This document shows positions 1 through 52,806 of a DNA stretch of 52,806 bases, in pieces. Below the pieces are notes generated by a model that saw only the letters and a program-made list of their open reading frames with translations, had not been told where the DNA came from and did not search any database. The position numbers and the translations under genes are program-made. This stretch comes from Bacteroidota bacterium. Lineage in GTDB: Bacteria; Bacteroidota; Bacteroidia; CAILMK01; JAAYUY01. The stretch lies in contig JAYEOP010000021.1 in the NCBI GenBank assembly GCA_034723125.1, forward strand, positions 1 to 52,806, written 5' to 3'. Within the stretch, counting starts at the first letter, position 1. The number at the start of each line of letters is the position of its first letter.

Positions 1-1537
1 CTTCAAATACCTTTAGTAAATCTTTATTTGATTGTTCTTCTGTCTTTAATAGCTCAGAAAATTCACTTTGCAAGCTTTTCATCTTTTCATCGAAATTGAT
101 ATTTTCGTCGCGATTCACAAATTCAATATATTTACTTGGCACAAGTGAGAAGTCTTTTTTGGCTACTTCATCAAAGTTAGCGGAATAACAATATTCGGGT
201 ATGTTTTTATAATCCATATCTTTTTGTTGCCAAGTATGATAAGTAGAAGCTATATCATGTATATGCTGTGGACTGAATTGAGTAAATTTCTTTTCAAAGG
301 GTTCACCTATTTGGCGTAAATCCATAAAGAGAATTTCATTTTCACGCTGACGATAATTGCGATTTTCATCTCCAATGTTCCGGTATTGTTCTCTTTTATT
401 TTTATTTAAAATCCAAATCGTAACACTAATATTGGTTGTGTAAAACATATTTTGTGGTAATACCATAATGGCTTCCACCAAATTATTTTCAATCAGCTTA
501 CGGCGAATTTTGTATTCTTCGCCACCGCCGCTTAAGGCACCGTTTGCCAAGACAAAGCCTGCAATCCCGTTTTCGGATAGTTTGGATGCCATATTCAGTA
601 TCCAGGCATAGTTGGCATTACTTTTTGGCGGCACCTCGTAACCGGCCCAGCGCGGGTCATCTAACAATTCGGTTTCGGCGCGCCAGTCTTTTTGGTTAAA
701 GGGTGGATTTGCCATAACAAAATCGGCCTTGAGGTCTTTATGCTGATCATCACCAAAGGTATCGGCTGCTTTTTCGCCAAAGTTTGCCGAAATACCGCGT
801 ATGGCAAGGTTCATTTTTGCCAGTTTGTAGGTGGTGTTGGTATATTCCTGCCCGTAAATGGAAACTTCTTTTTTGTTTCCGTGGTGTGCTTCAATAAACT
901 TTACCGATTGTACAAACATACCGCCCGAACCGCAAGCAGGGTCATAAATAATTCCCTTGTATGGTTCAATCATTTCTGCAATCAGATTTACAATGCTTTT
1001 GGGTGTATAGAATTCTCCTTTCCCTTTTCCCTCTGCTAATGCAAATTTCGAAAGGAAGTATTCGTAAACTTTTCCAACCACATCTTGTTTTGGGTCTTTG
1101 GTAGTATCAATGTCGTTTATGGAGTCGAGCAATGAAGCCAGTTTGGTTACATCCAATCCCAAACGTGAAAAGTAGTTATCGGGCAATGCGCCTTTCAGGG
1201 CTTTGTTGTTTTTCTCAATGGTGTGCAAAGCTGTGTCAATAAGCAATGCAATATCATTTTGTTTTGATTTTTTAATCAGATAATTCCAACGACTGGTTTC
1301 TTCCAAAAAGAACACATTGTTCATATTGTAAAAGTCAGCCATTTCAATGTATTTTTCTTTGCCTTCGGAAATGAGTTTAGCTCGGTGTTCTTCAAACTTG
1401 TCACTTGCAAACTTTAAAAAAATCAGTCCTAAAACAACGTGTTTGTATTCGGAAGGTTCTATACTTCCTCTCAATTTATTCGCAGCATCCCAAAGGGTTA
1501 CTTCTATCGGTTTATTGTTTTTGTTCTTTTTTGCCAT
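1..1537 (-). CDS. hsdM: Type I restriction-modification DNA methyltransferase subunit M (N6-adenine); the 3' end runs off the left window edge
   Basis: It is absent from the ORF track because there is no stop inside the window. The minus-strand ATG at 1537-1535 opens a frame that I hand-translated as open down to position 1. The N-terminus MAKKNKNNKPIEVTLWDAANKLRGSIEPSEYKHVVLGLIFLKFASDKFEEH is the classic HsdM N-terminal domain. DPACGSGGMF (AdoMet motif I) is encoded near 900-950. ADFVMANPPFNQ, with motif IV NPPF at 709-698, is in the same frame. Confidence 0.85.
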   Translation of the reverse strand, partial: MAKKNKNNKPIEVTLWDAANKLRGSIEPSEYKHVVLGLIFLKFASDKFEEHRAKLISEGKEKYIEMADFYNMNNVFFLEETSRWNYLIKKSKQNDIALLIDTALHTIEKNNKALKGALPDNYFSRLGLDVTKLASLLDSINDIDTTKDPKQDVVGKVYEYFLSKFALAEGKGKGEFYTPKSIVNLIAEMIEPYKGIIYDPACGSGGMFVQSVKFIEAHHGNKKEVSIYGQEYTNTTYKLAKMNLAIRGISANFGEKAADTFGDDQHKDLKADFVMANPPFNQKDWRAETELLDDPRWAGYEVPPKSNANYAWILNMASKLSENGIAGFVLANGALSGGGEEYKIRRKLIENNLVEAIMVLPQNMFYTTNISVTIWILNKNKREQYRNIGDENRNYRQRENEILFMDLRQIGEPFEKKFTQFSPQHIHDIASTYHTWQQKDMDYKNIPEYCYSANFDEVAKKDFSLVPSKYIEFVNRDENINFDEKMKSLQSEFSELLKTEEQSNKDLLKVFE

Positions 1538-1760
1538 TCTATATTTTATGTCCTTTAATTCAGTTTTTAAATTTACTTTTTCTGTTTCGTTGTCTGTCCG
1601 AGCGTTGGCTAAAAAATAGCTCTTTTGGTTTTTCAGGGTTTGCCTGTGTGTCGGCAAAAACCAAATGTGCTATTTGTACGTTGGCATTTCCTTTCAATTT
1701 TCTATTTGCTAACAAAAATTTTCCATTGTTCTGTATCTTTGCCTTGCCCATAACTGATTT

Positions 1761-3143
1761 TTATATATGAATTGCTTCATTGTAAGCTGAAGCGGCAGCT
1801 TCCATTATTGCTTCCGACATTGTAGGATGAGGATGAACTGATTTCAAAATATCATGTCCTGTGGCTCCCATTTTTTTTGAAATAATTATTTCAGCAATCA
1901 TTTCGGTTACATTGCTACCGATTAAATGAGCACCAATAATTTTATCATCCTTAGAATTAAATATCAATTTTACAAATCCCTCATAATGTCCTGAGGCTGA
2001 TGCCTTACCAGAGGCGGTGAAAGGAAATTTTCCTTTCCTTATTTCATAGCCGGATTCTATTGCAGCATCTTCTGTTAATCCAACAGAGGCAAGTTCGGGT
2101 TGTGTGTAAGTACAAGCAGGAATATTAGTATAGTCAAGTTTTTCAGGAGATAAACCTGCTATTTTTTCAACACAAATAATTCCTTCGGCAGAGGCAACAT
2201 GTGCCAATGCAGGTCCATGAACAATATCGCCAATTGCAAAAACACCATCAATATTTGTTTTATAAAAATTGTCAACGTCAATTTTACCTTTAGTGGTTGA
2301 AATTCCTACTTCCTCCAATCCAATATTTTCTGTGTTGGGTGTGATTCCTACTGCACTAAGTACAACATCTGCTTCAATAATCTCTTCACCCTTTTTTGTT
2401 TTTAAAAATACTTTACATTTATCAGCAGATATGTCAACTTTTTCTACAGAAGAATTTGTAAAAACTTTAATTTTATTCTTTTTAAAACTCCTTGCCAATT
2501 GTTTTGCAACTTCTTCATCTTCATTAGGAACTATTGTTGGTAACAATTCTACAAGAGTAACTTTTGTTCCAATTGAATTATAAAAATATGCCAACTCAGA
2601 ACCAATTGCACCCGATCCAATTACAAGCATTTCATCAGGTTGATTTTCTAATGACAAAGCTTGTCTGTAGCCTATAATTTTTTTGCCGTCAATTTTTATA
2701 TTTGGCAACTGAGCAGCCCTTGAACCTGTTGCAATAATTATATTTGTAGCTTCATAAATTGTTTTTTCTCCATTAAAATCTACTTCAACCTTTTTATTTT
2801 CTAATAATTTCCCGTTTCCTTGTAATAAATCAATTTTATTTTTTTTGAAAAGATATTTTACGCCTTTTGACATCTTTTCGGAAATTTCTCTTGAACGTTT
2901 TATAATTGCATTAAAATCTACTTTCACATTGTCTATGCTAATACCATAGCTTGAAGCATTTTTTATGTCATTGGCAATTTGAGCTGAGCGAAGTAGAGCT
3001 TTTGTAGGAATACAACCCCAGTTTAAGCAAATACCACCCAAAGATTCTCTTTCAACAACTGCAACTTTTTTCCCAAGTTGAGTAGCTCTTATTGCTGCTA
3101 CATATCCTCCGGGACCACTACCTATAATTATAATATCATACAT
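1761..3143 (-). CDS. lpdA: Dihydrolipoyl dehydrogenase (E3 component)
   Basis: It has the FAD motif IIIGSGPGGY, the redox-active disulfide GGICLNWGCIPTK and the C-terminal HPHPTxSE interface motif. At 460 aa the length is typical. Confidence 0.95.
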   Translation of the reverse strand: MYDIIIIGSGPGGYVAAIRATQLGKKVAVVERESLGGICLNWGCIPTKALLRSAQIANDIKNASSYGISIDNVKVDFNAIIKRSREISEKMSKGVKYLFKKNKIDLLQGNGKLLENKKVEVDFNGEKTIYEATNIIIATGSRAAQLPNIKIDGKKIIGYRQALSLENQPDEMLVIGSGAIGSELAYFYNSIGTKVTLVELLPTIVPNEDEEVAKQLARSFKKNKIKVFTNSSVEKVDISADKCKVFLKTKKGEEIIEADVVLSAVGITPNTENIGLEEVGISTTKGKIDVDNFYKTNIDGVFAIGDIVHGPALAHVASAEGIICVEKIAGLSPEKLDYTNIPACTYTQPELASVGLTEDAAIESGYEIRKGKFPFTASGKASASGHYEGFVKLIFNSKDDKIIGAHLIGSNVTEMIAEIIISKKMGATGHDILKSVHPHPTMSEAIMEAAASAYNEAIHI

Positions 3144-3152
3144 GAGTAAATT

Positions 3153-3716
3153 TTATTTTTTATTGTAATTTGTCATTGCCTTTGCAATTCCCTCAAAAGC
3201 AATTGATTTAATTGAATCGTAAACAATAGTTGATTTATCACTTAAAATACTGATTTCCTTATCTGTCCATTCACCAAGAACATATTTTACTTGTTTCCCT
3301 TTAGAAAATTCATCACCAATTCCAAAGCGAAGACGTGAAAAATTTTGTCCTCCCAAAACATTAATTATGTCTTCTAATCCATTATGTCCGCCTGCTCCAC
3401 CTTTTGTACGTATTCTAATTTTGCCAAAAGGTATGGCAATATCATCCACAATAACTATGAGATTTTCTATTGGTATTTTCAAATAATTAAGCCAGTATCT
3501 AATTGATTTACCACTAAGGTTCATAAAAGTGGTGGGTTTAATATAGAAAAAAACTCTGTTTTTAATTTTGTGCTTTGCAATAAATGCTAGCCTAGCATGC
3601 TCAAATACAAAATTTTCTTTTTCGGCAATATTGTCCAAAATGGTAAAGCCGATATTATGACGAGTATTTTTGTACTCATCACCAATGTTCCCAAGTCCGG
3701 CAATTAAAAACCTCAA
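3153..3716 (-). CDS. pth: Peptidyl-tRNA hydrolase
   Basis: It has GLGNIGDEYKNTRHNIGF and the GGHNGL motif. The 187 aa length and the conserved prs-ctc-pth gene order also fit. Confidence 0.95.
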   Translation of the reverse strand: MRFLIAGLGNIGDEYKNTRHNIGFTILDNIAEKENFVFEHARLAFIAKHKIKNRVFFYIKPTTFMNLSGKSIRYWLNYLKIPIENLIVIVDDIAIPFGKIRIRTKGGAGGHNGLEDIINVLGGQNFSRLRFGIGDEFSKGKQVKYVLGEWTDKEISILSDKSTIVYDSIKSIAFEGIAKAMTNYNKK

Positions 3717-3848
3717 TTGTTTAAAATTAAATTGTTTAAAATATCCTATTGTTTTTCGCTTGAAAAAAATTCACCGAAAATTAATTAATCAAATGAAAAA
3801 TTAAAATTCGGTGATATTATTTTAAAAATACTTTTCCTCTTGTTGAAA

Positions 3849-4541
3849 CTACTTAGAATCTTTCTCTTCAGTTGCTTCAGCTTCTTTCTCTCCTTCTTCT
3901 CCTTCTTCTCCTTCTTTGTCTCCTTCTTCTCCTTCTCCTTCTTCAAGTTCTTCATCAGTTAATCCTTCTTCACCAACTTCTGGAAGTTCAACCAATTTTG
4001 GAATAGAAACGCCCACTACAGGAGTATTATCGGATGCAAGAACTTCAATATTCGGGATTTCAATTTCTCCAATTTTTAAAGTATCTCCTAATTTTAGATG
4101 TTCAATATTTATTTCCAATGTTTCAGGTAAGTCTGAAACTTTTCCTTTTAAACGTATTTTTCTTAATTTTCTAAATACTTTTCCACCTTCTGTAATACCT
4201 AAAGGAGTCCCAACCAGTGAAATTGGATAGTATATTTTTATTTCTTTGTCATCTGTAACTTCCATAAAATCTAAATGGATTGGGTCATCAGATAAAGGAT
4301 TAAATTGAATATTTTTTATAACAGTTTTATATTCTTTACCTTCCACATTTAAAACAACCATATAAACTTGGTCTGTATAAACTAAATCTCTTAAGTCATT
4401 TATAAAACAGTAAATGCTTATGTTTTCTTTTATTTTATCGCCATAAATAACTGCCGGCACAAAACCTTCTTTTCTTAGTCTGTTAATTTCTTTTTTGGTT
4501 GAAGTATCTCTTAACTTCCCAGTCAACACGAACTTTTTCAT
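3849..4541 (-). CDS. rplY: 50S ribosomal protein L25 / general stress protein Ctc, with a long acidic C-terminal tail
   Basis: The L25/Ctc N-terminal fold signature is present (RKEGFVPAVIYG). It sits between prs and pth. The C-terminus is E/G/K-rich low complexity. Confidence 0.9.
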   Translation of the reverse strand: MKKFVLTGKLRDTSTKKEINRLRKEGFVPAVIYGDKIKENISIYCFINDLRDLVYTDQVYMVVLNVEGKEYKTVIKNIQFNPLSDDPIHLDFMEVTDDKEIKIYYPISLVGTPLGITEGGKVFRKLRKIRLKGKVSDLPETLEINIEHLKLGDTLKIGEIEIPNIEVLASDNTPVVGVSIPKLVELPEVGEEGLTDEELEEGEGEEGDKEGEEGEEGEKEAEATEEKDSK

Positions 4542-4556
4542 AATAATTTTTCTTTT

Positions 4557-5528
4557 TTAGAATTTAAACTTTTTTTGTATTGCTCCCGGCATATTAAACA
4601 ATGAGCTTATAGACTCATGCTCATAAACATTATGAATAGCCTTTGCAAATAGGGTTGAAATTGAAAGAACTTTAATTTTACTAGATCTTTTTTTTAACGG
4701 AATAGTATCGCAAACAACGATTTCTTCCAATTTTGAATTTTCAAGATTTTTTATTGCATCTTCCGAAAAAACAGGATGTGTAGCTAATGCTCTTACACTT
4801 TTTGCTCCTGAATCTATCATCAATTGAGCAGCTTTAACAAGTGTGTTTCCTGTATCAATCATGTCATCAACAATTATCACATTTTTACCCTCAACATTTC
4901 CAATTATCCTCATTTCTGCAACTTCATTAGCCTTTACTCTGTGCTTATCAGAAATAACTATTTCGGAATGTAACTTATCTGCAAATGCTCTTGCACGCTT
5001 AGTTCCACCAATATCAGGAGAAGCAATCACTAAGTCTGATAAATCAAGGTCTTCAATATATGGAATAAAAAGAACTGAGGAATCAAGGTGAACAACAGGT
5101 ATAGGAAAAAATCCCTGAATTTGTGCAGCATGTAAATCCATTGTCATAACCCTAGTAGCACCTGCTGTGTGAATAATATCGGCTAATAGTTTTGCTCCAA
5201 TAGATACTCGGGGTTTGTCTTTTCTATCCTGCCTAGCATATCCAAAATAAGGAATTACTACATTAATGTTGTTAGCTGATGCCCTTTTTGCTGCATCAAT
5301 CATTAATAATAATTCCATTAAATTATCTGAAGGGGAATAAGTTGATTGAATAAGAAATACATCACAACCACGAATTGATTCATTAAAATTGGGTTGAATC
5401 TCACCATCTTTAAACTTTATAATACTTAGATCTCCAAGATCAATACCAAAAGCACGTGAAATTTTTTGCCCAAGATCAAATGAAGCATTTCCTGCAAATA
5501 TTTTTATCGGATTAAACTTTGCCGGCAT
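4557..5528 (-). CDS. prs: Ribose-phosphate pyrophosphokinase
   Basis: It has FKDGE, YFGYARQDRK, DLHAAQIQGFF and the PRPP-binding loop VDDMIDTGNT. Confidence 0.95.
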   Translation of the reverse strand: MPAKFNPIKIFAGNASFDLGQKISRAFGIDLGDLSIIKFKDGEIQPNFNESIRGCDVFLIQSTYSPSDNLMELLLMIDAAKRASANNINVVIPYFGYARQDRKDKPRVSIGAKLLADIIHTAGATRVMTMDLHAAQIQGFFPIPVVHLDSSVLFIPYIEDLDLSDLVIASPDIGGTKRARAFADKLHSEIVISDKHRVKANEVAEMRIIGNVEGKNVIIVDDMIDTGNTLVKAAQLMIDSGAKSVRALATHPVFSEDAIKNLENSKLEEIVVCDTIPLKKRSSKIKVLSISTLFAKAIHNVYEHESISSLFNMPGAIQKKFKF

Positions 5529-5995
5529 TTTTTTACAATTTATTTAATTCCTGCATTTACTAACATTATTTTCAGAATTGCAAAAGTAAAAATATTAGTT
5601 ATTAATACTGAATATTTATCAATAAAAATTAATGTATTAATTTTTATTAGCTGATTCTTATTTTTAGGCACTTATCTAACGAGTACTTTAAAACAAAATT
5701 AAAGCTATCATATTGAATTATTGTGTTCATTATTTGTAACGTAATTTAGCAACATTCTTTTCTCTCAAAGCTTCTAGTATTTCATTAACGGTATAAGCCA
5801 ATACATTAGTCAGAATATCACTCAACTACTGCCATACGGAGTTTCATAAACATGGATAAATCATCTTAATAGTCACTTGGTAGTCCAAAATTTCTTACTG
5901 TAAAAGATATTGACACCCCATTTTTGTAATAACTATAAAATGGGAATCTGACATATATGGTATTCTTTAAAACTTAGTATATCCATACTTTTATA

Positions 5996-6250
5996 TTTTT
6001 GGAGAATTCATATCATTATATGGGGAACTCAGTTGATTCGTAGATAAACTAATAGCTACATTAAGTCCTATTATTATCAACTGTATTTCTAATACCTTCT
6101 CTATCTTCTGGGGAAAGTGCATCATTATATGGGGAACTATCTTGATTAACTACTAAACTTATATCTGTACTAAGACCTTTATTATTAGCAACTTCTTTAA
6201 TCCCATTATTATCTTTTTGGGGAAATGTATCATTATATGGGGAACTACAC
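5996..6250 (-). repeat. Three tandem copies of a 108-109-bp repeat with a conserved core atcattatatggggaact
   Basis: The identical 18-nt core occurs at 6012-6029, 6121-6138 and 6229-6246. The sequence between cores is also recognisably similar, for example ttgatt..ctaa..at..cta..taag.cct.ttatta. This makes it a diverged tandem duplication, not a repeat-spacer array. Confidence 0.85.
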
Positions 6251-6258
6251 TTTATCAT
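6061..6258 (-). CDS. Small repeat-containing hypothetical protein (two SSPYND... units), possibly a decaying gene
   Basis: The ORF start overlaps the stop of the upstream 559-aa gene (ATGA at 6258-6255). It encodes two copies of a roughly 36-aa unit that correspond to the DNA tandem repeat. The third DNA copy is out of frame. Coding status is uncertain. Confidence 0.3.
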   Translation of the reverse strand: MIKCSSPYNDTFPQKDNNGIKEVANNKGLSTDISLVVNQDSSPYNDALSPEDREGIRNTVDNNRT

Positions 6259-7934
6259 TTCATTAAGATTTTCTTTATTAAATCAAATAAATCTCCCTTA
6301 CTATCTTCTACATTAAGTCTGTACTTAGTTCCCTTTCCAGTTCCTTCTTGAGTTAATACATCATCTTTAACAAGTTTTTCAATCATATAACGCATCTGGT
6401 CACGAGTTAATTTATCTTCAAATATTTCCATAAAATCACTTACACTAAGTTTATTTTTACTTTGATATCCTTCTGCTATCATACTCAGATAAATTGGTCG
6501 ATAACCAACAATTTTATCTTCTGTTTGTGTAATTTCAAAATACTTATCTCCAAGTGTATATATTTCACTTGTGGTTTTGCCACTTCTTTTAATTACATTT
6601 TGAGTATATAATTTCTGTACAATATCTCTATTCAAGCCACTTGATATACCTATTCGTATTTTATCCAGAGTGATTAAATCAAAAACGCCAAGTTTGTTGT
6701 TTTCATCACGTTGGCTTTGTTCTTCATTTGCAAAAATTAAAAATGAAGGGTCTTGAATGTCGGCAGATATTTTTAATTCGACCTGGAGCATACTTGTGCT
6801 AAAATAGTCTGGGACAGGCTTTGATTCCATGAGACTGTATAAAAATAATTTGTCAACTCCCTGACCTGAACGTTCAACCAATCCGGTTTTTAATAGAATG
6901 TCGGCAAGTAACCTGCTTCGGGGAGTGCTGTTAACTGTAAGTAAATTTTCCAGATTCACACCACGAGGAAAACCACCTGGGTTTGTAATAACTATTTTGT
7001 TTGGATATTGTTTAATAACTATCTCACTGGTAATTGTATAATCTCTGTGAACAATTGCATTTAATACAGCTTCTCTGATAATGTCCTCTTTAAAGAAAGG
7101 TAGATCGAAAATATATGGCCCTTGTTTTAGTTTAAATGTAGGATTGCTTGCAGGCTGATTGATATAATCCCAAATTTTATCAATAGCAACGAATAAAGGT
7201 TCTTGTATTTCTACCCTGTTATCAGATTCAATTGCTGTATCGCTTCTTCGATATTCAATAATTACTTTTGCTTGTGGTAAGATATTATGTATTTTGCCTT
7301 TTTTACCGATAAGGATTAATGCCGCATTAGATAACTTGCCATCAATCATCAGGTCGAGGTCGATTAGTACCTGTTCGTTTGATTGCGTTTTAAAACCGGG
7401 ATTATTTTGCTTTTTGGCATACTTCTCTTTTAAGATATCTATTGCGTTCTCGTCAATATCATCAATTGTTAAACCTTCGCAAATCTTAGCAGAAAAATCG
7501 GGTTCTTGTTCCTGAAGAATTTTAAATAATTGTTCATCGCTCATCGGTAATAAATCCTCACCAACCCGCATTAATGGAATATCTTCAAATTTCAGTGTTT
7601 TACCAACTGGTCTGGAAGGAATATGAATAACCAATACGCGCTTATCTCCTTCATGTAAAACTTCTGTTTGAATCCTGATTTGTTTATCACGGTAAATATC
7701 CTCGGCTAATTTGCCTTCTCGCCCTTCCCAAGCTGCAGAACCGGTAATGATATGCAAGCCGTTATTATTCTCTCTTACTCCAAGAATTAATTTTCCTCCA
7801 CCTTCATTTGCAAGAGCAACAACATAACCCAATACACTTCGCCTGCCATTATTATAATTGTATTGGGTTTTAGCTTCTTTAAACTCAACTTTATCTTCGC
7901 TTTCTTTAAGTCGTTTTAATTCGTCTATTATCAT
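6255..7934 (-). CDS. AlbA_2 (Schlafen-like) plus HATPase_c_4-type putative DNA-binding regulator (COG2865-like)
   Basis: The N-terminus has E.KESEDKVEFKEA...ALANEGGGKLILGV, typical of the AlbA_2 divergent AAA domain. The central region has REAVLNAIVHRDY...ITNPGGFP...TPRSRLLADILLKTGLVERSGQGVDK, typical of the RecG-like C-terminal ATPase-like domain. A roughly 190-aa C-terminal extension follows. Confidence 0.8.
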   Translation of the reverse strand: MIIDELKRLKESEDKVEFKEAKTQYNYNNGRRSVLGYVVALANEGGGKLILGVRENNNGLHIITGSAAWEGREGKLAEDIYRDKQIRIQTEVLHEGDKRVLVIHIPSRPVGKTLKFEDIPLMRVGEDLLPMSDEQLFKILQEQEPDFSAKICEGLTIDDIDENAIDILKEKYAKKQNNPGFKTQSNEQVLIDLDLMIDGKLSNAALILIGKKGKIHNILPQAKVIIEYRRSDTAIESDNRVEIQEPLFVAIDKIWDYINQPASNPTFKLKQGPYIFDLPFFKEDIIREAVLNAIVHRDYTITSEIVIKQYPNKIVITNPGGFPRGVNLENLLTVNSTPRSRLLADILLKTGLVERSGQGVDKLFLYSLMESKPVPDYFSTSMLQVELKISADIQDPSFLIFANEEQSQRDENNKLGVFDLITLDKIRIGISSGLNRDIVQKLYTQNVIKRSGKTTSEIYTLGDKYFEITQTEDKIVGYRPIYLSMIAEGYQSKNKLSVSDFMEIFEDKLTRDQMRYMIEKLVKDDVLTQEGTGKGTKYRLNVEDSKGDLFDLIKKILMK

Positions 7935-8426
7935 GTTAATTAATTTTTAGCTTCCTTTAAATTGTCTTAATAGGTATTATTTGATTTTAAGATTGACACG
8001 ATTATTGACTTTTAAAATTTTTATTAAACCCCAGTTTCCAATCATATAAAACTAATCTACAAAAAAAATAAACTATCATTATTGTTAATAACTAAAATCA
8101 CAAGGAAATGAATTAGTACTACGAAACCTATTTTCATATTTTATTGTAGATTTTCATTGTTTTTTTTAAATTACTACCATCATAAGTATATACTACACAT
8201 TCCTGATATATCTATTATAAATACCTTAAAATACATACTTTCAATCTTGTACAATTTATAATACTCATGCAAAAGTAATAATGTTTTATCAGATAACAAC
8301 GAACTTATATTCTTTTAGTTTGATTACTATTTTTTAGTCGTCTATTCCGTTTATTTCCAAATATAGGGTATAAGCAAAATTTGCTTGATTTTTTTTAAAT
8401 CAATTTCATACACAAAATAAATTTGT

Positions 8427-8434
8427 TAATTTTG
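8427..8434 (+). promoter_or_regulatory. Candidate Bacteroidota sigma-A -7 box (TAatTTTG) for the THUMP methyltransferase gene
   Basis: It matches the TAnnTTTG consensus 32 nt upstream of the start at 8467. The motif can occur by chance in AT-rich DNA. Confidence 0.35.
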
Positions 8435-8466
8435 CAACTCTTTTTAAAACACAAAATATTAGAAAA

Positions 8467-9627
8467 TTGAAAGTTAATAAAGACAATTTTGAGATTATTG
8501 TAAAAACATTCCAAGGATTAGAGGACGTTCTTATTAAGGAAATTAAAAATCTTGGAGTTGATCATGTTGAAAAAAAAATACGTGCTGTTAGTTTTATAGG
8601 AAACAACGAACTACTTTACAAAGCTAACTTAAACTTGAGAACAGCATTAAAAATTTTAAAACCAATTGCCCAATTTAAAGCAAGAGACGATTTTAATCTT
8701 TACAAAAAAATTCAGCAAATCGACTGGTCAACTTATATGAGTCATCGCGACACCTTGTTTATTGGTAGCACTGTTTATTCCGACTATTTTAAGCATTCGA
8801 AATATGTGATACATAAAACCAAAGATGCAATAGTTGACCAATTTATGAAAAAAAACAATAAGCGACCAAACATTGATCTTGAGAATCCTATTTTAAAAAT
8901 TGATGTTCATATTATTAATGACAATTGTACAATATCACTTGACAGCTCAGGAAAGCCACTAAATCAAAGGGGTTACAGATTAGAAACCAATGAAGCACCG
9001 ATAAATGAAGTTCTTGCAGCAGGATTAATTTTACTTTCAAACTGGAAAAAAGATTCTAGTTTTATTGACCCTATGTGTGGCTCGGGAACAATTCCTATTG
9101 AAGCGGCAATGATTGCAAATAATATTGCTCCAAACATAAACCGTCAACATTTTGGTTTTTTTAATTGGAAAGGTTTTAACAAAGCTATTTGGACACGGAT
9201 TCATGAAGAAGCTTTAAATAACGAAATACGATTTAAGCATAAGATATATGGATACGATAAATCACCAAGAGCAATAAGAATTTCAAAAAAGAACCTTGCA
9301 GAATCAAAAATGCGTGATAAAGTAACTTTTGAAGTCAGGGACTTTGAAGAGCTTGAACCTCCAAAAGAAAAAGGAATGTTGATAATAAATCCACCCTACA
9401 ATGAGAGGTTGCAAAATATTGATGTTGAGAGTTTTTACGAAATGATAGGTGATAGATTTAAACAAAAATTTACAGGATATGATGCATGTATTTTAAGTGC
9501 AAATATTGATGCAATAAAAAAAGTAGGTCTTAGAACTTCTTTTAAAATACACCTCAACAACGGTGGGTTAAAATGTAAATACCATAAGTATCAAATTTAT
9601 AAAGGAAGTAAAAAGAATAAATTTTAG
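8467..9627 (+). CDS. THUMP-domain class I SAM-dependent RNA methyltransferase (RlmL/YpsC-like)
   Basis: It has the N-terminal THUMP-type FEIIVKTFQGLEDVL, the AdoMet motif DPMCGSGTI and the catalytic IINPPYNERL. The start is TTG, with no nearby in-frame ATG. Confidence 0.85.
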   Translation: MKVNKDNFEIIVKTFQGLEDVLIKEIKNLGVDHVEKKIRAVSFIGNNELLYKANLNLRTALKILKPIAQFKARDDFNLYKKIQQIDWSTYMSHRDTLFIGSTVYSDYFKHSKYVIHKTKDAIVDQFMKKNNKRPNIDLENPILKIDVHIINDNCTISLDSSGKPLNQRGYRLETNEAPINEVLAAGLILLSNWKKDSSFIDPMCGSGTIPIEAAMIANNIAPNINRQHFGFFNWKGFNKAIWTRIHEEALNNEIRFKHKIYGYDKSPRAIRISKKNLAESKMRDKVTFEVRDFEELEPPKEKGMLIINPPYNERLQNIDVESFYEMIGDRFKQKFTGYDACILSANIDAIKKVGLRTSFKIHLNNGGLKCKYHKYQIYKGSKKNKF

Positions 9628-9670
9628 GAAGGTTCTCGTATTTTTACCTTTTTAATCAACAACAAGAAAT

Positions 9671-10393
9671 ATGAATCAAATTTTATTTTTTGAACCTTTA
9701 TTAAAAAAAACTTCAAAAGTAATTTCTTTAAATGCAGAAGAAAGTCATCACTTAACACGAGTATTACGATTAAAAATAAATGATGAAGTACTTGTTTGTA
9801 ATGGGAAAGGAATTATTTCAAAAACTAAAATTATTAGTATTTTAAAAAATAATGTAAATCTTGAGATTACGGAAAGCAAAGAACACACAAAGCCACAACC
9901 GATAATTCATCTTGCTTTTAGCCCTTTAAAAAAAAGGATTAAAAATGAATGGATAGTTGAGAAATCAACAGAACTCGGAGTAAGTTCTATAAGTTTTTTT
10001 CAAAGTAAACATTCGGAGCGAGTGAATGTAAATAATGAAAGAATGAGGAAGGTTGTAATTAGTGCAGTAAAGCAATCACTAAATCCTTTTAAGCCATTAA
10101 TTAATGAACTTCAAAACTTTGAAAGCCTTATTAAAAACTATAACGACACAAAATATTTAAAATTAATAGCCTATTGCGGAACATCAGAAAAAGAGCATTT
10201 TTCAAAATATATAAAAAAAGGAAATAAAGAAGTAGTACTGATTATTGGAGCAGAAGGTGGTTTTTCTGAGGAAGAAATTAACTTTGCAAAATCCAATGAT
10301 TTCATTACTGTTAATTTAGGAAAACTTCGGCTTAGGTCTGAAACAGCAGCATTGTCAATGCTATCAGGGATCTTAGCTTTAGCTCAAAAATAA
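9671..10393 (+). CDS. rsmE: 16S rRNA (uracil1498-N3)-methyltransferase
   Basis: It has the PUA-like N-terminus with HHLTRVLRL and the SPOUT C-terminus with IIGAEGGFSEEEI and LRSETAA. Confidence 0.9.
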   Translation: MNQILFFEPLLKKTSKVISLNAEESHHLTRVLRLKINDEVLVCNGKGIISKTKIISILKNNVNLEITESKEHTKPQPIIHLAFSPLKKRIKNEWIVEKSTELGVSSISFFQSKHSERVNVNNERMRKVVISAVKQSLNPFKPLINELQNFESLIKNYNDTKYLKLIAYCGTSEKEHFSKYIKKGNKEVVLIIGAEGGFSEEEINFAKSNDFITVNLGKLRLRSETAALSMLSGILALAQK

Positions 10394-10401
10394 AAATAAA
10401 T

Positions 10402-11073
10402 ATGAATAAATTAAAAATATCCATAACAATAGCTTTCACAATACTGCTTTCCTTCAATTTGTTTTCTCAAAATAGCAGTGTAAAAATAGGAAGATTGGTT
10501 TATAAAGGAGGAGGAGATTGGTATGCAAATCCCACATCATTACCTAACCTCATTAAGTTTTGTAACGAAAATCTTAACACAAATATTAATGATGCTGAAG
10601 ATATTGAGGTAGGGAGTAAGGACATTTTCAACTATCCTTTTATCCACATGACGGGTCATGGAAATGTTGTTTTTAATTTTTCTGAAGCAGAAAATTTACG
10701 AAAATATTTAATTAGCGGAGGTTTTCTTCACATTGACGATAATTATGGAATGGACTCATACATTCGTCCTGAAATAAAAAAAGTTTTCCCAGAAAGTGAA
10801 TTAGTAGAATTACCCTTTTCTCATTCAATTTATCATCAAAAATATGATTTTCCAAAAGGCTTGCCAAAGATACATCAACACGATAAAAATTCTCCACAGG
10901 GATTTGGAATTTTTTACCAAGGGCGTTTGGTTATTTATTACACTTATGAATGTGATTTGGGTGATGGGTGGGAAGACAAGAGTGTTCACCACGACCCCGA
11001 TGCAACACGATTAAAAGCATTAAAAATGGGAGCTAATATTATCCAATTTGTTTTTATGGGAGAAAAGGAATAA
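10402..11073 (+). CDS. DUF4159-family secreted protein
   Basis: It has a signal peptide. YKGGGDWYANPTSLPNL and HMTGHGN..FSEAE...LR.YL..GGFLHIDDNYG resemble the DUF4159 family seen in Bacteroidota. The family was recognised from memory only. Confidence 0.65.
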   Translation: MNKLKISITIAFTILLSFNLFSQNSSVKIGRLVYKGGGDWYANPTSLPNLIKFCNENLNTNINDAEDIEVGSKDIFNYPFIHMTGHGNVVFNFSEAENLRKYLISGGFLHIDDNYGMDSYIRPEIKKVFPESELVELPFSHSIYHQKYDFPKGLPKIHQHDKNSPQGFGIFYQGRLVIYYTYECDLGDGWEDKSVHHDPDATRLKALKMGANIIQFVFMGEKE

Positions 11074-11099
11074 GCAGTTATTCAACTGTCAAATTATTA

Positions 11100-12533
11100 T
11101 TAACCTAGATTAATATTAATGAATTTTTGAATTTCCTTCATTCTATTTTCATAATTTTTATCAGTGTCAATTAAATCATTAACAGTTTGACAAGCATGAA
11201 TTACTGTTGAATGATCGCGTCCTCCAAAATGTTTACCAATTACACAAAGTGAAGAATTAGTAAGTTTTTTAGAGAAAAACATTGAAATCTGACGTGCTTG
11301 CACAATTTCTCTTTTTCTAGTTTTTGCTTTTATATCATCAATACTTATATTTAAATGATCGGCAACCAGTCTTTGAATATGTTCAATTGTGAGGTCTTTT
11401 GATGATTTTCTAATAAATCCTTTAAGTACCTCTTTTGCCAAATCAACCGACATTTCTTTTTTATTGTAAGATGCCTGAGCAAGGATTGATATCAAAGCAC
11501 CTTCAAGCTCTCTAACACTAGTATTTACATGGTATGCAATATATTCAACAACATCCCTAGGCATTTCTATACCGTCAGCATACATTTTGTTTTCAAAAAT
11601 TGCAATCCTTGTTTCAAAGTCAGGCTTTTGAAGATCTGCTGATAATCCCCATTTAAATCTTGAAAGTAATCGTTCTTCCAATCCTTGAATATCTTTTGGA
11701 GATCTATCGGAGGTAAGAACTATTTGCTTTCCATTTTGATGTAAACTATTAAAAATATGAAAGAAAATATCTTGTGTTTTTTCCTTTTTAGAAAAGAACT
11801 GAACATCATCAACAATGAGAACATCAATTAGTTGATAAAAATTAATAAAATCATTAACAATTTTATTTTTTAATGATTCAATAAATTGGTTAGTAAATTG
11901 TTCAGCAGAAACATACAGTATTACTTTATTTCTAAAATTATTTCTAACCTCATTCCCTATTGCCTGAGCCAGATGAGTTTTTCCTAAGCCAACACCTCCA
12001 TAAATAAAAAGCGGATTAAAAGAAGTACCACCCGGTTTTGCAGCAACTGCCAAACCAGCACTACGTGCAAGCCTGTTACATTCACCTTCTACAAATTGTT
12101 TGAAATTAAAATTACTATTTAACTGAGGATCAACTTTTATCTTTTTTAAACCAGGAATAATAAATGGATTTTTTATAGAATTACTAATGTTAACAGGCAT
12201 TGATATTTCCATACCACCATCATTACTAAAATGAGATGCCGGCATATTTATCGTTCTTTGAGCATTTCCTGAACTGCTGTTTTCCACAAGGATATTATAT
12301 TCTAATTTAGCACCGGTACCAATTACTTTTTTTATTATTTTACGCAACAAATTAACATAATGTTCTTCAAGCCACTCATAAAAGAAAAGACTAGGCACCT
12401 GAATAGTAAGTACCTTTTTTTCTAATTTAACCGCTTCAATTGGATTAAACCATGTTTTGTAACTTTGTGCATTAATATTATCTTTAATAATTTTAAGACA
12501 TTTCTTCCAAACTTCAATATGCTGTTCGCTCAT
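11100..12533 (-). CDS. dnaA: Chromosomal replication initiator protein DnaA
   Basis: The domain I start is WKKCL..IKDNI....YKTWF. It has Walker A GGVGLGKTHL, Walker B LIVDDVQF, sensor motifs and the C-terminal DNA-binding helix (HSTVIHA). Confidence 0.97.
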   Translation of the reverse strand: MSEQHIEVWKKCLKIIKDNINAQSYKTWFNPIEAVKLEKKVLTIQVPSLFFYEWLEEHYVNLLRKIIKKVIGTGAKLEYNILVENSSSGNAQRTINMPASHFSNDGGMEISMPVNISNSIKNPFIIPGLKKIKVDPQLNSNFNFKQFVEGECNRLARSAGLAVAAKPGGTSFNPLFIYGGVGLGKTHLAQAIGNEVRNNFRNKVILYVSAEQFTNQFIESLKNKIVNDFINFYQLIDVLIVDDVQFFSKKEKTQDIFFHIFNSLHQNGKQIVLTSDRSPKDIQGLEERLLSRFKWGLSADLQKPDFETRIAIFENKMYADGIEMPRDVVEYIAYHVNTSVRELEGALISILAQASYNKKEMSVDLAKEVLKGFIRKSSKDLTIEHIQRLVADHLNISIDDIKAKTRKREIVQARQISMFFSKKLTNSSLCVIGKHFGGRDHSTVIHACQTVNDLIDTDKNYENRMKEIQKFININLG

Positions 12534-12625
12534 AATTGTTCAATAAAGTAAAATTTTTTAACATTTTTTCAGGTTATAAAGGTGGTAATATTTTCAACAA
12601 TAGAGAAATTTTTGTTGATAAAATT

Positions 12626-13564
12626 TTAATAAATTTTTAAAGTCTTGCTGTGCTTGACTTTCGGCTTCAAATCTTTTTCAAAATAAAAATCCATCCGTCC
12701 GAGGTAAATACCTGCAAAGCCCTGTTGAAATATCTGACACTCAGCACCTTCTGCGTTTTCAATTATTTCAGGTTTTTTCATAAAGGTATGAGTATGACCA
12801 CTTATTATGTAATTAATATAGTTTGTTTTTTGAGCAATTTTTATATCATTTATTTTATTAGATTCATAATCAAATCCTAAATGAGAAATACATATTATTA
12901 AATCGCATTTTTTCTCATTTTTCAAAATATTTTCTTGCTCAATAGCAACTTTTGTCGGATCCAAATATTTTATATTCTTGTACAAACTTTCAGATACCAA
13001 TCCTTGAAGTTCTATTCCAAGTCCGAAAACTCCAATCTTAATTCCATCCATTTCAAATACTTTATTATTAATGGTAAGATTTTTCAAAGGAGTTTCAGAA
13101 ACATCATAATTAGAAATTATAAATGGAAAACTTGAATTTTTAATATTTTTTGCCAAAGTATTCAAGCCTGCATCAAATTCATGATTACCAATTACAGCTC
13201 CATCATATTTCATTTCCGACATTAGCTTAAATTCAAGCTCTCCATTGAAATAGTTAAAATAAGGTGTACCTTGAATAATATCACCTGCATCAAAAAGCAA
13301 TACATTTTTTTCTTCTTTACGGATTTTTTTAATTAAAGTCGCTCTTCTTGCACAACCTGCTAATCCTTGATTTCTACTTCCATCCATCGGAAATGGTTCA
13401 ATCCTGCTGTGTGTATCATTAGTACTTAAAATGGTAATTTTTTTTACATCATTTTTTGCAAAAGAATTAAAGGGTATTTTGCTCGAAAGCCATATTCCTG
13501 CTCCTGCATAAACTGAATTTCTTATAAACTTACGCCTATTAATTTTTTTTGATTCTTCCATCAA
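12626..13564 (-). CDS. Metallophosphoesterase half of a split UshA-like 5'-nucleotidase, with a twin-arginine signal
   Basis: The Tat motif is NRRKFIRNSVYAGAG. The calcineurin-like motifs are TNDTHSR, DAGD, GNHEFD and GHTH. Confidence 0.85.
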   Translation of the reverse strand: MMEESKKINRRKFIRNSVYAGAGIWLSSKIPFNSFAKNDVKKITILSTNDTHSRIEPFPMDGSRNQGLAGCARRATLIKKIRKEEKNVLLFDAGDIIQGTPYFNYFNGELEFKLMSEMKYDGAVIGNHEFDAGLNTLAKNIKNSSFPFIISNYDVSETPLKNLTINNKVFEMDGIKIGVFGLGIELQGLVSESLYKNIKYLDPTKVAIEQENILKNEKKCDLIICISHLGFDYESNKINDIKIAQKTNYINYIISGHTHTFMKKPEIIENAEGAECQIFQQGFAGIYLGRMDFYFEKDLKPKVKHSKTLKIY

Positions 13565-14297
13565 TCTCCGTTTTTATAAGATTAGCATTTTTTGTTTGCT
13601 CAACAATATTTTCAATTATCATATCACGTAACAACAAATCAATTTTTTGCTTTTCTTCAACCTCTTTTAAAAAAAACATTCCACTACCTCCACCTGCGAG
13701 ATAATCATTTGTAAGTACAAAATAATTTTTATCCTTTTGATAAGGCTTACCATTTATTAATATATCAAAACATTTATTGTTTTTTATAGTAAATCTGATT
13801 CCCGATACTGCCATACCATCATTGCTTGCAAAATATTCAAACAACTTTTCCATCAGTTCGGGAGTCATTTTCAAAATCACAACTTTATTATTAAAAGGCA
13901 TAATTTCGTAAACATTTCTAACGCTAATATCTCCCTTTGGCATAATTGCCCTTAGCCCACCATTGTTAGTAAATGCAAAATCTACTTTTTTATTTAATTT
14001 GTTTTTTACAGTTTCTAACATTAAATCGGCAACAAAATTACCAAGTAATCCCTCAGGAAAGCCCTTTACCATAACTTGAGTTGAATGACCAATTATAACA
14101 TTCATTGTTTTGTCAAGGCTATCTTTGTAAGGCTTAATTATTCCCTTTATTTCAGCATCTTCATTTATGTTTGAAGAAATTTCGTATCGTTGAGAACTTA
14201 CTTTAGACAGCTCATCCTTTACCTCATTTGAACAGGAAAATAAAATTATGGATAAGATCAAAAAAGACAAGCAAGTATATTTTTTTAAACCTAACAT
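13539..14297 (-). CDS. 5'-nucleotidase C-terminal (substrate-binding) domain lipoprotein
   Basis: It has the lipobox LFSC. The GNFVAD...NNGGLR...Y.I.PF.N pattern is typical of the 5_nucleotid_C domain. Its 3' end overlaps the downstream metallophosphatase gene by 26 nt. Confidence 0.85.
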   Translation of the reverse strand: MLGLKKYTCLSFLILSIILFSCSNEVKDELSKVSSQRYEISSNINEDAEIKGIIKPYKDSLDKTMNVIIGHSTQVMVKGFPEGLLGNFVADLMLETVKNKLNKKVDFAFTNNGGLRAIMPKGDISVRNVYEIMPFNNKVVILKMTPELMEKLFEYFASNDGMAVSGIRFTIKNNKCFDILINGKPYQKDKNYFVLTNDYLAGGGSGMFFLKEVEEKQKIDLLLRDMIIENIVEQTKNANLIKTEIDGRIKKN

Positions 14298-14318
14298 TTA
14301 AAAATCAATTAATTACCT

Positions 14319-14837
14319 TTAAAACAATTGCTGAGCTTCTTTTTTTAAATGTGTTTTTGCATCATAAAGAAAAACACTTATTTTTTGATTATTCAAAAGA
14401 ATAATTTTTACTAAATCAAGTGAATTATTTTGATTATCAACTTTTTCTTTTGATAAATTAATAATTTTTGCAATTTCAGATTTAGCTTTCAATACTTTAT
14501 CCCATGCTTCATTAGAAACATACAATTGCTGTGCTACATTATGGTCAAATTCAGCCCTAAGATTTGAAATTAATTGAGCATGTAATTGTTCAACATTCAT
14601 TCCTGCTTTATTTATCCTTACAATTAAATTTTCAGGAGCAATTCGTTCAAGCAATAGCATTACTCTTTCATAAGCTTGTAACTTAAGCATTATCAAATCC
14701 TTTGCAGAATCAGATTTTACATCAATCAACTTTTTATCTTTTTCATTTTGTAAAAAGCTTTTTAAAATATAAAATGCCGTTACAAAAACAATTACTGAGG
14801 GTAATAAAACTTTTATTAATTCAATAAATACATCCAT
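14319..14837 (-). CDS. Hypothetical membrane-anchored protein; I moved the start to Met17 of the track ORF
   Basis: The track ORF reaches 14885. A TAttTTTG -7 box on the minus strand (plus coordinates 14856-14863) lies inside that extension. MDVFIELIKVLLPSVIVFVTAFYIL then reads as a natural N-terminal TM anchor. No recognisable catalytic motif is present. Confidence 0.6.
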   Translation of the reverse strand: MDVFIELIKVLLPSVIVFVTAFYILKSFLQNEKDKKLIDVKSDSAKDLIMLKLQAYERVMLLLERIAPENLIVRINKAGMNVEQLHAQLISNLRAEFDHNVAQQLYVSNEAWDKVLKAKSEIAKIINLSKEKVDNQNNSLDLVKIILLNNQKISVFLYDAKTHLKKEAQQLF

Positions 14838-14855
14838 ATCACATTTTTTTATTTG

Positions 14856-14863
14856 CAAAAATA
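14856..14863 (-). promoter_or_regulatory. Candidate -7 box (TATTTTTG on the minus strand)
   Basis: It matches TAnnTTTG 18 nt upstream of the ATG at 14837. Confidence 0.35.
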
Positions 14864-14949
14864 CTAAAGTAAGTTGGGATTTCAATTACTCTTTTCAATA
14901 TTGTTCAAGCAAAGTTATTTTTAAAAATTGTTTTTTTTATAAAAACATG

Positions 14950-14957
14950 TATATTTG
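14950..14957 (+). promoter_or_regulatory. Candidate -7 box (TATATTTG) for the CotH gene
   Basis: It matches TAnnTTTG 11 nt upstream of the ATG at 14969. This would give a very short leader, which is common in Bacteroidota. Confidence 0.35.
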
Positions 14958-14968
14958 TAAGTTGTTTC

Positions 14969-17209
14969 ATGATTACAAATCATTTAAATAGAACTAAATT
15001 GAAAAATTTTACTACTTCATTTTTTATTTTATTATTTTTCTTTATTTCAACTTTATCAAAAGGACAGGGTGCAGTTGATCACTGGGAAACCATAATATTT
15101 CCACAATTTTCATGGGATTATTTTGTTGGTACTACCGAGCCCGATTCCACATGGAATACACTTGCTTTTAACACAAGTAATTGGAATAAAGGAAAAGGAG
15201 GAATTGGTTATGCCGATGGAGATGACAGAACAATTATTCCATCTACAATATCACTTTACATGAGAATGAAATTTATGGTACCTGATAAGGATAAAATTGC
15301 CAGAATTATATTATCAATGGATTATGATGATGCATTTGTAGCCTACCTAAATGGAACAGAAATAGCAAGGTCGAACATAGGAACTGTTGGGATTAAACCA
15401 AAGTACAATGATACATCATTAACATTTCATGAAGCGGTTATGTATAAAGGTGAGGATCCTGAATCATTTTCCCCATCAATAGATTTAATATCTAATACAC
15501 TTTCCACAGGAATGAATGTACTTGCAATTCAAGTACATAATACAGGTATTACTTCATCCGACATGTCAGCAATACCATTTTTATTTGCAGGCATTAATGA
15601 TAAAAGTACATTTTATGCACCACCTCCTTCATGGTTCAAGGTAGCTAATATTTTCATTTCTTCAAATTTGCCAATTATCCAAATCAATACATTAGGAAAT
15701 ACAATTGTTGATGAGCCAAAAATAACTGCTGAAATGACAATTATTAATAATGGACCTGGAAAATTAAACATTCTTTCAGATTCATCAACGGACTATTCAG
15801 GACAAATCGGAATTGAATACAGAGGACAGTCTTCTCAGGAATTTATAAAAAAATCAATGGCAATTGAAACTCGCAAATCTGATGGAAGCAATAATAATGT
15901 TTCTATTTTTGGTTGGCCAAAAGAAAACGATTGGATTTTATATGCTCCTTACAGTGATAAAAGTCTGTTACGAAATGTTCTTACTTTGAAATTAGCAGAA
16001 GCAACAAATCAATATTCATCAAGGACAAAATTTTGTGAATTATTTATTAATGGAGACTATAAAGGCGTTTATGTTTTTATGGAAAAAATCAAAAGAGACA
16101 ATGGAAGAGTAAATATTTCAAAATTAAAAAGCAGTGACATAACAGGAGATGACCTTACAGGTGGATATATAATAAAGGTTGATAAATCGGATACCATTGC
16201 AGAAGGTTGGTATTCGTACCCAAGTCCTGCATATCCTGATGCAATGATTCTCTTTTTATCATATCATTATCCTAAATGGGATGAAATAGTTCCCAAACAA
16301 AAAGAATATATACAAAATTATATCTTAGATTTTGAAAATACTTTAGTTAGCAATGAGTTTGCTGACCCGCTAACAGGTTATTCAAAATACATTGATATAA
16401 GTTCATTTATTGATTTTTTATTGATAAACGAACTTAGTAAAGACATTGATGCTTTTAAATACAGCGTTTTTATGTACAAAAATAAAGATAGCAAGGGTGG
16501 AAAATTAAAAATGGGACCATACTGGGATTTTAATCTTGGATATGGGAATGTTAACTATGGTGATTATCATGTAGATTCAACAGGGGGCTGGATTTATAAC
16601 AAAGCATACAAAATGTTTTGGTTTGAAAGATTAATGCAAGACACAAATTTTCAAAACAAAGTAAAATGCAGATGGAATAAATTAAGGAAAGGTCCTTATA
16701 AAACAGATATTGTACTAAGCTATATTGATTCAATGACAAATTATTTAGATGAGGCTCAAAAACGAAATTTTAATGAATACCATATACTAGGAAGATATAT
16801 TTGGCCAAACAAATATGTTTTTGATACTTATGAAGAAGAAATCAGTTATTTAAAAGATTGGCTTTCTGCTCGTTTTGAATGGATGGATAATAACCTACCC
16901 GGATATTGTGATCCATCGGCAATTGATGAAAAGTCAAATCCCGATTTTTACCTCACTAGCTACCCTAATCCATTTACTAACAACTTTAACTTAAGTTATA
17001 ATTTGCAAAAAACTGCAAATGTTGAAATTAGCATTTATGATATTACAGGGAAATTACTAAAAACAGTTGTAAACAAAAATCAAAGACAGGGAAATTATTT
17101 CCTTAATTTTGATATAAAACAAGTAAATATTAATTCAAAAGGAATATATTTATGTGTAACAAAACTGAACAACAAAACAATATCTATTAATAAACTTGTT
17201 AAGTATTAA
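14969..17209 (+). CDS. CotH-family (atypical kinase fold) secreted protein with a T9SS C-terminal sorting domain
   Basis: It has a signal peptide. The central region has NLPIIQINT, IEYRGQSSQ, DWILYAPYSDKSLLRN and F.ELFINGDYKGVYVFMEKIKRD, typical of CotH. The C-terminal roughly 80 aa (YPNPFTNNFNLSY...GIYL) matches the Por/T9SS sorting domain pattern. Confidence 0.85.
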   Translation: MITNHLNRTKLKNFTTSFFILLFFFISTLSKGQGAVDHWETIIFPQFSWDYFVGTTEPDSTWNTLAFNTSNWNKGKGGIGYADGDDRTIIPSTISLYMRMKFMVPDKDKIARIILSMDYDDAFVAYLNGTEIARSNIGTVGIKPKYNDTSLTFHEAVMYKGEDPESFSPSIDLISNTLSTGMNVLAIQVHNTGITSSDMSAIPFLFAGINDKSTFYAPPPSWFKVANIFISSNLPIIQINTLGNTIVDEPKITAEMTIINNGPGKLNILSDSSTDYSGQIGIEYRGQSSQEFIKKSMAIETRKSDGSNNNVSIFGWPKENDWILYAPYSDKSLLRNVLTLKLAEATNQYSSRTKFCELFINGDYKGVYVFMEKIKRDNGRVNISKLKSSDITGDDLTGGYIIKVDKSDTIAEGWYSYPSPAYPDAMILFLSYHYPKWDEIVPKQKEYIQNYILDFENTLVSNEFADPLTGYSKYIDISSFIDFLLINELSKDIDAFKYSVFMYKNKDSKGGKLKMGPYWDFNLGYGNVNYGDYHVDSTGGWIYNKAYKMFWFERLMQDTNFQNKVKCRWNKLRKGPYKTDIVLSYIDSMTNYLDEAQKRNFNEYHILGRYIWPNKYVFDTYEEEISYLKDWLSARFEWMDNNLPGYCDPSAIDEKSNPDFYLTSYPNPFTNNFNLSYNLQKTANVEISIYDITGKLLKTVVNKNQRQGNYFLNFDIKQVNINSKGIYLCVTKLNNKTISINKLVKY

Positions 17210-17277
17210 CTAAAAAAAATTAATAATTATTTGATTATGCTTAACTTTGCAACAGAAATATAAACTAATATATTTAG

Positions 17278-18459
17278 ATGAAAATACGTCCTGGCAATAT
17301 TATTTTTCTTATTATTTTATTTATTCCGTTTTGGAGTTGGCTTTGGTGGTATTTTAGTCCAACTTACCCGATGAACATTCTTACATTAGATAAAACTGTT
17401 TCTACACCATTTAGAAATGAACATCGTTCTTTAAATTGGATACAAACCCACAATAAATATGTAAAAAAATCAGATGGTAAACTTTACAGTAACTTCAAAG
17501 ATTACTATGGTTTTTTTCCCTTAAAACCTTATGAAAACAAAAAATACTGGATAAGCGACCTTGATTCCTTATCGAAAGAACAAATTGATTCAATGTCTGA
17601 TGCACTTGATATGGTTTACTATACCGACCTTTACGGAGTTTATTACAATGAATGGTACCTTGATTCTCTTGAAACAGAACATTCGCCAAAAATTTATGGA
17701 GGAATGTCAAGAACAGATTATCTGCTTCTTGAAAAAATGAAGGAAAAGAAAAAACTAATACTCACTGAATTTAATATCATTGCATCTCCAACATCATGGG
17801 TAGTTCGTAGAAAAACAGAAGAACTTTTTAATTTTGAATGGACAGGTTGGACAGGTAGATATTTTAATTTATTAGACACTTTAAAAAACCCTGAATTACC
17901 CAGATGGGTAATACGGCTTTATAAAGAACAACACGATGGTAATTGGCCATTTACAAAAGCAGGAATTGTATTTGTTCATTTAGACGAAAGAATTGCAATA
18001 CTTGAAAAGCGTACATCTCTTGATGTTGAAGTCCCTTTTATTTATACATCCGAATATGGACAAAAGAAATATGACTTACCAAAAAAAATCCATTATCCAT
18101 ACTGGTTTGATATCACTTTCACAAAAAACACAAATAAAGTTGTTTCATCCTACAAAATAAAACCTAACGATGTTGGCGATTCAATATTAACACTATACGG
18201 AATTCCTACAGAATACCCGGCTTTTATTGAACACGATGAAGACGATTATAAATTTTATTACTTTGCAGGAGACTTTTCAGATAATCCTATTACATTATAT
18301 TCTTCGCATTTTCGTGGTATTGGGCTTATTAGTAGGGTCTTTTATAAAAATGCAACATTTAATGAAAGAACAAAATTCTTTTGGAGATATTATAAACCGG
18401 TAATGGAAACAATTATTGAAAACTATACAGATGAAAGAAATTTGTTTAATGAAAAATAA
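17278..18459 (+). CDS. Hypothetical N-terminally anchored protein, aromatic-rich, no recognisable domain
   Basis: It is a long ORF with a single N-terminal TM (NIIFLIILFIPFWSWLWWYF). It is on the same strand as, and 51 nt upstream of, the Hpt gene. Confidence 0.7.
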   Translation: MKIRPGNIIFLIILFIPFWSWLWWYFSPTYPMNILTLDKTVSTPFRNEHRSLNWIQTHNKYVKKSDGKLYSNFKDYYGFFPLKPYENKKYWISDLDSLSKEQIDSMSDALDMVYYTDLYGVYYNEWYLDSLETEHSPKIYGGMSRTDYLLLEKMKEKKKLILTEFNIIASPTSWVVRRKTEELFNFEWTGWTGRYFNLLDTLKNPELPRWVIRLYKEQHDGNWPFTKAGIVFVHLDERIAILEKRTSLDVEVPFIYTSEYGQKKYDLPKKIHYPYWFDITFTKNTNKVVSSYKIKPNDVGDSILTLYGIPTEYPAFIEHDEDDYKFYYFAGDFSDNPITLYSSHFRGIGLISRVFYKNATFNERTKFFWRYYKPVMETIIENYTDERNLFNEK

Positions 18460-18510
18460 TATAATTTAAATTTACGAATAACATTAAACGCTTTAAATTA
18501 AGCACATAGG

Positions 18511-18870
18511 ATGGTAGAACAAAAATTATATAACGCTAGCAGATTAGAAGAAATGACAGATGGTGATACTAAATTTGCCAAAGAGATGATAGAATATTTT
18601 ATCAATATTTATGAAGAAGTTATTCAAAACTTATTTTATTACTATGAAAAAGAAGATTGGAATATGCTAAGAAGAACTGCCCATAAATTTCTTTCAAATG
18701 CAAGTATGCTTGGAGCATTTAGTATTGTTGGAAATATTGACGAAATTGAAGACCTTGCTTTGCAAAAAAAGAAAAATGATAATATTCCTGAACTAATTAA
18801 TACAGTAAATAAAGACTGCAAGATATTATCTATTCAATTTGAAAATGATTTTTTAAAAGATAATAATTAA
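18511..18870 (+). CDS. Histidine phosphotransfer (Hpt) domain protein
   Basis: It is 119 aa and helical. RRTAHKFLSNASMLGA fits the Hpt HxxKG-type phospho-histidine helix. It lies immediately upstream of a receiver gene. Confidence 0.7.
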   Translation: MVEQKLYNASRLEEMTDGDTKFAKEMIEYFINIYEEVIQNLFYYYEKEDWNMLRRTAHKFLSNASMLGAFSIVGNIDEIEDLALQKKKNDNIPELINTVNKDCKILSIQFENDFLKDNN

Positions 18871-18887
18871 AATAAATTATATAAAAA

Positions 18888-19250
18888 ATGAAAGTTTTAG
18901 TATGTGAAGACGACACCATGATTCTGAAAATGATTGAATTACGACTCAAGAAAGATGGTTATGATATTACAATTGCAAAAGATGGGAAAAATGGAGCAAC
19001 AATGATAAAAGAAAATAAATTTGATTTAATAATTACTGATTTGCTCATGCCGTTTTTTAGTGGTTTGGAATTAATTAACCTTATAAGAAATGAATTAAAA
19101 CTTCAAACACCTTTAATAGTTTTATCCTCAGTAAAATTTGAGGATACTATTTTAAAGGCATTTGAACTTGGTGCTGATGATTATATTGTTAAACCATTTA
19201 GCCCAAATGAACTTTCAATTAGAGTAAAACGACATATTAAAAAAAGATAA
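18888..19250 (+). CDS. Stand-alone response-regulator receiver (CheY-like) protein
   Basis: It has the acidic pocket CEDD, the phospho-acceptor IITDLLMP, the conserved S in LSS and KPF. There is no output domain (120 aa). Confidence 0.9.
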   Translation: MKVLVCEDDTMILKMIELRLKKDGYDITIAKDGKNGATMIKENKFDLIITDLLMPFFSGLELINLIRNELKLQTPLIVLSSVKFEDTILKAFELGADDYIVKPFSPNELSIRVKRHIKKR

Positions 19251-21043
19251 TGACAAATAAATTTGCATATTCCATTTTTTTGATATGTTGTATTCTAAAC
19301 TTTACAAATATTAATATTGTAAAAGGTCAAAATATCATTCTTATCAATGAAATAGAAGATGTTGACAGTTCTTTTTTGCTTGCACGTGAATATGCATTTA
19401 ATGGCTCAAGAGACACTTCAAGAGCAATTTGCTATAAAATTTTAGAAAGAGCACCATCTTATGATGATGTCCGAATACTTATTGGCAGAACTTATACATG
19501 GGATGGAGAGTACTCAAAAGCAAGAAAAGAATTTAAAACCGTTTACGATAGCTCACCCGATTATTATGATTTAATAAATGCTATTATTGACCTTGAAAAA
19601 TGGTCGGAAAATTACGATAAAGCAATTGAATATTGTATGCACGGATTAAGCTATTATCCTTTTGATAGTAATTTTTTATACAAAAAAGCAGACATCCTTG
19701 ACAGTAAAAAAGAATATGATTTATCATTAGAAATTGTTGATTCATTAATATTTAAATACCCTAAAGACACTTTATTCACAAATCTCAAAGAATCAATTTT
19801 AGAACATATTGAAATACAGAATGACACAATTGATACAGACAGTCTTTTTATGCAAGCCCGAGAATATGCTTTTAATGGAAAACGTGATTCTTCAAGAATA
19901 CTTTGCCAACAAATTTTAAATAAAAACCCAAATTATCATGAAGTAAGAACTTTGTTAGGACGAACTTATCTTTGGGATAAAAAATATAATTTAGCAAAAA
20001 AAGAATTTCATAAAGTACTTTTAGATGATTCGGCAAATTACCAAGCAATAAGTGCTTCTATTGATTGCGAAAACTGGTCAGACGATTACGACTCGGCATT
20101 AAGTTTTTGCAATTATGGATTATTTTATCATCCTAATGACTGTGATTTCCTTTATAAAAAAGCAAGTGTTTTTGATAATCAAGAAGAATACGATACCGCC
20201 CTTAAAGTATTGAAATATTTAAATACACTATGTCCCGAACATGAAAAAGGCAACTCATTGCTTAAAAATGTAAAAGCTTCAAATCAAAAAAACAGCATTT
20301 CGTTAAACTATTCATTTGAATATTTTGGTATTCCTTGGAACAGAAGATTTCATCTTACTACTTTAAAATACGGACACAAATTTAAAAAATTCTCAATAAT
20401 TGCAAAATATTATATCGGTGATATGGTTTTTGATTCCGAACATCTTCTTACAAAAGATATTGATGGCGAGCCTGAATTAGATGTATATTTTGACATTTGG
20501 AAAGATGCTTATGCATGGACAAGCTATGGTTATTCATGGAATCACAATCTATTTCCACGACACCGATTCGGATTCGAAATTTATCAATCCTTACCAAATG
20601 CCTTTGAAACATCTTTGGGAATAAGGTACATGCAATTTTATCGCGATTCTGATAGTTCTGCAAATAACATTCTTATTTACACAGCATCTGTAGGAAAATA
20701 CATAGGAAACTGGTGGATATTATTAAGAACTTATATTTCTCCAAAATCCTATGGTGTTTCTAATTCCTTTCATTTGTCTTTTCGCAGATATTTTAAACAC
20801 AAAGATAACTATTTTTCAGTTGTACTTTCAACAGGAAATTCACCCGATGAAAGAATAAACAAAATTGGTGATTTTGATATGTTAGATTCTAAAAGGATTA
20901 GATTAGGATATAAAGATAAAATTTCTTCTTCTTTTTTATATGAAATTAGAGTAGGATATAATTATGAAGAATATAAAACAGATAACAATATTAATAATCG
21001 TAATGCTTATGATGCTAGTATTTTATTAGAATATTTATTTTAA
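19250..21043 (+). CDS. Outer-membrane TPR plus C-terminal beta-barrel protein (YaiO/PgaA/NfrA-like polysaccharide exporter candidate)
   Basis: It has a signal peptide. Two tandem roughly 160-aa TPR modules are clearly paralogous (AREYAFNG.RD.SR..C..IL...P.Y..VR.L.GRTY.WD..Y..A.KEF). The C-terminal roughly 270 aa shows alternating aromatic/hydrophobic beta-strand patterns and ends in ...LLEYLF, a terminal Phe typical of OMPs. The start overlaps the receiver gene's stop by 1 nt. Confidence 0.75.
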   Translation: MTNKFAYSIFLICCILNFTNINIVKGQNIILINEIEDVDSSFLLAREYAFNGSRDTSRAICYKILERAPSYDDVRILIGRTYTWDGEYSKARKEFKTVYDSSPDYYDLINAIIDLEKWSENYDKAIEYCMHGLSYYPFDSNFLYKKADILDSKKEYDLSLEIVDSLIFKYPKDTLFTNLKESILEHIEIQNDTIDTDSLFMQAREYAFNGKRDSSRILCQQILNKNPNYHEVRTLLGRTYLWDKKYNLAKKEFHKVLLDDSANYQAISASIDCENWSDDYDSALSFCNYGLFYHPNDCDFLYKKASVFDNQEEYDTALKVLKYLNTLCPEHEKGNSLLKNVKASNQKNSISLNYSFEYFGIPWNRRFHLTTLKYGHKFKKFSIIAKYYIGDMVFDSEHLLTKDIDGEPELDVYFDIWKDAYAWTSYGYSWNHNLFPRHRFGFEIYQSLPNAFETSLGIRYMQFYRDSDSSANNILIYTASVGKYIGNWWILLRTYISPKSYGVSNSFHLSFRRYFKHKDNYFSVVLSTGNSPDERINKIGDFDMLDSKRIRLGYKDKISSSFLYEIRVGYNYEEYKTDNNINNRNAYDASILLEYLF

Positions 21044-21093
21044 AGAAAACAACAAATAATTTGAATACACACACAATTAAAATATTGAATTTC

Positions 21094-23139
21094 ATGCGTT
21101 CTCAAAACCTATTAAAAGTTATTTCAACAATAATATTTTTGGGAATTGTACAATTTTGCCTCTACTCAAATGCATTTGCACAGCAACAAGATGTTACTTT
21201 GAGTGTCCAAATATCTGCAAGAAAAGGAAGTCCCGGAGACATGATTTTTTTGAAAAAAAGACATAAAATAGACAAGGAAATTAAAGAGATACTTGACAAT
21301 GGCAGATATAAATATGTTGTTGGAACTTTTTACAATTACAATGATGCTAAAGAATACCGAAACGAACTAATAGATGAACACGGATTAAAAGATGCTTTTA
21401 TTGTTGCAATTCAAAACGAGAAAATACTTAATAACTGGGACAGAAATAATTATATAGCTTCTTCAAAAAAAACAACACCTCAAAAAGTTGAAGACTCGGA
21501 AGAAAAACCTCCAACTAATATTGAGGAAGAGAATGTTGTAGAACCTACAAGCACTACCGATAAAAAAGAAGAGCCTAAAAAGGAAAAGTCAACACAAGAA
21601 ATTGAAAAACCACAGAAAAAAAACATTGGATTTGCCGAAGCTTTTATTAACAAAGAAAATATATTCCCACATCTTTCAAATAAAAAAGTAGAAATAGAAG
21701 ATAAAAGTAACAAAAAAGAAAAAAAGCCTGAAAAAAAAGAAGTAGAGAAAAAGGATAATCAAGAAAAAGAAACAACAAAGCACGAACAAAAAGAAAAGAG
21801 CAAACTAAATACTATATTTTCAAAAAGAAAATCTAAAAAAGAAAATGAGGATAAAGTTGATAAAAAAGATCAACCGAAAAAGAAAAAACAAGCAAAAGCA
21901 AAAAACAAGCAAGAAGAAAATAAAGAAAAAATAGTTGAAAAAGAAGAAAAACCGGAACATTGGACAGGTGAAGCTGAAAAAGCAGAAACAACTAAGGAAG
22001 TAGTAGAAAAACTAAAAAAGGACAAAAGTTTACCATTTCCTCAAAATATTTTACATCCTATAATGAATGTAGTAGAAACAACTTTTAATTCAAACAAGAT
22101 AATTATTATGGCAATTATCTTGATATTTTATTTCCAGTTAAGTTTTATTCTATTAGTTATTTTCATTGTAATACAACGATTTATTAAATCCGCAAAGGAT
22201 AAAAAGATTGAAATAGTAAAAGAAAAATATCAAAATATTATTGCTGAATATCTTTTTAGTGATGAGCATGAAAATAAAATTCCTACTGAACTGATAAAAA
22301 TAAACTCCTATTTAAAAACAGACATTTTAGTACAAGAAGTATTATCATTACACAAAAATCTTTCAGGAACGACCTATGAAAGACTAATGAATCTTTACCT
22401 TGAATTATCATTGCATACCCACTCATTAAAAAAACTTAATAGCAGAAAATGGCATATTGTAGCAACAGGAATACAGGAACTTACACAAATGAAAGTAGGA
22501 TTAGCTACTCAACGTATTGAGCAATTTATAAATCACTCAAATGAAATTATTCGCTTAGAAGCTCTACTTGCAATTATAAGATTAAATAAAACAAATCCGT
22601 TTTCTTTTCTTGATAAATATACAGAAGATTTTACAGAATGGGAAAAGCTTAATATTCATTACCTAATAGATAGACATGAGATTAAAATTCCTGATTTTAA
22701 AAAATGGTTGTCATCACATAATGATGATGTAGTAATATTCTGTCTTCAAATGATAGCAATATTCAAGCAACAAAATGCATTTGATGACCTGATTAAACTT
22801 TTAAGTCATCCTAATAAAAAGATAATTCAAAAATCAATTACTGCTCTCGGCATTAATGGAAATTCTGATGCTTCTAAATATTTAAAAGATATTTATAATT
22901 ATGTTTATCATCAAAATAAAATTAGAATTATTATTACTTTAGGGGATTTTAATGATGAATCAAATGTCGATTTTCTGGAAAATATTTTATCCGATAATAA
23001 TTTTGATTTAAGATTCCATGCTGCAGAATCACTTGACAAAATTGGCATGTCCAGTGATAAATACCTTGATATAGCAAAAAAGGATGAAGATACAGAATTA
23101 GAAACAATTGTTAAACACATTTTTATTGAAAGAATCTAA
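21094..23139 (+). CDS. Bitopic membrane protein: SPOR-like domain, K/E-rich linker, TM helix and cytoplasmic HEAT/armadillo-like repeats
   Basis: The track ORF starts at a TTG at 21061. The ATG at 21094 gives a clean signal peptide, MRSQNLLKVISTIIFLGIVQFCLYSNAFA. YKYVVGTFYNYNDAKEYRNELIDEHGLKDAFIVA resembles a SPOR domain. A roughly 200-aa K/E-rich tract follows, then a TM segment (IIIMAIILIFYFQLSFILLVIFIVI). The C-terminus has repeated helical units (EIIRLEALLAIIRL, KKIIQKSITALG, DLRFHAAESLDKIG). Confidence 0.7.
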   Translation: MRSQNLLKVISTIIFLGIVQFCLYSNAFAQQQDVTLSVQISARKGSPGDMIFLKKRHKIDKEIKEILDNGRYKYVVGTFYNYNDAKEYRNELIDEHGLKDAFIVAIQNEKILNNWDRNNYIASSKKTTPQKVEDSEEKPPTNIEEENVVEPTSTTDKKEEPKKEKSTQEIEKPQKKNIGFAEAFINKENIFPHLSNKKVEIEDKSNKKEKKPEKKEVEKKDNQEKETTKHEQKEKSKLNTIFSKRKSKKENEDKVDKKDQPKKKKQAKAKNKQEENKEKIVEKEEKPEHWTGEAEKAETTKEVVEKLKKDKSLPFPQNILHPIMNVVETTFNSNKIIIMAIILIFYFQLSFILLVIFIVIQRFIKSAKDKKIEIVKEKYQNIIAEYLFSDEHENKIPTELIKINSYLKTDILVQEVLSLHKNLSGTTYERLMNLYLELSLHTHSLKKLNSRKWHIVATGIQELTQMKVGLATQRIEQFINHSNEIIRLEALLAIIRLNKTNPFSFLDKYTEDFTEWEKLNIHYLIDRHEIKIPDFKKWLSSHNDDVVIFCLQMIAIFKQQNAFDDLIKLLSHPNKKIIQKSITALGINGNSDASKYLKDIYNYVYHQNKIRIIITLGDFNDESNVDFLENILSDNNFDLRFHAAESLDKIGMSSDKYLDIAKKDEDTELETIVKHIFIERI

Positions 23140-23142
23140 ATT

Positions 23143-24567
23143 ATGCTTGAACTATTAAAAATATTACAAGAATTACTCAACCTTGTATTTTTCCTGTTTG
23201 GAATATTTGTTGTCTTTGCATATCTTGCACTAGCGGTAATTTCAGCTTTTGCACTTATACATTATATGCGAAAAAACAGTTTTGTAGATTACAATAAAAT
23301 TCTTTCATCACCTTTTGCCCCATCAGTTTCTGTGATTGCACCTGCTTTTAACGAAGGAAAAACGATTATTGATAATGTTCATGCTTTACTACATTTATAT
23401 TATCAAGATTATGACATTCTTATTGTAAACGATGGAAGCAAAGATGATACACTTAGCAAACTAATAGAATCCTTTTCACTCAAAAAAGTTACTTACGCAG
23501 TTGATTTCAGACTAGAGCATAAAGAGATAATTGGCATATACAAATCTACAAACCAATCCTTTGGGATGTTAACAGTTATTGACAAAAGAAACGGTGGAAA
23601 AGCAGACGCTTTAAATGCAGGTATAAATGTATCAAGAAAAGATGTTTTTGTTGTAATTGATGTTGACTCAATATTAGAACAAGATGCATTATTAAGACTT
23701 GCAAAACCATTTCTTGAACAAAGAGAAAAAACAGTACTCACTTCGGGAAGTGTAATTCGTATTGCAAACTCATGTGAAATAGAAAGTGGGAAAATAATTA
23801 ATGTCAATTACCCTAAAGAATATTTAGCAAAATTTCAGGTTCTTGAATATAATAGATCATTTTTGATGGGAAGAATGGCTTGGGCGAAACTTAACGGACT
23901 ACTACTCATAAGTGGTGCAATGGGAATGTTTAACCGAGATGTAATTATTGACTGCGGGGGTTACAGCACTAAAACAGTAGGTGAAGACATGGAATTAATT
24001 GTTCGTGTAAGAAGACACATGGAAGAAATTAATCAGAAATATGATGTAGTGTATATACCCGACCCTCTTTGCTGGACAGAAGTTCCTACTAGTCTTAAAA
24101 TTCTTGGAAATCAAAGAAACAGATGGACAAGAGGAAACATGGGAACTCTTTTTATGCATCGTAAAATCTTTTTCAATCCACAATATGGAACAATGGGAAT
24201 GTTAGGTTATCCTTATTGGTTCATTTTTGAATGGCTTGCACCTTTAATGGAATTCTTTGGGTTAATATACTTTATTTTCCTTGCTGTAGTTGGTGCCTCA
24301 AACTGGCCGTTTTTCTTAATGCTATTAACATTTGTTTATTCTTTTGCTATAGTATTTTCAACATGGTCAATACTGTTTGAAGAACTTACTTTTGACAGAT
24401 ATAAAAAGAAAACTGACTTAATAAAATTATTCTTTACTGCACTAATTGAACCTTTCCTTTATCATCCATTAACTGTTTTTTGGTCACTTATGGGAAACTA
24501 TGATTATTTCCGTGGCAAAAAAACTTGGGGTAAAATGGAAAGACATGGCTTTACGCATAGTGCATAA
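23143..24567 (+). CDS. Processive family-2 glycosyltransferase (PgaC/IcaA/NfrB/BcsA-type polysaccharide synthase)
   Basis: An N-terminal TM is followed by a GT-A domain with VIAPAFNE, NDGSKDDT, GGKADALN, VIDVDS, GEDMEL and QRNRW (24112-24126). Several C-terminal TM helices follow. It starts 3 nt after the preceding gene. Confidence 0.9.
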   Translation: MLELLKILQELLNLVFFLFGIFVVFAYLALAVISAFALIHYMRKNSFVDYNKILSSPFAPSVSVIAPAFNEGKTIIDNVHALLHLYYQDYDILIVNDGSKDDTLSKLIESFSLKKVTYAVDFRLEHKEIIGIYKSTNQSFGMLTVIDKRNGGKADALNAGINVSRKDVFVVIDVDSILEQDALLRLAKPFLEQREKTVLTSGSVIRIANSCEIESGKIINVNYPKEYLAKFQVLEYNRSFLMGRMAWAKLNGLLLISGAMGMFNRDVIIDCGGYSTKTVGEDMELIVRVRRHMEEINQKYDVVYIPDPLCWTEVPTSLKILGNQRNRWTRGNMGTLFMHRKIFFNPQYGTMGMLGYPYWFIFEWLAPLMEFFGLIYFIFLAVVGASNWPFFLMLLTFVYSFAIVFSTWSILFEELTFDRYKKKTDLIKLFFTALIEPFLYHPLTVFWSLMGNYDYFRGKKTWGKMERHGFTHSA

Positions 24568-24592
24568 AAACAATTAATCTTATTCAGGCAAG

Positions 24593-24810
24593 CACATCCT
24601 GCATCTTGCATCCTGTATCTTGCATCCTGCATCTTGCATCCTGCATCCTGGCATCTTGAATCCTGCATCCTGCATCCTGCATCCTGCATCTTGAATCCTG
24701 CATCCTGCATCCTGCATCTTGAATCCTGCATCCTGCATCTTGCATCCTGCATCCTGCATCTTGCATCCTGCATCCTGCATCTTGTATCTTGTATCTTGTA
24801 TCTTGTATCT
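24593..24810. repeat. Heptanucleotide microsatellite, about 31 units of TGCATCC / TGCATCT / TGAATCC / TGTATCT
   Basis: I parsed it by hand into 31 consecutive units. One is an 8-nt unit (tggcatct, 24649-24656), and the array ends with four TGTATCT units. A recurrent three-unit (21-bp) super-period is visible. Confidence 0.95.
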
Positions 24811-24814
24811 TGCC

Positions 24815-25984
24815 CTACCTTACCTTCTTAATAACTTTCTCAACTTCCTTGATTAGGCTTTGAAAAATTTCATCCTTTTTGCCAAGACCGTCAATATCAA
24901 TAACAGGACTTTGTTTTTTGTAATATTTTAAAATCGGTTGTGTTTTCTTTTCATGTTCCTGTAGCCTTTCAACAATAGTTTCAGTATTAGAATCATATTC
25001 CATTCTGTTTTCTGTTTTTCCCCTTAAAGCCAATCTTTTTACTAATTCTAAATGAGGAACATTAATATTAAAAATACATGAAATTGAAGAATTTATCTTT
25101 AACAGTAGCCCATCAAGAATATATGCCTGAACCATTGTTCGTGGAAATCCTTTAAAAATAAATCCATTTGTATCAGGATTCATTTCAATTCTTTTTTCTA
25201 TCAACTTAATTACAATTTCATCAGGAACCAATGCACCTTTTTCCATTAAACGTTCTACTCTTTTACCAAGTGAAGAAGCTTTTTTGATTTCTTCCTGAAG
25301 CATATCACCTGTCGAAAGATAAGTGAGATTATATTTTTCTGCCAGTATTTGTGCCTGAGTTCCTCTGCCTGCTCCCGGATATCCAAAAATTACAACATTT
25401 AAAAGCACTTTTCTTAAAGCAATTTCAATACTTTCTTGAACTTCTGAAAACACATCTTCAATTTTTCCCGTACCATCAATTCCTATATAATTATTTTTTT
25501 CTTTATAAAATGAAATTACAGGAACAGTTTTGTTGTCATATTCCTTAAGCCTGTTTTGAATAATTTCTTTTGTATCGTCTTTCCTATTTTCTATTTCTGC
25601 TCGTTTCAATAACCTTTTAACAGATTCTTCTTTAGGCACTTCAAGGCTTATTAAACTTGTTAATGAAGAATGTACTCTTAACAAAAGCCCTTCTAAAATA
25701 TAAGCTTGCACCAAGGTTCTTGGAAATCCATCAAATAAAAAACCACTTGATTCAGGGTGCATTTTAATTTTCTTTTCAATAATTTGTACAATTATTTCGT
25801 CAGAAACAAGCCCGCCTTTTTCAATAATATGCTTTGCTTCCAAACCGAGTTCTGTTTTTTCAGCTATTTCTGCTCTCAAAATATCACCGGTTGCAATGTA
25901 AATAAGATTATAATTTTCAATTAACAGCTTTGATTGAGTACCTTTTCCTGCTCCAGGAGGTCCAAATAGTGCAATGTTTAACAT
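24815..25984 (-). CDS. adk: Tandem two-domain adenylate kinase (Adk-Adk fusion); the second domain is divergent at catalytic positions
   Basis: Residues 1-192 form a canonical short-LID Adk (GPPGAGKGT, TGDILR, DGFPRT, R.DD..E.I..R). Residues 193-389 form a second full Adk fold with GYPGAGRGT, TGDMLQ and KGFPRT. No stop separates the two halves. Confidence 0.9.
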   Translation of the reverse strand: MLNIALFGPPGAGKGTQSKLLIENYNLIYIATGDILRAEIAEKTELGLEAKHIIEKGGLVSDEIIVQIIEKKIKMHPESSGFLFDGFPRTLVQAYILEGLLLRVHSSLTSLISLEVPKEESVKRLLKRAEIENRKDDTKEIIQNRLKEYDNKTVPVISFYKEKNNYIGIDGTGKIEDVFSEVQESIEIALRKVLLNVVIFGYPGAGRGTQAQILAEKYNLTYLSTGDMLQEEIKKASSLGKRVERLMEKGALVPDEIVIKLIEKRIEMNPDTNGFIFKGFPRTMVQAYILDGLLLKINSSISCIFNINVPHLELVKRLALRGKTENRMEYDSNTETIVERLQEHEKKTQPILKYYKKQSPVIDIDGLGKKDEIFQSLIKEVEKVIKKVR

Positions 25985-25996
25985 ATCTTTTTTCTT

Positions 25997-26989
25997 TTAA
26001 AATTCATTTAAATTATTCCATAACATATCTTTTAACTCAGCTATTCCCTCTCCTGTAATTGACGAAATAAATACAGAAGGTAAATCAGGAATAAAGTTTA
26101 TTAATTCATTCTTTAATTCATTGTCAAGCAAATCAGATTTTGTAATTGCAAGTATTTTCTTTTTTCCAGCAAGCAATGGATTAAACTTTTTTAATTCATC
26201 AAATAAAGTTTCATAATGATCACTAATATTTAAATGCTCAGCAGATATCATAAAAAGCAAGACAGAATTCCTTTCAATATGTCTTAAAAACCTTAATCCT
26301 AAACCCTTTCCTTTTGACGCACCTTTAATAATTCCCGGAATATCTGCCACTACAAAAGATTTTTCATCCTTGTAATCCACCACACCAACACTTGGAGTTA
26401 AAGTTGTAAACTCATAATTTGCCACTTTTGGTTTAGCTGCAGAAATAACTGACAATAGTGTTGATTTTCCGGCATTGGGAAAGCCAACCAAACCAACATC
26501 AGCCAATAATTTAAGTTCAAGAATAACTTCACTGTATTCTCCTTCTATTCCCGACTGGGAGTAACGAGGTGCTTTACGAACAGAAGATCTAAAATGATAA
26601 TTGCCTAATCCTCCTTTTCCTCCTCTGAGTAAAATTTTTCTTTGATTATGTTCCGTAATTTCAAATAATGGTTTTTCATCATCAATTTTTTTTGCTATTG
26701 TACCCAATGGCACTTCAATAATTCTATCTTCTGCATTTGCTCCTGTTTTTAATGATTTACCTCCACCTTGTCCATTATTTGCAATAACATGCTTCATATA
26801 TCTTAAATGTAATAATGTCCAAAGGTGATTGCTTCCTACTAATATCACATGACCACCTCTGCCTCCATCACCTCCATCGGGTCCACCCTTAGATGTCGTT
26901 TTATCACGATGAAAATGAGACATACCTGGACCTCCTGCTCCCGAACGACAAAATATCTTTATCCTATCTATAAAATCTTGATTACTCAT
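25997..26989 (-). CDS. obg: GTPase Obg/CgtA
   Basis: It has the glycine-rich Obg fold (GGPDGGDGGRGG) and the G1 motif GFPNAGKST, plus DIPG and TKSD. Confidence 0.95.
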   Translation of the reverse strand: MSNQDFIDRIKIFCRSGAGGPGMSHFHRDKTTSKGGPDGGDGGRGGHVILVGSNHLWTLLHLRYMKHVIANNGQGGGKSLKTGANAEDRIIEVPLGTIAKKIDDEKPLFEITEHNQRKILLRGGKGGLGNYHFRSSVRKAPRYSQSGIEGEYSEVILELKLLADVGLVGFPNAGKSTLLSVISAAKPKVANYEFTTLTPSVGVVDYKDEKSFVVADIPGIIKGASKGKGLGLRFLRHIERNSVLLFMISAEHLNISDHYETLFDELKKFNPLLAGKKKILAITKSDLLDNELKNELINFIPDLPSVFISSITGEGIAELKDMLWNNLNEF

Positions 26990-27262
26990 TTCTTTCTATT
27001 CTATATATTATCTTATGTTTTTGTTTAAAAACAATCTTTAAAGTAAGCATTAGAAACATTGTAAAAATAAAACAAATACATCACATTTTGTCTTCAAAAG
27101 TATTGAAAAAATCAATTTCTGTAAAATATTCAAAAATTTGTAAAATTTTTGTTTTTTAAGATTTATATTTCATTCTATCTAATTGTATTTGTAGCGTTTA
27201 CAGAATTTTTTATTTTTTTTTCATATAATTTCAAAAAAGTTTTTCCATTTCGTATAAAATAT

Positions 27263-27270
27263 TATATTTG
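27263..27270 (+). promoter_or_regulatory. Candidate -7 box (TATATTTG)
   Basis: It matches TAnnTTTG 24 nt upstream of the ATG at 27295. Confidence 0.35.
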
Positions 27271-27294
27271 CACAAAATCTAAAAGAAGCAGAAT

Positions 27295-27516
27295 ATGTAT
27301 TGGACAGTGGAATTGGCATCATATCTGATTGATGCTCCGTGGCCTGCAACAAAGGACGAACTTATCGACTACACAATCAGGACGGGAGCACCCCTTGAGC
27401 TCGTAGAAAACTTGCAAGAGCTTGAAGATGACGGTGATCCGTTTGAAAATATTGATGAAATTTGGCCTGACTACCCCTCTAGTGATGAATATTTTTTCAA
27501 CGAAGATGAGTATTAA
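27295..27516 (+). CDS. DUF2795-family small acidic protein
   Basis: YL....WPATKDELIDY....GAP.E..ENL.EL resembles DUF2795 (recognised from memory). Its composition is coding-like and distinct from the flanking AT-rich DNA. Confidence 0.7.
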   Translation: MYWTVELASYLIDAPWPATKDELIDYTIRTGAPLELVENLQELEDDGDPFENIDEIWPDYPSSDEYFFNEDEY

Positions 27517-27663
27517 TTAACACTTTTTCAATTTACCTTAGTCCGTTTTTTTTGTTTCAAATCTACTCAAAGCTGATAATTGACTTTTCCAAAGTTAATT
27601 TAGCTTACTGAAACAACATCATAGCTATTGCATCTTGAAAATGAGATTTCAATTCTTTCTCTT

Positions 27664-27671
27664 TACCTTTG
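27664..27671 (+). promoter_or_regulatory. Candidate -7 box (TACCTTTG) for gpmI
   Basis: It matches TAnnTTTG 22 nt upstream of the ATG at 27694. It lies inside the TTG-extended track ORF, which argues for the shorter start. Confidence 0.4.
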
Positions 27672-27693
27672 TAATTCTAAAAAAAATACAACA

Positions 27694-29214
27694 ATGAAAA
27701 GCAAGAAAGTAATTTTAATGATTCTTGATGGATGGGGAATAGGAGATAAATCCAAAGCAGATGCTATTTTTAATGGAGAAACACCTTACATTGATTCCCT
27801 ATTAAAAAATTATCCAAATTCGGAACTTTTAACCTCAGGAAAAAATGTTGGACTACCCCAAGGACAAATGGGAAACTCGGAAGTAGGACACATGAATATT
27901 GGTGCAGGAAGAATTGTTTTTCAAGACCTTGTAAAAATCAATAAAGCTATTGAAGATAATTCAATAATTAAAAATGAAGAAATTAATAAGGCTTTTCGCT
28001 ATGCTAAAAATAATAATAAAACGGTTCATCTTTTAGGATTGGTTTCAAACGGTGGTGTTCATTCGTCCCAAAAACATCTTTACAAATTATGTGATATTAC
28101 AAAAGATTTTGGCTTAAAAGAAGTTTTTATTCATGCATTAACTGATGGTAGAGATACCGACCCCAAAAGTGGATTGGGATTTATTAAAGAACTTGAAAAA
28201 AAAATTGAAGATTCAAACATAAAAATTGCTTCACTTACAGGCAGATATTACACTATGGACAGAGATAATCGTTGGGAAAGAATAAAGGAAGGATACGATT
28301 TAATGGTTCATGGAAATGGGAAAAAAACAAAAAATATTCAAAAGGCAATTCAGGAATCCTATGATAATAATGTTACTGATGAATTTATTAAACCTATTGT
28401 AAAAACGGATAAAAACAACAAAGCAATTACAACAATAAAAGCAGGCGATGTAGTAATTTGTTTTAACTTTAGAACCGATAGGCTAAGGCAAATAACAACG
28501 GCACTTACTCAAAAAGATATTCCCGACTATGATATGAAATCATTGGATCTTGAGTATTTTACAATGACAAAATATGATAAAAATTTCAAAAATATCAATG
28601 TCATTTTTAAAAAAGATAATGTAAATAATTCACTGGGAGAAATACTTTCAAAAAAAGGTGAAAAACAAATAAGAATAGCTGAAACAGAAAAATATGCTCA
28701 TGTAACATTTTTCTTTTCAGGAGGTAGAGAAGAAGAATTTGACAATGAAAAAAGAATAATGATTCCTTCTCCAAAAGTGGCAACCTACGATTTGCAACCC
28801 GAAATGAGTGCTTACAAAGTAAAGGATGCAATTGTAAAAGAATTAAAAACAAAAGAACCTGATTTTATTTGTCTTAACTTTGCTAATGGCGACATGGTGG
28901 GTCATACAGGAATTTATCCAGCAATTTTAAAAGCAATAAATGCTGTTGACAATTGTGTAAAAGAAGTTGTAGAAACAGCCAAAGCAAACGATTACACGAT
29001 TTTAATAATTGCTGATCACGGAAATTCAGATCATGCTATAAATTCGGATGGAACACCAAATACAGCTCATTCCCTAAACCCTGTTCCATGCATTTTAGTT
29101 TCAAAAGAATATCAAAAAATAAAAAATGGAATTTTGGCAGATATTGCCCCAACAATTTTAAAAATTAAAGCTTATCCTATTCCTAAAGAAATGACAGGGA
29201 AAGTTTTGATTTGA
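27694..29214 (+). CDS. gpmI: 2,3-bisphosphoglycerate-independent phosphoglycerate mutase
   Basis: The protein starts [15 protein letters not shown] and contains [14 protein letters not shown] and ADHGN. The track start at 27628 is a TTG that adds 22 non-homologous residues. Confidence 0.95.
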
Positions 29215-29226
29215 TAAATGAAAAAA

Positions 29227-30075
29227 TTATTTTTCAGCAACCACAATTCTATCTTTATCAAAGCTATCTTTCAGAATTTTTGTTTTGAAAAAACCATTCA
29301 TTTTCAATAATTCAACAACATCTTTTCCCAGTGCTTCATTTATCTCAAAAAAGAGTTTTCCTCCTTTTTTTAAGTGTGATTTTGCAAACTCACAAATTTC
29401 TTTGTAAAAAATCAAAGGATTATCATCACTCACAAATAAAGCTTTTTCAGGTTCATGTTCCAATACATTTTTGTGCATCAAATTTTTTTCCGATTCCCGA
29501 ACATAAGGCGGATTGCTAACTATGAAATCAAATTCCCCCTTTATGTTTTCTCTTTCGGTTTTTTCTAAAATATTAATTTTATTGAAAATTATTGAAACAT
29601 TATTTAAGTCAGAATTTCCTTTTGCAATCATTAATGCCTCTTCCGAAAAATCAATTGCTGTAATCTCTGACTTGGGAATTTCCTTTTTTAATGCAATTGC
29701 AATACAACCGCTTCCTGTTCCAATATCAATAATTCTTGGAAAAGTTAAAGTATTTTCATTAACAACTGTTGATACCAATTCCTCAGTTTCAGGTCTTGGG
29801 ATTAAAACATCATTACTAACTTTTATTTCACAATTACAAAAAAATGTTTTACCAATTATTTGTTGAATAGGCACATTATTTAAAAGTTTTTTAATAGCTA
29901 CTTCTAATTTATCTTTTTCTTCTACCGAAATTTTATAATTACTTTTTGTTGTAAAAATATCTGTTCTCTTACAATCAAATAAAAACTCAATTAACTCGTA
30001 AGCAATACTTTGAGCTTCCCTTTCGGAATAAATTGATTTTATTCTGCTAACAATATTTTTAAAAATTTCATTCAC
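29227..30075 (-). CDS. prmC: Release-factor glutamine N5-methyltransferase
   Basis: It has LIPRPETE, DIGTGSGCIAI and IVSNPPYV. Confidence 0.9.
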   Translation of the reverse strand: MNEIFKNIVSRIKSIYSEREAQSIAYELIEFLFDCKRTDIFTTKSNYKISVEEKDKLEVAIKKLLNNVPIQQIIGKTFFCNCEIKVSNDVLIPRPETEELVSTVVNENTLTFPRIIDIGTGSGCIAIALKKEIPKSEITAIDFSEEALMIAKGNSDLNNVSIIFNKINILEKTERENIKGEFDFIVSNPPYVRESEKNLMHKNVLEHEPEKALFVSDDNPLIFYKEICEFAKSHLKKGGKLFFEINEALGKDVVELLKMNGFFKTKILKDSFDKDRIVVAEK

Positions 30076-30122
30076 TAACTTATTTTATAAAAAAAGTTGT
30101 CTTCTAATAATCCTTTAATTTC

Positions 30123-30344
30123 GGTTCTATGTCTAATACTGTGGGTAATCAAATTTGCCACAGATTCACAGATTACAAAATTACTCTTTTTGTAATTAAT
30201 GCTTATAAGAAAACTCATTAATTGCCTACCTGTGCCGTAAATCCCCTAAAGGACATATCTTATTAGAATATTGCATATAAATTAATTTTAATCTGTGAAT
30301 CTGTGGCTTTAATTTTTTTTACCCACACAAATCAACATAGAACC
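30123..30344. mobile_element. MITE-like element or long structured hairpin: roughly 55-60-bp imperfect inverted arms around a 113-bp centre
   Basis: A perfect 19-bp inverted pair is gccacagattcacagatta (30157-30175) and taatctgtgaatctgtggc (30289-30307). Outer pairs are gtgggtaa/ttacccac and ggttctatg (30123-30131)/catagaacc (30336-30344). TTAATT-like sequence flanks both ends. Confidence 0.5.
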
Positions 30345-30382
30345 TTAATTTTTCTATCGGCACATATTAAATTTACAGCTGA

Positions 30383-32398
30383 CTATTTTTTCACAAAAGG
30401 TAAAACCTTAGAAATATCTTTGTCTGAGAAAAATCTTATTAAATAATATCCTGATGATAATTCTGCTGTTGAAATTGAAATTATTGAATTATTATAGCTT
30501 ATAAATTTTGCATTTTTAACAACTTTTCCATCCATTGTAAATATTTTATAAACACCTTCTTTCGTAAATTCTGCATTAATTTTTACATTTAGAATATCAC
30601 TTACAGGATTTGGAAAAAGCTGTATTGATTCGTTTTTAACCATTTTTTCTTTTGTACCTAATGTACCCCAGTAACCATTTTTATTAATAACAATTATATC
30701 ATTTATCGGAGGATTGCTCACTCTTGTGTAGGTAATAGGGTTTGTTTGCCATCTAATTACAATTGAATCAACTGTGCTATTATTGTCCAAACCAAAATTT
30801 CTAATAAAAGGTTGCTGACCGCTAAAATGACCAAAGCCTGCCGATACTTCCCGTGTTTGTGCAACTCCTCCCGAATAAACTGTTATTCGTGAGCCAATCC
30901 CACTTTTATTTGAAGCTTGCGGAGGGTCAAGTTTTATTCCTACCCAATTATTGAATTCACCAACTTTATTTTCAATCAGAAGCACTTCATGTTTAGCTTC
31001 ATGCTCTCCGTTGCCGTGGCAAAGTAAAATATCATCATCACCGTCAAGGTCAAAATCAATAGGTTGGATTGAATAAAGTTCTCTAATCATAGTGCTTACT
31101 CCTGCAATTCCAATATCTGAGGAAATATCATCAAAATAATTATCTGATTGTTGTTGAGAAATAAACAATCTTGTATTATTTGAATATCCACCGTTTCCTA
31201 CTGCAAGGTCAAGAAGCATATCATTGTCCAAATCAAACCAACAAGCATCATAATCGCCAATATGAGATGCTCTCGGAGGTTTTCTTTCAACACGGTCAAG
31301 AGCCCATTCAAGTTCATAATTTCCACTTTCACCTTTATTGACAACAATTGTTGACCTTCCTGCAAGTTTCCCGAACACATCATTTCCAAATCCTCCATGT
31401 ACCAGAACATAAAAGAAATCCATATCTCCGTCATTATCAAAATCAGCAGGTTGACTTGCCCATGTACAAAGTGCTTTTGCTTTTGTCATTTGCATATCAG
31501 CCCAGCCATCTCCATTCAAAAATTGAGTGTTGTATCCAACAGTTTTAGCAACATCACGAAACCTACCGTTTTTCATATTTTTCCATAAGCTACCACCACT
31601 ACGGCAATATGGTGAAGTAGCAATATCCATCCATCCGTCATTATTCCAATCAGTAGCATTTACTCCGTACAACGGATAGTCATTTTGTTCAATCCATGTT
31701 TCAAAACTCACATCTGTAAAAGTACCATCACCATTGCCTTTAAGCATATAGCTTGAAGTTATTTTGTTATTTTTATAATCATCAAACCAAGATGCAACAA
31801 AAACATCAAGATTACCGTCAAGATTATAATCAAGAAACGACATTCCTGTTGTATTTACCAAACCTTCATCATTGCCTGAGTGAGGTCCTATTTTATTTAG
31901 TCCGCTGTTTTCTACAAGTTCAAATTCTCCCCATCCTTTGTTCAACAAAACTTCACATCTATCTCCGGGGTCGTTGCTGTCGGGATGATAATATTCCCAC
32001 CTATGATAATAAATTCCTGTAATGCAATCGTTATCTCCGTCATTATCAATATCTCCAAAAATAACATTATCTATCACCCTACCCTTTTCGCCATTTCTCC
32101 TTATGTCAATATGTGAGCCTTTTGTAATGTCTTCAAAAAATCTGTCTTTTGGATTTGATGAACCGGGCTTTTGAATATTTCTGTATAATTTTATATGACC
32201 TTTGTTAAGATTTGCTTCAATAATAGCAATATCGGGATAATGATCGTTGTTGATATCCACAACATAAACATAGGAAGCACGTGCACTGTCAAGCCCAACA
32301 TCTTTAGTAACATTTTCAATCCAGCTTTCTGATTGTGAAAATGTTTTTATTGAGAAACTTATTAAAATAACAAAAGTGAGATAAATGTTCTTTTTCAT
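30383..32398 (-). CDS. FG-GAP/VCBS-repeat protein with an ASPIC/UnbV domain (CRTAC1 family) and a T9SS C-terminal sorting domain
   Basis: It has a signal peptide and repeated D.N.DG..D calcium-binding FG-GAP loops. GIGSRITVYSGG..QTREV.AG.G..S resembles the UnbV/ASPIC domain. The C-terminal LFPNPVSDILNV...GYYLIRF matches a T9SS CTD. Confidence 0.85.
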   Translation of the reverse strand: MKKNIYLTFVILISFSIKTFSQSESWIENVTKDVGLDSARASYVYVVDINNDHYPDIAIIEANLNKGHIKLYRNIQKPGSSNPKDRFFEDITKGSHIDIRRNGEKGRVIDNVIFGDIDNDGDNDCITGIYYHRWEYYHPDSNDPGDRCEVLLNKGWGEFELVENSGLNKIGPHSGNDEGLVNTTGMSFLDYNLDGNLDVFVASWFDDYKNNKITSSYMLKGNGDGTFTDVSFETWIEQNDYPLYGVNATDWNNDGWMDIATSPYCRSGGSLWKNMKNGRFRDVAKTVGYNTQFLNGDGWADMQMTKAKALCTWASQPADFDNDGDMDFFYVLVHGGFGNDVFGKLAGRSTIVVNKGESGNYELEWALDRVERKPPRASHIGDYDACWFDLDNDMLLDLAVGNGGYSNNTRLFISQQQSDNYFDDISSDIGIAGVSTMIRELYSIQPIDFDLDGDDDILLCHGNGEHEAKHEVLLIENKVGEFNNWVGIKLDPPQASNKSGIGSRITVYSGGVAQTREVSAGFGHFSGQQPFIRNFGLDNNSTVDSIVIRWQTNPITYTRVSNPPINDIIVINKNGYWGTLGTKEKMVKNESIQLFPNPVSDILNVKINAEFTKEGVYKIFTMDGKVVKNAKFISYNNSIISISTAELSSGYYLIRFFSDKDISKVLPFVKK

Positions 32399-32471
32399 TT
32401 TTAGAATATTATTTTTTAAAAATACGAATGTAATAAACTTATCCTTGAGTCCACTCTAAAAACTATTATAA

Positions 32472-33596
32472 TCAACCTTCTGTTATTCCCATACTTTTAG
32501 ACAACAATTCAGCAGTTTTATCCCATGAAAACTTCTGTTTTTGAACTTTTAATTTTTCGATAAGTTTTTTTCGTAGTGTATCGTCTTCTGCAATTTTTTG
32601 CATTGCAATAGCAATTTCTTCAACATCAAAAGGATTTACAATCAATCCTGCATCTCCTACTACTTCGGGCAATGATGAACTGTTGGAAGTAATTACCGGA
32701 ACATTGCAAGCAAATGCTTCAATTAATGGAATTCCAAAACCTTCAAAATAAGAGACATAAGTCATTGCAACTGCGGAAGCTATATATTTCGCCAAACGTT
32801 CATTGGAAACTCGTCCTGTAAAAATAATATCATTTTTATATTTCATGGAATCAAAAACATCTTCCATTTCTTTTGTTCCCCAAGCTTTTCTACCAACAAT
32901 AACAAGCTTTATTTCTTTTTGTGAATTATCCCTGAATTTCTCATAAGCTTTTAAAAGATTAGGAATATTTTTTCGTTGATGCAAAGCACCTACATATACA
33001 AAATAATCTTTTGAAGCTGTCAGTTCTTTTTTTACATCTGCTTTTTCTTTTTCGGATAATGCTTTAAAAATATCGGAAGCACCATTGTAAACAACATCAA
33101 TTTTATTTGGCTCAATACCATATTTTTGAATTAAATCATTCTTAGAAAATTCTGATACAGTAGCAATTCTATCAGCTTTTTGAGCAAACTTAGGGAAATA
33201 ATACTTGTAATATTTCTTTACTAAAAAAGGAATATCCTTAGGATAATGTTCAAAAGCAAGATCGTGAATAACCGTTAATGATTTGGTTTTATTTCTTAAA
33301 GGTAAATATCCATCCATAGAAACAAAAATATCAGCATTAATTTTTTTTAGAACTTTTGGCAACGACCATTCAAACCATAAATACCAAAGAAAAGGATGAC
33401 GGGCTTGAGGATGAACAATAATAGCTTCGATGTTTTTGGAGAAAATAAATTCCTTATCAACTTTTCTGTCAAAAAGAAAATAAAATTTATGCTCAGGATA
33501 TTTTTCAGTAATAATTTTTAGTGTTTCAAAAGTAAAAACACCAATTCCTTCGAGTTTATCTTTTATTAAAAACCTTGTATTTACAGCAATTTTCAT
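32472..33596 (-). CDS. Family-4 (GT-B) glycosyltransferase
   Basis: The C-terminal EGFGIPLIEAFACNVPVITSN...PEV.GDA signature (E-x7-E region) is typical of GT4 enzymes. Confidence 0.9.
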   Translation of the reverse strand: MKIAVNTRFLIKDKLEGIGVFTFETLKIITEKYPEHKFYFLFDRKVDKEFIFSKNIEAIIVHPQARHPFLWYLWFEWSLPKVLKKINADIFVSMDGYLPLRNKTKSLTVIHDLAFEHYPKDIPFLVKKYYKYYFPKFAQKADRIATVSEFSKNDLIQKYGIEPNKIDVVYNGASDIFKALSEKEKADVKKELTASKDYFVYVGALHQRKNIPNLLKAYEKFRDNSQKEIKLVIVGRKAWGTKEMEDVFDSMKYKNDIIFTGRVSNERLAKYIASAVAMTYVSYFEGFGIPLIEAFACNVPVITSNSSSLPEVVGDAGLIVNPFDVEEIAIAMQKIAEDDTLRKKLIEKLKVQKQKFSWDKTAELLSKSMGITEG

Positions 33597-33935
33597 CTAT
33601 TAACACTTCAAAAACAAAATGCTAAATTAAGAAAACAATTTGTAATAAAGTATGCTATAAAAAAACCATTCTTTCAATAAAAATTAAATTGTTATTTCGG
33701 ATGATTATCTCTTCAACTATCCGTAAAATAAGGTGTTGGAATTTGTGTGCTAACTTCTACTGATAATTTAAATTAGCATAAAAAAACAAAACAACATAAC
33801 AAAATAATTTTCGTTTCAATAATTCGCTGTTAATAAAGTTTTTTTCAGACCTTTGCCATTGCAAAAAATTGAAAATGATTGTTACTAACATCAAGGATAT
33901 TTTGAGAAGAAACAATGAATTGAACTAAATCAAAT

Positions 33936-34949
33936 GTGAAAATGGAAAACAAAAATGAAAGTTTTGTTATTGTATTACGCTTTTTACTAAAATGGAAATA
34001 CCTTTTATTAATAATTAGTTTTGTTGCAGGATTAGTTGCTGCAATATTTACAGGACCAACATTTGTTGACCCCAAGTATGAAGCTTATGTAATATTTTAT
34101 CCTACATCATCAATAACAGTATCAAAAGGATTACTCACCGAAAATAATTTTTCAGATGAAGGCTTTCTTTCGGTTGGAGAAAGTGAAGAAGCAGAGCAAT
34201 TATTGCAAATTTTACAATCAGACAGAATAATTCATAAGATAAAAACAAAATACAATCTTATGGAGCATTACGAAATTAGTAAAGATGAAAAATATGCTAA
34301 TTCAAAATTCGGTTCAAGATTTCACAAAAATGTTAAATCCAGCTTAACAGAATATACTTCAATAAAAATATCCGTTAAAGATAAAGACCCGAAAATGGCA
34401 GCTAATATTGCAAATGACATGGTTGAATATATGGATACTATCAGAAATGATATTTTAAAAGTTAGAGCAAAAAACGGCTTGGAGATTGTAAAAGAAGATT
34501 ATTTCAACAAAAAACAATATATTCAATCACTTATTGATTCACAAAATGTTCTTGCTCAAAAAGGAGTGCTTAACTTTGAAGGACAATCAGAGGCATTGAG
34601 TACTGCTTATGCAACAGCACTTCAAAAAGGAAACTCTGTTGCAATAAAATCCGTTGAAGAAAAACTTGATTTGCTTTCTAAATATGGACCAACACAAGAA
34701 TGGATAACAGGAGAACTTGAATGGGAACAAGAAGAACTTGTTAAGCTAAGAAATAAATACAAGCAAATTAAAGTTGATTTTAAAAACTTCATTCCTCATA
34801 AATTTATTATTGAGAATGCTAGTACTCCTGAAAAAAAATGCTTTCCGAGAAGAACAATTATTACTTTAGCATCAGCTTTTATAACTTTAATCCTTACAAT
34901 TTTGATCCTGATTTTTGTTGAAAATTTTAAAAAAATTGAATTAAATTAA
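33936..34949 (+). CDS. Wzz-like polysaccharide chain-length determinant family protein
   Basis: It has N- and C-terminal TM helices flanking a coiled-coil-rich periplasmic region. The N-terminal pattern (KYLLLIISFVAGLVAAIFT...PKYEA) resembles a Wzz domain. The start could be the GTG at 33936 or the ATG at 33942. Confidence 0.65.
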   Translation: MKMENKNESFVIVLRFLLKWKYLLLIISFVAGLVAAIFTGPTFVDPKYEAYVIFYPTSSITVSKGLLTENNFSDEGFLSVGESEEAEQLLQILQSDRIIHKIKTKYNLMEHYEISKDEKYANSKFGSRFHKNVKSSLTEYTSIKISVKDKDPKMAANIANDMVEYMDTIRNDILKVRAKNGLEIVKEDYFNKKQYIQSLIDSQNVLAQKGVLNFEGQSEALSTAYATALQKGNSVAIKSVEEKLDLLSKYGPTQEWITGELEWEQEELVKLRNKYKQIKVDFKNFIPHKFIIENASTPEKKCFPRRTIITLASAFITLILTILILIFVENFKKIELN

Positions 34950-34997
34950 TTTTTTTCAACATTTATTCTTTAAAAGAACTCAATAAAAACTCAGCAA

Positions 34998-36440
34998 TTG
35001 ATAACAAAAAAACACATAACGGGTTTAGCTTTTGTTCTTCTTTTTATTGTTGCCAATACTATTTTAATGCTCCATGAAATTTATTGGCTCAATCTACTTC
35101 CTTTTGTTTTATTGATTGCTTACTCTTTCTTTTATTTCCCCGAAAAATTACTTTATTTTTTAATATTTATCACCCCATTATCTTTCATTTACAAATTTGA
35201 AGATTTTGGAATTTCAGTTAGTATTCCTACAGAGCCTATCATTTTAACACTCATGATATTGTTCTTTTTACGGTATTTTATTAAAGGTGATTATGACAAA
35301 AAAATTCTCAAGCATCCTATTTCTATTGCAATTTACATAAATCTTTCTTGGATTTTAATTACATCTGTTACAAGCACAATGCCTTTAATTTCTCTTAAAT
35401 TTTTCCTCTCACGTCTATGGTTTGTAACTGTCTTTTACTTTATGATTATCAATCTTTTTAAAAGTGAAAAATCAATAAAAAACTTTTTTTGGTTATTTCT
35501 AACACCTCTTATATTTGTAATTATTTTTACAATTTACAAACATCATCACTTTTTCTTTTCTCATGATTATGCTAATAAAGTTACATATCCGTTTTTTAAA
35601 GACCACACAATTTATGGAGCAGTAATCGCAATGTTTCTGCCTGTTATTGGAGGCTTTTTTGTTAAAAACAAAATATTAAAATTAAACAAATTTCAAAATG
35701 CTTTTGCTCTAATAATTACAATTATTCTTATTGCCGGTGTTTCTTTATCATACTCAAGAGCCGCATGGATAAGCATTGTTGTTGCAATTTCTTTTCCACT
35801 TTTATTCTGGTTAAAAATTAAATTTAGAGGTCTGATTTTAATTTTATTAATTTCAGGCTTTTCAATATTTATCTTTTGGTCACAAATAATCCAACCATTG
35901 AGAAAAAACACTTCTGTTTCATCAACAGATGTAAGTGAGCAAGTAAAATCAATTTCAAATATTTCAACGGATGCAAGCAATGCGGAACGAATTAATAGGT
36001 GGAATTGTGCAATACGTATGTTCAAAGAAAAGCCACTATTTGGATGGGGACCCGGCACTTACATGTTTAAATATGCACCTTTTCAATTGGCAAAAGAAAG
36101 AACAATAATAAGTACCGATTTCGGTAACTTGGGAAACGCTCATAGCGAATATCTCGGTCCTCTTTCGGAATCAGGTTTTCTCGGAATGCTTTCATTCCTT
36201 TTACTCGCATTTACAGTTCTTTACACAGGAATGAAAGTATATTACAAAAACAATTCGAGTAGTTTTACAAAAGTCATGACCATACTTTTATTAATGGGTT
36301 TCGTAACATATCTTACTCACGGAATATTGAATAATTTTCTTCAAACAGATAAAGCATCTGTTCCTTTTTGGGGATTTATTGCTATAATTACAGCAATGGA
36401 TATTTATTTTAATAAACAACAAAAACTAGAAAAATTATGA
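34998..36440 (+). CDS. O-antigen ligase / polymerase family (Wzy_C) polytopic membrane protein
   Basis: It has about 10-12 TM helices. SYSRAAWISIVVA and the loop NAHSEYLGPLSESGFLG are typical of Wzy_C proteins. The start is TTG, and the first ATG would remove part of TM1. Confidence 0.8.
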   Translation: MITKKHITGLAFVLLFIVANTILMLHEIYWLNLLPFVLLIAYSFFYFPEKLLYFLIFITPLSFIYKFEDFGISVSIPTEPIILTLMILFFLRYFIKGDYDKKILKHPISIAIYINLSWILITSVTSTMPLISLKFFLSRLWFVTVFYFMIINLFKSEKSIKNFFWLFLTPLIFVIIFTIYKHHHFFFSHDYANKVTYPFFKDHTIYGAVIAMFLPVIGGFFVKNKILKLNKFQNAFALIITIILIAGVSLSYSRAAWISIVVAISFPLLFWLKIKFRGLILILLISGFSIFIFWSQIIQPLRKNTSVSSTDVSEQVKSISNISTDASNAERINRWNCAIRMFKEKPLFGWGPGTYMFKYAPFQLAKERTIISTDFGNLGNAHSEYLGPLSESGFLGMLSFLLLAFTVLYTGMKVYYKNNSSSFTKVMTILLLMGFVTYLTHGILNNFLQTDKASVPFWGFIAIITAMDIYFNKQQKLEKL

Positions 36441-37294
36441 AAAAAACAACTTCTTTACTCCTTTTATTTATTGCTTCAATTTTTATCCAAGCAACTATGC
36501 CTGCCTATAAAATTTACAATTCAAAAGGCAAAGAAATAAACTTTGAAAAAATGGCAAACAAAATTTCATCAGCAGACGTAATTCTATTTGGTGAGCTTCA
36601 TAATAATTCCATTTCCCACTGGTTGCAATTTGAACTCACAAAAGCACTTTACGAAACAAAAGGTAATAAATTGCTTTTAGGCTCAGAAATGTTTGAAGCT
36701 GATGACCAAATAAAAATTAACGAATATTTTAGCAATTATATAACTCAAAAATATTTTGAAAAAGAAGCACGAATATGGCCGAATTACAAAACCGATTACA
36801 AGCCTCCATTTGAATTTGCAAAAGAAAAAAAGCTAAAATATATAGCTACAAATATTCCTCGCAGATATGCTTCATTCGTTTCTACAAAAGGACTTGACTC
36901 TCTACAACTTTTAAGCTCGGAAGCAAAAACATTTATTGCTCCACTACCAATTGATTTTGACCCTGAATTACCCGGCTATAAAAAAATGGCTAAAATGATG
37001 AGAGGACATAGTATTTCATATCTTCCTCAGGCACAAGCATCCAAAGATGCTACAATGGCACATTTTATCTTAAAAAACCTTAAAGAAGGACAAATATTTC
37101 TTCATTTTAACGGAGCTTATCATTCAAATAATCATGAAGGAATTTATTGGTATTTAAAAAAACAAAATAAAAATCTTAAAATAATTACAATTACTACCAT
37201 TGAACAAGATGATATTAAAAATTTTGATGACGAAATAAAAAATATGGCAGACTACTTTATCGTTGTTGATAGTGATGTAACTAAAACTTATTAA
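36437..37294 (+). CDS. ChaN-like (haem-binding uptake / Tiki superfamily) periplasmic protein
   Basis: It has a signal peptide. DVILFGELHNNSISHWLQ resembles the ChaN family GE.H motif. There is an ATGA overlap with the upstream gene. Confidence 0.55.
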   Translation: MKKTTSLLLLFIASIFIQATMPAYKIYNSKGKEINFEKMANKISSADVILFGELHNNSISHWLQFELTKALYETKGNKLLLGSEMFEADDQIKINEYFSNYITQKYFEKEARIWPNYKTDYKPPFEFAKEKKLKYIATNIPRRYASFVSTKGLDSLQLLSSEAKTFIAPLPIDFDPELPGYKKMAKMMRGHSISYLPQAQASKDATMAHFILKNLKEGQIFLHFNGAYHSNNHEGIYWYLKKQNKNLKIITITTIEQDDIKNFDDEIKNMADYFIVVDSDVTKTY

Positions 37295-37296
37295 AA

Positions 37297-37860
37297 ATGA
37301 AAAAACTATTTTTTATACTTGCACTTTTACCTTTTCTTTTCTCGTGTAACAATTCAGAAGAAAAAAGAGATTCAGAATTACAATCTCTTAACGAGCAAAG
37401 AGATGAATTTTATAACAAATTAACAAGCTCGGACTTTGACTTTGAAGAAGTCCGCAACCTTGCTGATAATTATGAATCCTTTATTGAAAACTATCCTAAG
37501 GATATCGTTTGCTCAAAACTAACAATTGAATTAGCAAACATTTATGTTAATTTCCTAGGAGATCCTGATAAAGCTATTGAATTATATTCTTCAATAGAAG
37601 AAAAATATCATGATAGTGAATATTTACCTGAAAGCTACTTTGCAATAGCAAATATTTATAATGACAGACTTCATAAACTAGGGAAAGCAAGTGAATATTA
37701 TAGGAAACTAACAGAAGAATTTCCTGACCATGAACTTAGTAAACAAGCAAAATTTTTGATGGAAAATATTGGTAAAACTCCTGAAGAACTTCTAGATGTG
37801 ATTTTAAAGAAAAAAGCTGAAAGAGAAAAAACAAATAAAAACGATTCAATTATAAATTAA
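37297..37860 (+). CDS. TPR-repeat lipoprotein
   Basis: It has the lipobox LFSC. TPR-like helical repeats are present (A.ELYSSIEEKY..SEY.PE..F..ANIY.....GKA.EYY.KL.EEFP). Confidence 0.65.
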   Translation: MKKLFFILALLPFLFSCNNSEEKRDSELQSLNEQRDEFYNKLTSSDFDFEEVRNLADNYESFIENYPKDIVCSKLTIELANIYVNFLGDPDKAIELYSSIEEKYHDSEYLPESYFAIANIYNDRLHKLGKASEYYRKLTEEFPDHELSKQAKFLMENIGKTPEELLDVILKKKAEREKTNKNDSIIN

Positions 37861-37877
37861 TTCTAAAAAATAAATTT

Positions 37878-39224
37878 ATGTCAAAAGTTTTAATTCTTGG
37901 TGCCGGAATGGTTTCAAAACCAATAGTTAACTATCTTTTAAACAAGGGGTTTTTTGTTACCATAGGAGATTTTGAAAAAGATAAAGCCATAGAAGTAATT
38001 AGTAATCATCCAAAAGGAAAAGCCATCTTTTTTGATGCAACAGATGATAAAACTCTCAACAATCTTGTTGAATCTCATAACATTGTTGTAAGCATTCTCC
38101 CTTATGTTTTCCATGTAAAAATTGCCAAAACTTGTATTGCACATAAAAAAAACATGATAACAACTTCATACGTAAAAGCAGAAATGTCTGATTTAGATAA
38201 AGAAGCAAAAGAAGCAGGCGTAATTATTCTTAATGAAATAGGACTTGACCCTGGAATTGACCACATGAGTGCAAAAAAAATTATTGATGAGGTTCATGAA
38301 AAAAATGGGGAAATCAAAGAATTTTATTCTTTCTGCGGTGCTTTACCAGAACCCGATGCAATAGATAATCCATTTGGGTATAAATTTTCTTGGAGTCCGG
38401 AAGGTGTTGTAATGGCAAGTAAAAATCCTGCTATTTACAAACGCAACAACAAAATAATTGAAGTATCAAGATTAGACATCTTTAAAGACCTTCGTTGGAT
38501 AAAATTTCCAAAAATTGGCAAAGTTGAAGTTTACCCTAACAGAGATTCTCTTGCTTATATCGATATTTATAATATTCCTGAAAGCAATACAGCAGTGCGA
38601 GGAACAATTCGTTTTTTGGGATGGAGTGAAATTCTTGATTCAATAAAAAAACTTGAACTTCTTTCTTATGAAGAAATTGATGTTAAAAATAAAACTTATG
38701 CAGGATTTCTTGCTTCAAGGATAAATGCAAATAGCACCAAGAGACTACCCGAAAAATTAGCTGAATATCTGAACATAAATATTACTTCAAATATTATCAA
38801 AGCATTTGAATACATTGGTTATTTTAAAAATAAACCTATTGACGAAAAAAACAAATCACCATTCGATATTACAGCAGGACTTATGATTCCAAACATGATG
38901 CTTCAGCATGATGAAAGAGATTTGATATTGATGCTTCATACATTTCTTGTAGAATACGAAGATGGAAAAACTGAAATAATCAAATCAAGAATGATTAACT
39001 ATGGAGAAATCGGTGGCAATACGGCAATATCAAAAACCGTTGGATTACCTGCAGCAATAGCTGTTAAAATGATTCTTGATAATGAAATTAAAATAAAAGG
39101 AGTTCATATTCCAACAATTCCTGAAATTTACAAACCCGTTCTTAAAGAATTGGAAAATCTCGGTATTAAAATGGAAGAAGAATACGGACTTTCGGAATTA
39201 GGAATAATTAGAGATACGGAATGA
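37878..39224 (+). CDS. Saccharopine dehydrogenase (saccharopine reductase-type) family protein
   Basis: It has the Rossmann motif VLILGAGMVSKP. GLDPGIDHM and F.SFCG.LP.P are typical of the family. Confidence 0.9.
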   Translation: MSKVLILGAGMVSKPIVNYLLNKGFFVTIGDFEKDKAIEVISNHPKGKAIFFDATDDKTLNNLVESHNIVVSILPYVFHVKIAKTCIAHKKNMITTSYVKAEMSDLDKEAKEAGVIILNEIGLDPGIDHMSAKKIIDEVHEKNGEIKEFYSFCGALPEPDAIDNPFGYKFSWSPEGVVMASKNPAIYKRNNKIIEVSRLDIFKDLRWIKFPKIGKVEVYPNRDSLAYIDIYNIPESNTAVRGTIRFLGWSEILDSIKKLELLSYEEIDVKNKTYAGFLASRINANSTKRLPEKLAEYLNINITSNIIKAFEYIGYFKNKPIDEKNKSPFDITAGLMIPNMMLQHDERDLILMLHTFLVEYEDGKTEIIKSRMINYGEIGGNTAISKTVGLPAAIAVKMILDNEIKIKGVHIPTIPEIYKPVLKELENLGIKMEEEYGLSELGIIRDTE

Positions 39225-39283
39225 TTCTTGTTTTTGTTACACAAAAAAAATTATTCCTACACTTATAATAATGATTCAATAAA

Positions 39284-39856
39284 ATGGTAAAAAAAATATT
39301 ATTATTATCAATTTCCTTATCATTGTTAACCTTTACACTTCTTGCACAAGAAGATTATTCCAGAGAAAAAGATGACAAATATTCTAACGACAAAAGTTTT
39401 TCACAAAAATTAAATTGGGGTGGTGGTGCAGGAATGCAATTCGGAGCAAAAACATACATAGAAATTTCCCCGAAAGTATCATACCCGATAACCGAAAAAC
39501 TTTATGTAGGTGGTGGAATAACGTATATTTATTACAAATTTGATTGGGACAAACTTATTGGTTATGGTGGTGTTAGCAAATCAAGTGTTTATGGAGGTAG
39601 TTTATTTACTCAAGATATGATTTACAATAATATTTTTACTCATATTGAATACGAAGCTTTAAGTTTTGAATATTATGATGTTACAATTTCTGACTACAAC
39701 CGACAATGGGTAGGAAGCTTTTTTGTCGGTGGAGGTTTTAGGCAAGCATTCGGTAAAAACGGCTATCTGCAACTCATGCTTTTGTATAACCTAAACCATC
39801 AAGCACTTTCACCATACTCAAGTCCGTGGGTTCCACGTATTTCAATCTTTTTCTAA
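39284..39856 (+). CDS. Hypothetical small outer-membrane beta-barrel-like protein
   Basis: It has a signal peptide, alternating aromatic/glycine-rich strands and a C-terminal ...RISIFF. Confidence 0.55.
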   Translation: MVKKILLLSISLSLLTFTLLAQEDYSREKDDKYSNDKSFSQKLNWGGGAGMQFGAKTYIEISPKVSYPITEKLYVGGGITYIYYKFDWDKLIGYGGVSKSSVYGGSLFTQDMIYNNIFTHIEYEALSFEYYDVTISDYNRQWVGSFFVGGGFRQAFGKNGYLQLMLLYNLNHQALSPYSSPWVPRISIFF

Positions 39857-39865
39857 ATTTTTATT

Positions 39866-41374
39866 TTGAAATTTAAAGAAATTAAAATATCGCCACATTT
39901 TGTTATTCTGATATTATTTTCTCTTTACATTTTCTTCCCTACAAACAACTCAACTATCGATGCTTACGGCTATGCTGCCGGAATAAAATACGGAAATGAA
40001 CTATTTAATCCTCACCATCTTTTTTATTCAGCAACAGGATATTTACTTTTTAACTTCCTTCAATGGCTAGGTTTTTCGTTAGATACTCTTGAGGTCATGA
40101 AAGTCCTAAATGCTTCGTTTGCAACATTTTCGTTACTAATTTTTAAAAATATTCTCGAAGTCAACAATATCAATAAAAAAGAATTGACCTCATGGATTAT
40201 TATTGCCGGAACAAGCTTCGGATTCTGGAGATTTGCTACCGAAAATGAAACTTATATCATCCCAATTGCATTTTCTCTTCTTGGATCTTTGTACTTTTTA
40301 AAATCTTTAAAAAAACATAAAACCAACTTTTTACTTGCAGGTTTCTTTTCCGCATTAGCTTGCCTTTATCACCAAATACATTTCTTTTGGTGGTTTGGTT
40401 TATTTATTGGAATATTGATTTATTCAAAAAAAATTAAAAACATTTTTTGGTATTTATTGCCAGTTTTAATTGTCTTTTTATCCTACGCTTTAATCATAGT
40501 ATTTTACAACAAGCAACAACTTTCATTCAGCAACATCATCCATTTTGTGTTTTTGGAATTTTTTAAAGGAGGAGTAAGGACAGGTTCAGGACTCGATAAT
40601 TTGCTATTTACAACAATAAATTTTATTCGCACATTCTTTCAAGCACACGGACTAATGCTGTTTCTATTTAAAAAAAATATTCTTTACATTCTGCCTACTA
40701 TAGTTTCAATAATTTTAATCTTTTTTTCTATTTTTCAAAAAAACTTTCTAAGACTAAAAAAAATAAAACAACAAACGCTTATTTCCAAAATATTCATTTT
40801 TATTTTTTTTCTTCAGCTTGCATTTGCCTTTTATTCAATCGGAAACTCAGAGTTTATGGTAATGTTACCATTTTTAGCGATTATTCCTCTATCAATATTT
40901 TTTCAATTTAATAAAAAATCATTGCAACTAATTGCTCTCTCCCTACTAATCTGGAATTTTAGTTATGGTATTTTACCAAACAACTTTATTGATTACTCAA
41001 ATAATAAAGTACTAATCAGCAAAATTCTGGAAAATCAAAATTCCCTTTTTATTTTAAAAGAAGATATTCAAATACAAAATGAGATTTATTACAAAACTGG
41101 AATTGAAGACATTGCAAATGTTTTAAAATCTCCTTCCGAAACAAAAATAAAAAACAGATCCTTAATAAAACTTGACAACAGCATCCAAGATCATCTAAAA
41201 AACAACAAAAAAGTTTATACTGATTGTTTAAACGAAAATAACGTCATTAACCGTGCTTGCTTGATAAAAAATAACACTAATAAACAATTTTTTATAAAAT
41301 ATAATCTCACAGCAGTTGATTCATTTAAAACACTTTTTAACAGTAAATATCTTTTTGAAATAAAAAACAATTGA
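39866..41374 (+). CDS. Polytopic membrane protein, possibly a GT-C-fold glycosyltransferase
   Basis: It has about 11 predicted TM helices followed by a soluble C-terminal domain. The start is TTG. The function is a guess from the architecture only. Confidence 0.6.
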   Translation: MKFKEIKISPHFVILILFSLYIFFPTNNSTIDAYGYAAGIKYGNELFNPHHLFYSATGYLLFNFLQWLGFSLDTLEVMKVLNASFATFSLLIFKNILEVNNINKKELTSWIIIAGTSFGFWRFATENETYIIPIAFSLLGSLYFLKSLKKHKTNFLLAGFFSALACLYHQIHFFWWFGLFIGILIYSKKIKNIFWYLLPVLIVFLSYALIIVFYNKQQLSFSNIIHFVFLEFFKGGVRTGSGLDNLLFTTINFIRTFFQAHGLMLFLFKKNILYILPTIVSIILIFFSIFQKNFLRLKKIKQQTLISKIFIFIFFLQLAFAFYSIGNSEFMVMLPFLAIIPLSIFFQFNKKSLQLIALSLLIWNFSYGILPNNFIDYSNNKVLISKILENQNSLFILKEDIQIQNEIYYKTGIEDIANVLKSPSETKIKNRSLIKLDNSIQDHLKNNKKVYTDCLNENNVINRACLIKNNTNKQFFIKYNLTAVDSFKTLFNSKYLFEIKNN

Positions 41375-41630
41375 TAGTTCCTTTTTCTCTAATTTGATTT
41401 ATTAATTATTTATTTATTCTAAATTTTAAAAAACTGTAAATTAAAATGCAAATACACAAATTTTTGTTATTTTTAATAATACACTTGTAAATAAATGATA
41501 TTCTAATATATCGTTCAAAATTTAATATATCATACTGGAAAATTTCAAGTTAATATATGCAACAATATTGAAAATCAAATCATTATAATCGAAATTATAT
41601 CAGCATTTGAAAGAATCATTAAAAATATTG

Positions 41631-41668
41631 TAATAAAAAACCCTAGCAATTTTTTAATTACTAGGGTT
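41631..41668 (-). terminator. Intrinsic terminator of the rRNA operon
   Basis: The minus strand reads AACCCTAG-taattaaaaaattg-CTAGGGTT followed by a T run. It lies 9-10 nt downstream of the 5S 3' end. Confidence 0.65.
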
Positions 41669-41676
41669 AGAATAAT

Positions 41677-41783
41677 TTGGCAATTACATACTTTCCCACC
41701 TATTGGCAGTAACATCTGCGTAAATGAGCTTAACTTCTCTGTTCGAAATGGTAAGAGGTGAACCTCATTGCTATAATCACCAA
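41677..41783 (-). rRNA. rrf: 5S ribosomal RNA
   Basis: The minus strand reads TTGGTGATTATAGC...CCATTTCGAACAGAGAAGTTAAGC...GGGAAAGTATGTAATTGCCAA. The ends pair as helix I. It lies downstream of the 23S. Ends are accurate to about 3 nt. Confidence 0.85.
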
Positions 41784-41820
41784 ATTAAATTTTTATAAAC
41801 ATGCTGGAAATAAAAAATTA

Positions 41821-44709
<2,889 letters not shown>

Positions 44710-44775
44710 GAATTTTAAATTTCCAGCATGTAAAAGAACTTTGTTTTCTATAGACCAAATGTCTATTTTTTGTTG

Positions 44776-44849
44776 TGGAGAATATCGGGCTCGAACCGAT
44801 GACCTTCTGCGTGCAAGGCAGACGCTCTAGCCAACTGAGCTAATCCCCC
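44776..44849 (-). tRNA. tRNA-Ala (anticodon TGC)
   Basis: I hand-folded a 74-nt cloverleaf: GGGGGAT TA GCTC AGTTGGCTA GAGC G TCTGC CTTGCAC GCAGA AGGTC ATCGG TTCGAGC CCGAT ATTCTCC A. It has the G3:U70 Ala identity pair. CCA is not encoded. Confidence 0.97.
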
Positions 44850-44862
44850 TCATATAATCTAG

Positions 44863-44936
44863 TAGTCCCGCGCAGACTTGAACTGCGGACCCCTACATTA
44901 TCAGTGTAGTGCTCTAACCAGCTGAGCTACGGGACT
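44863..44936 (-). tRNA. tRNA-Ile (anticodon GAT)
   Basis: I hand-folded a 74-nt cloverleaf: AGTCCCG TA GCTC AGCTGGTTA GAGC A CTACA CTGATAA TGTAG GGGTC CGCAG TTCAAGT CTGCG CGGGACT A. CCA is not encoded. Confidence 0.97.
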
Positions 44937-45017
44937 GTGGGACATTTAATTAAGATTATTTGAAGGAAAACAAATAAAAGGAGAGTGGAAAAATAGGTAA
45001 ACAGTGTTTTGACTCTA

Positions 45018-46540
<1,523 letters not shown>

Positions 46541-46661
46541 TAAAAAGTAATTTTTAATCTAAAACTCAAGTAAACCTATTTATTTCCACAAACCTTCAAA
46601 GAACTTATATATTCAACCTCTATTGGTTGTTTGTTTTTCTTTCCTCTCCCAAAAGGGAGTG

Positions 46662-46694
46662 CAAAGGTAATACAATTTTATTAACTAGCACAAA
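46662..46694 (-). promoter_or_regulatory. rRNA promoter copy 1 (proximal): -7 TACCTTTG (46669-46662) and -33 TTTG (46694-46691), 21-nt spacer
   Basis: It matches the Bacteroidota sigma-A consensus TTTG-N19-21-TAnnTTTG. It is embedded in a roughly 90-bp unit that is repeated in tandem. Confidence 0.6.
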
Positions 46695-46752
46695 AAAAGT
46701 TTTTTTATTTAAAGTCTTTTTTGTTGTTTCTTTTAACTTTTAAAAAGAAGTG

Positions 46753-46785
46753 CAAAGATAAAACATTTTTTTAAACTAACACAAA
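46753..46785 (-). promoter_or_regulatory. rRNA promoter copy 2: -7 TATCTTTG (46760-46753) and -33 TTTG (46785-46782), 21-nt spacer
   Basis: It has the same architecture and flanking sequence as copy 1 (cttttaaaaag.agtgcaaag.taa.a...ttaa.ta.cacaaaaaaa). Confidence 0.55.
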
Positions 46786-46838
46786 AAAATCTTTTTTTTT
46801 AAAGTTTTTTGTTTCCCTTTCACTTTTAAAAAGGAGTG

Positions 46839-46869
46839 CAAAGGTAATATTGTTTTTTTAATAAACAAG
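46839..46869 (-). promoter_or_regulatory. rRNA promoter copy 3: -7 TACCTTTG (46846-46839) with a degenerate -33 (CTTG)
   Basis: It has the same repeat unit. The -33 element is weaker (acaag on the plus strand). Confidence 0.45.
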
Positions 46870-46950
46870 AAAAACTTTAAATTTTTTATTTCAGATTTTT
46901 TAAGCTATTGTTTCCTCTATTGGAATCATTGCAATATTTAATTGCGAGGG

Positions 46951-46985
46951 CAAAGGTAGTATAATATTTTTAACTACAATACAAA
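46951..46985 (-). promoter_or_regulatory. rRNA promoter copy 4 (distal): -7 TACCTTTG (46958-46951) and TTTG at 46985-46982, 23-nt spacer
   Basis: The -7 box is conserved, but the surrounding repeat is more diverged and the spacer is longer. Confidence 0.4.
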
Positions 46986-47393
46986 AATGATAAATATTTT
47001 CAATAGTTGATTTTGTAATTTATATTTTATTTATAATACTTATTATATGTTGCTGTTTTCAAGTATTATATATACGATATTTCATATATTTAATAAAAGA
47101 TATTTTTTTATATTACTAATTTTATTTATACATTAATATATATAGTTATCAATAGCAACGATATCTGTTTATTAAAATGTGATAAAATCATTTCATAAAG
47201 TTCTAAATTATTTGATTAATCGCATTGGTTATCTCATTTTTTACCTCTTAAATTGTTCTGATTTTCTCATCAACCTATTTCTTTCAATAAAAATTGCATT
47301 TACAATTCTAATAATCTTATTGCATAATATATTACGATTATTCTTCTATATGAAATTGTAATAATTTTCAATGTATATATAATATATGTTTGT

Positions 47394-47401
47394 TAGTTTT
47401 G
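47394..47401 (+). promoter_or_regulatory. Candidate -7 box (TAGTTTTG) for ahcY
   Basis: It matches TAnnTTTG 39 nt upstream of the ATG at 47441. Confidence 0.35.
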
Positions 47402-47440
47402 CAGTAATTCTAAATTGATTAAATTTAAACATAAAACATA

Positions 47441-48844
47441 ATGATTACAGATTTTAAAATTGCAGATATTTCGCTTGCAGATTTCGGGAGAAAAGAAATT
47501 GAACTTGCAGAGATTGAGATGCCAGGATTGATGAGTATCCGAGAAAAATATTCAAATGAAAAGCCATTAAAAGGAGTTAGGATAATGGGATCGTTACACA
47601 TGACAATTCAAACTGCTGTGCTAATTGAAACTTTGGTAGAATTAGGTGCTAATGTTAGATGGTCAAGTTGTAATATTTTTTCTACACAGGACCATGCAGC
47701 TGCGGCTATTGTAAGAGACAGGAATGTTCCTGTATTTGCATGGAAAGGTGAAACATTAGAAGAATATTGGTGGTGTACTAAGCAAGCATTATCATTTCCT
47801 AATGATAAGGGTCCAAACTTAATTGTTGATGATGGAGGAGATGCAACTTTAATGATGCATTTGGGTTATCAAGCGGAACAGGATTCTTCAATTTTGGATA
47901 AAGAAGTTGACAGTACAGAGCAAGCTTTATTGTTTAAGCTTTTAAAAGAGACACAAAAAGAAGATTCGCAAAAGTGGAGTAAATTTGTGAAAGAATGGAA
48001 AGGAGTTTCGGAAGAAACAACTACAGGGGTTCACAGATTGTATTCAATGAATAAAAATAATGAATTATTGGTTCCAGCAATTAACGTAAATGATTCCGTA
48101 ACAAAGTCAAAATTTGACAATAAATATGGTTGCAGGGAATCATTAGTAGATTCTATTAAACGAGCAACTGATTTAATGATTTCCGGTAAAATTGCAGTTG
48201 TACTAGGATATGGAGATGTAGGGAAAGGATCTGCAGAATCATTAAGGTCAAATGGTGCAAGAGTTATTGTAACAGAGATTGATCCTATATGTGCATTACA
48301 AGCATCTATGGAAGGTTTTGAGGTAAAACGTCTAGAAGAAACCTTTGATGAAGGAGACATTTTTGTAACAACAACAGGTAACAAAGATGTTATTACAGCA
48401 GAACACATGAAAGCAATGAAAAATATGGCTGTTGTATGTAATATTGGTCATTTTGATAATGAGATACAAGTTGAGAAGCTTGAAAATTTGGACGGAATGG
48501 AGAAAATAAATATAAAACCCCAAGTTGATCAGTTTAAATTTTCAGATGGACATTCAATTATTTTACTTGCAGAAGGAAGATTAGTTAATCTCGGTTGTGC
48601 AACAGGACATCCATCATTTGTAATGAGCAATTCATTTTCTAATCAAACATTAGCACAAATAGATCTTATGAAAAATGATTATGAAATCGGAGTTTATAGG
48701 TTGCCTAAATATTTGGATGAAGAAGTTGCAAGATTACATCTTGAAAAATTAGGTGTTAACTTAACAAAAATGTCAGAGGAGCAATCAAAGTATATTGACA
48801 TACCAATTGAAGGTCCTTATAAGCCAGATCATTACAGATATTAG
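47441..48844 (+). CDS. ahcY: Adenosylhomocysteinase
   Basis: It has [24 protein letters not shown], the NAD motif [18 protein letters not shown] and [12 protein letters not shown]. Confidence 0.97.
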
Positions 48845-48852
48845 AAAAAGAG

Positions 48853-49569
48853 ATGACGAGATTAAGTGTAAACATTAATAAAGTAGCTTTAATAAGGAAT
48901 TCCAGAATTGGAAATCTTCCTGATGTATTACAAGTTGCAAAAGACTGTGAACATTTTGGTGCTGAAGGTATTACTGTTCATCCTCGTCCTGATGAAAGGC
49001 ATATACGATACAGTGATGTGATTAATTTAAAATCATCAGTTACAACAGAGTTAAATGTTGAAGGAAATCCTATTTCAAAATTCATGAATCTTGTTTTAGA
49101 TATTTTGCCAGATCAGGTTACACTTGTTCCTGATTTACCCGATGCATTAACTTCGGATAATGGTTGGGATACTATTAAAGAGAAAAGTTTTTTAACAGAA
49201 ATTATTTCAGAACTAAAAAACAATGGAATAAGAACATCCATTTTTGTAAATCCTGATTGTAGAATGATAGATGGTGCAAAAAGTGTTGGTGCTGATAGAA
49301 TAGAATTATATACAGAATCGTATGCAAAAGGATATTTAAAAAACAAAGAAAAAGCAATAAAGTTGTTTGTAGAAGCAGCAAATCATTCAAATAAAATTGG
49401 AATTGGGTTTAACGCTGGTCATGATTTAAATTTAGAAAACCTTAATTTTTTTAACACAAAAATAACAGGTTTATTAGAGGTTTCTATAGGACATGCTTTA
49501 ATTTCAGATTCTTTATATTTAGGATTAGAAAATACAATTCAGTTATACTTAAGAGAATTAAAAAAATAA
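48853..49569 (+). CDS. pdxJ: Pyridoxine 5'-phosphate synthase
   Basis: It has LSVNINKVALIRNSR, ITVHPRPDERH, VEGNP and NAGHDLN. Confidence 0.95.
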   Translation: MTRLSVNINKVALIRNSRIGNLPDVLQVAKDCEHFGAEGITVHPRPDERHIRYSDVINLKSSVTTELNVEGNPISKFMNLVLDILPDQVTLVPDLPDALTSDNGWDTIKEKSFLTEIISELKNNGIRTSIFVNPDCRMIDGAKSVGADRIELYTESYAKGYLKNKEKAIKLFVEAANHSNKIGIGFNAGHDLNLENLNFFNTKITGLLEVSIGHALISDSLYLGLENTIQLYLRELKK

Positions 49570-49583
49570 TAATATAAATAGTT

Positions 49584-51038
49584 ATGGATACAAATCTTAT
49601 ATTTTCAAAAAGCAAAAAAGGAAGGAAAGCATACACACTTCCCAAAATTGATGTACCTGATGTAACAAAAGAACTTTCAGTAAAATTTGTCAGGGAGGAA
49701 AAAATTGAATTGCCTGAAGTAAGTGAAAACGAGCTTTATAGGCATCTTGTTAAACTTTCGAATAAGAATTTCCATATTGATGTGGGAATGTATCCTTTAG
49801 GATCGTGTACTATGAAATACAATCCAAAAGTTAACGAAGTTACATCACGTTTTGATAATTTTTTAAATTTACATCCTTTACAATCGCGGGATAATGTTCA
49901 GGGGTCATTAGAGATAATTTACAAAATCCAGGTAATTTTAGAAGAGATATCCGGATTTGATCAAGTTTCAATGTCTCCGGCAGCAGGTGCCCATGGAGAG
50001 TTTGCCGGTATTCTTGCAATAAGAAAGTATCATGAAAGCAGAAATGAAATTGAAAAAAGGAGAAAGATTTTAGTTCCTGATTCAGCACACGGAACAAATC
50101 CAGCAAGTGCTTCAATGTGTGGTTTTGATGTAGTAAGTATAGAATCTTTAGAAAATGGACAAATTGATATAGAAAGTTTGAAAGATCATTTAGGTGATGA
50201 TATCGCAGGAATGATGATTACTATGCCAAATACTGTTGGTATTTTTGAGGAGCAGATAACAGAAATTTCTAAATTAGTTCATGAATGTGGAGGTTTGATG
50301 TATATGGATGGTGCAAATCTTAATGCAATTATGGGGATTGTAAAGCCAGGAGATATTGGATTTGATGTAATGCATTTTAATTTACACAAAACCTTTTCAA
50401 CACCTCATGGAGGCGGAGGTCCAGGTTCAGGTCCTGTTGGTGTAAATAAAAAGTTAAGCCAATTTTTACCATCACCAATAGTTGAAAAAGAAGGGAATAC
50501 TTATAAATTTGCAGAAGTTACTCCTGATTCAATTGGGAAAATGCTTACATTTTGGGGAAATTTTGCAATTATTGTAAGAGCATACACTTATTTAAGAATG
50601 CTTGGTGCTGATGGTTTATTTGCAGTTTCTAAAAATGCAATTATAAATGCAAACTATATACTTCAACGATTAAAAGATTATTATGATGCTCCTTATAAAA
50701 AAGAAAAAATTATGCATGAAGCAATTCTTTCTTCTGATAGTTTAAAAAAGAAATATGGTATTTCTACTTTTGATGTTGCTAAAAGGCTTCAAGATTATAA
50801 TTTTCATCCACCAACAATTTATTTCCCGCTTATTGTTCATGAAGCATTAATGATAGAACCAACAGAAACTGAATCAAAAGAAAATATTGACGCATTTTGT
50901 GATGCTATGATAAAGATTACAGATGAAGCAAAAAATAATCCTGAAATAGTAAAATCAGCACCAAATAATTTACAAATCGGAAGATTAGATGATGCTTATG
51001 CTGCTAAAAATATTAATGTTTGCTGTTATTTAAATTAA
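49584..51038 (+). CDS. gcvPB: Glycine dehydrogenase (aminomethyl-transferring) subunit 2
   Basis: It has LGSCTMKYNP and the PLP-lysine region HFNLHKTFSTPHGGGGPG. At 484 aa the length is typical for the beta subunit. Confidence 0.95.
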   Translation: MDTNLIFSKSKKGRKAYTLPKIDVPDVTKELSVKFVREEKIELPEVSENELYRHLVKLSNKNFHIDVGMYPLGSCTMKYNPKVNEVTSRFDNFLNLHPLQSRDNVQGSLEIIYKIQVILEEISGFDQVSMSPAAGAHGEFAGILAIRKYHESRNEIEKRRKILVPDSAHGTNPASASMCGFDVVSIESLENGQIDIESLKDHLGDDIAGMMITMPNTVGIFEEQITEISKLVHECGGLMYMDGANLNAIMGIVKPGDIGFDVMHFNLHKTFSTPHGGGGPGSGPVGVNKKLSQFLPSPIVEKEGNTYKFAEVTPDSIGKMLTFWGNFAIIVRAYTYLRMLGADGLFAVSKNAIINANYILQRLKDYYDAPYKKEKIMHEAILSSDSLKKKYGISTFDVAKRLQDYNFHPPTIYFPLIVHEALMIEPTETESKENIDAFCDAMIKITDEAKNNPEIVKSAPNNLQIGRLDDAYAAKNINVCCYLN

Positions 51039-51041
51039 AGT

Positions 51042-52499
51042 ATGAAAGAACTCAATAATAATTATCTTTTAGAAAATTGGATTGAGAAGGAAAAAGCAGC
51101 TAGTAAGCTTTCCAGAATAGTTGTTGATTTATGGTATAATAAATCTATTGAATTAGTCTTATTTAGGAAAAAGCTTTTTGATAAAGGGATTGAATTGATT
51201 TTACAACATCATTCTTTAGCAAGAAAAATAATCCAAAAAGATTTGACAATACACGATACGTTAAGGTTAGCAGAATGTATTTCAAAGTTGGATATTGCTC
51301 CCTCAAAAATTGATTTAGGTAGATTAGGCAGTGAATATCTGGATATTAAGAATGATAAAAATATAAGTTGCAAAGATTTTACTAAAGAACGTTTAGATGA
51401 TTTAATTGGTTCGAGTAGGTTAAAACTTGCTTCCAAGGATATTGTTTTATTTGGTTTTGGCCGAATAGGAAGAATAGTTGCGAGATTATTGATTGATAAA
51501 ACAGGAAAAGGAGATCAATTACGACTTAAAGCAATAGTAATAAGAGGACAATTAGATGAAAAACAAATAACGAAACGTGCAGAATTATTAAGAACAGATT
51601 CGATTTTTGGACCATTTAGAGGAAATGTTACTGAGGATTTTGAGAATAACAGATTGATAATAAACGGTCAAGCCGTTCAATTAATTAGTAGCAAAGACCC
51701 TGCGACAATAGATTATACAAAGTATGGAATAAACAATGCATTATTGATTGACAACACAGGAGCATGGAGGGATAGAAAAGGATTAGGTCAGCATTTGAAA
51801 GCAAAAGGTATTGAAAAAGTATTACTAACAGCTCCTGGAAAAGATGATATTCCAAATGTTGTTTATGGTGTAAATCATGAGGAATTTTCTATTAAAGATG
51901 AGAATATCTTTTCTGCAGCATCCTGTACAACAAATGCAATTGTACCACCGCTAAAAATTATTGATGATTTTTTTGGAATAGATTACGGACATATTGAAAG
52001 TATTCATTCTTATACAAATGACCAAAACCTACTTGATAACTACCATGATAAATCAAGACGAGGCAGAGCTGCGGCATTAAATCTTGTAATAACAGAAACA
52101 GGTGCAGGTAAAGCAGTTTCAAAAGCATTGCCTCCTCTTAAAGGAAAACTTACAGGAAATGCTGTACGAATTCCAACTCCTAACGGTTCATTAGCAATAC
52201 TTAATTTAATTCTTTTTCAAAGAACAAGCAAAAAAGATGTTAATGAAATATTAAAACAGCATTCATTAAATGGAAGAATGATTGAACAATTAGGTTTTTC
52301 CGAAAACCAAGAACTTGTTTCAAGTGATATTATCAGAGATAATCATACTTGTATTATTGATGGTGCATCAACGATTGTTTCAAAAAATAAGAAGAATTTA
52401 GTGCTGTATGTTTGGTATGATAACGAATGGGGTTATTCTGAACAAGTTATCAGATATGCAAAACATATTGCAGGTGTTGAACGTTTGACATACTACTAA
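51042..52499 (+). CDS. gap: Glyceraldehyde-3-phosphate dehydrogenase, long form with a roughly 140-aa N-terminal extension
   Basis: The Rossmann motif FGFGRIGR begins near residue 147. The catalytic motif is ASCTTNA, and the C-terminus has WYDNEWGYS. The N-terminal region has no motif I recognise. Confidence 0.9.
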   Translation: MKELNNNYLLENWIEKEKAASKLSRIVVDLWYNKSIELVLFRKKLFDKGIELILQHHSLARKIIQKDLTIHDTLRLAECISKLDIAPSKIDLGRLGSEYLDIKNDKNISCKDFTKERLDDLIGSSRLKLASKDIVLFGFGRIGRIVARLLIDKTGKGDQLRLKAIVIRGQLDEKQITKRAELLRTDSIFGPFRGNVTEDFENNRLIINGQAVQLISSKDPATIDYTKYGINNALLIDNTGAWRDRKGLGQHLKAKGIEKVLLTAPGKDDIPNVVYGVNHEEFSIKDENIFSAASCTTNAIVPPLKIIDDFFGIDYGHIESIHSYTNDQNLLDNYHDKSRRGRAAALNLVITETGAGKAVSKALPPLKGKLTGNAVRIPTPNGSLAILNLILFQRTSKKDVNEILKQHSLNGRMIEQLGFSENQELVSSDIIRDNHTCIIDGASTIVSKNKKNLVLYVWYDNEWGYSEQVIRYAKHIAGVERLTYY

Positions 52500-52554
52500 T
52501 TAATGTATAGATTTTGCATTTGTATTTCTTTCCAAAACAAAAAATAAATTTTTT

Positions 52555-52806
52555 ATGAAAAATGATAAGTATTTAAAGGTTGTATTGACAGTTATTGCAA
52601 CATCCTTAGTTATTCTTGTTTTACAGAATTTTGATTTTATTACAAAAGCTCAAGCTGATGTAAATAGTCAACAACATTATGTGCAATTACCTGTAAATTC
52701 TGACGGGACCATTAATGTAAATGTAAAATCAATAAATGAAATAATGGATGTAAATATTTCTGAAGTTGGTGGAAATTACATAAAAAAAGCTCTTCCAATA
52801 AAACCA
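52555..52806 (+). CDS. Hypothetical N-terminally anchored protein; the 3' end runs off the right window edge
   Basis: It is absent from the ORF track because there is no stop in the window. The ATG at 52555 opens 84 codons to the window end, which I checked by hand (MKNDKYLKVVLTVIATSLVILVLQNFDFITKAQA...). The hydrophobic N-terminal segment looks like a signal anchor. Confidence 0.4.
   Translation, partial: MKNDKYLKVVLTVIATSLVILVLQNFDFITKAQADVNSQQHYVQLPVNSDGTINVNVKSINEIMDVNISEVGGNYIKKALPIKP

Follow-up and report, generated by a model that had tools for sequence, protein, structure and literature searches.

A conserved Bacteroidota operon for predicted sugar polymer synthesis and export, with a phosphorelay receiver as putative switch of a PgaC-like synthase

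Introduction

Synthase-dependent exopolysaccharide (EPS) systems are built around a processive GT2 glycosyltransferase carrying the D, DxD, (T/G)ED and QxxRW motifs and a transmembrane (TM) channel. The synthase is encoded together with a TPR-bearing outer-membrane barrel, and the systems are activated post-translationally via a c-di-GMP receptor (PilZ, PelD, Alg44, MshEN or the PgaCD interface). In the PgaABCD system of E. coli, which makes poly-beta-1,6-GlcNAc, PgaC and PgaD bind c-di-GMP at their interface without any recognisable domain, so that domain searches can miss a cryptic nucleotide site. Members of the Bacteroidota generally have few c-di-GMP enzymes. In E. coli K-12, another membrane GT2 gene, yaiP, lies in one row with yaiO, yaiS (deacetylase) and yaiX (acyltransferase). 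This row is uncharacterised and its yaiX gene is interrupted by IS2. To our knowledge, conduction of a polymer has never been demonstrated for a YaiO barrel.

Single-domain response regulators have also been linked to polysaccharide output. In Myxococcus xanthus, EpsW is reported to turn on polysaccharide synthesis by direct binding of the biosynthetic membrane enzyme EpsZ (PMC12802240). In F. johnsoniae, the GAF-HK-REC-Hpt kinase RgzA adjoins the CheY-type single-domain regulator RgzB; the pair controls zorbing and biofilm, and activation of the kinase yields biofilm-like zorbs around a polysaccharide core, RgzB having no known target (bioRxiv 10.64898/2026.07.01.735801).

Here we analyse six genes from a 52.8-kb stretch of Bacteroidota DNA (the window). 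They form an operon, conserved across Bacteroidota, that is predicted to serve sugar polymer synthesis and export, and no paper on this six-gene polymer cluster was found in the literature.

Results

The six genes are separated, in order, by 51, 17, -1, 17 and 3 nt, and the stop codon of the receiver (REC) gene overlaps the start of the barrel gene. An earlier note on this DNA had proposed such a row of packed plus-strand genes with gaps of -1 to 51 nt, and all of its ORFs were recovered (Table 1). Pfam and NCBIfam profile searches of the six proteins assigned Hpt, REC, YaiO/TPR, HEAT and GT2 families.

Table 1. Genes of the six-gene row in the window, and fused relay proteins at related loci.
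Feature	Position or locus	Strand	Basis
ORF 1, 393-aa accessory protein	17278-18459	+	ORF call
ORF 2, Hpt, 119 aa	18511-18870	+	ORF call, PF01627
ORF 3, stand-alone REC, 120 aa	18888-19250	+	ORF call, PF00072
ORF 4, TPR + YaiO barrel, 597 aa	19250-21043	+	ORF call, PF19413
ORF 5, SPOR/TM/HEAT, 692 aa, TTG start	21061-23139	+	ORF call, HEAT_2
ORF 6, GT2 synthase, 474 aa	23143-24567	+	ORF call, three GT2 families
REC-Hpt fusion	L008		
REC-Hpt-REC in a single ORF	L016		
GAF-PAS-HK-REC-Hpt	L048, L059		

The GT2 matches three GT2 families at 61 to 77 bits. Its best NCBIfam model is TIGR03937 (PgaC_IcaA) with 126.3 bits, below the equivalog cut-off of 422.3, which rules out the status of PgaC equivalog. 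In hhalign comparisons the GT2 family matched E. coli PgaC with 99.8% probability (E 1.8e-27, about 31% identity over 269 columns) and YaiP with 98.6%, and gave no match with NfrB; the family profile also matches residues 318-441 of BcsA. The AF2 model, of moderate confidence (pLDDT 71), has as its top fold matches, over the whole length, Chlorella-virus hyaluronan synthase, yeast Chs1 and BcsA, and PDB 9b8v (BcsG-BcsA binding) is among the matches. An N-terminal TM helix is followed by the GT-A catalytic domain, interface helices and three C-terminal TM helices. The motifs previously read from the sequence (NDGSKDD, DVD, GEDME and QRNRW) were all found, and 25 homologues show no variation at D97, D173xD175, G280-E281-D282 and Q324-R325-x-R327-W328. 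The cytoplasmic tail is conserved as well (W462, G463, R467, G469, F470). Homologues are abundant: 7995 of 8000 scored candidates have E<=1e-10, and the best 120 show 57-76% identity. Together, these results identify the protein as a PgaC-like membrane synthase that carries the full set of catalytic motifs known from processive GT2s, which polymerise and translocate, and its proposed grouping with processive synthases is upheld by the PgaC alignment, the best NCBIfam model and the fold matches.

The 597-aa protein starts with a signal peptide, followed by two blocks of TPR (roughly residues 40-345) and a C-terminal YaiO barrel (residues 347-597) of only about 250 residues; several TPR families were matched as well. 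The barrel covers the whole PF19413 YaiO profile (139.4 bits, cut-off 23.9, E 1.6e-40) and matches TIGR04390 (110.5 bits, cut-off 32, E 1e-31), so that both scores exceed the curated cut-offs of the YaiO family; with E. coli YaiO, its family aligned by hhalign at E 5e-5 over 179 columns. The protein ends in ...EYLF, and a terminal Phe is present in 43 of 62 members of the barrel family. The full-profile match and this Phe bear out the C-terminal beta-barrel postulated in the earlier note. No relation of the barrel to those of PgaA or NfrA was detectable, the matches being confined to the TPR part with 8% and 3% probability, respectively. The likeness to PgaA/BcsC/PelB/NfrA exporters that the note had drawn thus holds for the layout of signal peptide, TPR and barrel but does not extend to detectable homology with the PgaA or NfrA barrels. 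We consider the protein a candidate outer-membrane exporter. Because yaiO shares a row with yaiP, yaiS and yaiX in E. coli K-12, the company of YaiO barrels and GT2 glycan genes extends to a distant phylum.

The gene between barrel and synthase encodes a single-pass inner-membrane protein made up, in order, of a signal peptide, a SPOR-like periplasmic domain, a K/E-rich linker, a TM segment near residues 340-372 and a HEAT solenoid some 320 aa long. A near-identical database protein (P0241) has 681 aa compared with the 692 aa called here, so the ATG at 21094 is probably the true start. HEAT_2 was matched at 58 bits and is present in 38 of 40 homologues, in which no other signalling domain was found. 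The family is large, with 270 clusters (50% identity, E<=1e-30), and its minimal form elsewhere is one TM segment plus HEAT in 345-380 aa. SPOR (PF05036) scores above its cut-off in 8 of 10 long homologues, but the corresponding region of the window protein is below Pfam reporting. Basic residues read from the sequence after the TM segment predict that the HEAT domain faces the cytoplasm, the compartment that also contains REC, Hpt and the GT-A domain. Fusions of HEAT to GT2 or of REC to HEAT were absent among the candidates checked.

Both phosphorelay proteins announced in the earlier note were identified, with their catalytic residues conserved. The Hpt protein scores 25.7 bits against PF01627, barely over the cut-off of 24.6. 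Its phosphorylatable histidine is H58, within AHKFLSNASMLGA, and is kept in all 10 of 10 stand-alone Hpt genes that occupy this place in the row. The protein also aligns with the C-terminal Hpt domain of a Flavobacterium hybrid kinase (L048) that occupies the same position in its locus (32% identity, E 3e-10, His residues aligned). The receiver matches PF00072 Response_reg at 91.5 bits over residues 3-113 of 120 and is a CheY-like single-domain response regulator without an output domain, with D51 as phospho-acceptor. In 70 syntenic receivers, D8 of the acidic pocket is kept in 93%, D51 in 96% and the Lys K102 in 100%. These two proteins provide the Hpt with conserved phospho-His and the receiver with acidic pocket, phospho-Asp and Lys of a His-Asp phosphorelay. 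No histidine kinase was found within the window. Among the 61 related loci, 28 have a kinase next to the cluster, with a C-terminal Hpt in 20 of those 28, and the relay parts come in all states of fusion, from Hpt alone through REC-Hpt and REC-Hpt-REC to GAF/PAS-HK-REC-Hpt (Table 1).

The first gene encodes the protein that had been described as an anchored orphan, and no family of Pfam or NCBIfam matched it. It comprises an N-terminal membrane anchor, a GATase1/ThuA-like flavodoxin-type domain, a beta-rich domain and C-terminal helices, and is probably periplasmic. The AF2 model (pLDDT 89, pTM 0.90) gave weak fold matches in the PDB (TM 0.3-0.46) to GATase1-like proteins, Agd3 and GH42. None of its 528 homologues (about 50% identity) bears a protein name; the sources that are named are Bacteroidota, Ignavibacteria and KSB1. 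Twelve of the 61 related loci contain the gene, each time adjacent to the GT2 gene or the YaiO gene; it is a lineage-specific accessory.

Conservation of the neighbourhood was counted in the 61 related loci with enough upstream DNA. A TM-HEAT gene lies immediately upstream of the GT2 gene in 59 loci, and a YaiO-type gene lies near it (within 8 kb upstream or 7 kb downstream) in 55. A small REC gene was called upstream of the GT2 gene in 54 loci, with 54 to 59 overall; at L059, one of the loci missed by the ORF call, it was recovered by tblastn. Hpt was found in 30 loci. The conserved core consists of REC, TM-HEAT, GT2 and YaiO barrel. The complete six-gene row recurs in L088, which is the closest relative, as well as in L089, L004 and L009, and a KSB1 genome (L001) has the same row of five genes, with the 393-aa gene after the GT2 gene on the opposite strand. 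These data demonstrate that the gene order, which recurs in dozens of genomes of distant Bacteroidota and one KSB1, is beyond chance, and they bear out the neighbourhood conservation by which the earlier note was to be judged. A membrane sulfatase-family enzyme (BcsG/OpgB/LtaS-like), a candidate for handling the polymer in the periplasm, is encoded in 23 of the 61 loci; in Chryseobacterium it forms a single 1142-aa protein with the GT2.

Domain scans of the six proteins and of 40 HEAT homologues detected no c-di-GMP-binding domain; a site without a recognisable domain would escape such a search. The GG[DE]EF motif was absent from 1233 ORFs around 84 related loci, and members of the GT2, HEAT, barrel, Hpt and 393-aa families showed neither a PilZ motif nor a PilZ, GGDEF or MshEN signature. 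Apart from a loose PilZ pattern in 1 of 116 REC-family ORFs, these searches agree with the previous remark that no PilZ/GGDEF-like motif is visible in the cluster. All four outcomes that the earlier note had listed as fatal to its reading were thus checked, and none of them came about.

Discussion

We favour, as fairly probable, the view that the six genes encode a Pga-type synthase-dependent EPS machine that is turned on by the final receiver of a His-Asp-His-Asp phosphorelay. The relay would start with a hybrid sensor kinase, its gene lying beyond the window, which would phosphorylate its own receiver; the phosphate would then pass to the stand-alone Hpt (H58) and on to the stand-alone REC (D51). 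Because REC has no output domain, its phosphorylated form (REC~P) may bind either the HEAT solenoid in the cytoplasm or the synthase, and docking would stabilise or open the active complex. The HEAT protein would fill the place that PgaD or IcaD, as small subunit, has beside PgaC or IcaA, and its SPOR domain would tie the complex to peptidoglycan. The polymer, built from a UDP-sugar, would be pushed through the TM channel of the synthase, guided by the periplasmic TPR and released via the YaiO barrel, with the anchored 393-aa periplasmic protein as an accessory. That REC~P gates the synthase by way of its HEAT partner is proposed from synteny and topology only, namely from gene order, translational overlap and a shared compartment.

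The same parts could also work without contact between REC and the synthase. REC would then be a phosphate sink or connector, as single-domain receivers often are, with polymer control transcriptional or indirect, or it would serve mainly another behaviour such as gliding, and the HEAT protein would be purely structural or localising. The SPOR domain on the long HEAT forms suggests a localising role, no fusion of REC to HEAT or GT2 was seen among the candidates checked, and activation of RgzA in F. johnsoniae shifts the expression of about 15% of genes (bioRxiv 10.64898/2026.07.01.735801). We nevertheless find this reading rather unlikely: across Bacteroidota orders and KSB1, REC stays directly upstream of barrel-HEAT-GT2 or HEAT-GT2, whereas the kinase and Hpt genes vary; its stop codon runs into the start of the following gene; and L081, the sole locus in which HEAT does not adjoin the GT2, also lacks an adjacent REC. 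That c-di-GMP or another nucleotide gates the synthase at a site lacking any recognisable domain, with the phosphorelay as a second input only, has the least chance of the readings considered here and would be surprising. The PgaC-PgaD interface offers a precedent for a site missed by domain searches, and the conserved GT2 tail has no assigned role, but PgaD is absent, c-di-GMP enzymes are generally few in members of the phylum, and the related loci are devoid of GG[DE]EF, whereas E. coli pga adjoins dgcT and NfrB has a c-di-GMP domain of its own.

The nature of the product bears on the other half of the proposal. It could be a glycan retained in the periplasm or at the surface (an OPG-like glucan or an envelope polymer) rather than a secreted EPS, and YaiO would serve in anchoring or assembly and form no channel. 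The sulfatase-family partner found at related loci is of a type that includes both BcsG and OpgB, an enzyme that modifies glucans of the periplasm. The YaiO barrel, without known function or detectable homology to PgaA or NfrA, is also smaller than the barrels of PgaA, BcsC and AlgE. Against this stand the joining of TPR to an outer-membrane barrel, a hallmark layout of synthase-dependent exporters, a GT2 nearest to PgaC and not to OpgH, and the lack of any glucan-branching or OpgG/D-like family in Pfam/NCBIfam scans of the cluster proteins; a retained glycan is accordingly improbable in our judgement.

With PgaABCD the cluster shares a PgaC-related GT2 with a short N-terminal TM segment, GT-A domain, interface helices and C-terminal TM segments, and an operon that also encodes a small adjacent membrane partner and a TPR-barrel outer-membrane protein. 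It differs in that PgaB, PgaD and a PgaA-type porin are missing from the operon: Pfam/NCBIfam scans of the cluster yielded no deacetylase or hydrolase family, the window has no PgaB-like enzyme, a TM + HEAT protein (with SPOR in the window) replaces PgaD, and the barrel is of the YaiO and not the PgaA family. REC and Hpt stand where Pga relies on c-di-GMP. The NfrA/NfrB/YbcH operon of E. coli likewise combines a GT2, a TPR-bearing outer-membrane protein and an auxiliary protein; however, its GT2 has no detectable relation to ours, the barrel family resembles NfrA only weakly, and no counterpart of the c-di-GMP-binding domain annotated in NfrB was found in the cluster. The Bcs cellulose system has in common a processive GT2 with QxxRW, BcsA being matched by both family profile and fold search. 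In relatives of the cluster a multi-TM sulfatase-family enzyme is encoded beside the synthase or fused to it, and BcsG binds BcsA likewise. PilZ, BcsB and a BcsC-type barrel are absent from the cluster, and the window has no sulfatase-type partner. The yaiS-yaiP-yaiX-yaiO row of E. coli K-12 resembles the cluster in encoding a YaiO-family barrel with a membrane GT2, but E. coli YaiO lacks TPR, and the row contains a deacetylase and an acyltransferase and no HEAT, REC or Hpt gene.

On the regulatory side, EpsW-EpsZ belongs to a Wzx/Wzy-dependent pathway and its target is a priming phosphoglycosyl transferase instead of a processive synthase, with no HEAT partner involved (PMC12802240). The architecture of kinase plus receiver seen in RgzA/RgzB appears to be shared by the Flavobacterium loci L048 and L076, which carry GAF-PAS-HK-REC-Hpt and REC immediately before YaiO-HEAT-GT2. 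The PAS domain is missing from RgzA; the H-box, receiver Asp and Hpt His of RgzA at 192/478/607 roughly match the spacing in L048 (H-box 334, REC 572-682, Hpt motif 759). The Rgz paper makes no mention of a glycosyltransferase (bioRxiv 10.64898/2026.07.01.735801), and no paper mentioning Fjoh_3920-3923 was found in the literature. Both systems may be seen as precedents for the control of polysaccharide output by a single-domain regulator, and RgzA/RgzB, a zorbing and biofilm pair without a known target that shares its kinase and receiver architecture with the pair upstream of the cluster, can be taken as a lead.

Gene layout and genomic setting of the cluster

The six plus-strand ORFs of the cluster were located exactly where the earlier note had placed them, with intergenic gaps of, in order, 51, 17, -1, 17 and 3 nt. 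Very probably, they jointly encode a synthase-dependent secretion system to which a phosphorelay is linked. The fifth ORF, encoding the HEAT protein, opens with TTG. A database protein 99% identical to it is 681 aa long, which makes the ATG at 21094 a likelier start than the TTG at 21061.

Housekeeping genes surround the cluster, and dnaA is about 5 kb away; the G+C content of the window is about 29%. The distance to dnaA is likewise about 5 kb in the locus of the closest relative (L088, GT2 74% identity). Scans of sigma-70 and Bacteroidota-type promoter patterns and of terminators gave chance-level results only; hence no operon boundaries were taken from them. The gene directly upstream of the cluster codes for a member of the CotH-kinase family that carries a T9SS sorting domain at its C-terminus. 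It was rejected as a seventh cluster member: since it is missing from the equivalent junction in L088, it looks like an insertion outside the cluster. Near GT2 in other loci, no CotH match was found except weak tblastn hits of 39-42 bits in five loci.

Several other features were recorded in the window. The gap separating GT2 from the adenylate kinase gene, which converges on it, is filled by 31 tandem CATCCTG heptamers (variants CATCTTG, AATCCTG and TATCTTG; 86% matches), a repeat that occurs nowhere else in the window and that explains the spurious repetitive ORFs of this interval. The adenylate kinase gene is a single ORF with two complete tandem domains. A second, unrelated surface-glycan region and a complete rRNA operon are also present. 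A 559-aa protein with Schlafen AlbA_2 and HATPase_c_4 domains, encoded amid housekeeping genes, may be of defence or regulator type.

Coordinates of the cluster genes, of other features of the window and of features in fetched loci carrying GT2 relatives (L-numbers).
Feature	Coordinates	Strand	Match or content
393-aa protein ORF	17278-18459	+	
Hpt, 119 aa	18511-18870	+	Hpt 25.7 bits
REC, 120 aa	18888-19250	+	Response_reg 91.5 bits
TPR-YaiO outer-membrane protein, 597 aa	19250-21043	+	PF19413, TIGR04390
SPOR-like/TM/HEAT protein, 692 aa	21061-23139	+	HEAT_2 repeats
GT2, 474 aa	23143-24567	+	three GT2 families matched
Schlafen-type protein	6255-7934	-	AlbA_2, HATPase_c_4
dnaA	11100-12533	-	
CotH/T9SS gene	14969-17209	+	
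CATCCTG tandem repeat	24595-24813		
Adenylate kinase, 389 aa	24815-25984	-	PF00406, two stretches, E 3e-95
Second surface-glycan region	30383-36440		T9SS-sorted FG-GAP/ASPIC protein, GT4 glycosyltransferase, weak Wzz-like protein, Wzy_C (O-antigen ligase-like) protein
rRNA operon	41675-46541	-	16S, two tRNAs, 23S, 5S
REC-Hpt protein, 256 aa	L008:5051-5821		
REC-Hpt-REC protein, 378 aa	L016:6180-7313		
Sulfatase-family protein, free, 684 aa	L060:11394-13448		
Sulfatase-family protein fused to TPR repeats, 796 aa	L068:11434-13824		
Sulfatase-family domain fused to GT2 C-terminus, 1142 aa	L059:10001-13429		
Rikenellaceae-type protein	L018:11404-14172	-	CarboxypepD_reg, FlgD_ig-like
yaiO, yaiX, yaiP, yaiS (E. 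coli K-12, L085)	NC_000913 380069-384616	-	

Conservation of the gene neighbourhood

GT2 homologues number thousands at about 60% identity, and a one-genome-per-species scan gave at least 600 confirmed matches. The best 80 of these all come from Bacteroidota and include Flavobacterium, Chryseobacterium, Pedobacter, Mucilaginibacter, Chitinophaga, Polaribacter and Marinilabilia as well as Rikenellaceae, Odoribacter and Paludibacter MAGs; a KSB1 genome also carries the cluster. ORFs of all fetched loci were labelled with profiles made from the window proteins, and neighbours were counted wherever GT2 is preceded by at least 6 kb of sequence, as is the case in 61 loci. A TM-HEAT gene is found immediately 5' of GT2 in 59 of them and a YaiO-type barrel gene within about 7-8 kb in 55. 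ORF calls placed a small REC upstream of GT2 in 54/61 loci; the REC of L059, one of those missed at this step, was recovered by tblastn. Hpt, free or kinase-embedded, is present in 30 loci, a histidine kinase in 28 and the gene of the 393-aa protein in 12. L088 has the complete six-gene row after the same dnaA-Metallophos-5'-nucleotidase-DUF7935 block, and the row recurs in L089, L004 and L009. Elsewhere, the 393-aa gene lies on the opposite strand after GT2 or adjoins the YaiO gene. These counts show that the conserved core is REC, TM-HEAT, GT2 and YaiO barrel and that the 393-aa protein is a lineage-specific accessory. The neighbourhood conservation on which the earlier reading depended is strong and extends across Bacteroidota.

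In 23 of the 61 loci, a PF00884 sulfatase-family periplasmic domain is carried by a multi-TM protein, the type of membrane protein to which BcsG, OpgB and LtaS belong. It occurs free, fused to TPR repeats (Flavobacteriaceae) or fused to the GT2 C-terminus (Chryseobacterium and relatives). The latter fusion argues that the predicted enzyme takes the GT2 product as its substrate outside the cytoplasm, and the partner implies a phospho-substituted polymer in the lineages that have it; it is absent from the window. Loci of Rikenellaceae type encode, right after GT2 on the opposite strand, a conserved protein whose length is about 910-930 aa (L018 and, at the same position, L022-L024, L026, L029, L030, L039, L041 and L049). 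Its sole Pfam matches are the N-terminal CarboxypepD_reg and FlgD_ig-like, and it may be a lineage-specific glycan-processing partner.

The GT2 resembles processive synthases

The residues D97 (NDGSKDD), D173 and D175 (DVD), G280-E281-D282 and Q324-R325-x-R327-W328 are invariant in 25 GT2 homologues (57-76% identity). The best NCBIfam model was PgaC_IcaA with 126 bits, far below its equivalog cut-off of 422. Using hhalign, the GT2 was matched to E. coli PgaC at 99.8% (E 1.8e-27) and to YaiP at 98.6%; there was no match to E. coli NfrB, and kinship with this protein was rejected. The family profile also matches BcsA across the catalytic-base and QxxRW region, the interface helices and the first TM helix. 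The AF2 model (pLDDT 71) aligned over its whole length to Chlorella-virus hyaluronan synthase, then to yeast chitin synthase Chs1 and BcsA. Non-processive enzymes such as GtrB, TarP and ArnC obtained lower fold-search scores, with the GT-A part alone aligned. Within the limits of sequence and fold evidence, the GT2 is a processive synthase, in agreement with the earlier note.

The outer-membrane protein belongs to the YaiO family

In the 597-aa protein, a signal peptide is followed by two TPR blocks, and the last residues are EYLF. The YaiO barrel profile is matched over its full length (PF19413, E 1.6e-40; TIGR04390, E 1e-31), and hhalign aligned its family with E. coli YaiO over 179 columns (E 5e-5). 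Kinship to PgaA and NfrA was rejected, the matches being weak and confined to the TPR part (8% and 3% probability, respectively). The proposed likeness to PgaA/BcsC/PelB/NfrA exporters therefore holds for the layout of signal peptide, TPR and barrel but not for the family.

Four genes of E. coli K-12 form one row: yaiO (outer-membrane barrel), yaiX (acyltransferase, split by IS2), yaiP (membrane GT2 related to that of the window) and yaiS (deacetylase). This row has the barrel family and the GT2 family in common with the window cluster and may be a cryptic set of genes for glycan export. That a YaiO barrel accompanies a membrane GT2 in two distant phyla supports a putative role of YaiO in glycan export.

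Phosphorelay components

Both relay proteins named in the earlier note were recovered. The Hpt match is barely over the cut-off, and its phospho-histidine H58 is kept in 10/10 stand-alone Hpt proteins. Response_reg covers nearly the whole REC protein, leaving no space for an output domain; in 70 syntenic receivers, D8, the phospho-acceptor D51 and K102 are conserved in 93%, 96% and 100%, respectively. Hpt stands alone next to the cluster in the window, L088 and L089. L008 encodes a REC-Hpt protein directly before the terminal receiver, L016 has a single REC-Hpt-REC polypeptide, and GAF-PAS-HisKA-HATPase-REC(-REC)-Hpt kinases of 776-1311 aa are encoded immediately 5' of the receiver in L048, L059 and others. 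Compared with the Hpt domain at the C-terminus of the L048 kinase, the window Hpt is 32% identical (E 3e-10), and the His residues of the two align. These parts have the pattern expected of a His-Asp-His-Asp relay with the stand-alone receiver as last acceptor. No histidine kinase was found within the 52.8-kb window; in this organism, a hybrid kinase with a receiver at its end would have to be encoded elsewhere in the genome.

The HEAT protein and the 393-aa protein

From its N-terminus, the HEAT protein reads as signal peptide, SPOR-like fold and a long linker rich in K and E; a single hydrophobic segment and basic residues follow, and then the HEAT solenoid. Because this single hydrophobic segment, followed by basic residues, separates the two folded parts, SPOR is likely periplasmic and HEAT cytoplasmic. 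When the full-length protein was the query, the linker dominated and only two proteins were returned; the family was rebuilt from the fetched loci and from representatives matched by the last 363 aa. The SPOR-like/TM/HEAT assignment of the earlier note was upheld by the C-terminal HEAT_2 repeats (Pfam) and by SPOR, which exceeds the curated cut-off in 8 of 10 long homologues; in the window protein itself, this region falls below Pfam reporting. No HEAT-GT2 or REC-HEAT fusion was found among the atypical-length family members examined.

The 393-aa protein has no Pfam or NCBIfam family match. In its confident AF2 model (pLDDT 89), an anchor helix at the N-terminus precedes a flavodoxin-type domain resembling GATase1/ThuA, which is followed by a beta-rich domain and C-terminal helices. 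Fold matches in the PDB (GATase1/ThuA-like, Agd3, GH42-domain) were weak (TM 0.3-0.46), so no activity was assigned. A BcsB-like role has no support, BcsB not being among the 50 fold matches listed. Its description as an orphan anchored protein is retained.

Proposed control of the synthase and alternatives

We regard the parts, their conservation, the conserved catalytic residues and the likely membrane sides as established. Having no output domain, the receiver must, we infer, act through binding, and nothing neighbours it more constantly than the HEAT partner and the synthase. HEAT solenoids serve as platforms for binding; PgaD/IcaD are held at the membrane beside PgaC/IcaA, and by analogy the HEAT solenoid would be held beside the synthase. 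Conserved surfaces of the HEAT domain carry the invariant Gly of an L/F-S-G motif and conserved Trp residues. On these grounds, we propose that the phosphorylated receiver would dock on the HEAT domain, or on the conserved cytoplasmic tail of the synthase (W462-F470), and that docking would switch on polymerisation and translocation. Such direct gating is a nearly even, slightly doubtful proposition. An EPS machine of Pga type with a phosphorelay receiver as its switch is the best explanation overall, and a reasonably probable one.

The receiver could instead be a sink or a connector that makes no contact with the synthase, which we consider unlikely for a protein so constantly placed beside TM-HEAT and GT2. 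Retention of the glycan in the envelope is improbable. A cryptic nucleotide site could still gate the synthase, and our motif scan was crude enough that a PgaCD-like interface site would go undetected. No PilZ, GGDEF, EAL or MshEN domain is present in the six cluster proteins (Pfam and NCBIfam), in agreement with the earlier note for PilZ and GGDEF. GG[DE]EF is absent from 1233 ORFs of related loci, and 38 of 40 HEAT homologues have HEAT repeats with no signalling domain. The PilZ pattern RxxxR...[DN]xSxxG is matched by no GT2, HEAT, barrel, Hpt or 393-aa family member and by 1 of 116 REC-family ORFs. The reading in the earlier note thus came through each of the tests it had set: GT2 grouping, predicted barrel, neighbourhood conservation and search for c-di-GMP-binding domains. 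We consider such a nucleotide site very improbable and retain the receiver as the candidate switch.

Comparison with known systems

To our knowledge, every synthase-dependent polysaccharide machine characterised so far (cellulose, PNAG, Pel, alginate, Nfr) is activated by c-di-GMP. Signalling by this nucleotide is sparse in Bacteroidota, which are major bacteria of gut, soil and sea, and, as far as we know, their control of matrix production is poorly understood. Among genomes taken as species representatives, the module of PgaC-like synthase, receiver, Hpt and HEAT membrane partner matched at least 600 stretches, and public annotation gives its relatives generic names only. The earlier note knew of no characterised system of this composition, nor did our full-text literature search, which most subscription journals lie outside, find a paper on the gene set. 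As far as found, the system is Pga-like, synthase-dependent, widespread and uncharacterised in the literature searched.

A single-domain regulator of Myxococcus is reported to activate polysaccharide synthesis by binding the priming transferase (PMC12802240). For F. johnsoniae, a 2026 preprint shows that biofilm-like zorbs, built around a polysaccharide core, are driven by RgzA (Fjoh_3925), a GAF-HK-REC-Hpt kinase, and by its neighbour RgzB (Fjoh_3924, Asp51), a single-domain regulator; it states that the RgzB partners are unknown and mentions no glycosyltransferase (bioRxiv 10.64898/2026.07.01.735801). Such a kinase-receiver pair lies immediately 5' of YaiO-HEAT-GT2 in the Flavobacterium loci L048 and L076, and we take the tie to this pathway as a lead rather than a finding. 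On a bolder reading, less likely than not, a His-Asp-His-Asp phosphorelay, not a cyclic dinucleotide, would be the direct post-translational switch of a processive EPS synthase in Bacteroidota and neighbouring phyla: the phosphorylated stand-alone receiver would dock on the cytoplasmic HEAT solenoid of the single-pass partner and open the PgaC-like synthase, and this machine would be the missing RgzA/RgzB output for zorbing and biofilm. If the receiver gates the synthase, this would be a second, independent answer to the same control problem, the YaiO family, including the cryptic E. coli yaiO-yaiP row, would gain a function, and RgzB would gain a concrete candidate target. These claims are open to standard genetics in F. 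johnsoniae or Pedobacter.

Compared to Pga, the window cluster is without PgaB and its barrel is of a different family (YaiO), whereas a HEAT membrane partner replaces PgaD and a phosphorelay receiver holds the place of the c-di-GMP receptor.

Follow-up and report, generated by a model that had tools for sequence, protein, structure and literature searches.

The window, the whole stretch of 52,806 nucleotides analysed here, carries on its minus strand a complete R-type tandem (double) adenylate kinase (Adk) gene at positions 24815–25984, encoding 389 amino acids and ending with a stop codon at 24815–24817. The ORF is uninterrupted, and a Pfam search matched PF00406 twice in the protein (E = 3e-95), in agreement with an earlier note that had read two complete short-LID Adk domains from the sequence. 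Domain 1 (D1; residues 1–190, positions 25415–25984, minus strand) is a canonical short-LID Adk. A linker of residues 191–194 (25403–25414, minus strand) connects its C-terminal helix to the first strand of domain 2 (D2; residues 195–389, positions 24818–25402, minus strand), which is Adk-like and has a remodelled active site. When we cut the protein at residue 190 and scored the halves separately against NCBIfam profiles, both passed the cut-off of 187 bits for the adenylate kinase equivalog NF001381, D1 with 218.2 bits and D2 with 193.5 bits. An AlphaFold2 model (pLDDT 87.5, pTM 0.69) places a helix at residues 175–190, a four-residue linker and then a strand at residues 195–201, and the order of strands and helices in D2 is that of D1. 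In the linker region, N196 does not vary among relatives, and 90% or more of them share L190 and K192. A helix with the motif QAYIL(E/D)GL is near-invariant in both domains (residues 93–100 in D1 and 286–293 in D2); it may form a family-specific surface, perhaps the interface between the domains.

Upstream of the double adk lies an ORF for the GTPase Obg (25997–26989, minus strand), which groups in sequence clustering with the obg genes located after adk in sister families. It is separated from the adk start by 12 nt, with no terminator-like site found between the two genes, and the pair is probably co-transcribed. Sister families of the order have one adk of about 190 amino acids in the usual hpt–adk–obg arrangement, whereas the window has no adjacent hpt. 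R-type copies in other genera of the window's family are not beside obg and stand in varying contexts. Copies of a second subtype, the K-type (described below), adjoin a 181-aa gene of unknown function and genes for a DUF3822 protein, an RsmD-like methyltransferase and an MBL-fold protein; the K-type gene of the source genome itself lies upstream of these same four genes. The gene neighbourhood of the double adk is thus uninformative. On the other side, a 7-bp microsatellite (unit CATCCTG, 31 copies, 86% matches; 24595–24813) begins two bases past the adk stop and fills the convergent gap to a glycosyltransferase gene at 23143–24567.

The source genome is a fragmented metagenome-assembled genome of 620 contigs with 4% contamination, which would favour an artefactual fusion, whether a misassembled tandem duplication, a hidden stop or frameshift, or a decaying pseudogene half. 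However, 119 of the best 120 relatives in a collection of 5.8 billion proteins have the same double architecture. These relatives are 386–404 amino acids long, nearly all of them 389, are 58–69% identical to the window's protein across its full length, and stem from numerous assemblies made independently. Among them are a copy on a metagenome contig of 2.1 Mb and a copy in a closed, one-contig genome of 3.9 Mb. Because independent assemblies carry the same architecture, a misjoin or hidden stop at the junction, which the earlier note had raised, is very unlikely. In addition, D1 and D2 are only 47% identical to each other (189 residues, E = 7e-68), which argues against a recent repeat collapse. 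Synonymous sites are saturated in most pairs of orthologues, so that only the closest pair yields usable dN/dS values for both domains: 0.044 for D1 and 0.053 for D2. Across all pairs, dN is similar in the two domains. Since D2 evolves as slowly as D1, it has been remodelled and is not decaying, and we give an artefact or a pseudogene half next to no credence. Public sources label these double proteins simply 'adenylate kinase'.

Active-site residues of the two domains

We compiled residue statistics for 128 members of the double-Adk family, using E. coli Adk numbering for positions shared between proteins. D1 of the window's protein contains the motifs GPPGAGKGT (residues 8–16), GDILR (33–37), DGFPRT (85–90) and NRKDD (133–137) and carries, in its own numbering, K14, R37, D85, R89, Q93, R124, R128, R134, D136, D137 and R145. 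The adenylate kinase catalytic set (Walker-A Lys, R36, D84, R88, R123, R156, D158/D159 and R167) is complete in D1. Across the relatives, K13, T15, R36, D84, R88, Q92, R119, R123, R156, D158, D159 and R167 are invariant or nearly so in this domain. The earlier note had called D1 canonical on the first three motifs, a description that holds in the sequence and extends to 128 of 128 relatives for the catalytic residues.

D2 fails the same set, having Arg207, Gln230, Lys278, a displaced Arg327 and Tyr330 at key positions. Its P-loop, GYPGAGRGT (residues 201–209, positions 25358–25384, minus strand), has Arg207 in place of the Walker-A Lys; the codon is AGA at 25364–25366, exactly where the earlier note had placed it. 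In the motif GDMLQ (residues 226–230), Gln230 (CAG, 25295–25297, minus strand) occupies the position of the AMP-site Arg, R36. The motif KGFPRT (residues 278–283) opens with Lys278 (AAA, 25151–25153, minus strand), which replaces the Mg2+-holding Asp, D84. In the short LID, the motif RMEYD (residues 327–331) has Tyr330–Asp331 (24992–24997, minus strand, with the Tyr codon TAT at 24997–24995) where canonical Adks have Asp-Asp, D158–D159. Thus the four substitutions proposed earlier (P-loop Lys to Arg, AMP-site Arg to Gln, Mg-site Asp to Lys and a degraded LID) could all be read in the sequence, and alignment to solved Adks confirmed that they fall at E. coli positions K13, R36, D84 and R156/D158.

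These replacements are not conserved to the same degree. Two are family hallmarks, namely Lys at D84 in 127 of 128 relatives and Tyr at D158 in 128 of 128. The changes at the other two positions are subtype-specific: position K13 is Arg in 90 relatives, Lys in 36 and Cys in 2, and position R36 is Lys in 65, Arg in 39, Gln in 7 and another residue in 17. R36 is therefore absent from D2 in 89 of 128 relatives, with Lys as its commonest replacement and the Gln of the window's copy in just 7. In most R-type members, the changes at K13 and R36 are charge-conserving swaps (Lys to Arg and Arg to Lys). At position R156 an Arg is retained, either in register or displaced by one residue.

Most of the remaining site is kept in D2. 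The P-loop glycines, T15, D61, R119, R123, R167 and D159 are retained in the 128 members (D159 as Asp in 125), position R88 is Arg in 116 and Lys in 11, and Q92, the Gln that specifies adenine, never varies in either domain (128 of 128 in D2). We also compared 135 D1 with 135 D2 sequences column by column at the positions conserved in D1. The only near-invariant changes specific to D2 were D85 to K278, the LID Tyr330 and a conservative replacement of E98 by Asp. The earlier statement that D2 has lost key residues is correct in that the replacements are real; it does not extend to decay, because purifying selection is as strong as in D1 and R88, Q92, R119, R123, R167 and D159 are kept. Judged by its sequence, D2 is a nearly complete Adk in which two hallmark replacements have become fixed; it is remodelled and not a decaying copy. 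As in conserved pseudoenzymes, replaced catalytic residues go together in D2 with persistent purifying selection (dN/dS 0.053).

In P-loop kinases, replacement of the Walker-A Lys by Arg usually preserves nucleotide binding and abolishes transfer. The roles of the two hallmark positions are documented for Adk. D84 holds Mg2+ by way of water and drives the catalytic, Mg-induced rearrangement in which the phosphates are brought together (PMC12648308). D158 forms a bidentate hydrogen bond to R156, and the D158A substitution disorders the R123–R156–R36 arginine stack, loses ligand contacts and favours opening (PMC10778088).

Subtypes, distribution and history of the fusion

The source genome has a second double gene, also of 389 amino acids, on contig C340 (32004–33173; L018:5005–6174, minus strand), and its product is 55% identical to the window's copy. 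These two double genes account for all PF00406 matches in the genome. The paralogue is of the K-type: its D2 has the motifs GSPGAGKGT, TGAILR, FKGFPHT and ARNYD, so that the Walker-A Lys and R36 are retained, and it has a His where R88 would be. We rejected the idea that the C340 gene came from contamination, as an R-type and a K-type gene also occur together in three other genomes of the family. Double Adks or contig-end fragments of them are present in each of the family's six genomes, none of which contains a single-domain adk. The four most complete (the source genome and three others) have one R-type and one K-type gene each, and the remaining two have a K-type gene and a contig-end fragment.

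Beyond this family, the fusion is patchily distributed. Within the window's order (25 genomes, 18 of them at least 90% complete) and within its class (401 genomes), double Adks occur in the window's family alone. By contrast, a sample of 401 genomes from the phylum contained six further carriers, every one in another class, and among 301 genomes of that other class we found 10 carriers from six different families. The fusion that the earlier note had proposed to look for across Bacteroidota is thus present in two classes. The other-class copies are R-type and share 72–78% identity with R-type genes from three genera of the window's family, about the same identity as among those three genera themselves; in the trees of both domains, members of the window's family nest among the other-class copies. 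This patchy, cross-class distribution suggests that the whole fused gene has moved horizontally between Bacteroidota classes. Of the five other-class carriers that we checked, four have a single-domain adk besides the double one (three of the long-LID form and one short form of 188 amino acids), whereas the fifth, a 100% complete genome, has the double Adk only. Because carriers differ in this respect, the fusion can be either an accessory gene or the sole Adk.

The other-class R-type copies lie at loci L022 to L028 in genomes G584, G604, G653, G667, G717 and G749, and in some of them D2 has decayed further. In the first copy of G584 (L022:4354-5526), the P-loop reads GRGYI and the LID lacks Tyr-Asp (NRQLHEEGE). 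In the copy of G604 (L027:4317-5510), the P-loop reads GRSTL and the NMP-binding region has an insertion of eight residues; this protein is the sole Adk of its genome.

To place the two domains, we built trees of D1 and D2 of double Adks together with single short-LID Adks of sister Bacteroidia families. All D1 sequences form one clade and all D2 sequences another, and the two stand jointly beside the single Adks. The stem leading to D2 is longer than that leading to D1 (0.56 versus 0.22), and the D1 and D2 subtrees mirror one another. K-type copies are basal, and R-type copies, including that of the window, form a supported derived clade. From this topology, the likely history began with internal duplication and fusion, continued with D84K and D158Y in D2 and then with duplication of the gene, and ended with K13R and the loss of R36 in one branch. 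Because the K-type D2 is basal and the R-type derived, K13 and R36 of D2 would have become dispensable after D84K and D158Y. The split into K-type and R-type copies and its order, the family's dependence on double Adks and their spread across classes are new here, as is a link to cmk loss that we tested and largely rejected (see below).

Possible functions of domain 2

Textbooks use adenylate kinase as a model of enzyme catalysis and of domain motion, and bacteria cannot do without it. Because the source genome and the whole family lack a single-domain adk, D1 must be the working enzyme: the absence of any other adk from six family genomes points to ATP:AMP phosphotransferase activity in D1 (ATP + AMP = 2 ADP), which would supply the essential Adk activity. 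D2, for its part, keeps the fold, the P-loop glycines and almost every residue that contacts phosphate or adenine, and lacks the two acids on which the ordering of Mg2+ and of the catalytic arginine stack depends (D84, now Lys, and D158, now Tyr). In the R-type copy of the window, Arg has additionally replaced the Walker-A Lys, and Gln the AMP-site Arg. Such a pocket is predicted to be more positively charged and to have no metal site. It probably binds adenine nucleotides, as the invariance of Q92 suggests, or a related polyphosphate ligand without Mg2+, with slow or no turnover, and D2 would then serve as a regulatory partner of D1 that senses energy charge or as a stabilising one.

The main argument for this reading is evolutionary. 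The lineage tolerated the loss of two Adk-essential residues while D2 stayed under tight constraint, as would be expected if D2 had already stopped depending on catalysis. On balance, we lean towards an explanation in which a short-LID Adk of the Bacteroidia type was duplicated internally, once, to give a single chain with two adenylate kinase folds. The most economical reading of its parts, which we hold to be somewhat better than an even bet, is that D1 is a working Adk and D2 a Mg-free, nucleotide-binding pseudo-kinase with a regulatory or structural role. Several observations count against this pseudo-kinase reading. The K-type paralogue keeps K13, R36, R88 (apart from the His mentioned above), R123, an in-register R156 and R167, and its D2 could still catalyse; the added Lys278 could replace Mg2+ instead of marking a dead site; and the kept ligand-contacting residues would be equally expected of an active enzyme. 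The earlier note had offered a pseudo-kinase, a nucleotide sensor or a kinase of altered specificity, of which the first two fit the conservation and constraint best and the third is a doubtful candidate.

That third possibility would make D2 an active phosphotransferase, either independent of Mg2+ with Lys278 standing in for the metal or using a different donor or acceptor, in a bifunctional double kinase like AK5 or AK8. There is precedent in CASK, a protein 'pseudokinase' that lacks the Mg-binding Asp and works without Mg2+. Strong purifying selection on D2, the retention of all phosphate-binding arginines and of the adenine-specifying Q92, and the presence of K13, R36 and R156 in the K-type D2 would all be expected of such an enzyme. 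Lys at D84 and Tyr at D158 are invariant, not variable, and so look like a selected new solution; moreover, the top-ranking match by fold is an axonemal AK with two domains (9fqr_G8). However, the window's R-type copy has Arg for the Walker-A Lys and Gln for R36, and the R-type clade is both derived and large, which implies that the lineage tolerated the loss of two residues essential for Adk catalysis. The P-loop has decayed further in some members, and D158A by itself already disturbs the catalytic geometry (PMC10778088). We therefore consider an active D2 the less likely reading, with K-type copies as its best candidates. More speculatively, and in our estimate unlikely as a whole, D2 could be a Mg2+-free nucleotide or polyphosphate module derived from Adk, with Lys278 at the metal position and Tyr330 propping the arginine stack. 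Such a module might act as a metal-independent phosphotransferase or as a sensor of energy charge (or of alarmones or dinucleoside polyphosphates) that allosterically gates the fused Adk. It would travel from one Bacteroidota class to another and could take the place of the housekeeping Adk entirely.

A different role is brought up by the nucleotide kinases of the window's family. No cmk (TIGR00017) was found in any of its six genomes, which are 84–96% complete, compared with 18 of 19 sister-family genomes of the same order; the sole sister-family genome without a match is 67% complete. PF02224 gave matches only at the level of the P-loop, and no cytidylate kinase, in the five family genomes tested. 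The genes ndk, gmk and pyrH are present in the family, and the thymidylate kinase profile PF02223 matched in none of the genomes tested, nor in a Bacteroides control, which makes this profile uninformative here. One of the family's four Adk-like domains might thus phosphorylate CMP in compensation for the missing cytidylate kinase, a task that UMP/CMP kinases of the AK family perform in eukaryotes. A likelier candidate than the window's copy would be the D2 of the K-type paralogue, and this family without cmk is the only one in which we saw K-type doubles. As a single lineage, however, the family counts as one event, and E. coli tolerates the loss of cmk. Each of the five other-class carriers checked has cmk, so that a general link between double Adks and cmk loss failed an independent test and was largely rejected, and the D2 hallmarks predate cmk loss and do not depend on it. 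The adenine-specifying Gln is conserved in every D2, which argues against a cytidylate substrate. Against the UMP-CMP kinase profile (TIGR01359, cut-off 207.6 bits), D1 scores 138.5 and D2 122.5 bits, and both domains have Gln, not Asn, at the base-specifying position, placing them outside that family. We regard a CMP kinase role as improbable and retain the reading of D2 as a pseudo-kinase partner of a working D1.

D2 has the fold and the profile score of an Adk without its catalytic set, and is better called Adk-like than filed as a catalytic Adk; the automatic annotation 'adenylate kinase' hides this second, non-canonical domain. The double proteins represent a widespread, natural and apparently unstudied form of bacterial Adk, in which a second fold has its Mg-anchoring Asp replaced by Lys and its LID Asp by Tyr and is nevertheless tightly constrained. 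As the double Adk is the only Adk in some lineages, it amounts to a natural experiment on the catalytic contributions of the Mg site and of the D158–R156 clamp, on how a housekeeping enzyme gains a pseudo-enzyme partner and on whether Adk can incorporate a sensor of energy charge.

Comparison with known adenylate kinases and pseudoenzymes

Both halves of the double protein resemble the bacterial short-LID Adks, such as those of Thermus thermophilus (3cm0) and M. tuberculosis (2cdn and 1p4s) and the single enzymes of the sister families, in fold and in passing NF001381, and Foldseek matched each domain to 2cdn and 8pvw at TM scores of 0.88–0.90. D1 shares every catalytic residue with these enzymes and is a member of their family. 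Unlike them, the double Adk has two domains per chain, and the Mg-site Asp and first LID Asp are missing from its D2, as are, in the window's copy, the Walker-A Lys and the AMP-site Arg. The helix that reads QAxALDxL in the sister-family single Adks reads QAYIL(E/D)GL in the domains of the double Adk. A literature search for bacterial tandem or pseudo-Adk proteins found no paper.

Two AK folds in one polypeptide are likewise found in eukaryotic AK5 and AK8 and in the axonemal protein 9fqr_G8. AK5 and AK8 have been reported to be active in both domains. When the double Adk is compared by Foldseek over its whole length, the axonemal protein ranks first, with a sequence identity of only 21%. In the sampled multi-AK proteins of the eukaryote type, the motif is of the DGFPR kind and never KGFPRT. 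Among the 150 best representatives from a library of 1.8 billion proteins, many of them eukaryote-type multi-AK proteins, KGFPRT is confined to the bacterial double-Adk family. In the trees, the D1 and D2 clade stands beside the Bacteroidia single Adks, a placement at odds with common descent with the eukaryotic tandem AKs. The likeness to eukaryotic multi-domain AKs drawn in the earlier note therefore holds for the architecture, and on phylogeny and motifs the resemblance is convergent, with an independent bacterial origin.

Another parallel is offered by pseudoenzymes and pseudokinases that are fused to an active paralogue, in which catalytic residues are likewise replaced under strong constraint with an active copy adjoining. 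Compared with pseudokinases such as CASK, the double Adk differs in having the fold of a P-loop NMP kinase, not that of a protein kinase, and the inactivity of its second domain is a prediction.
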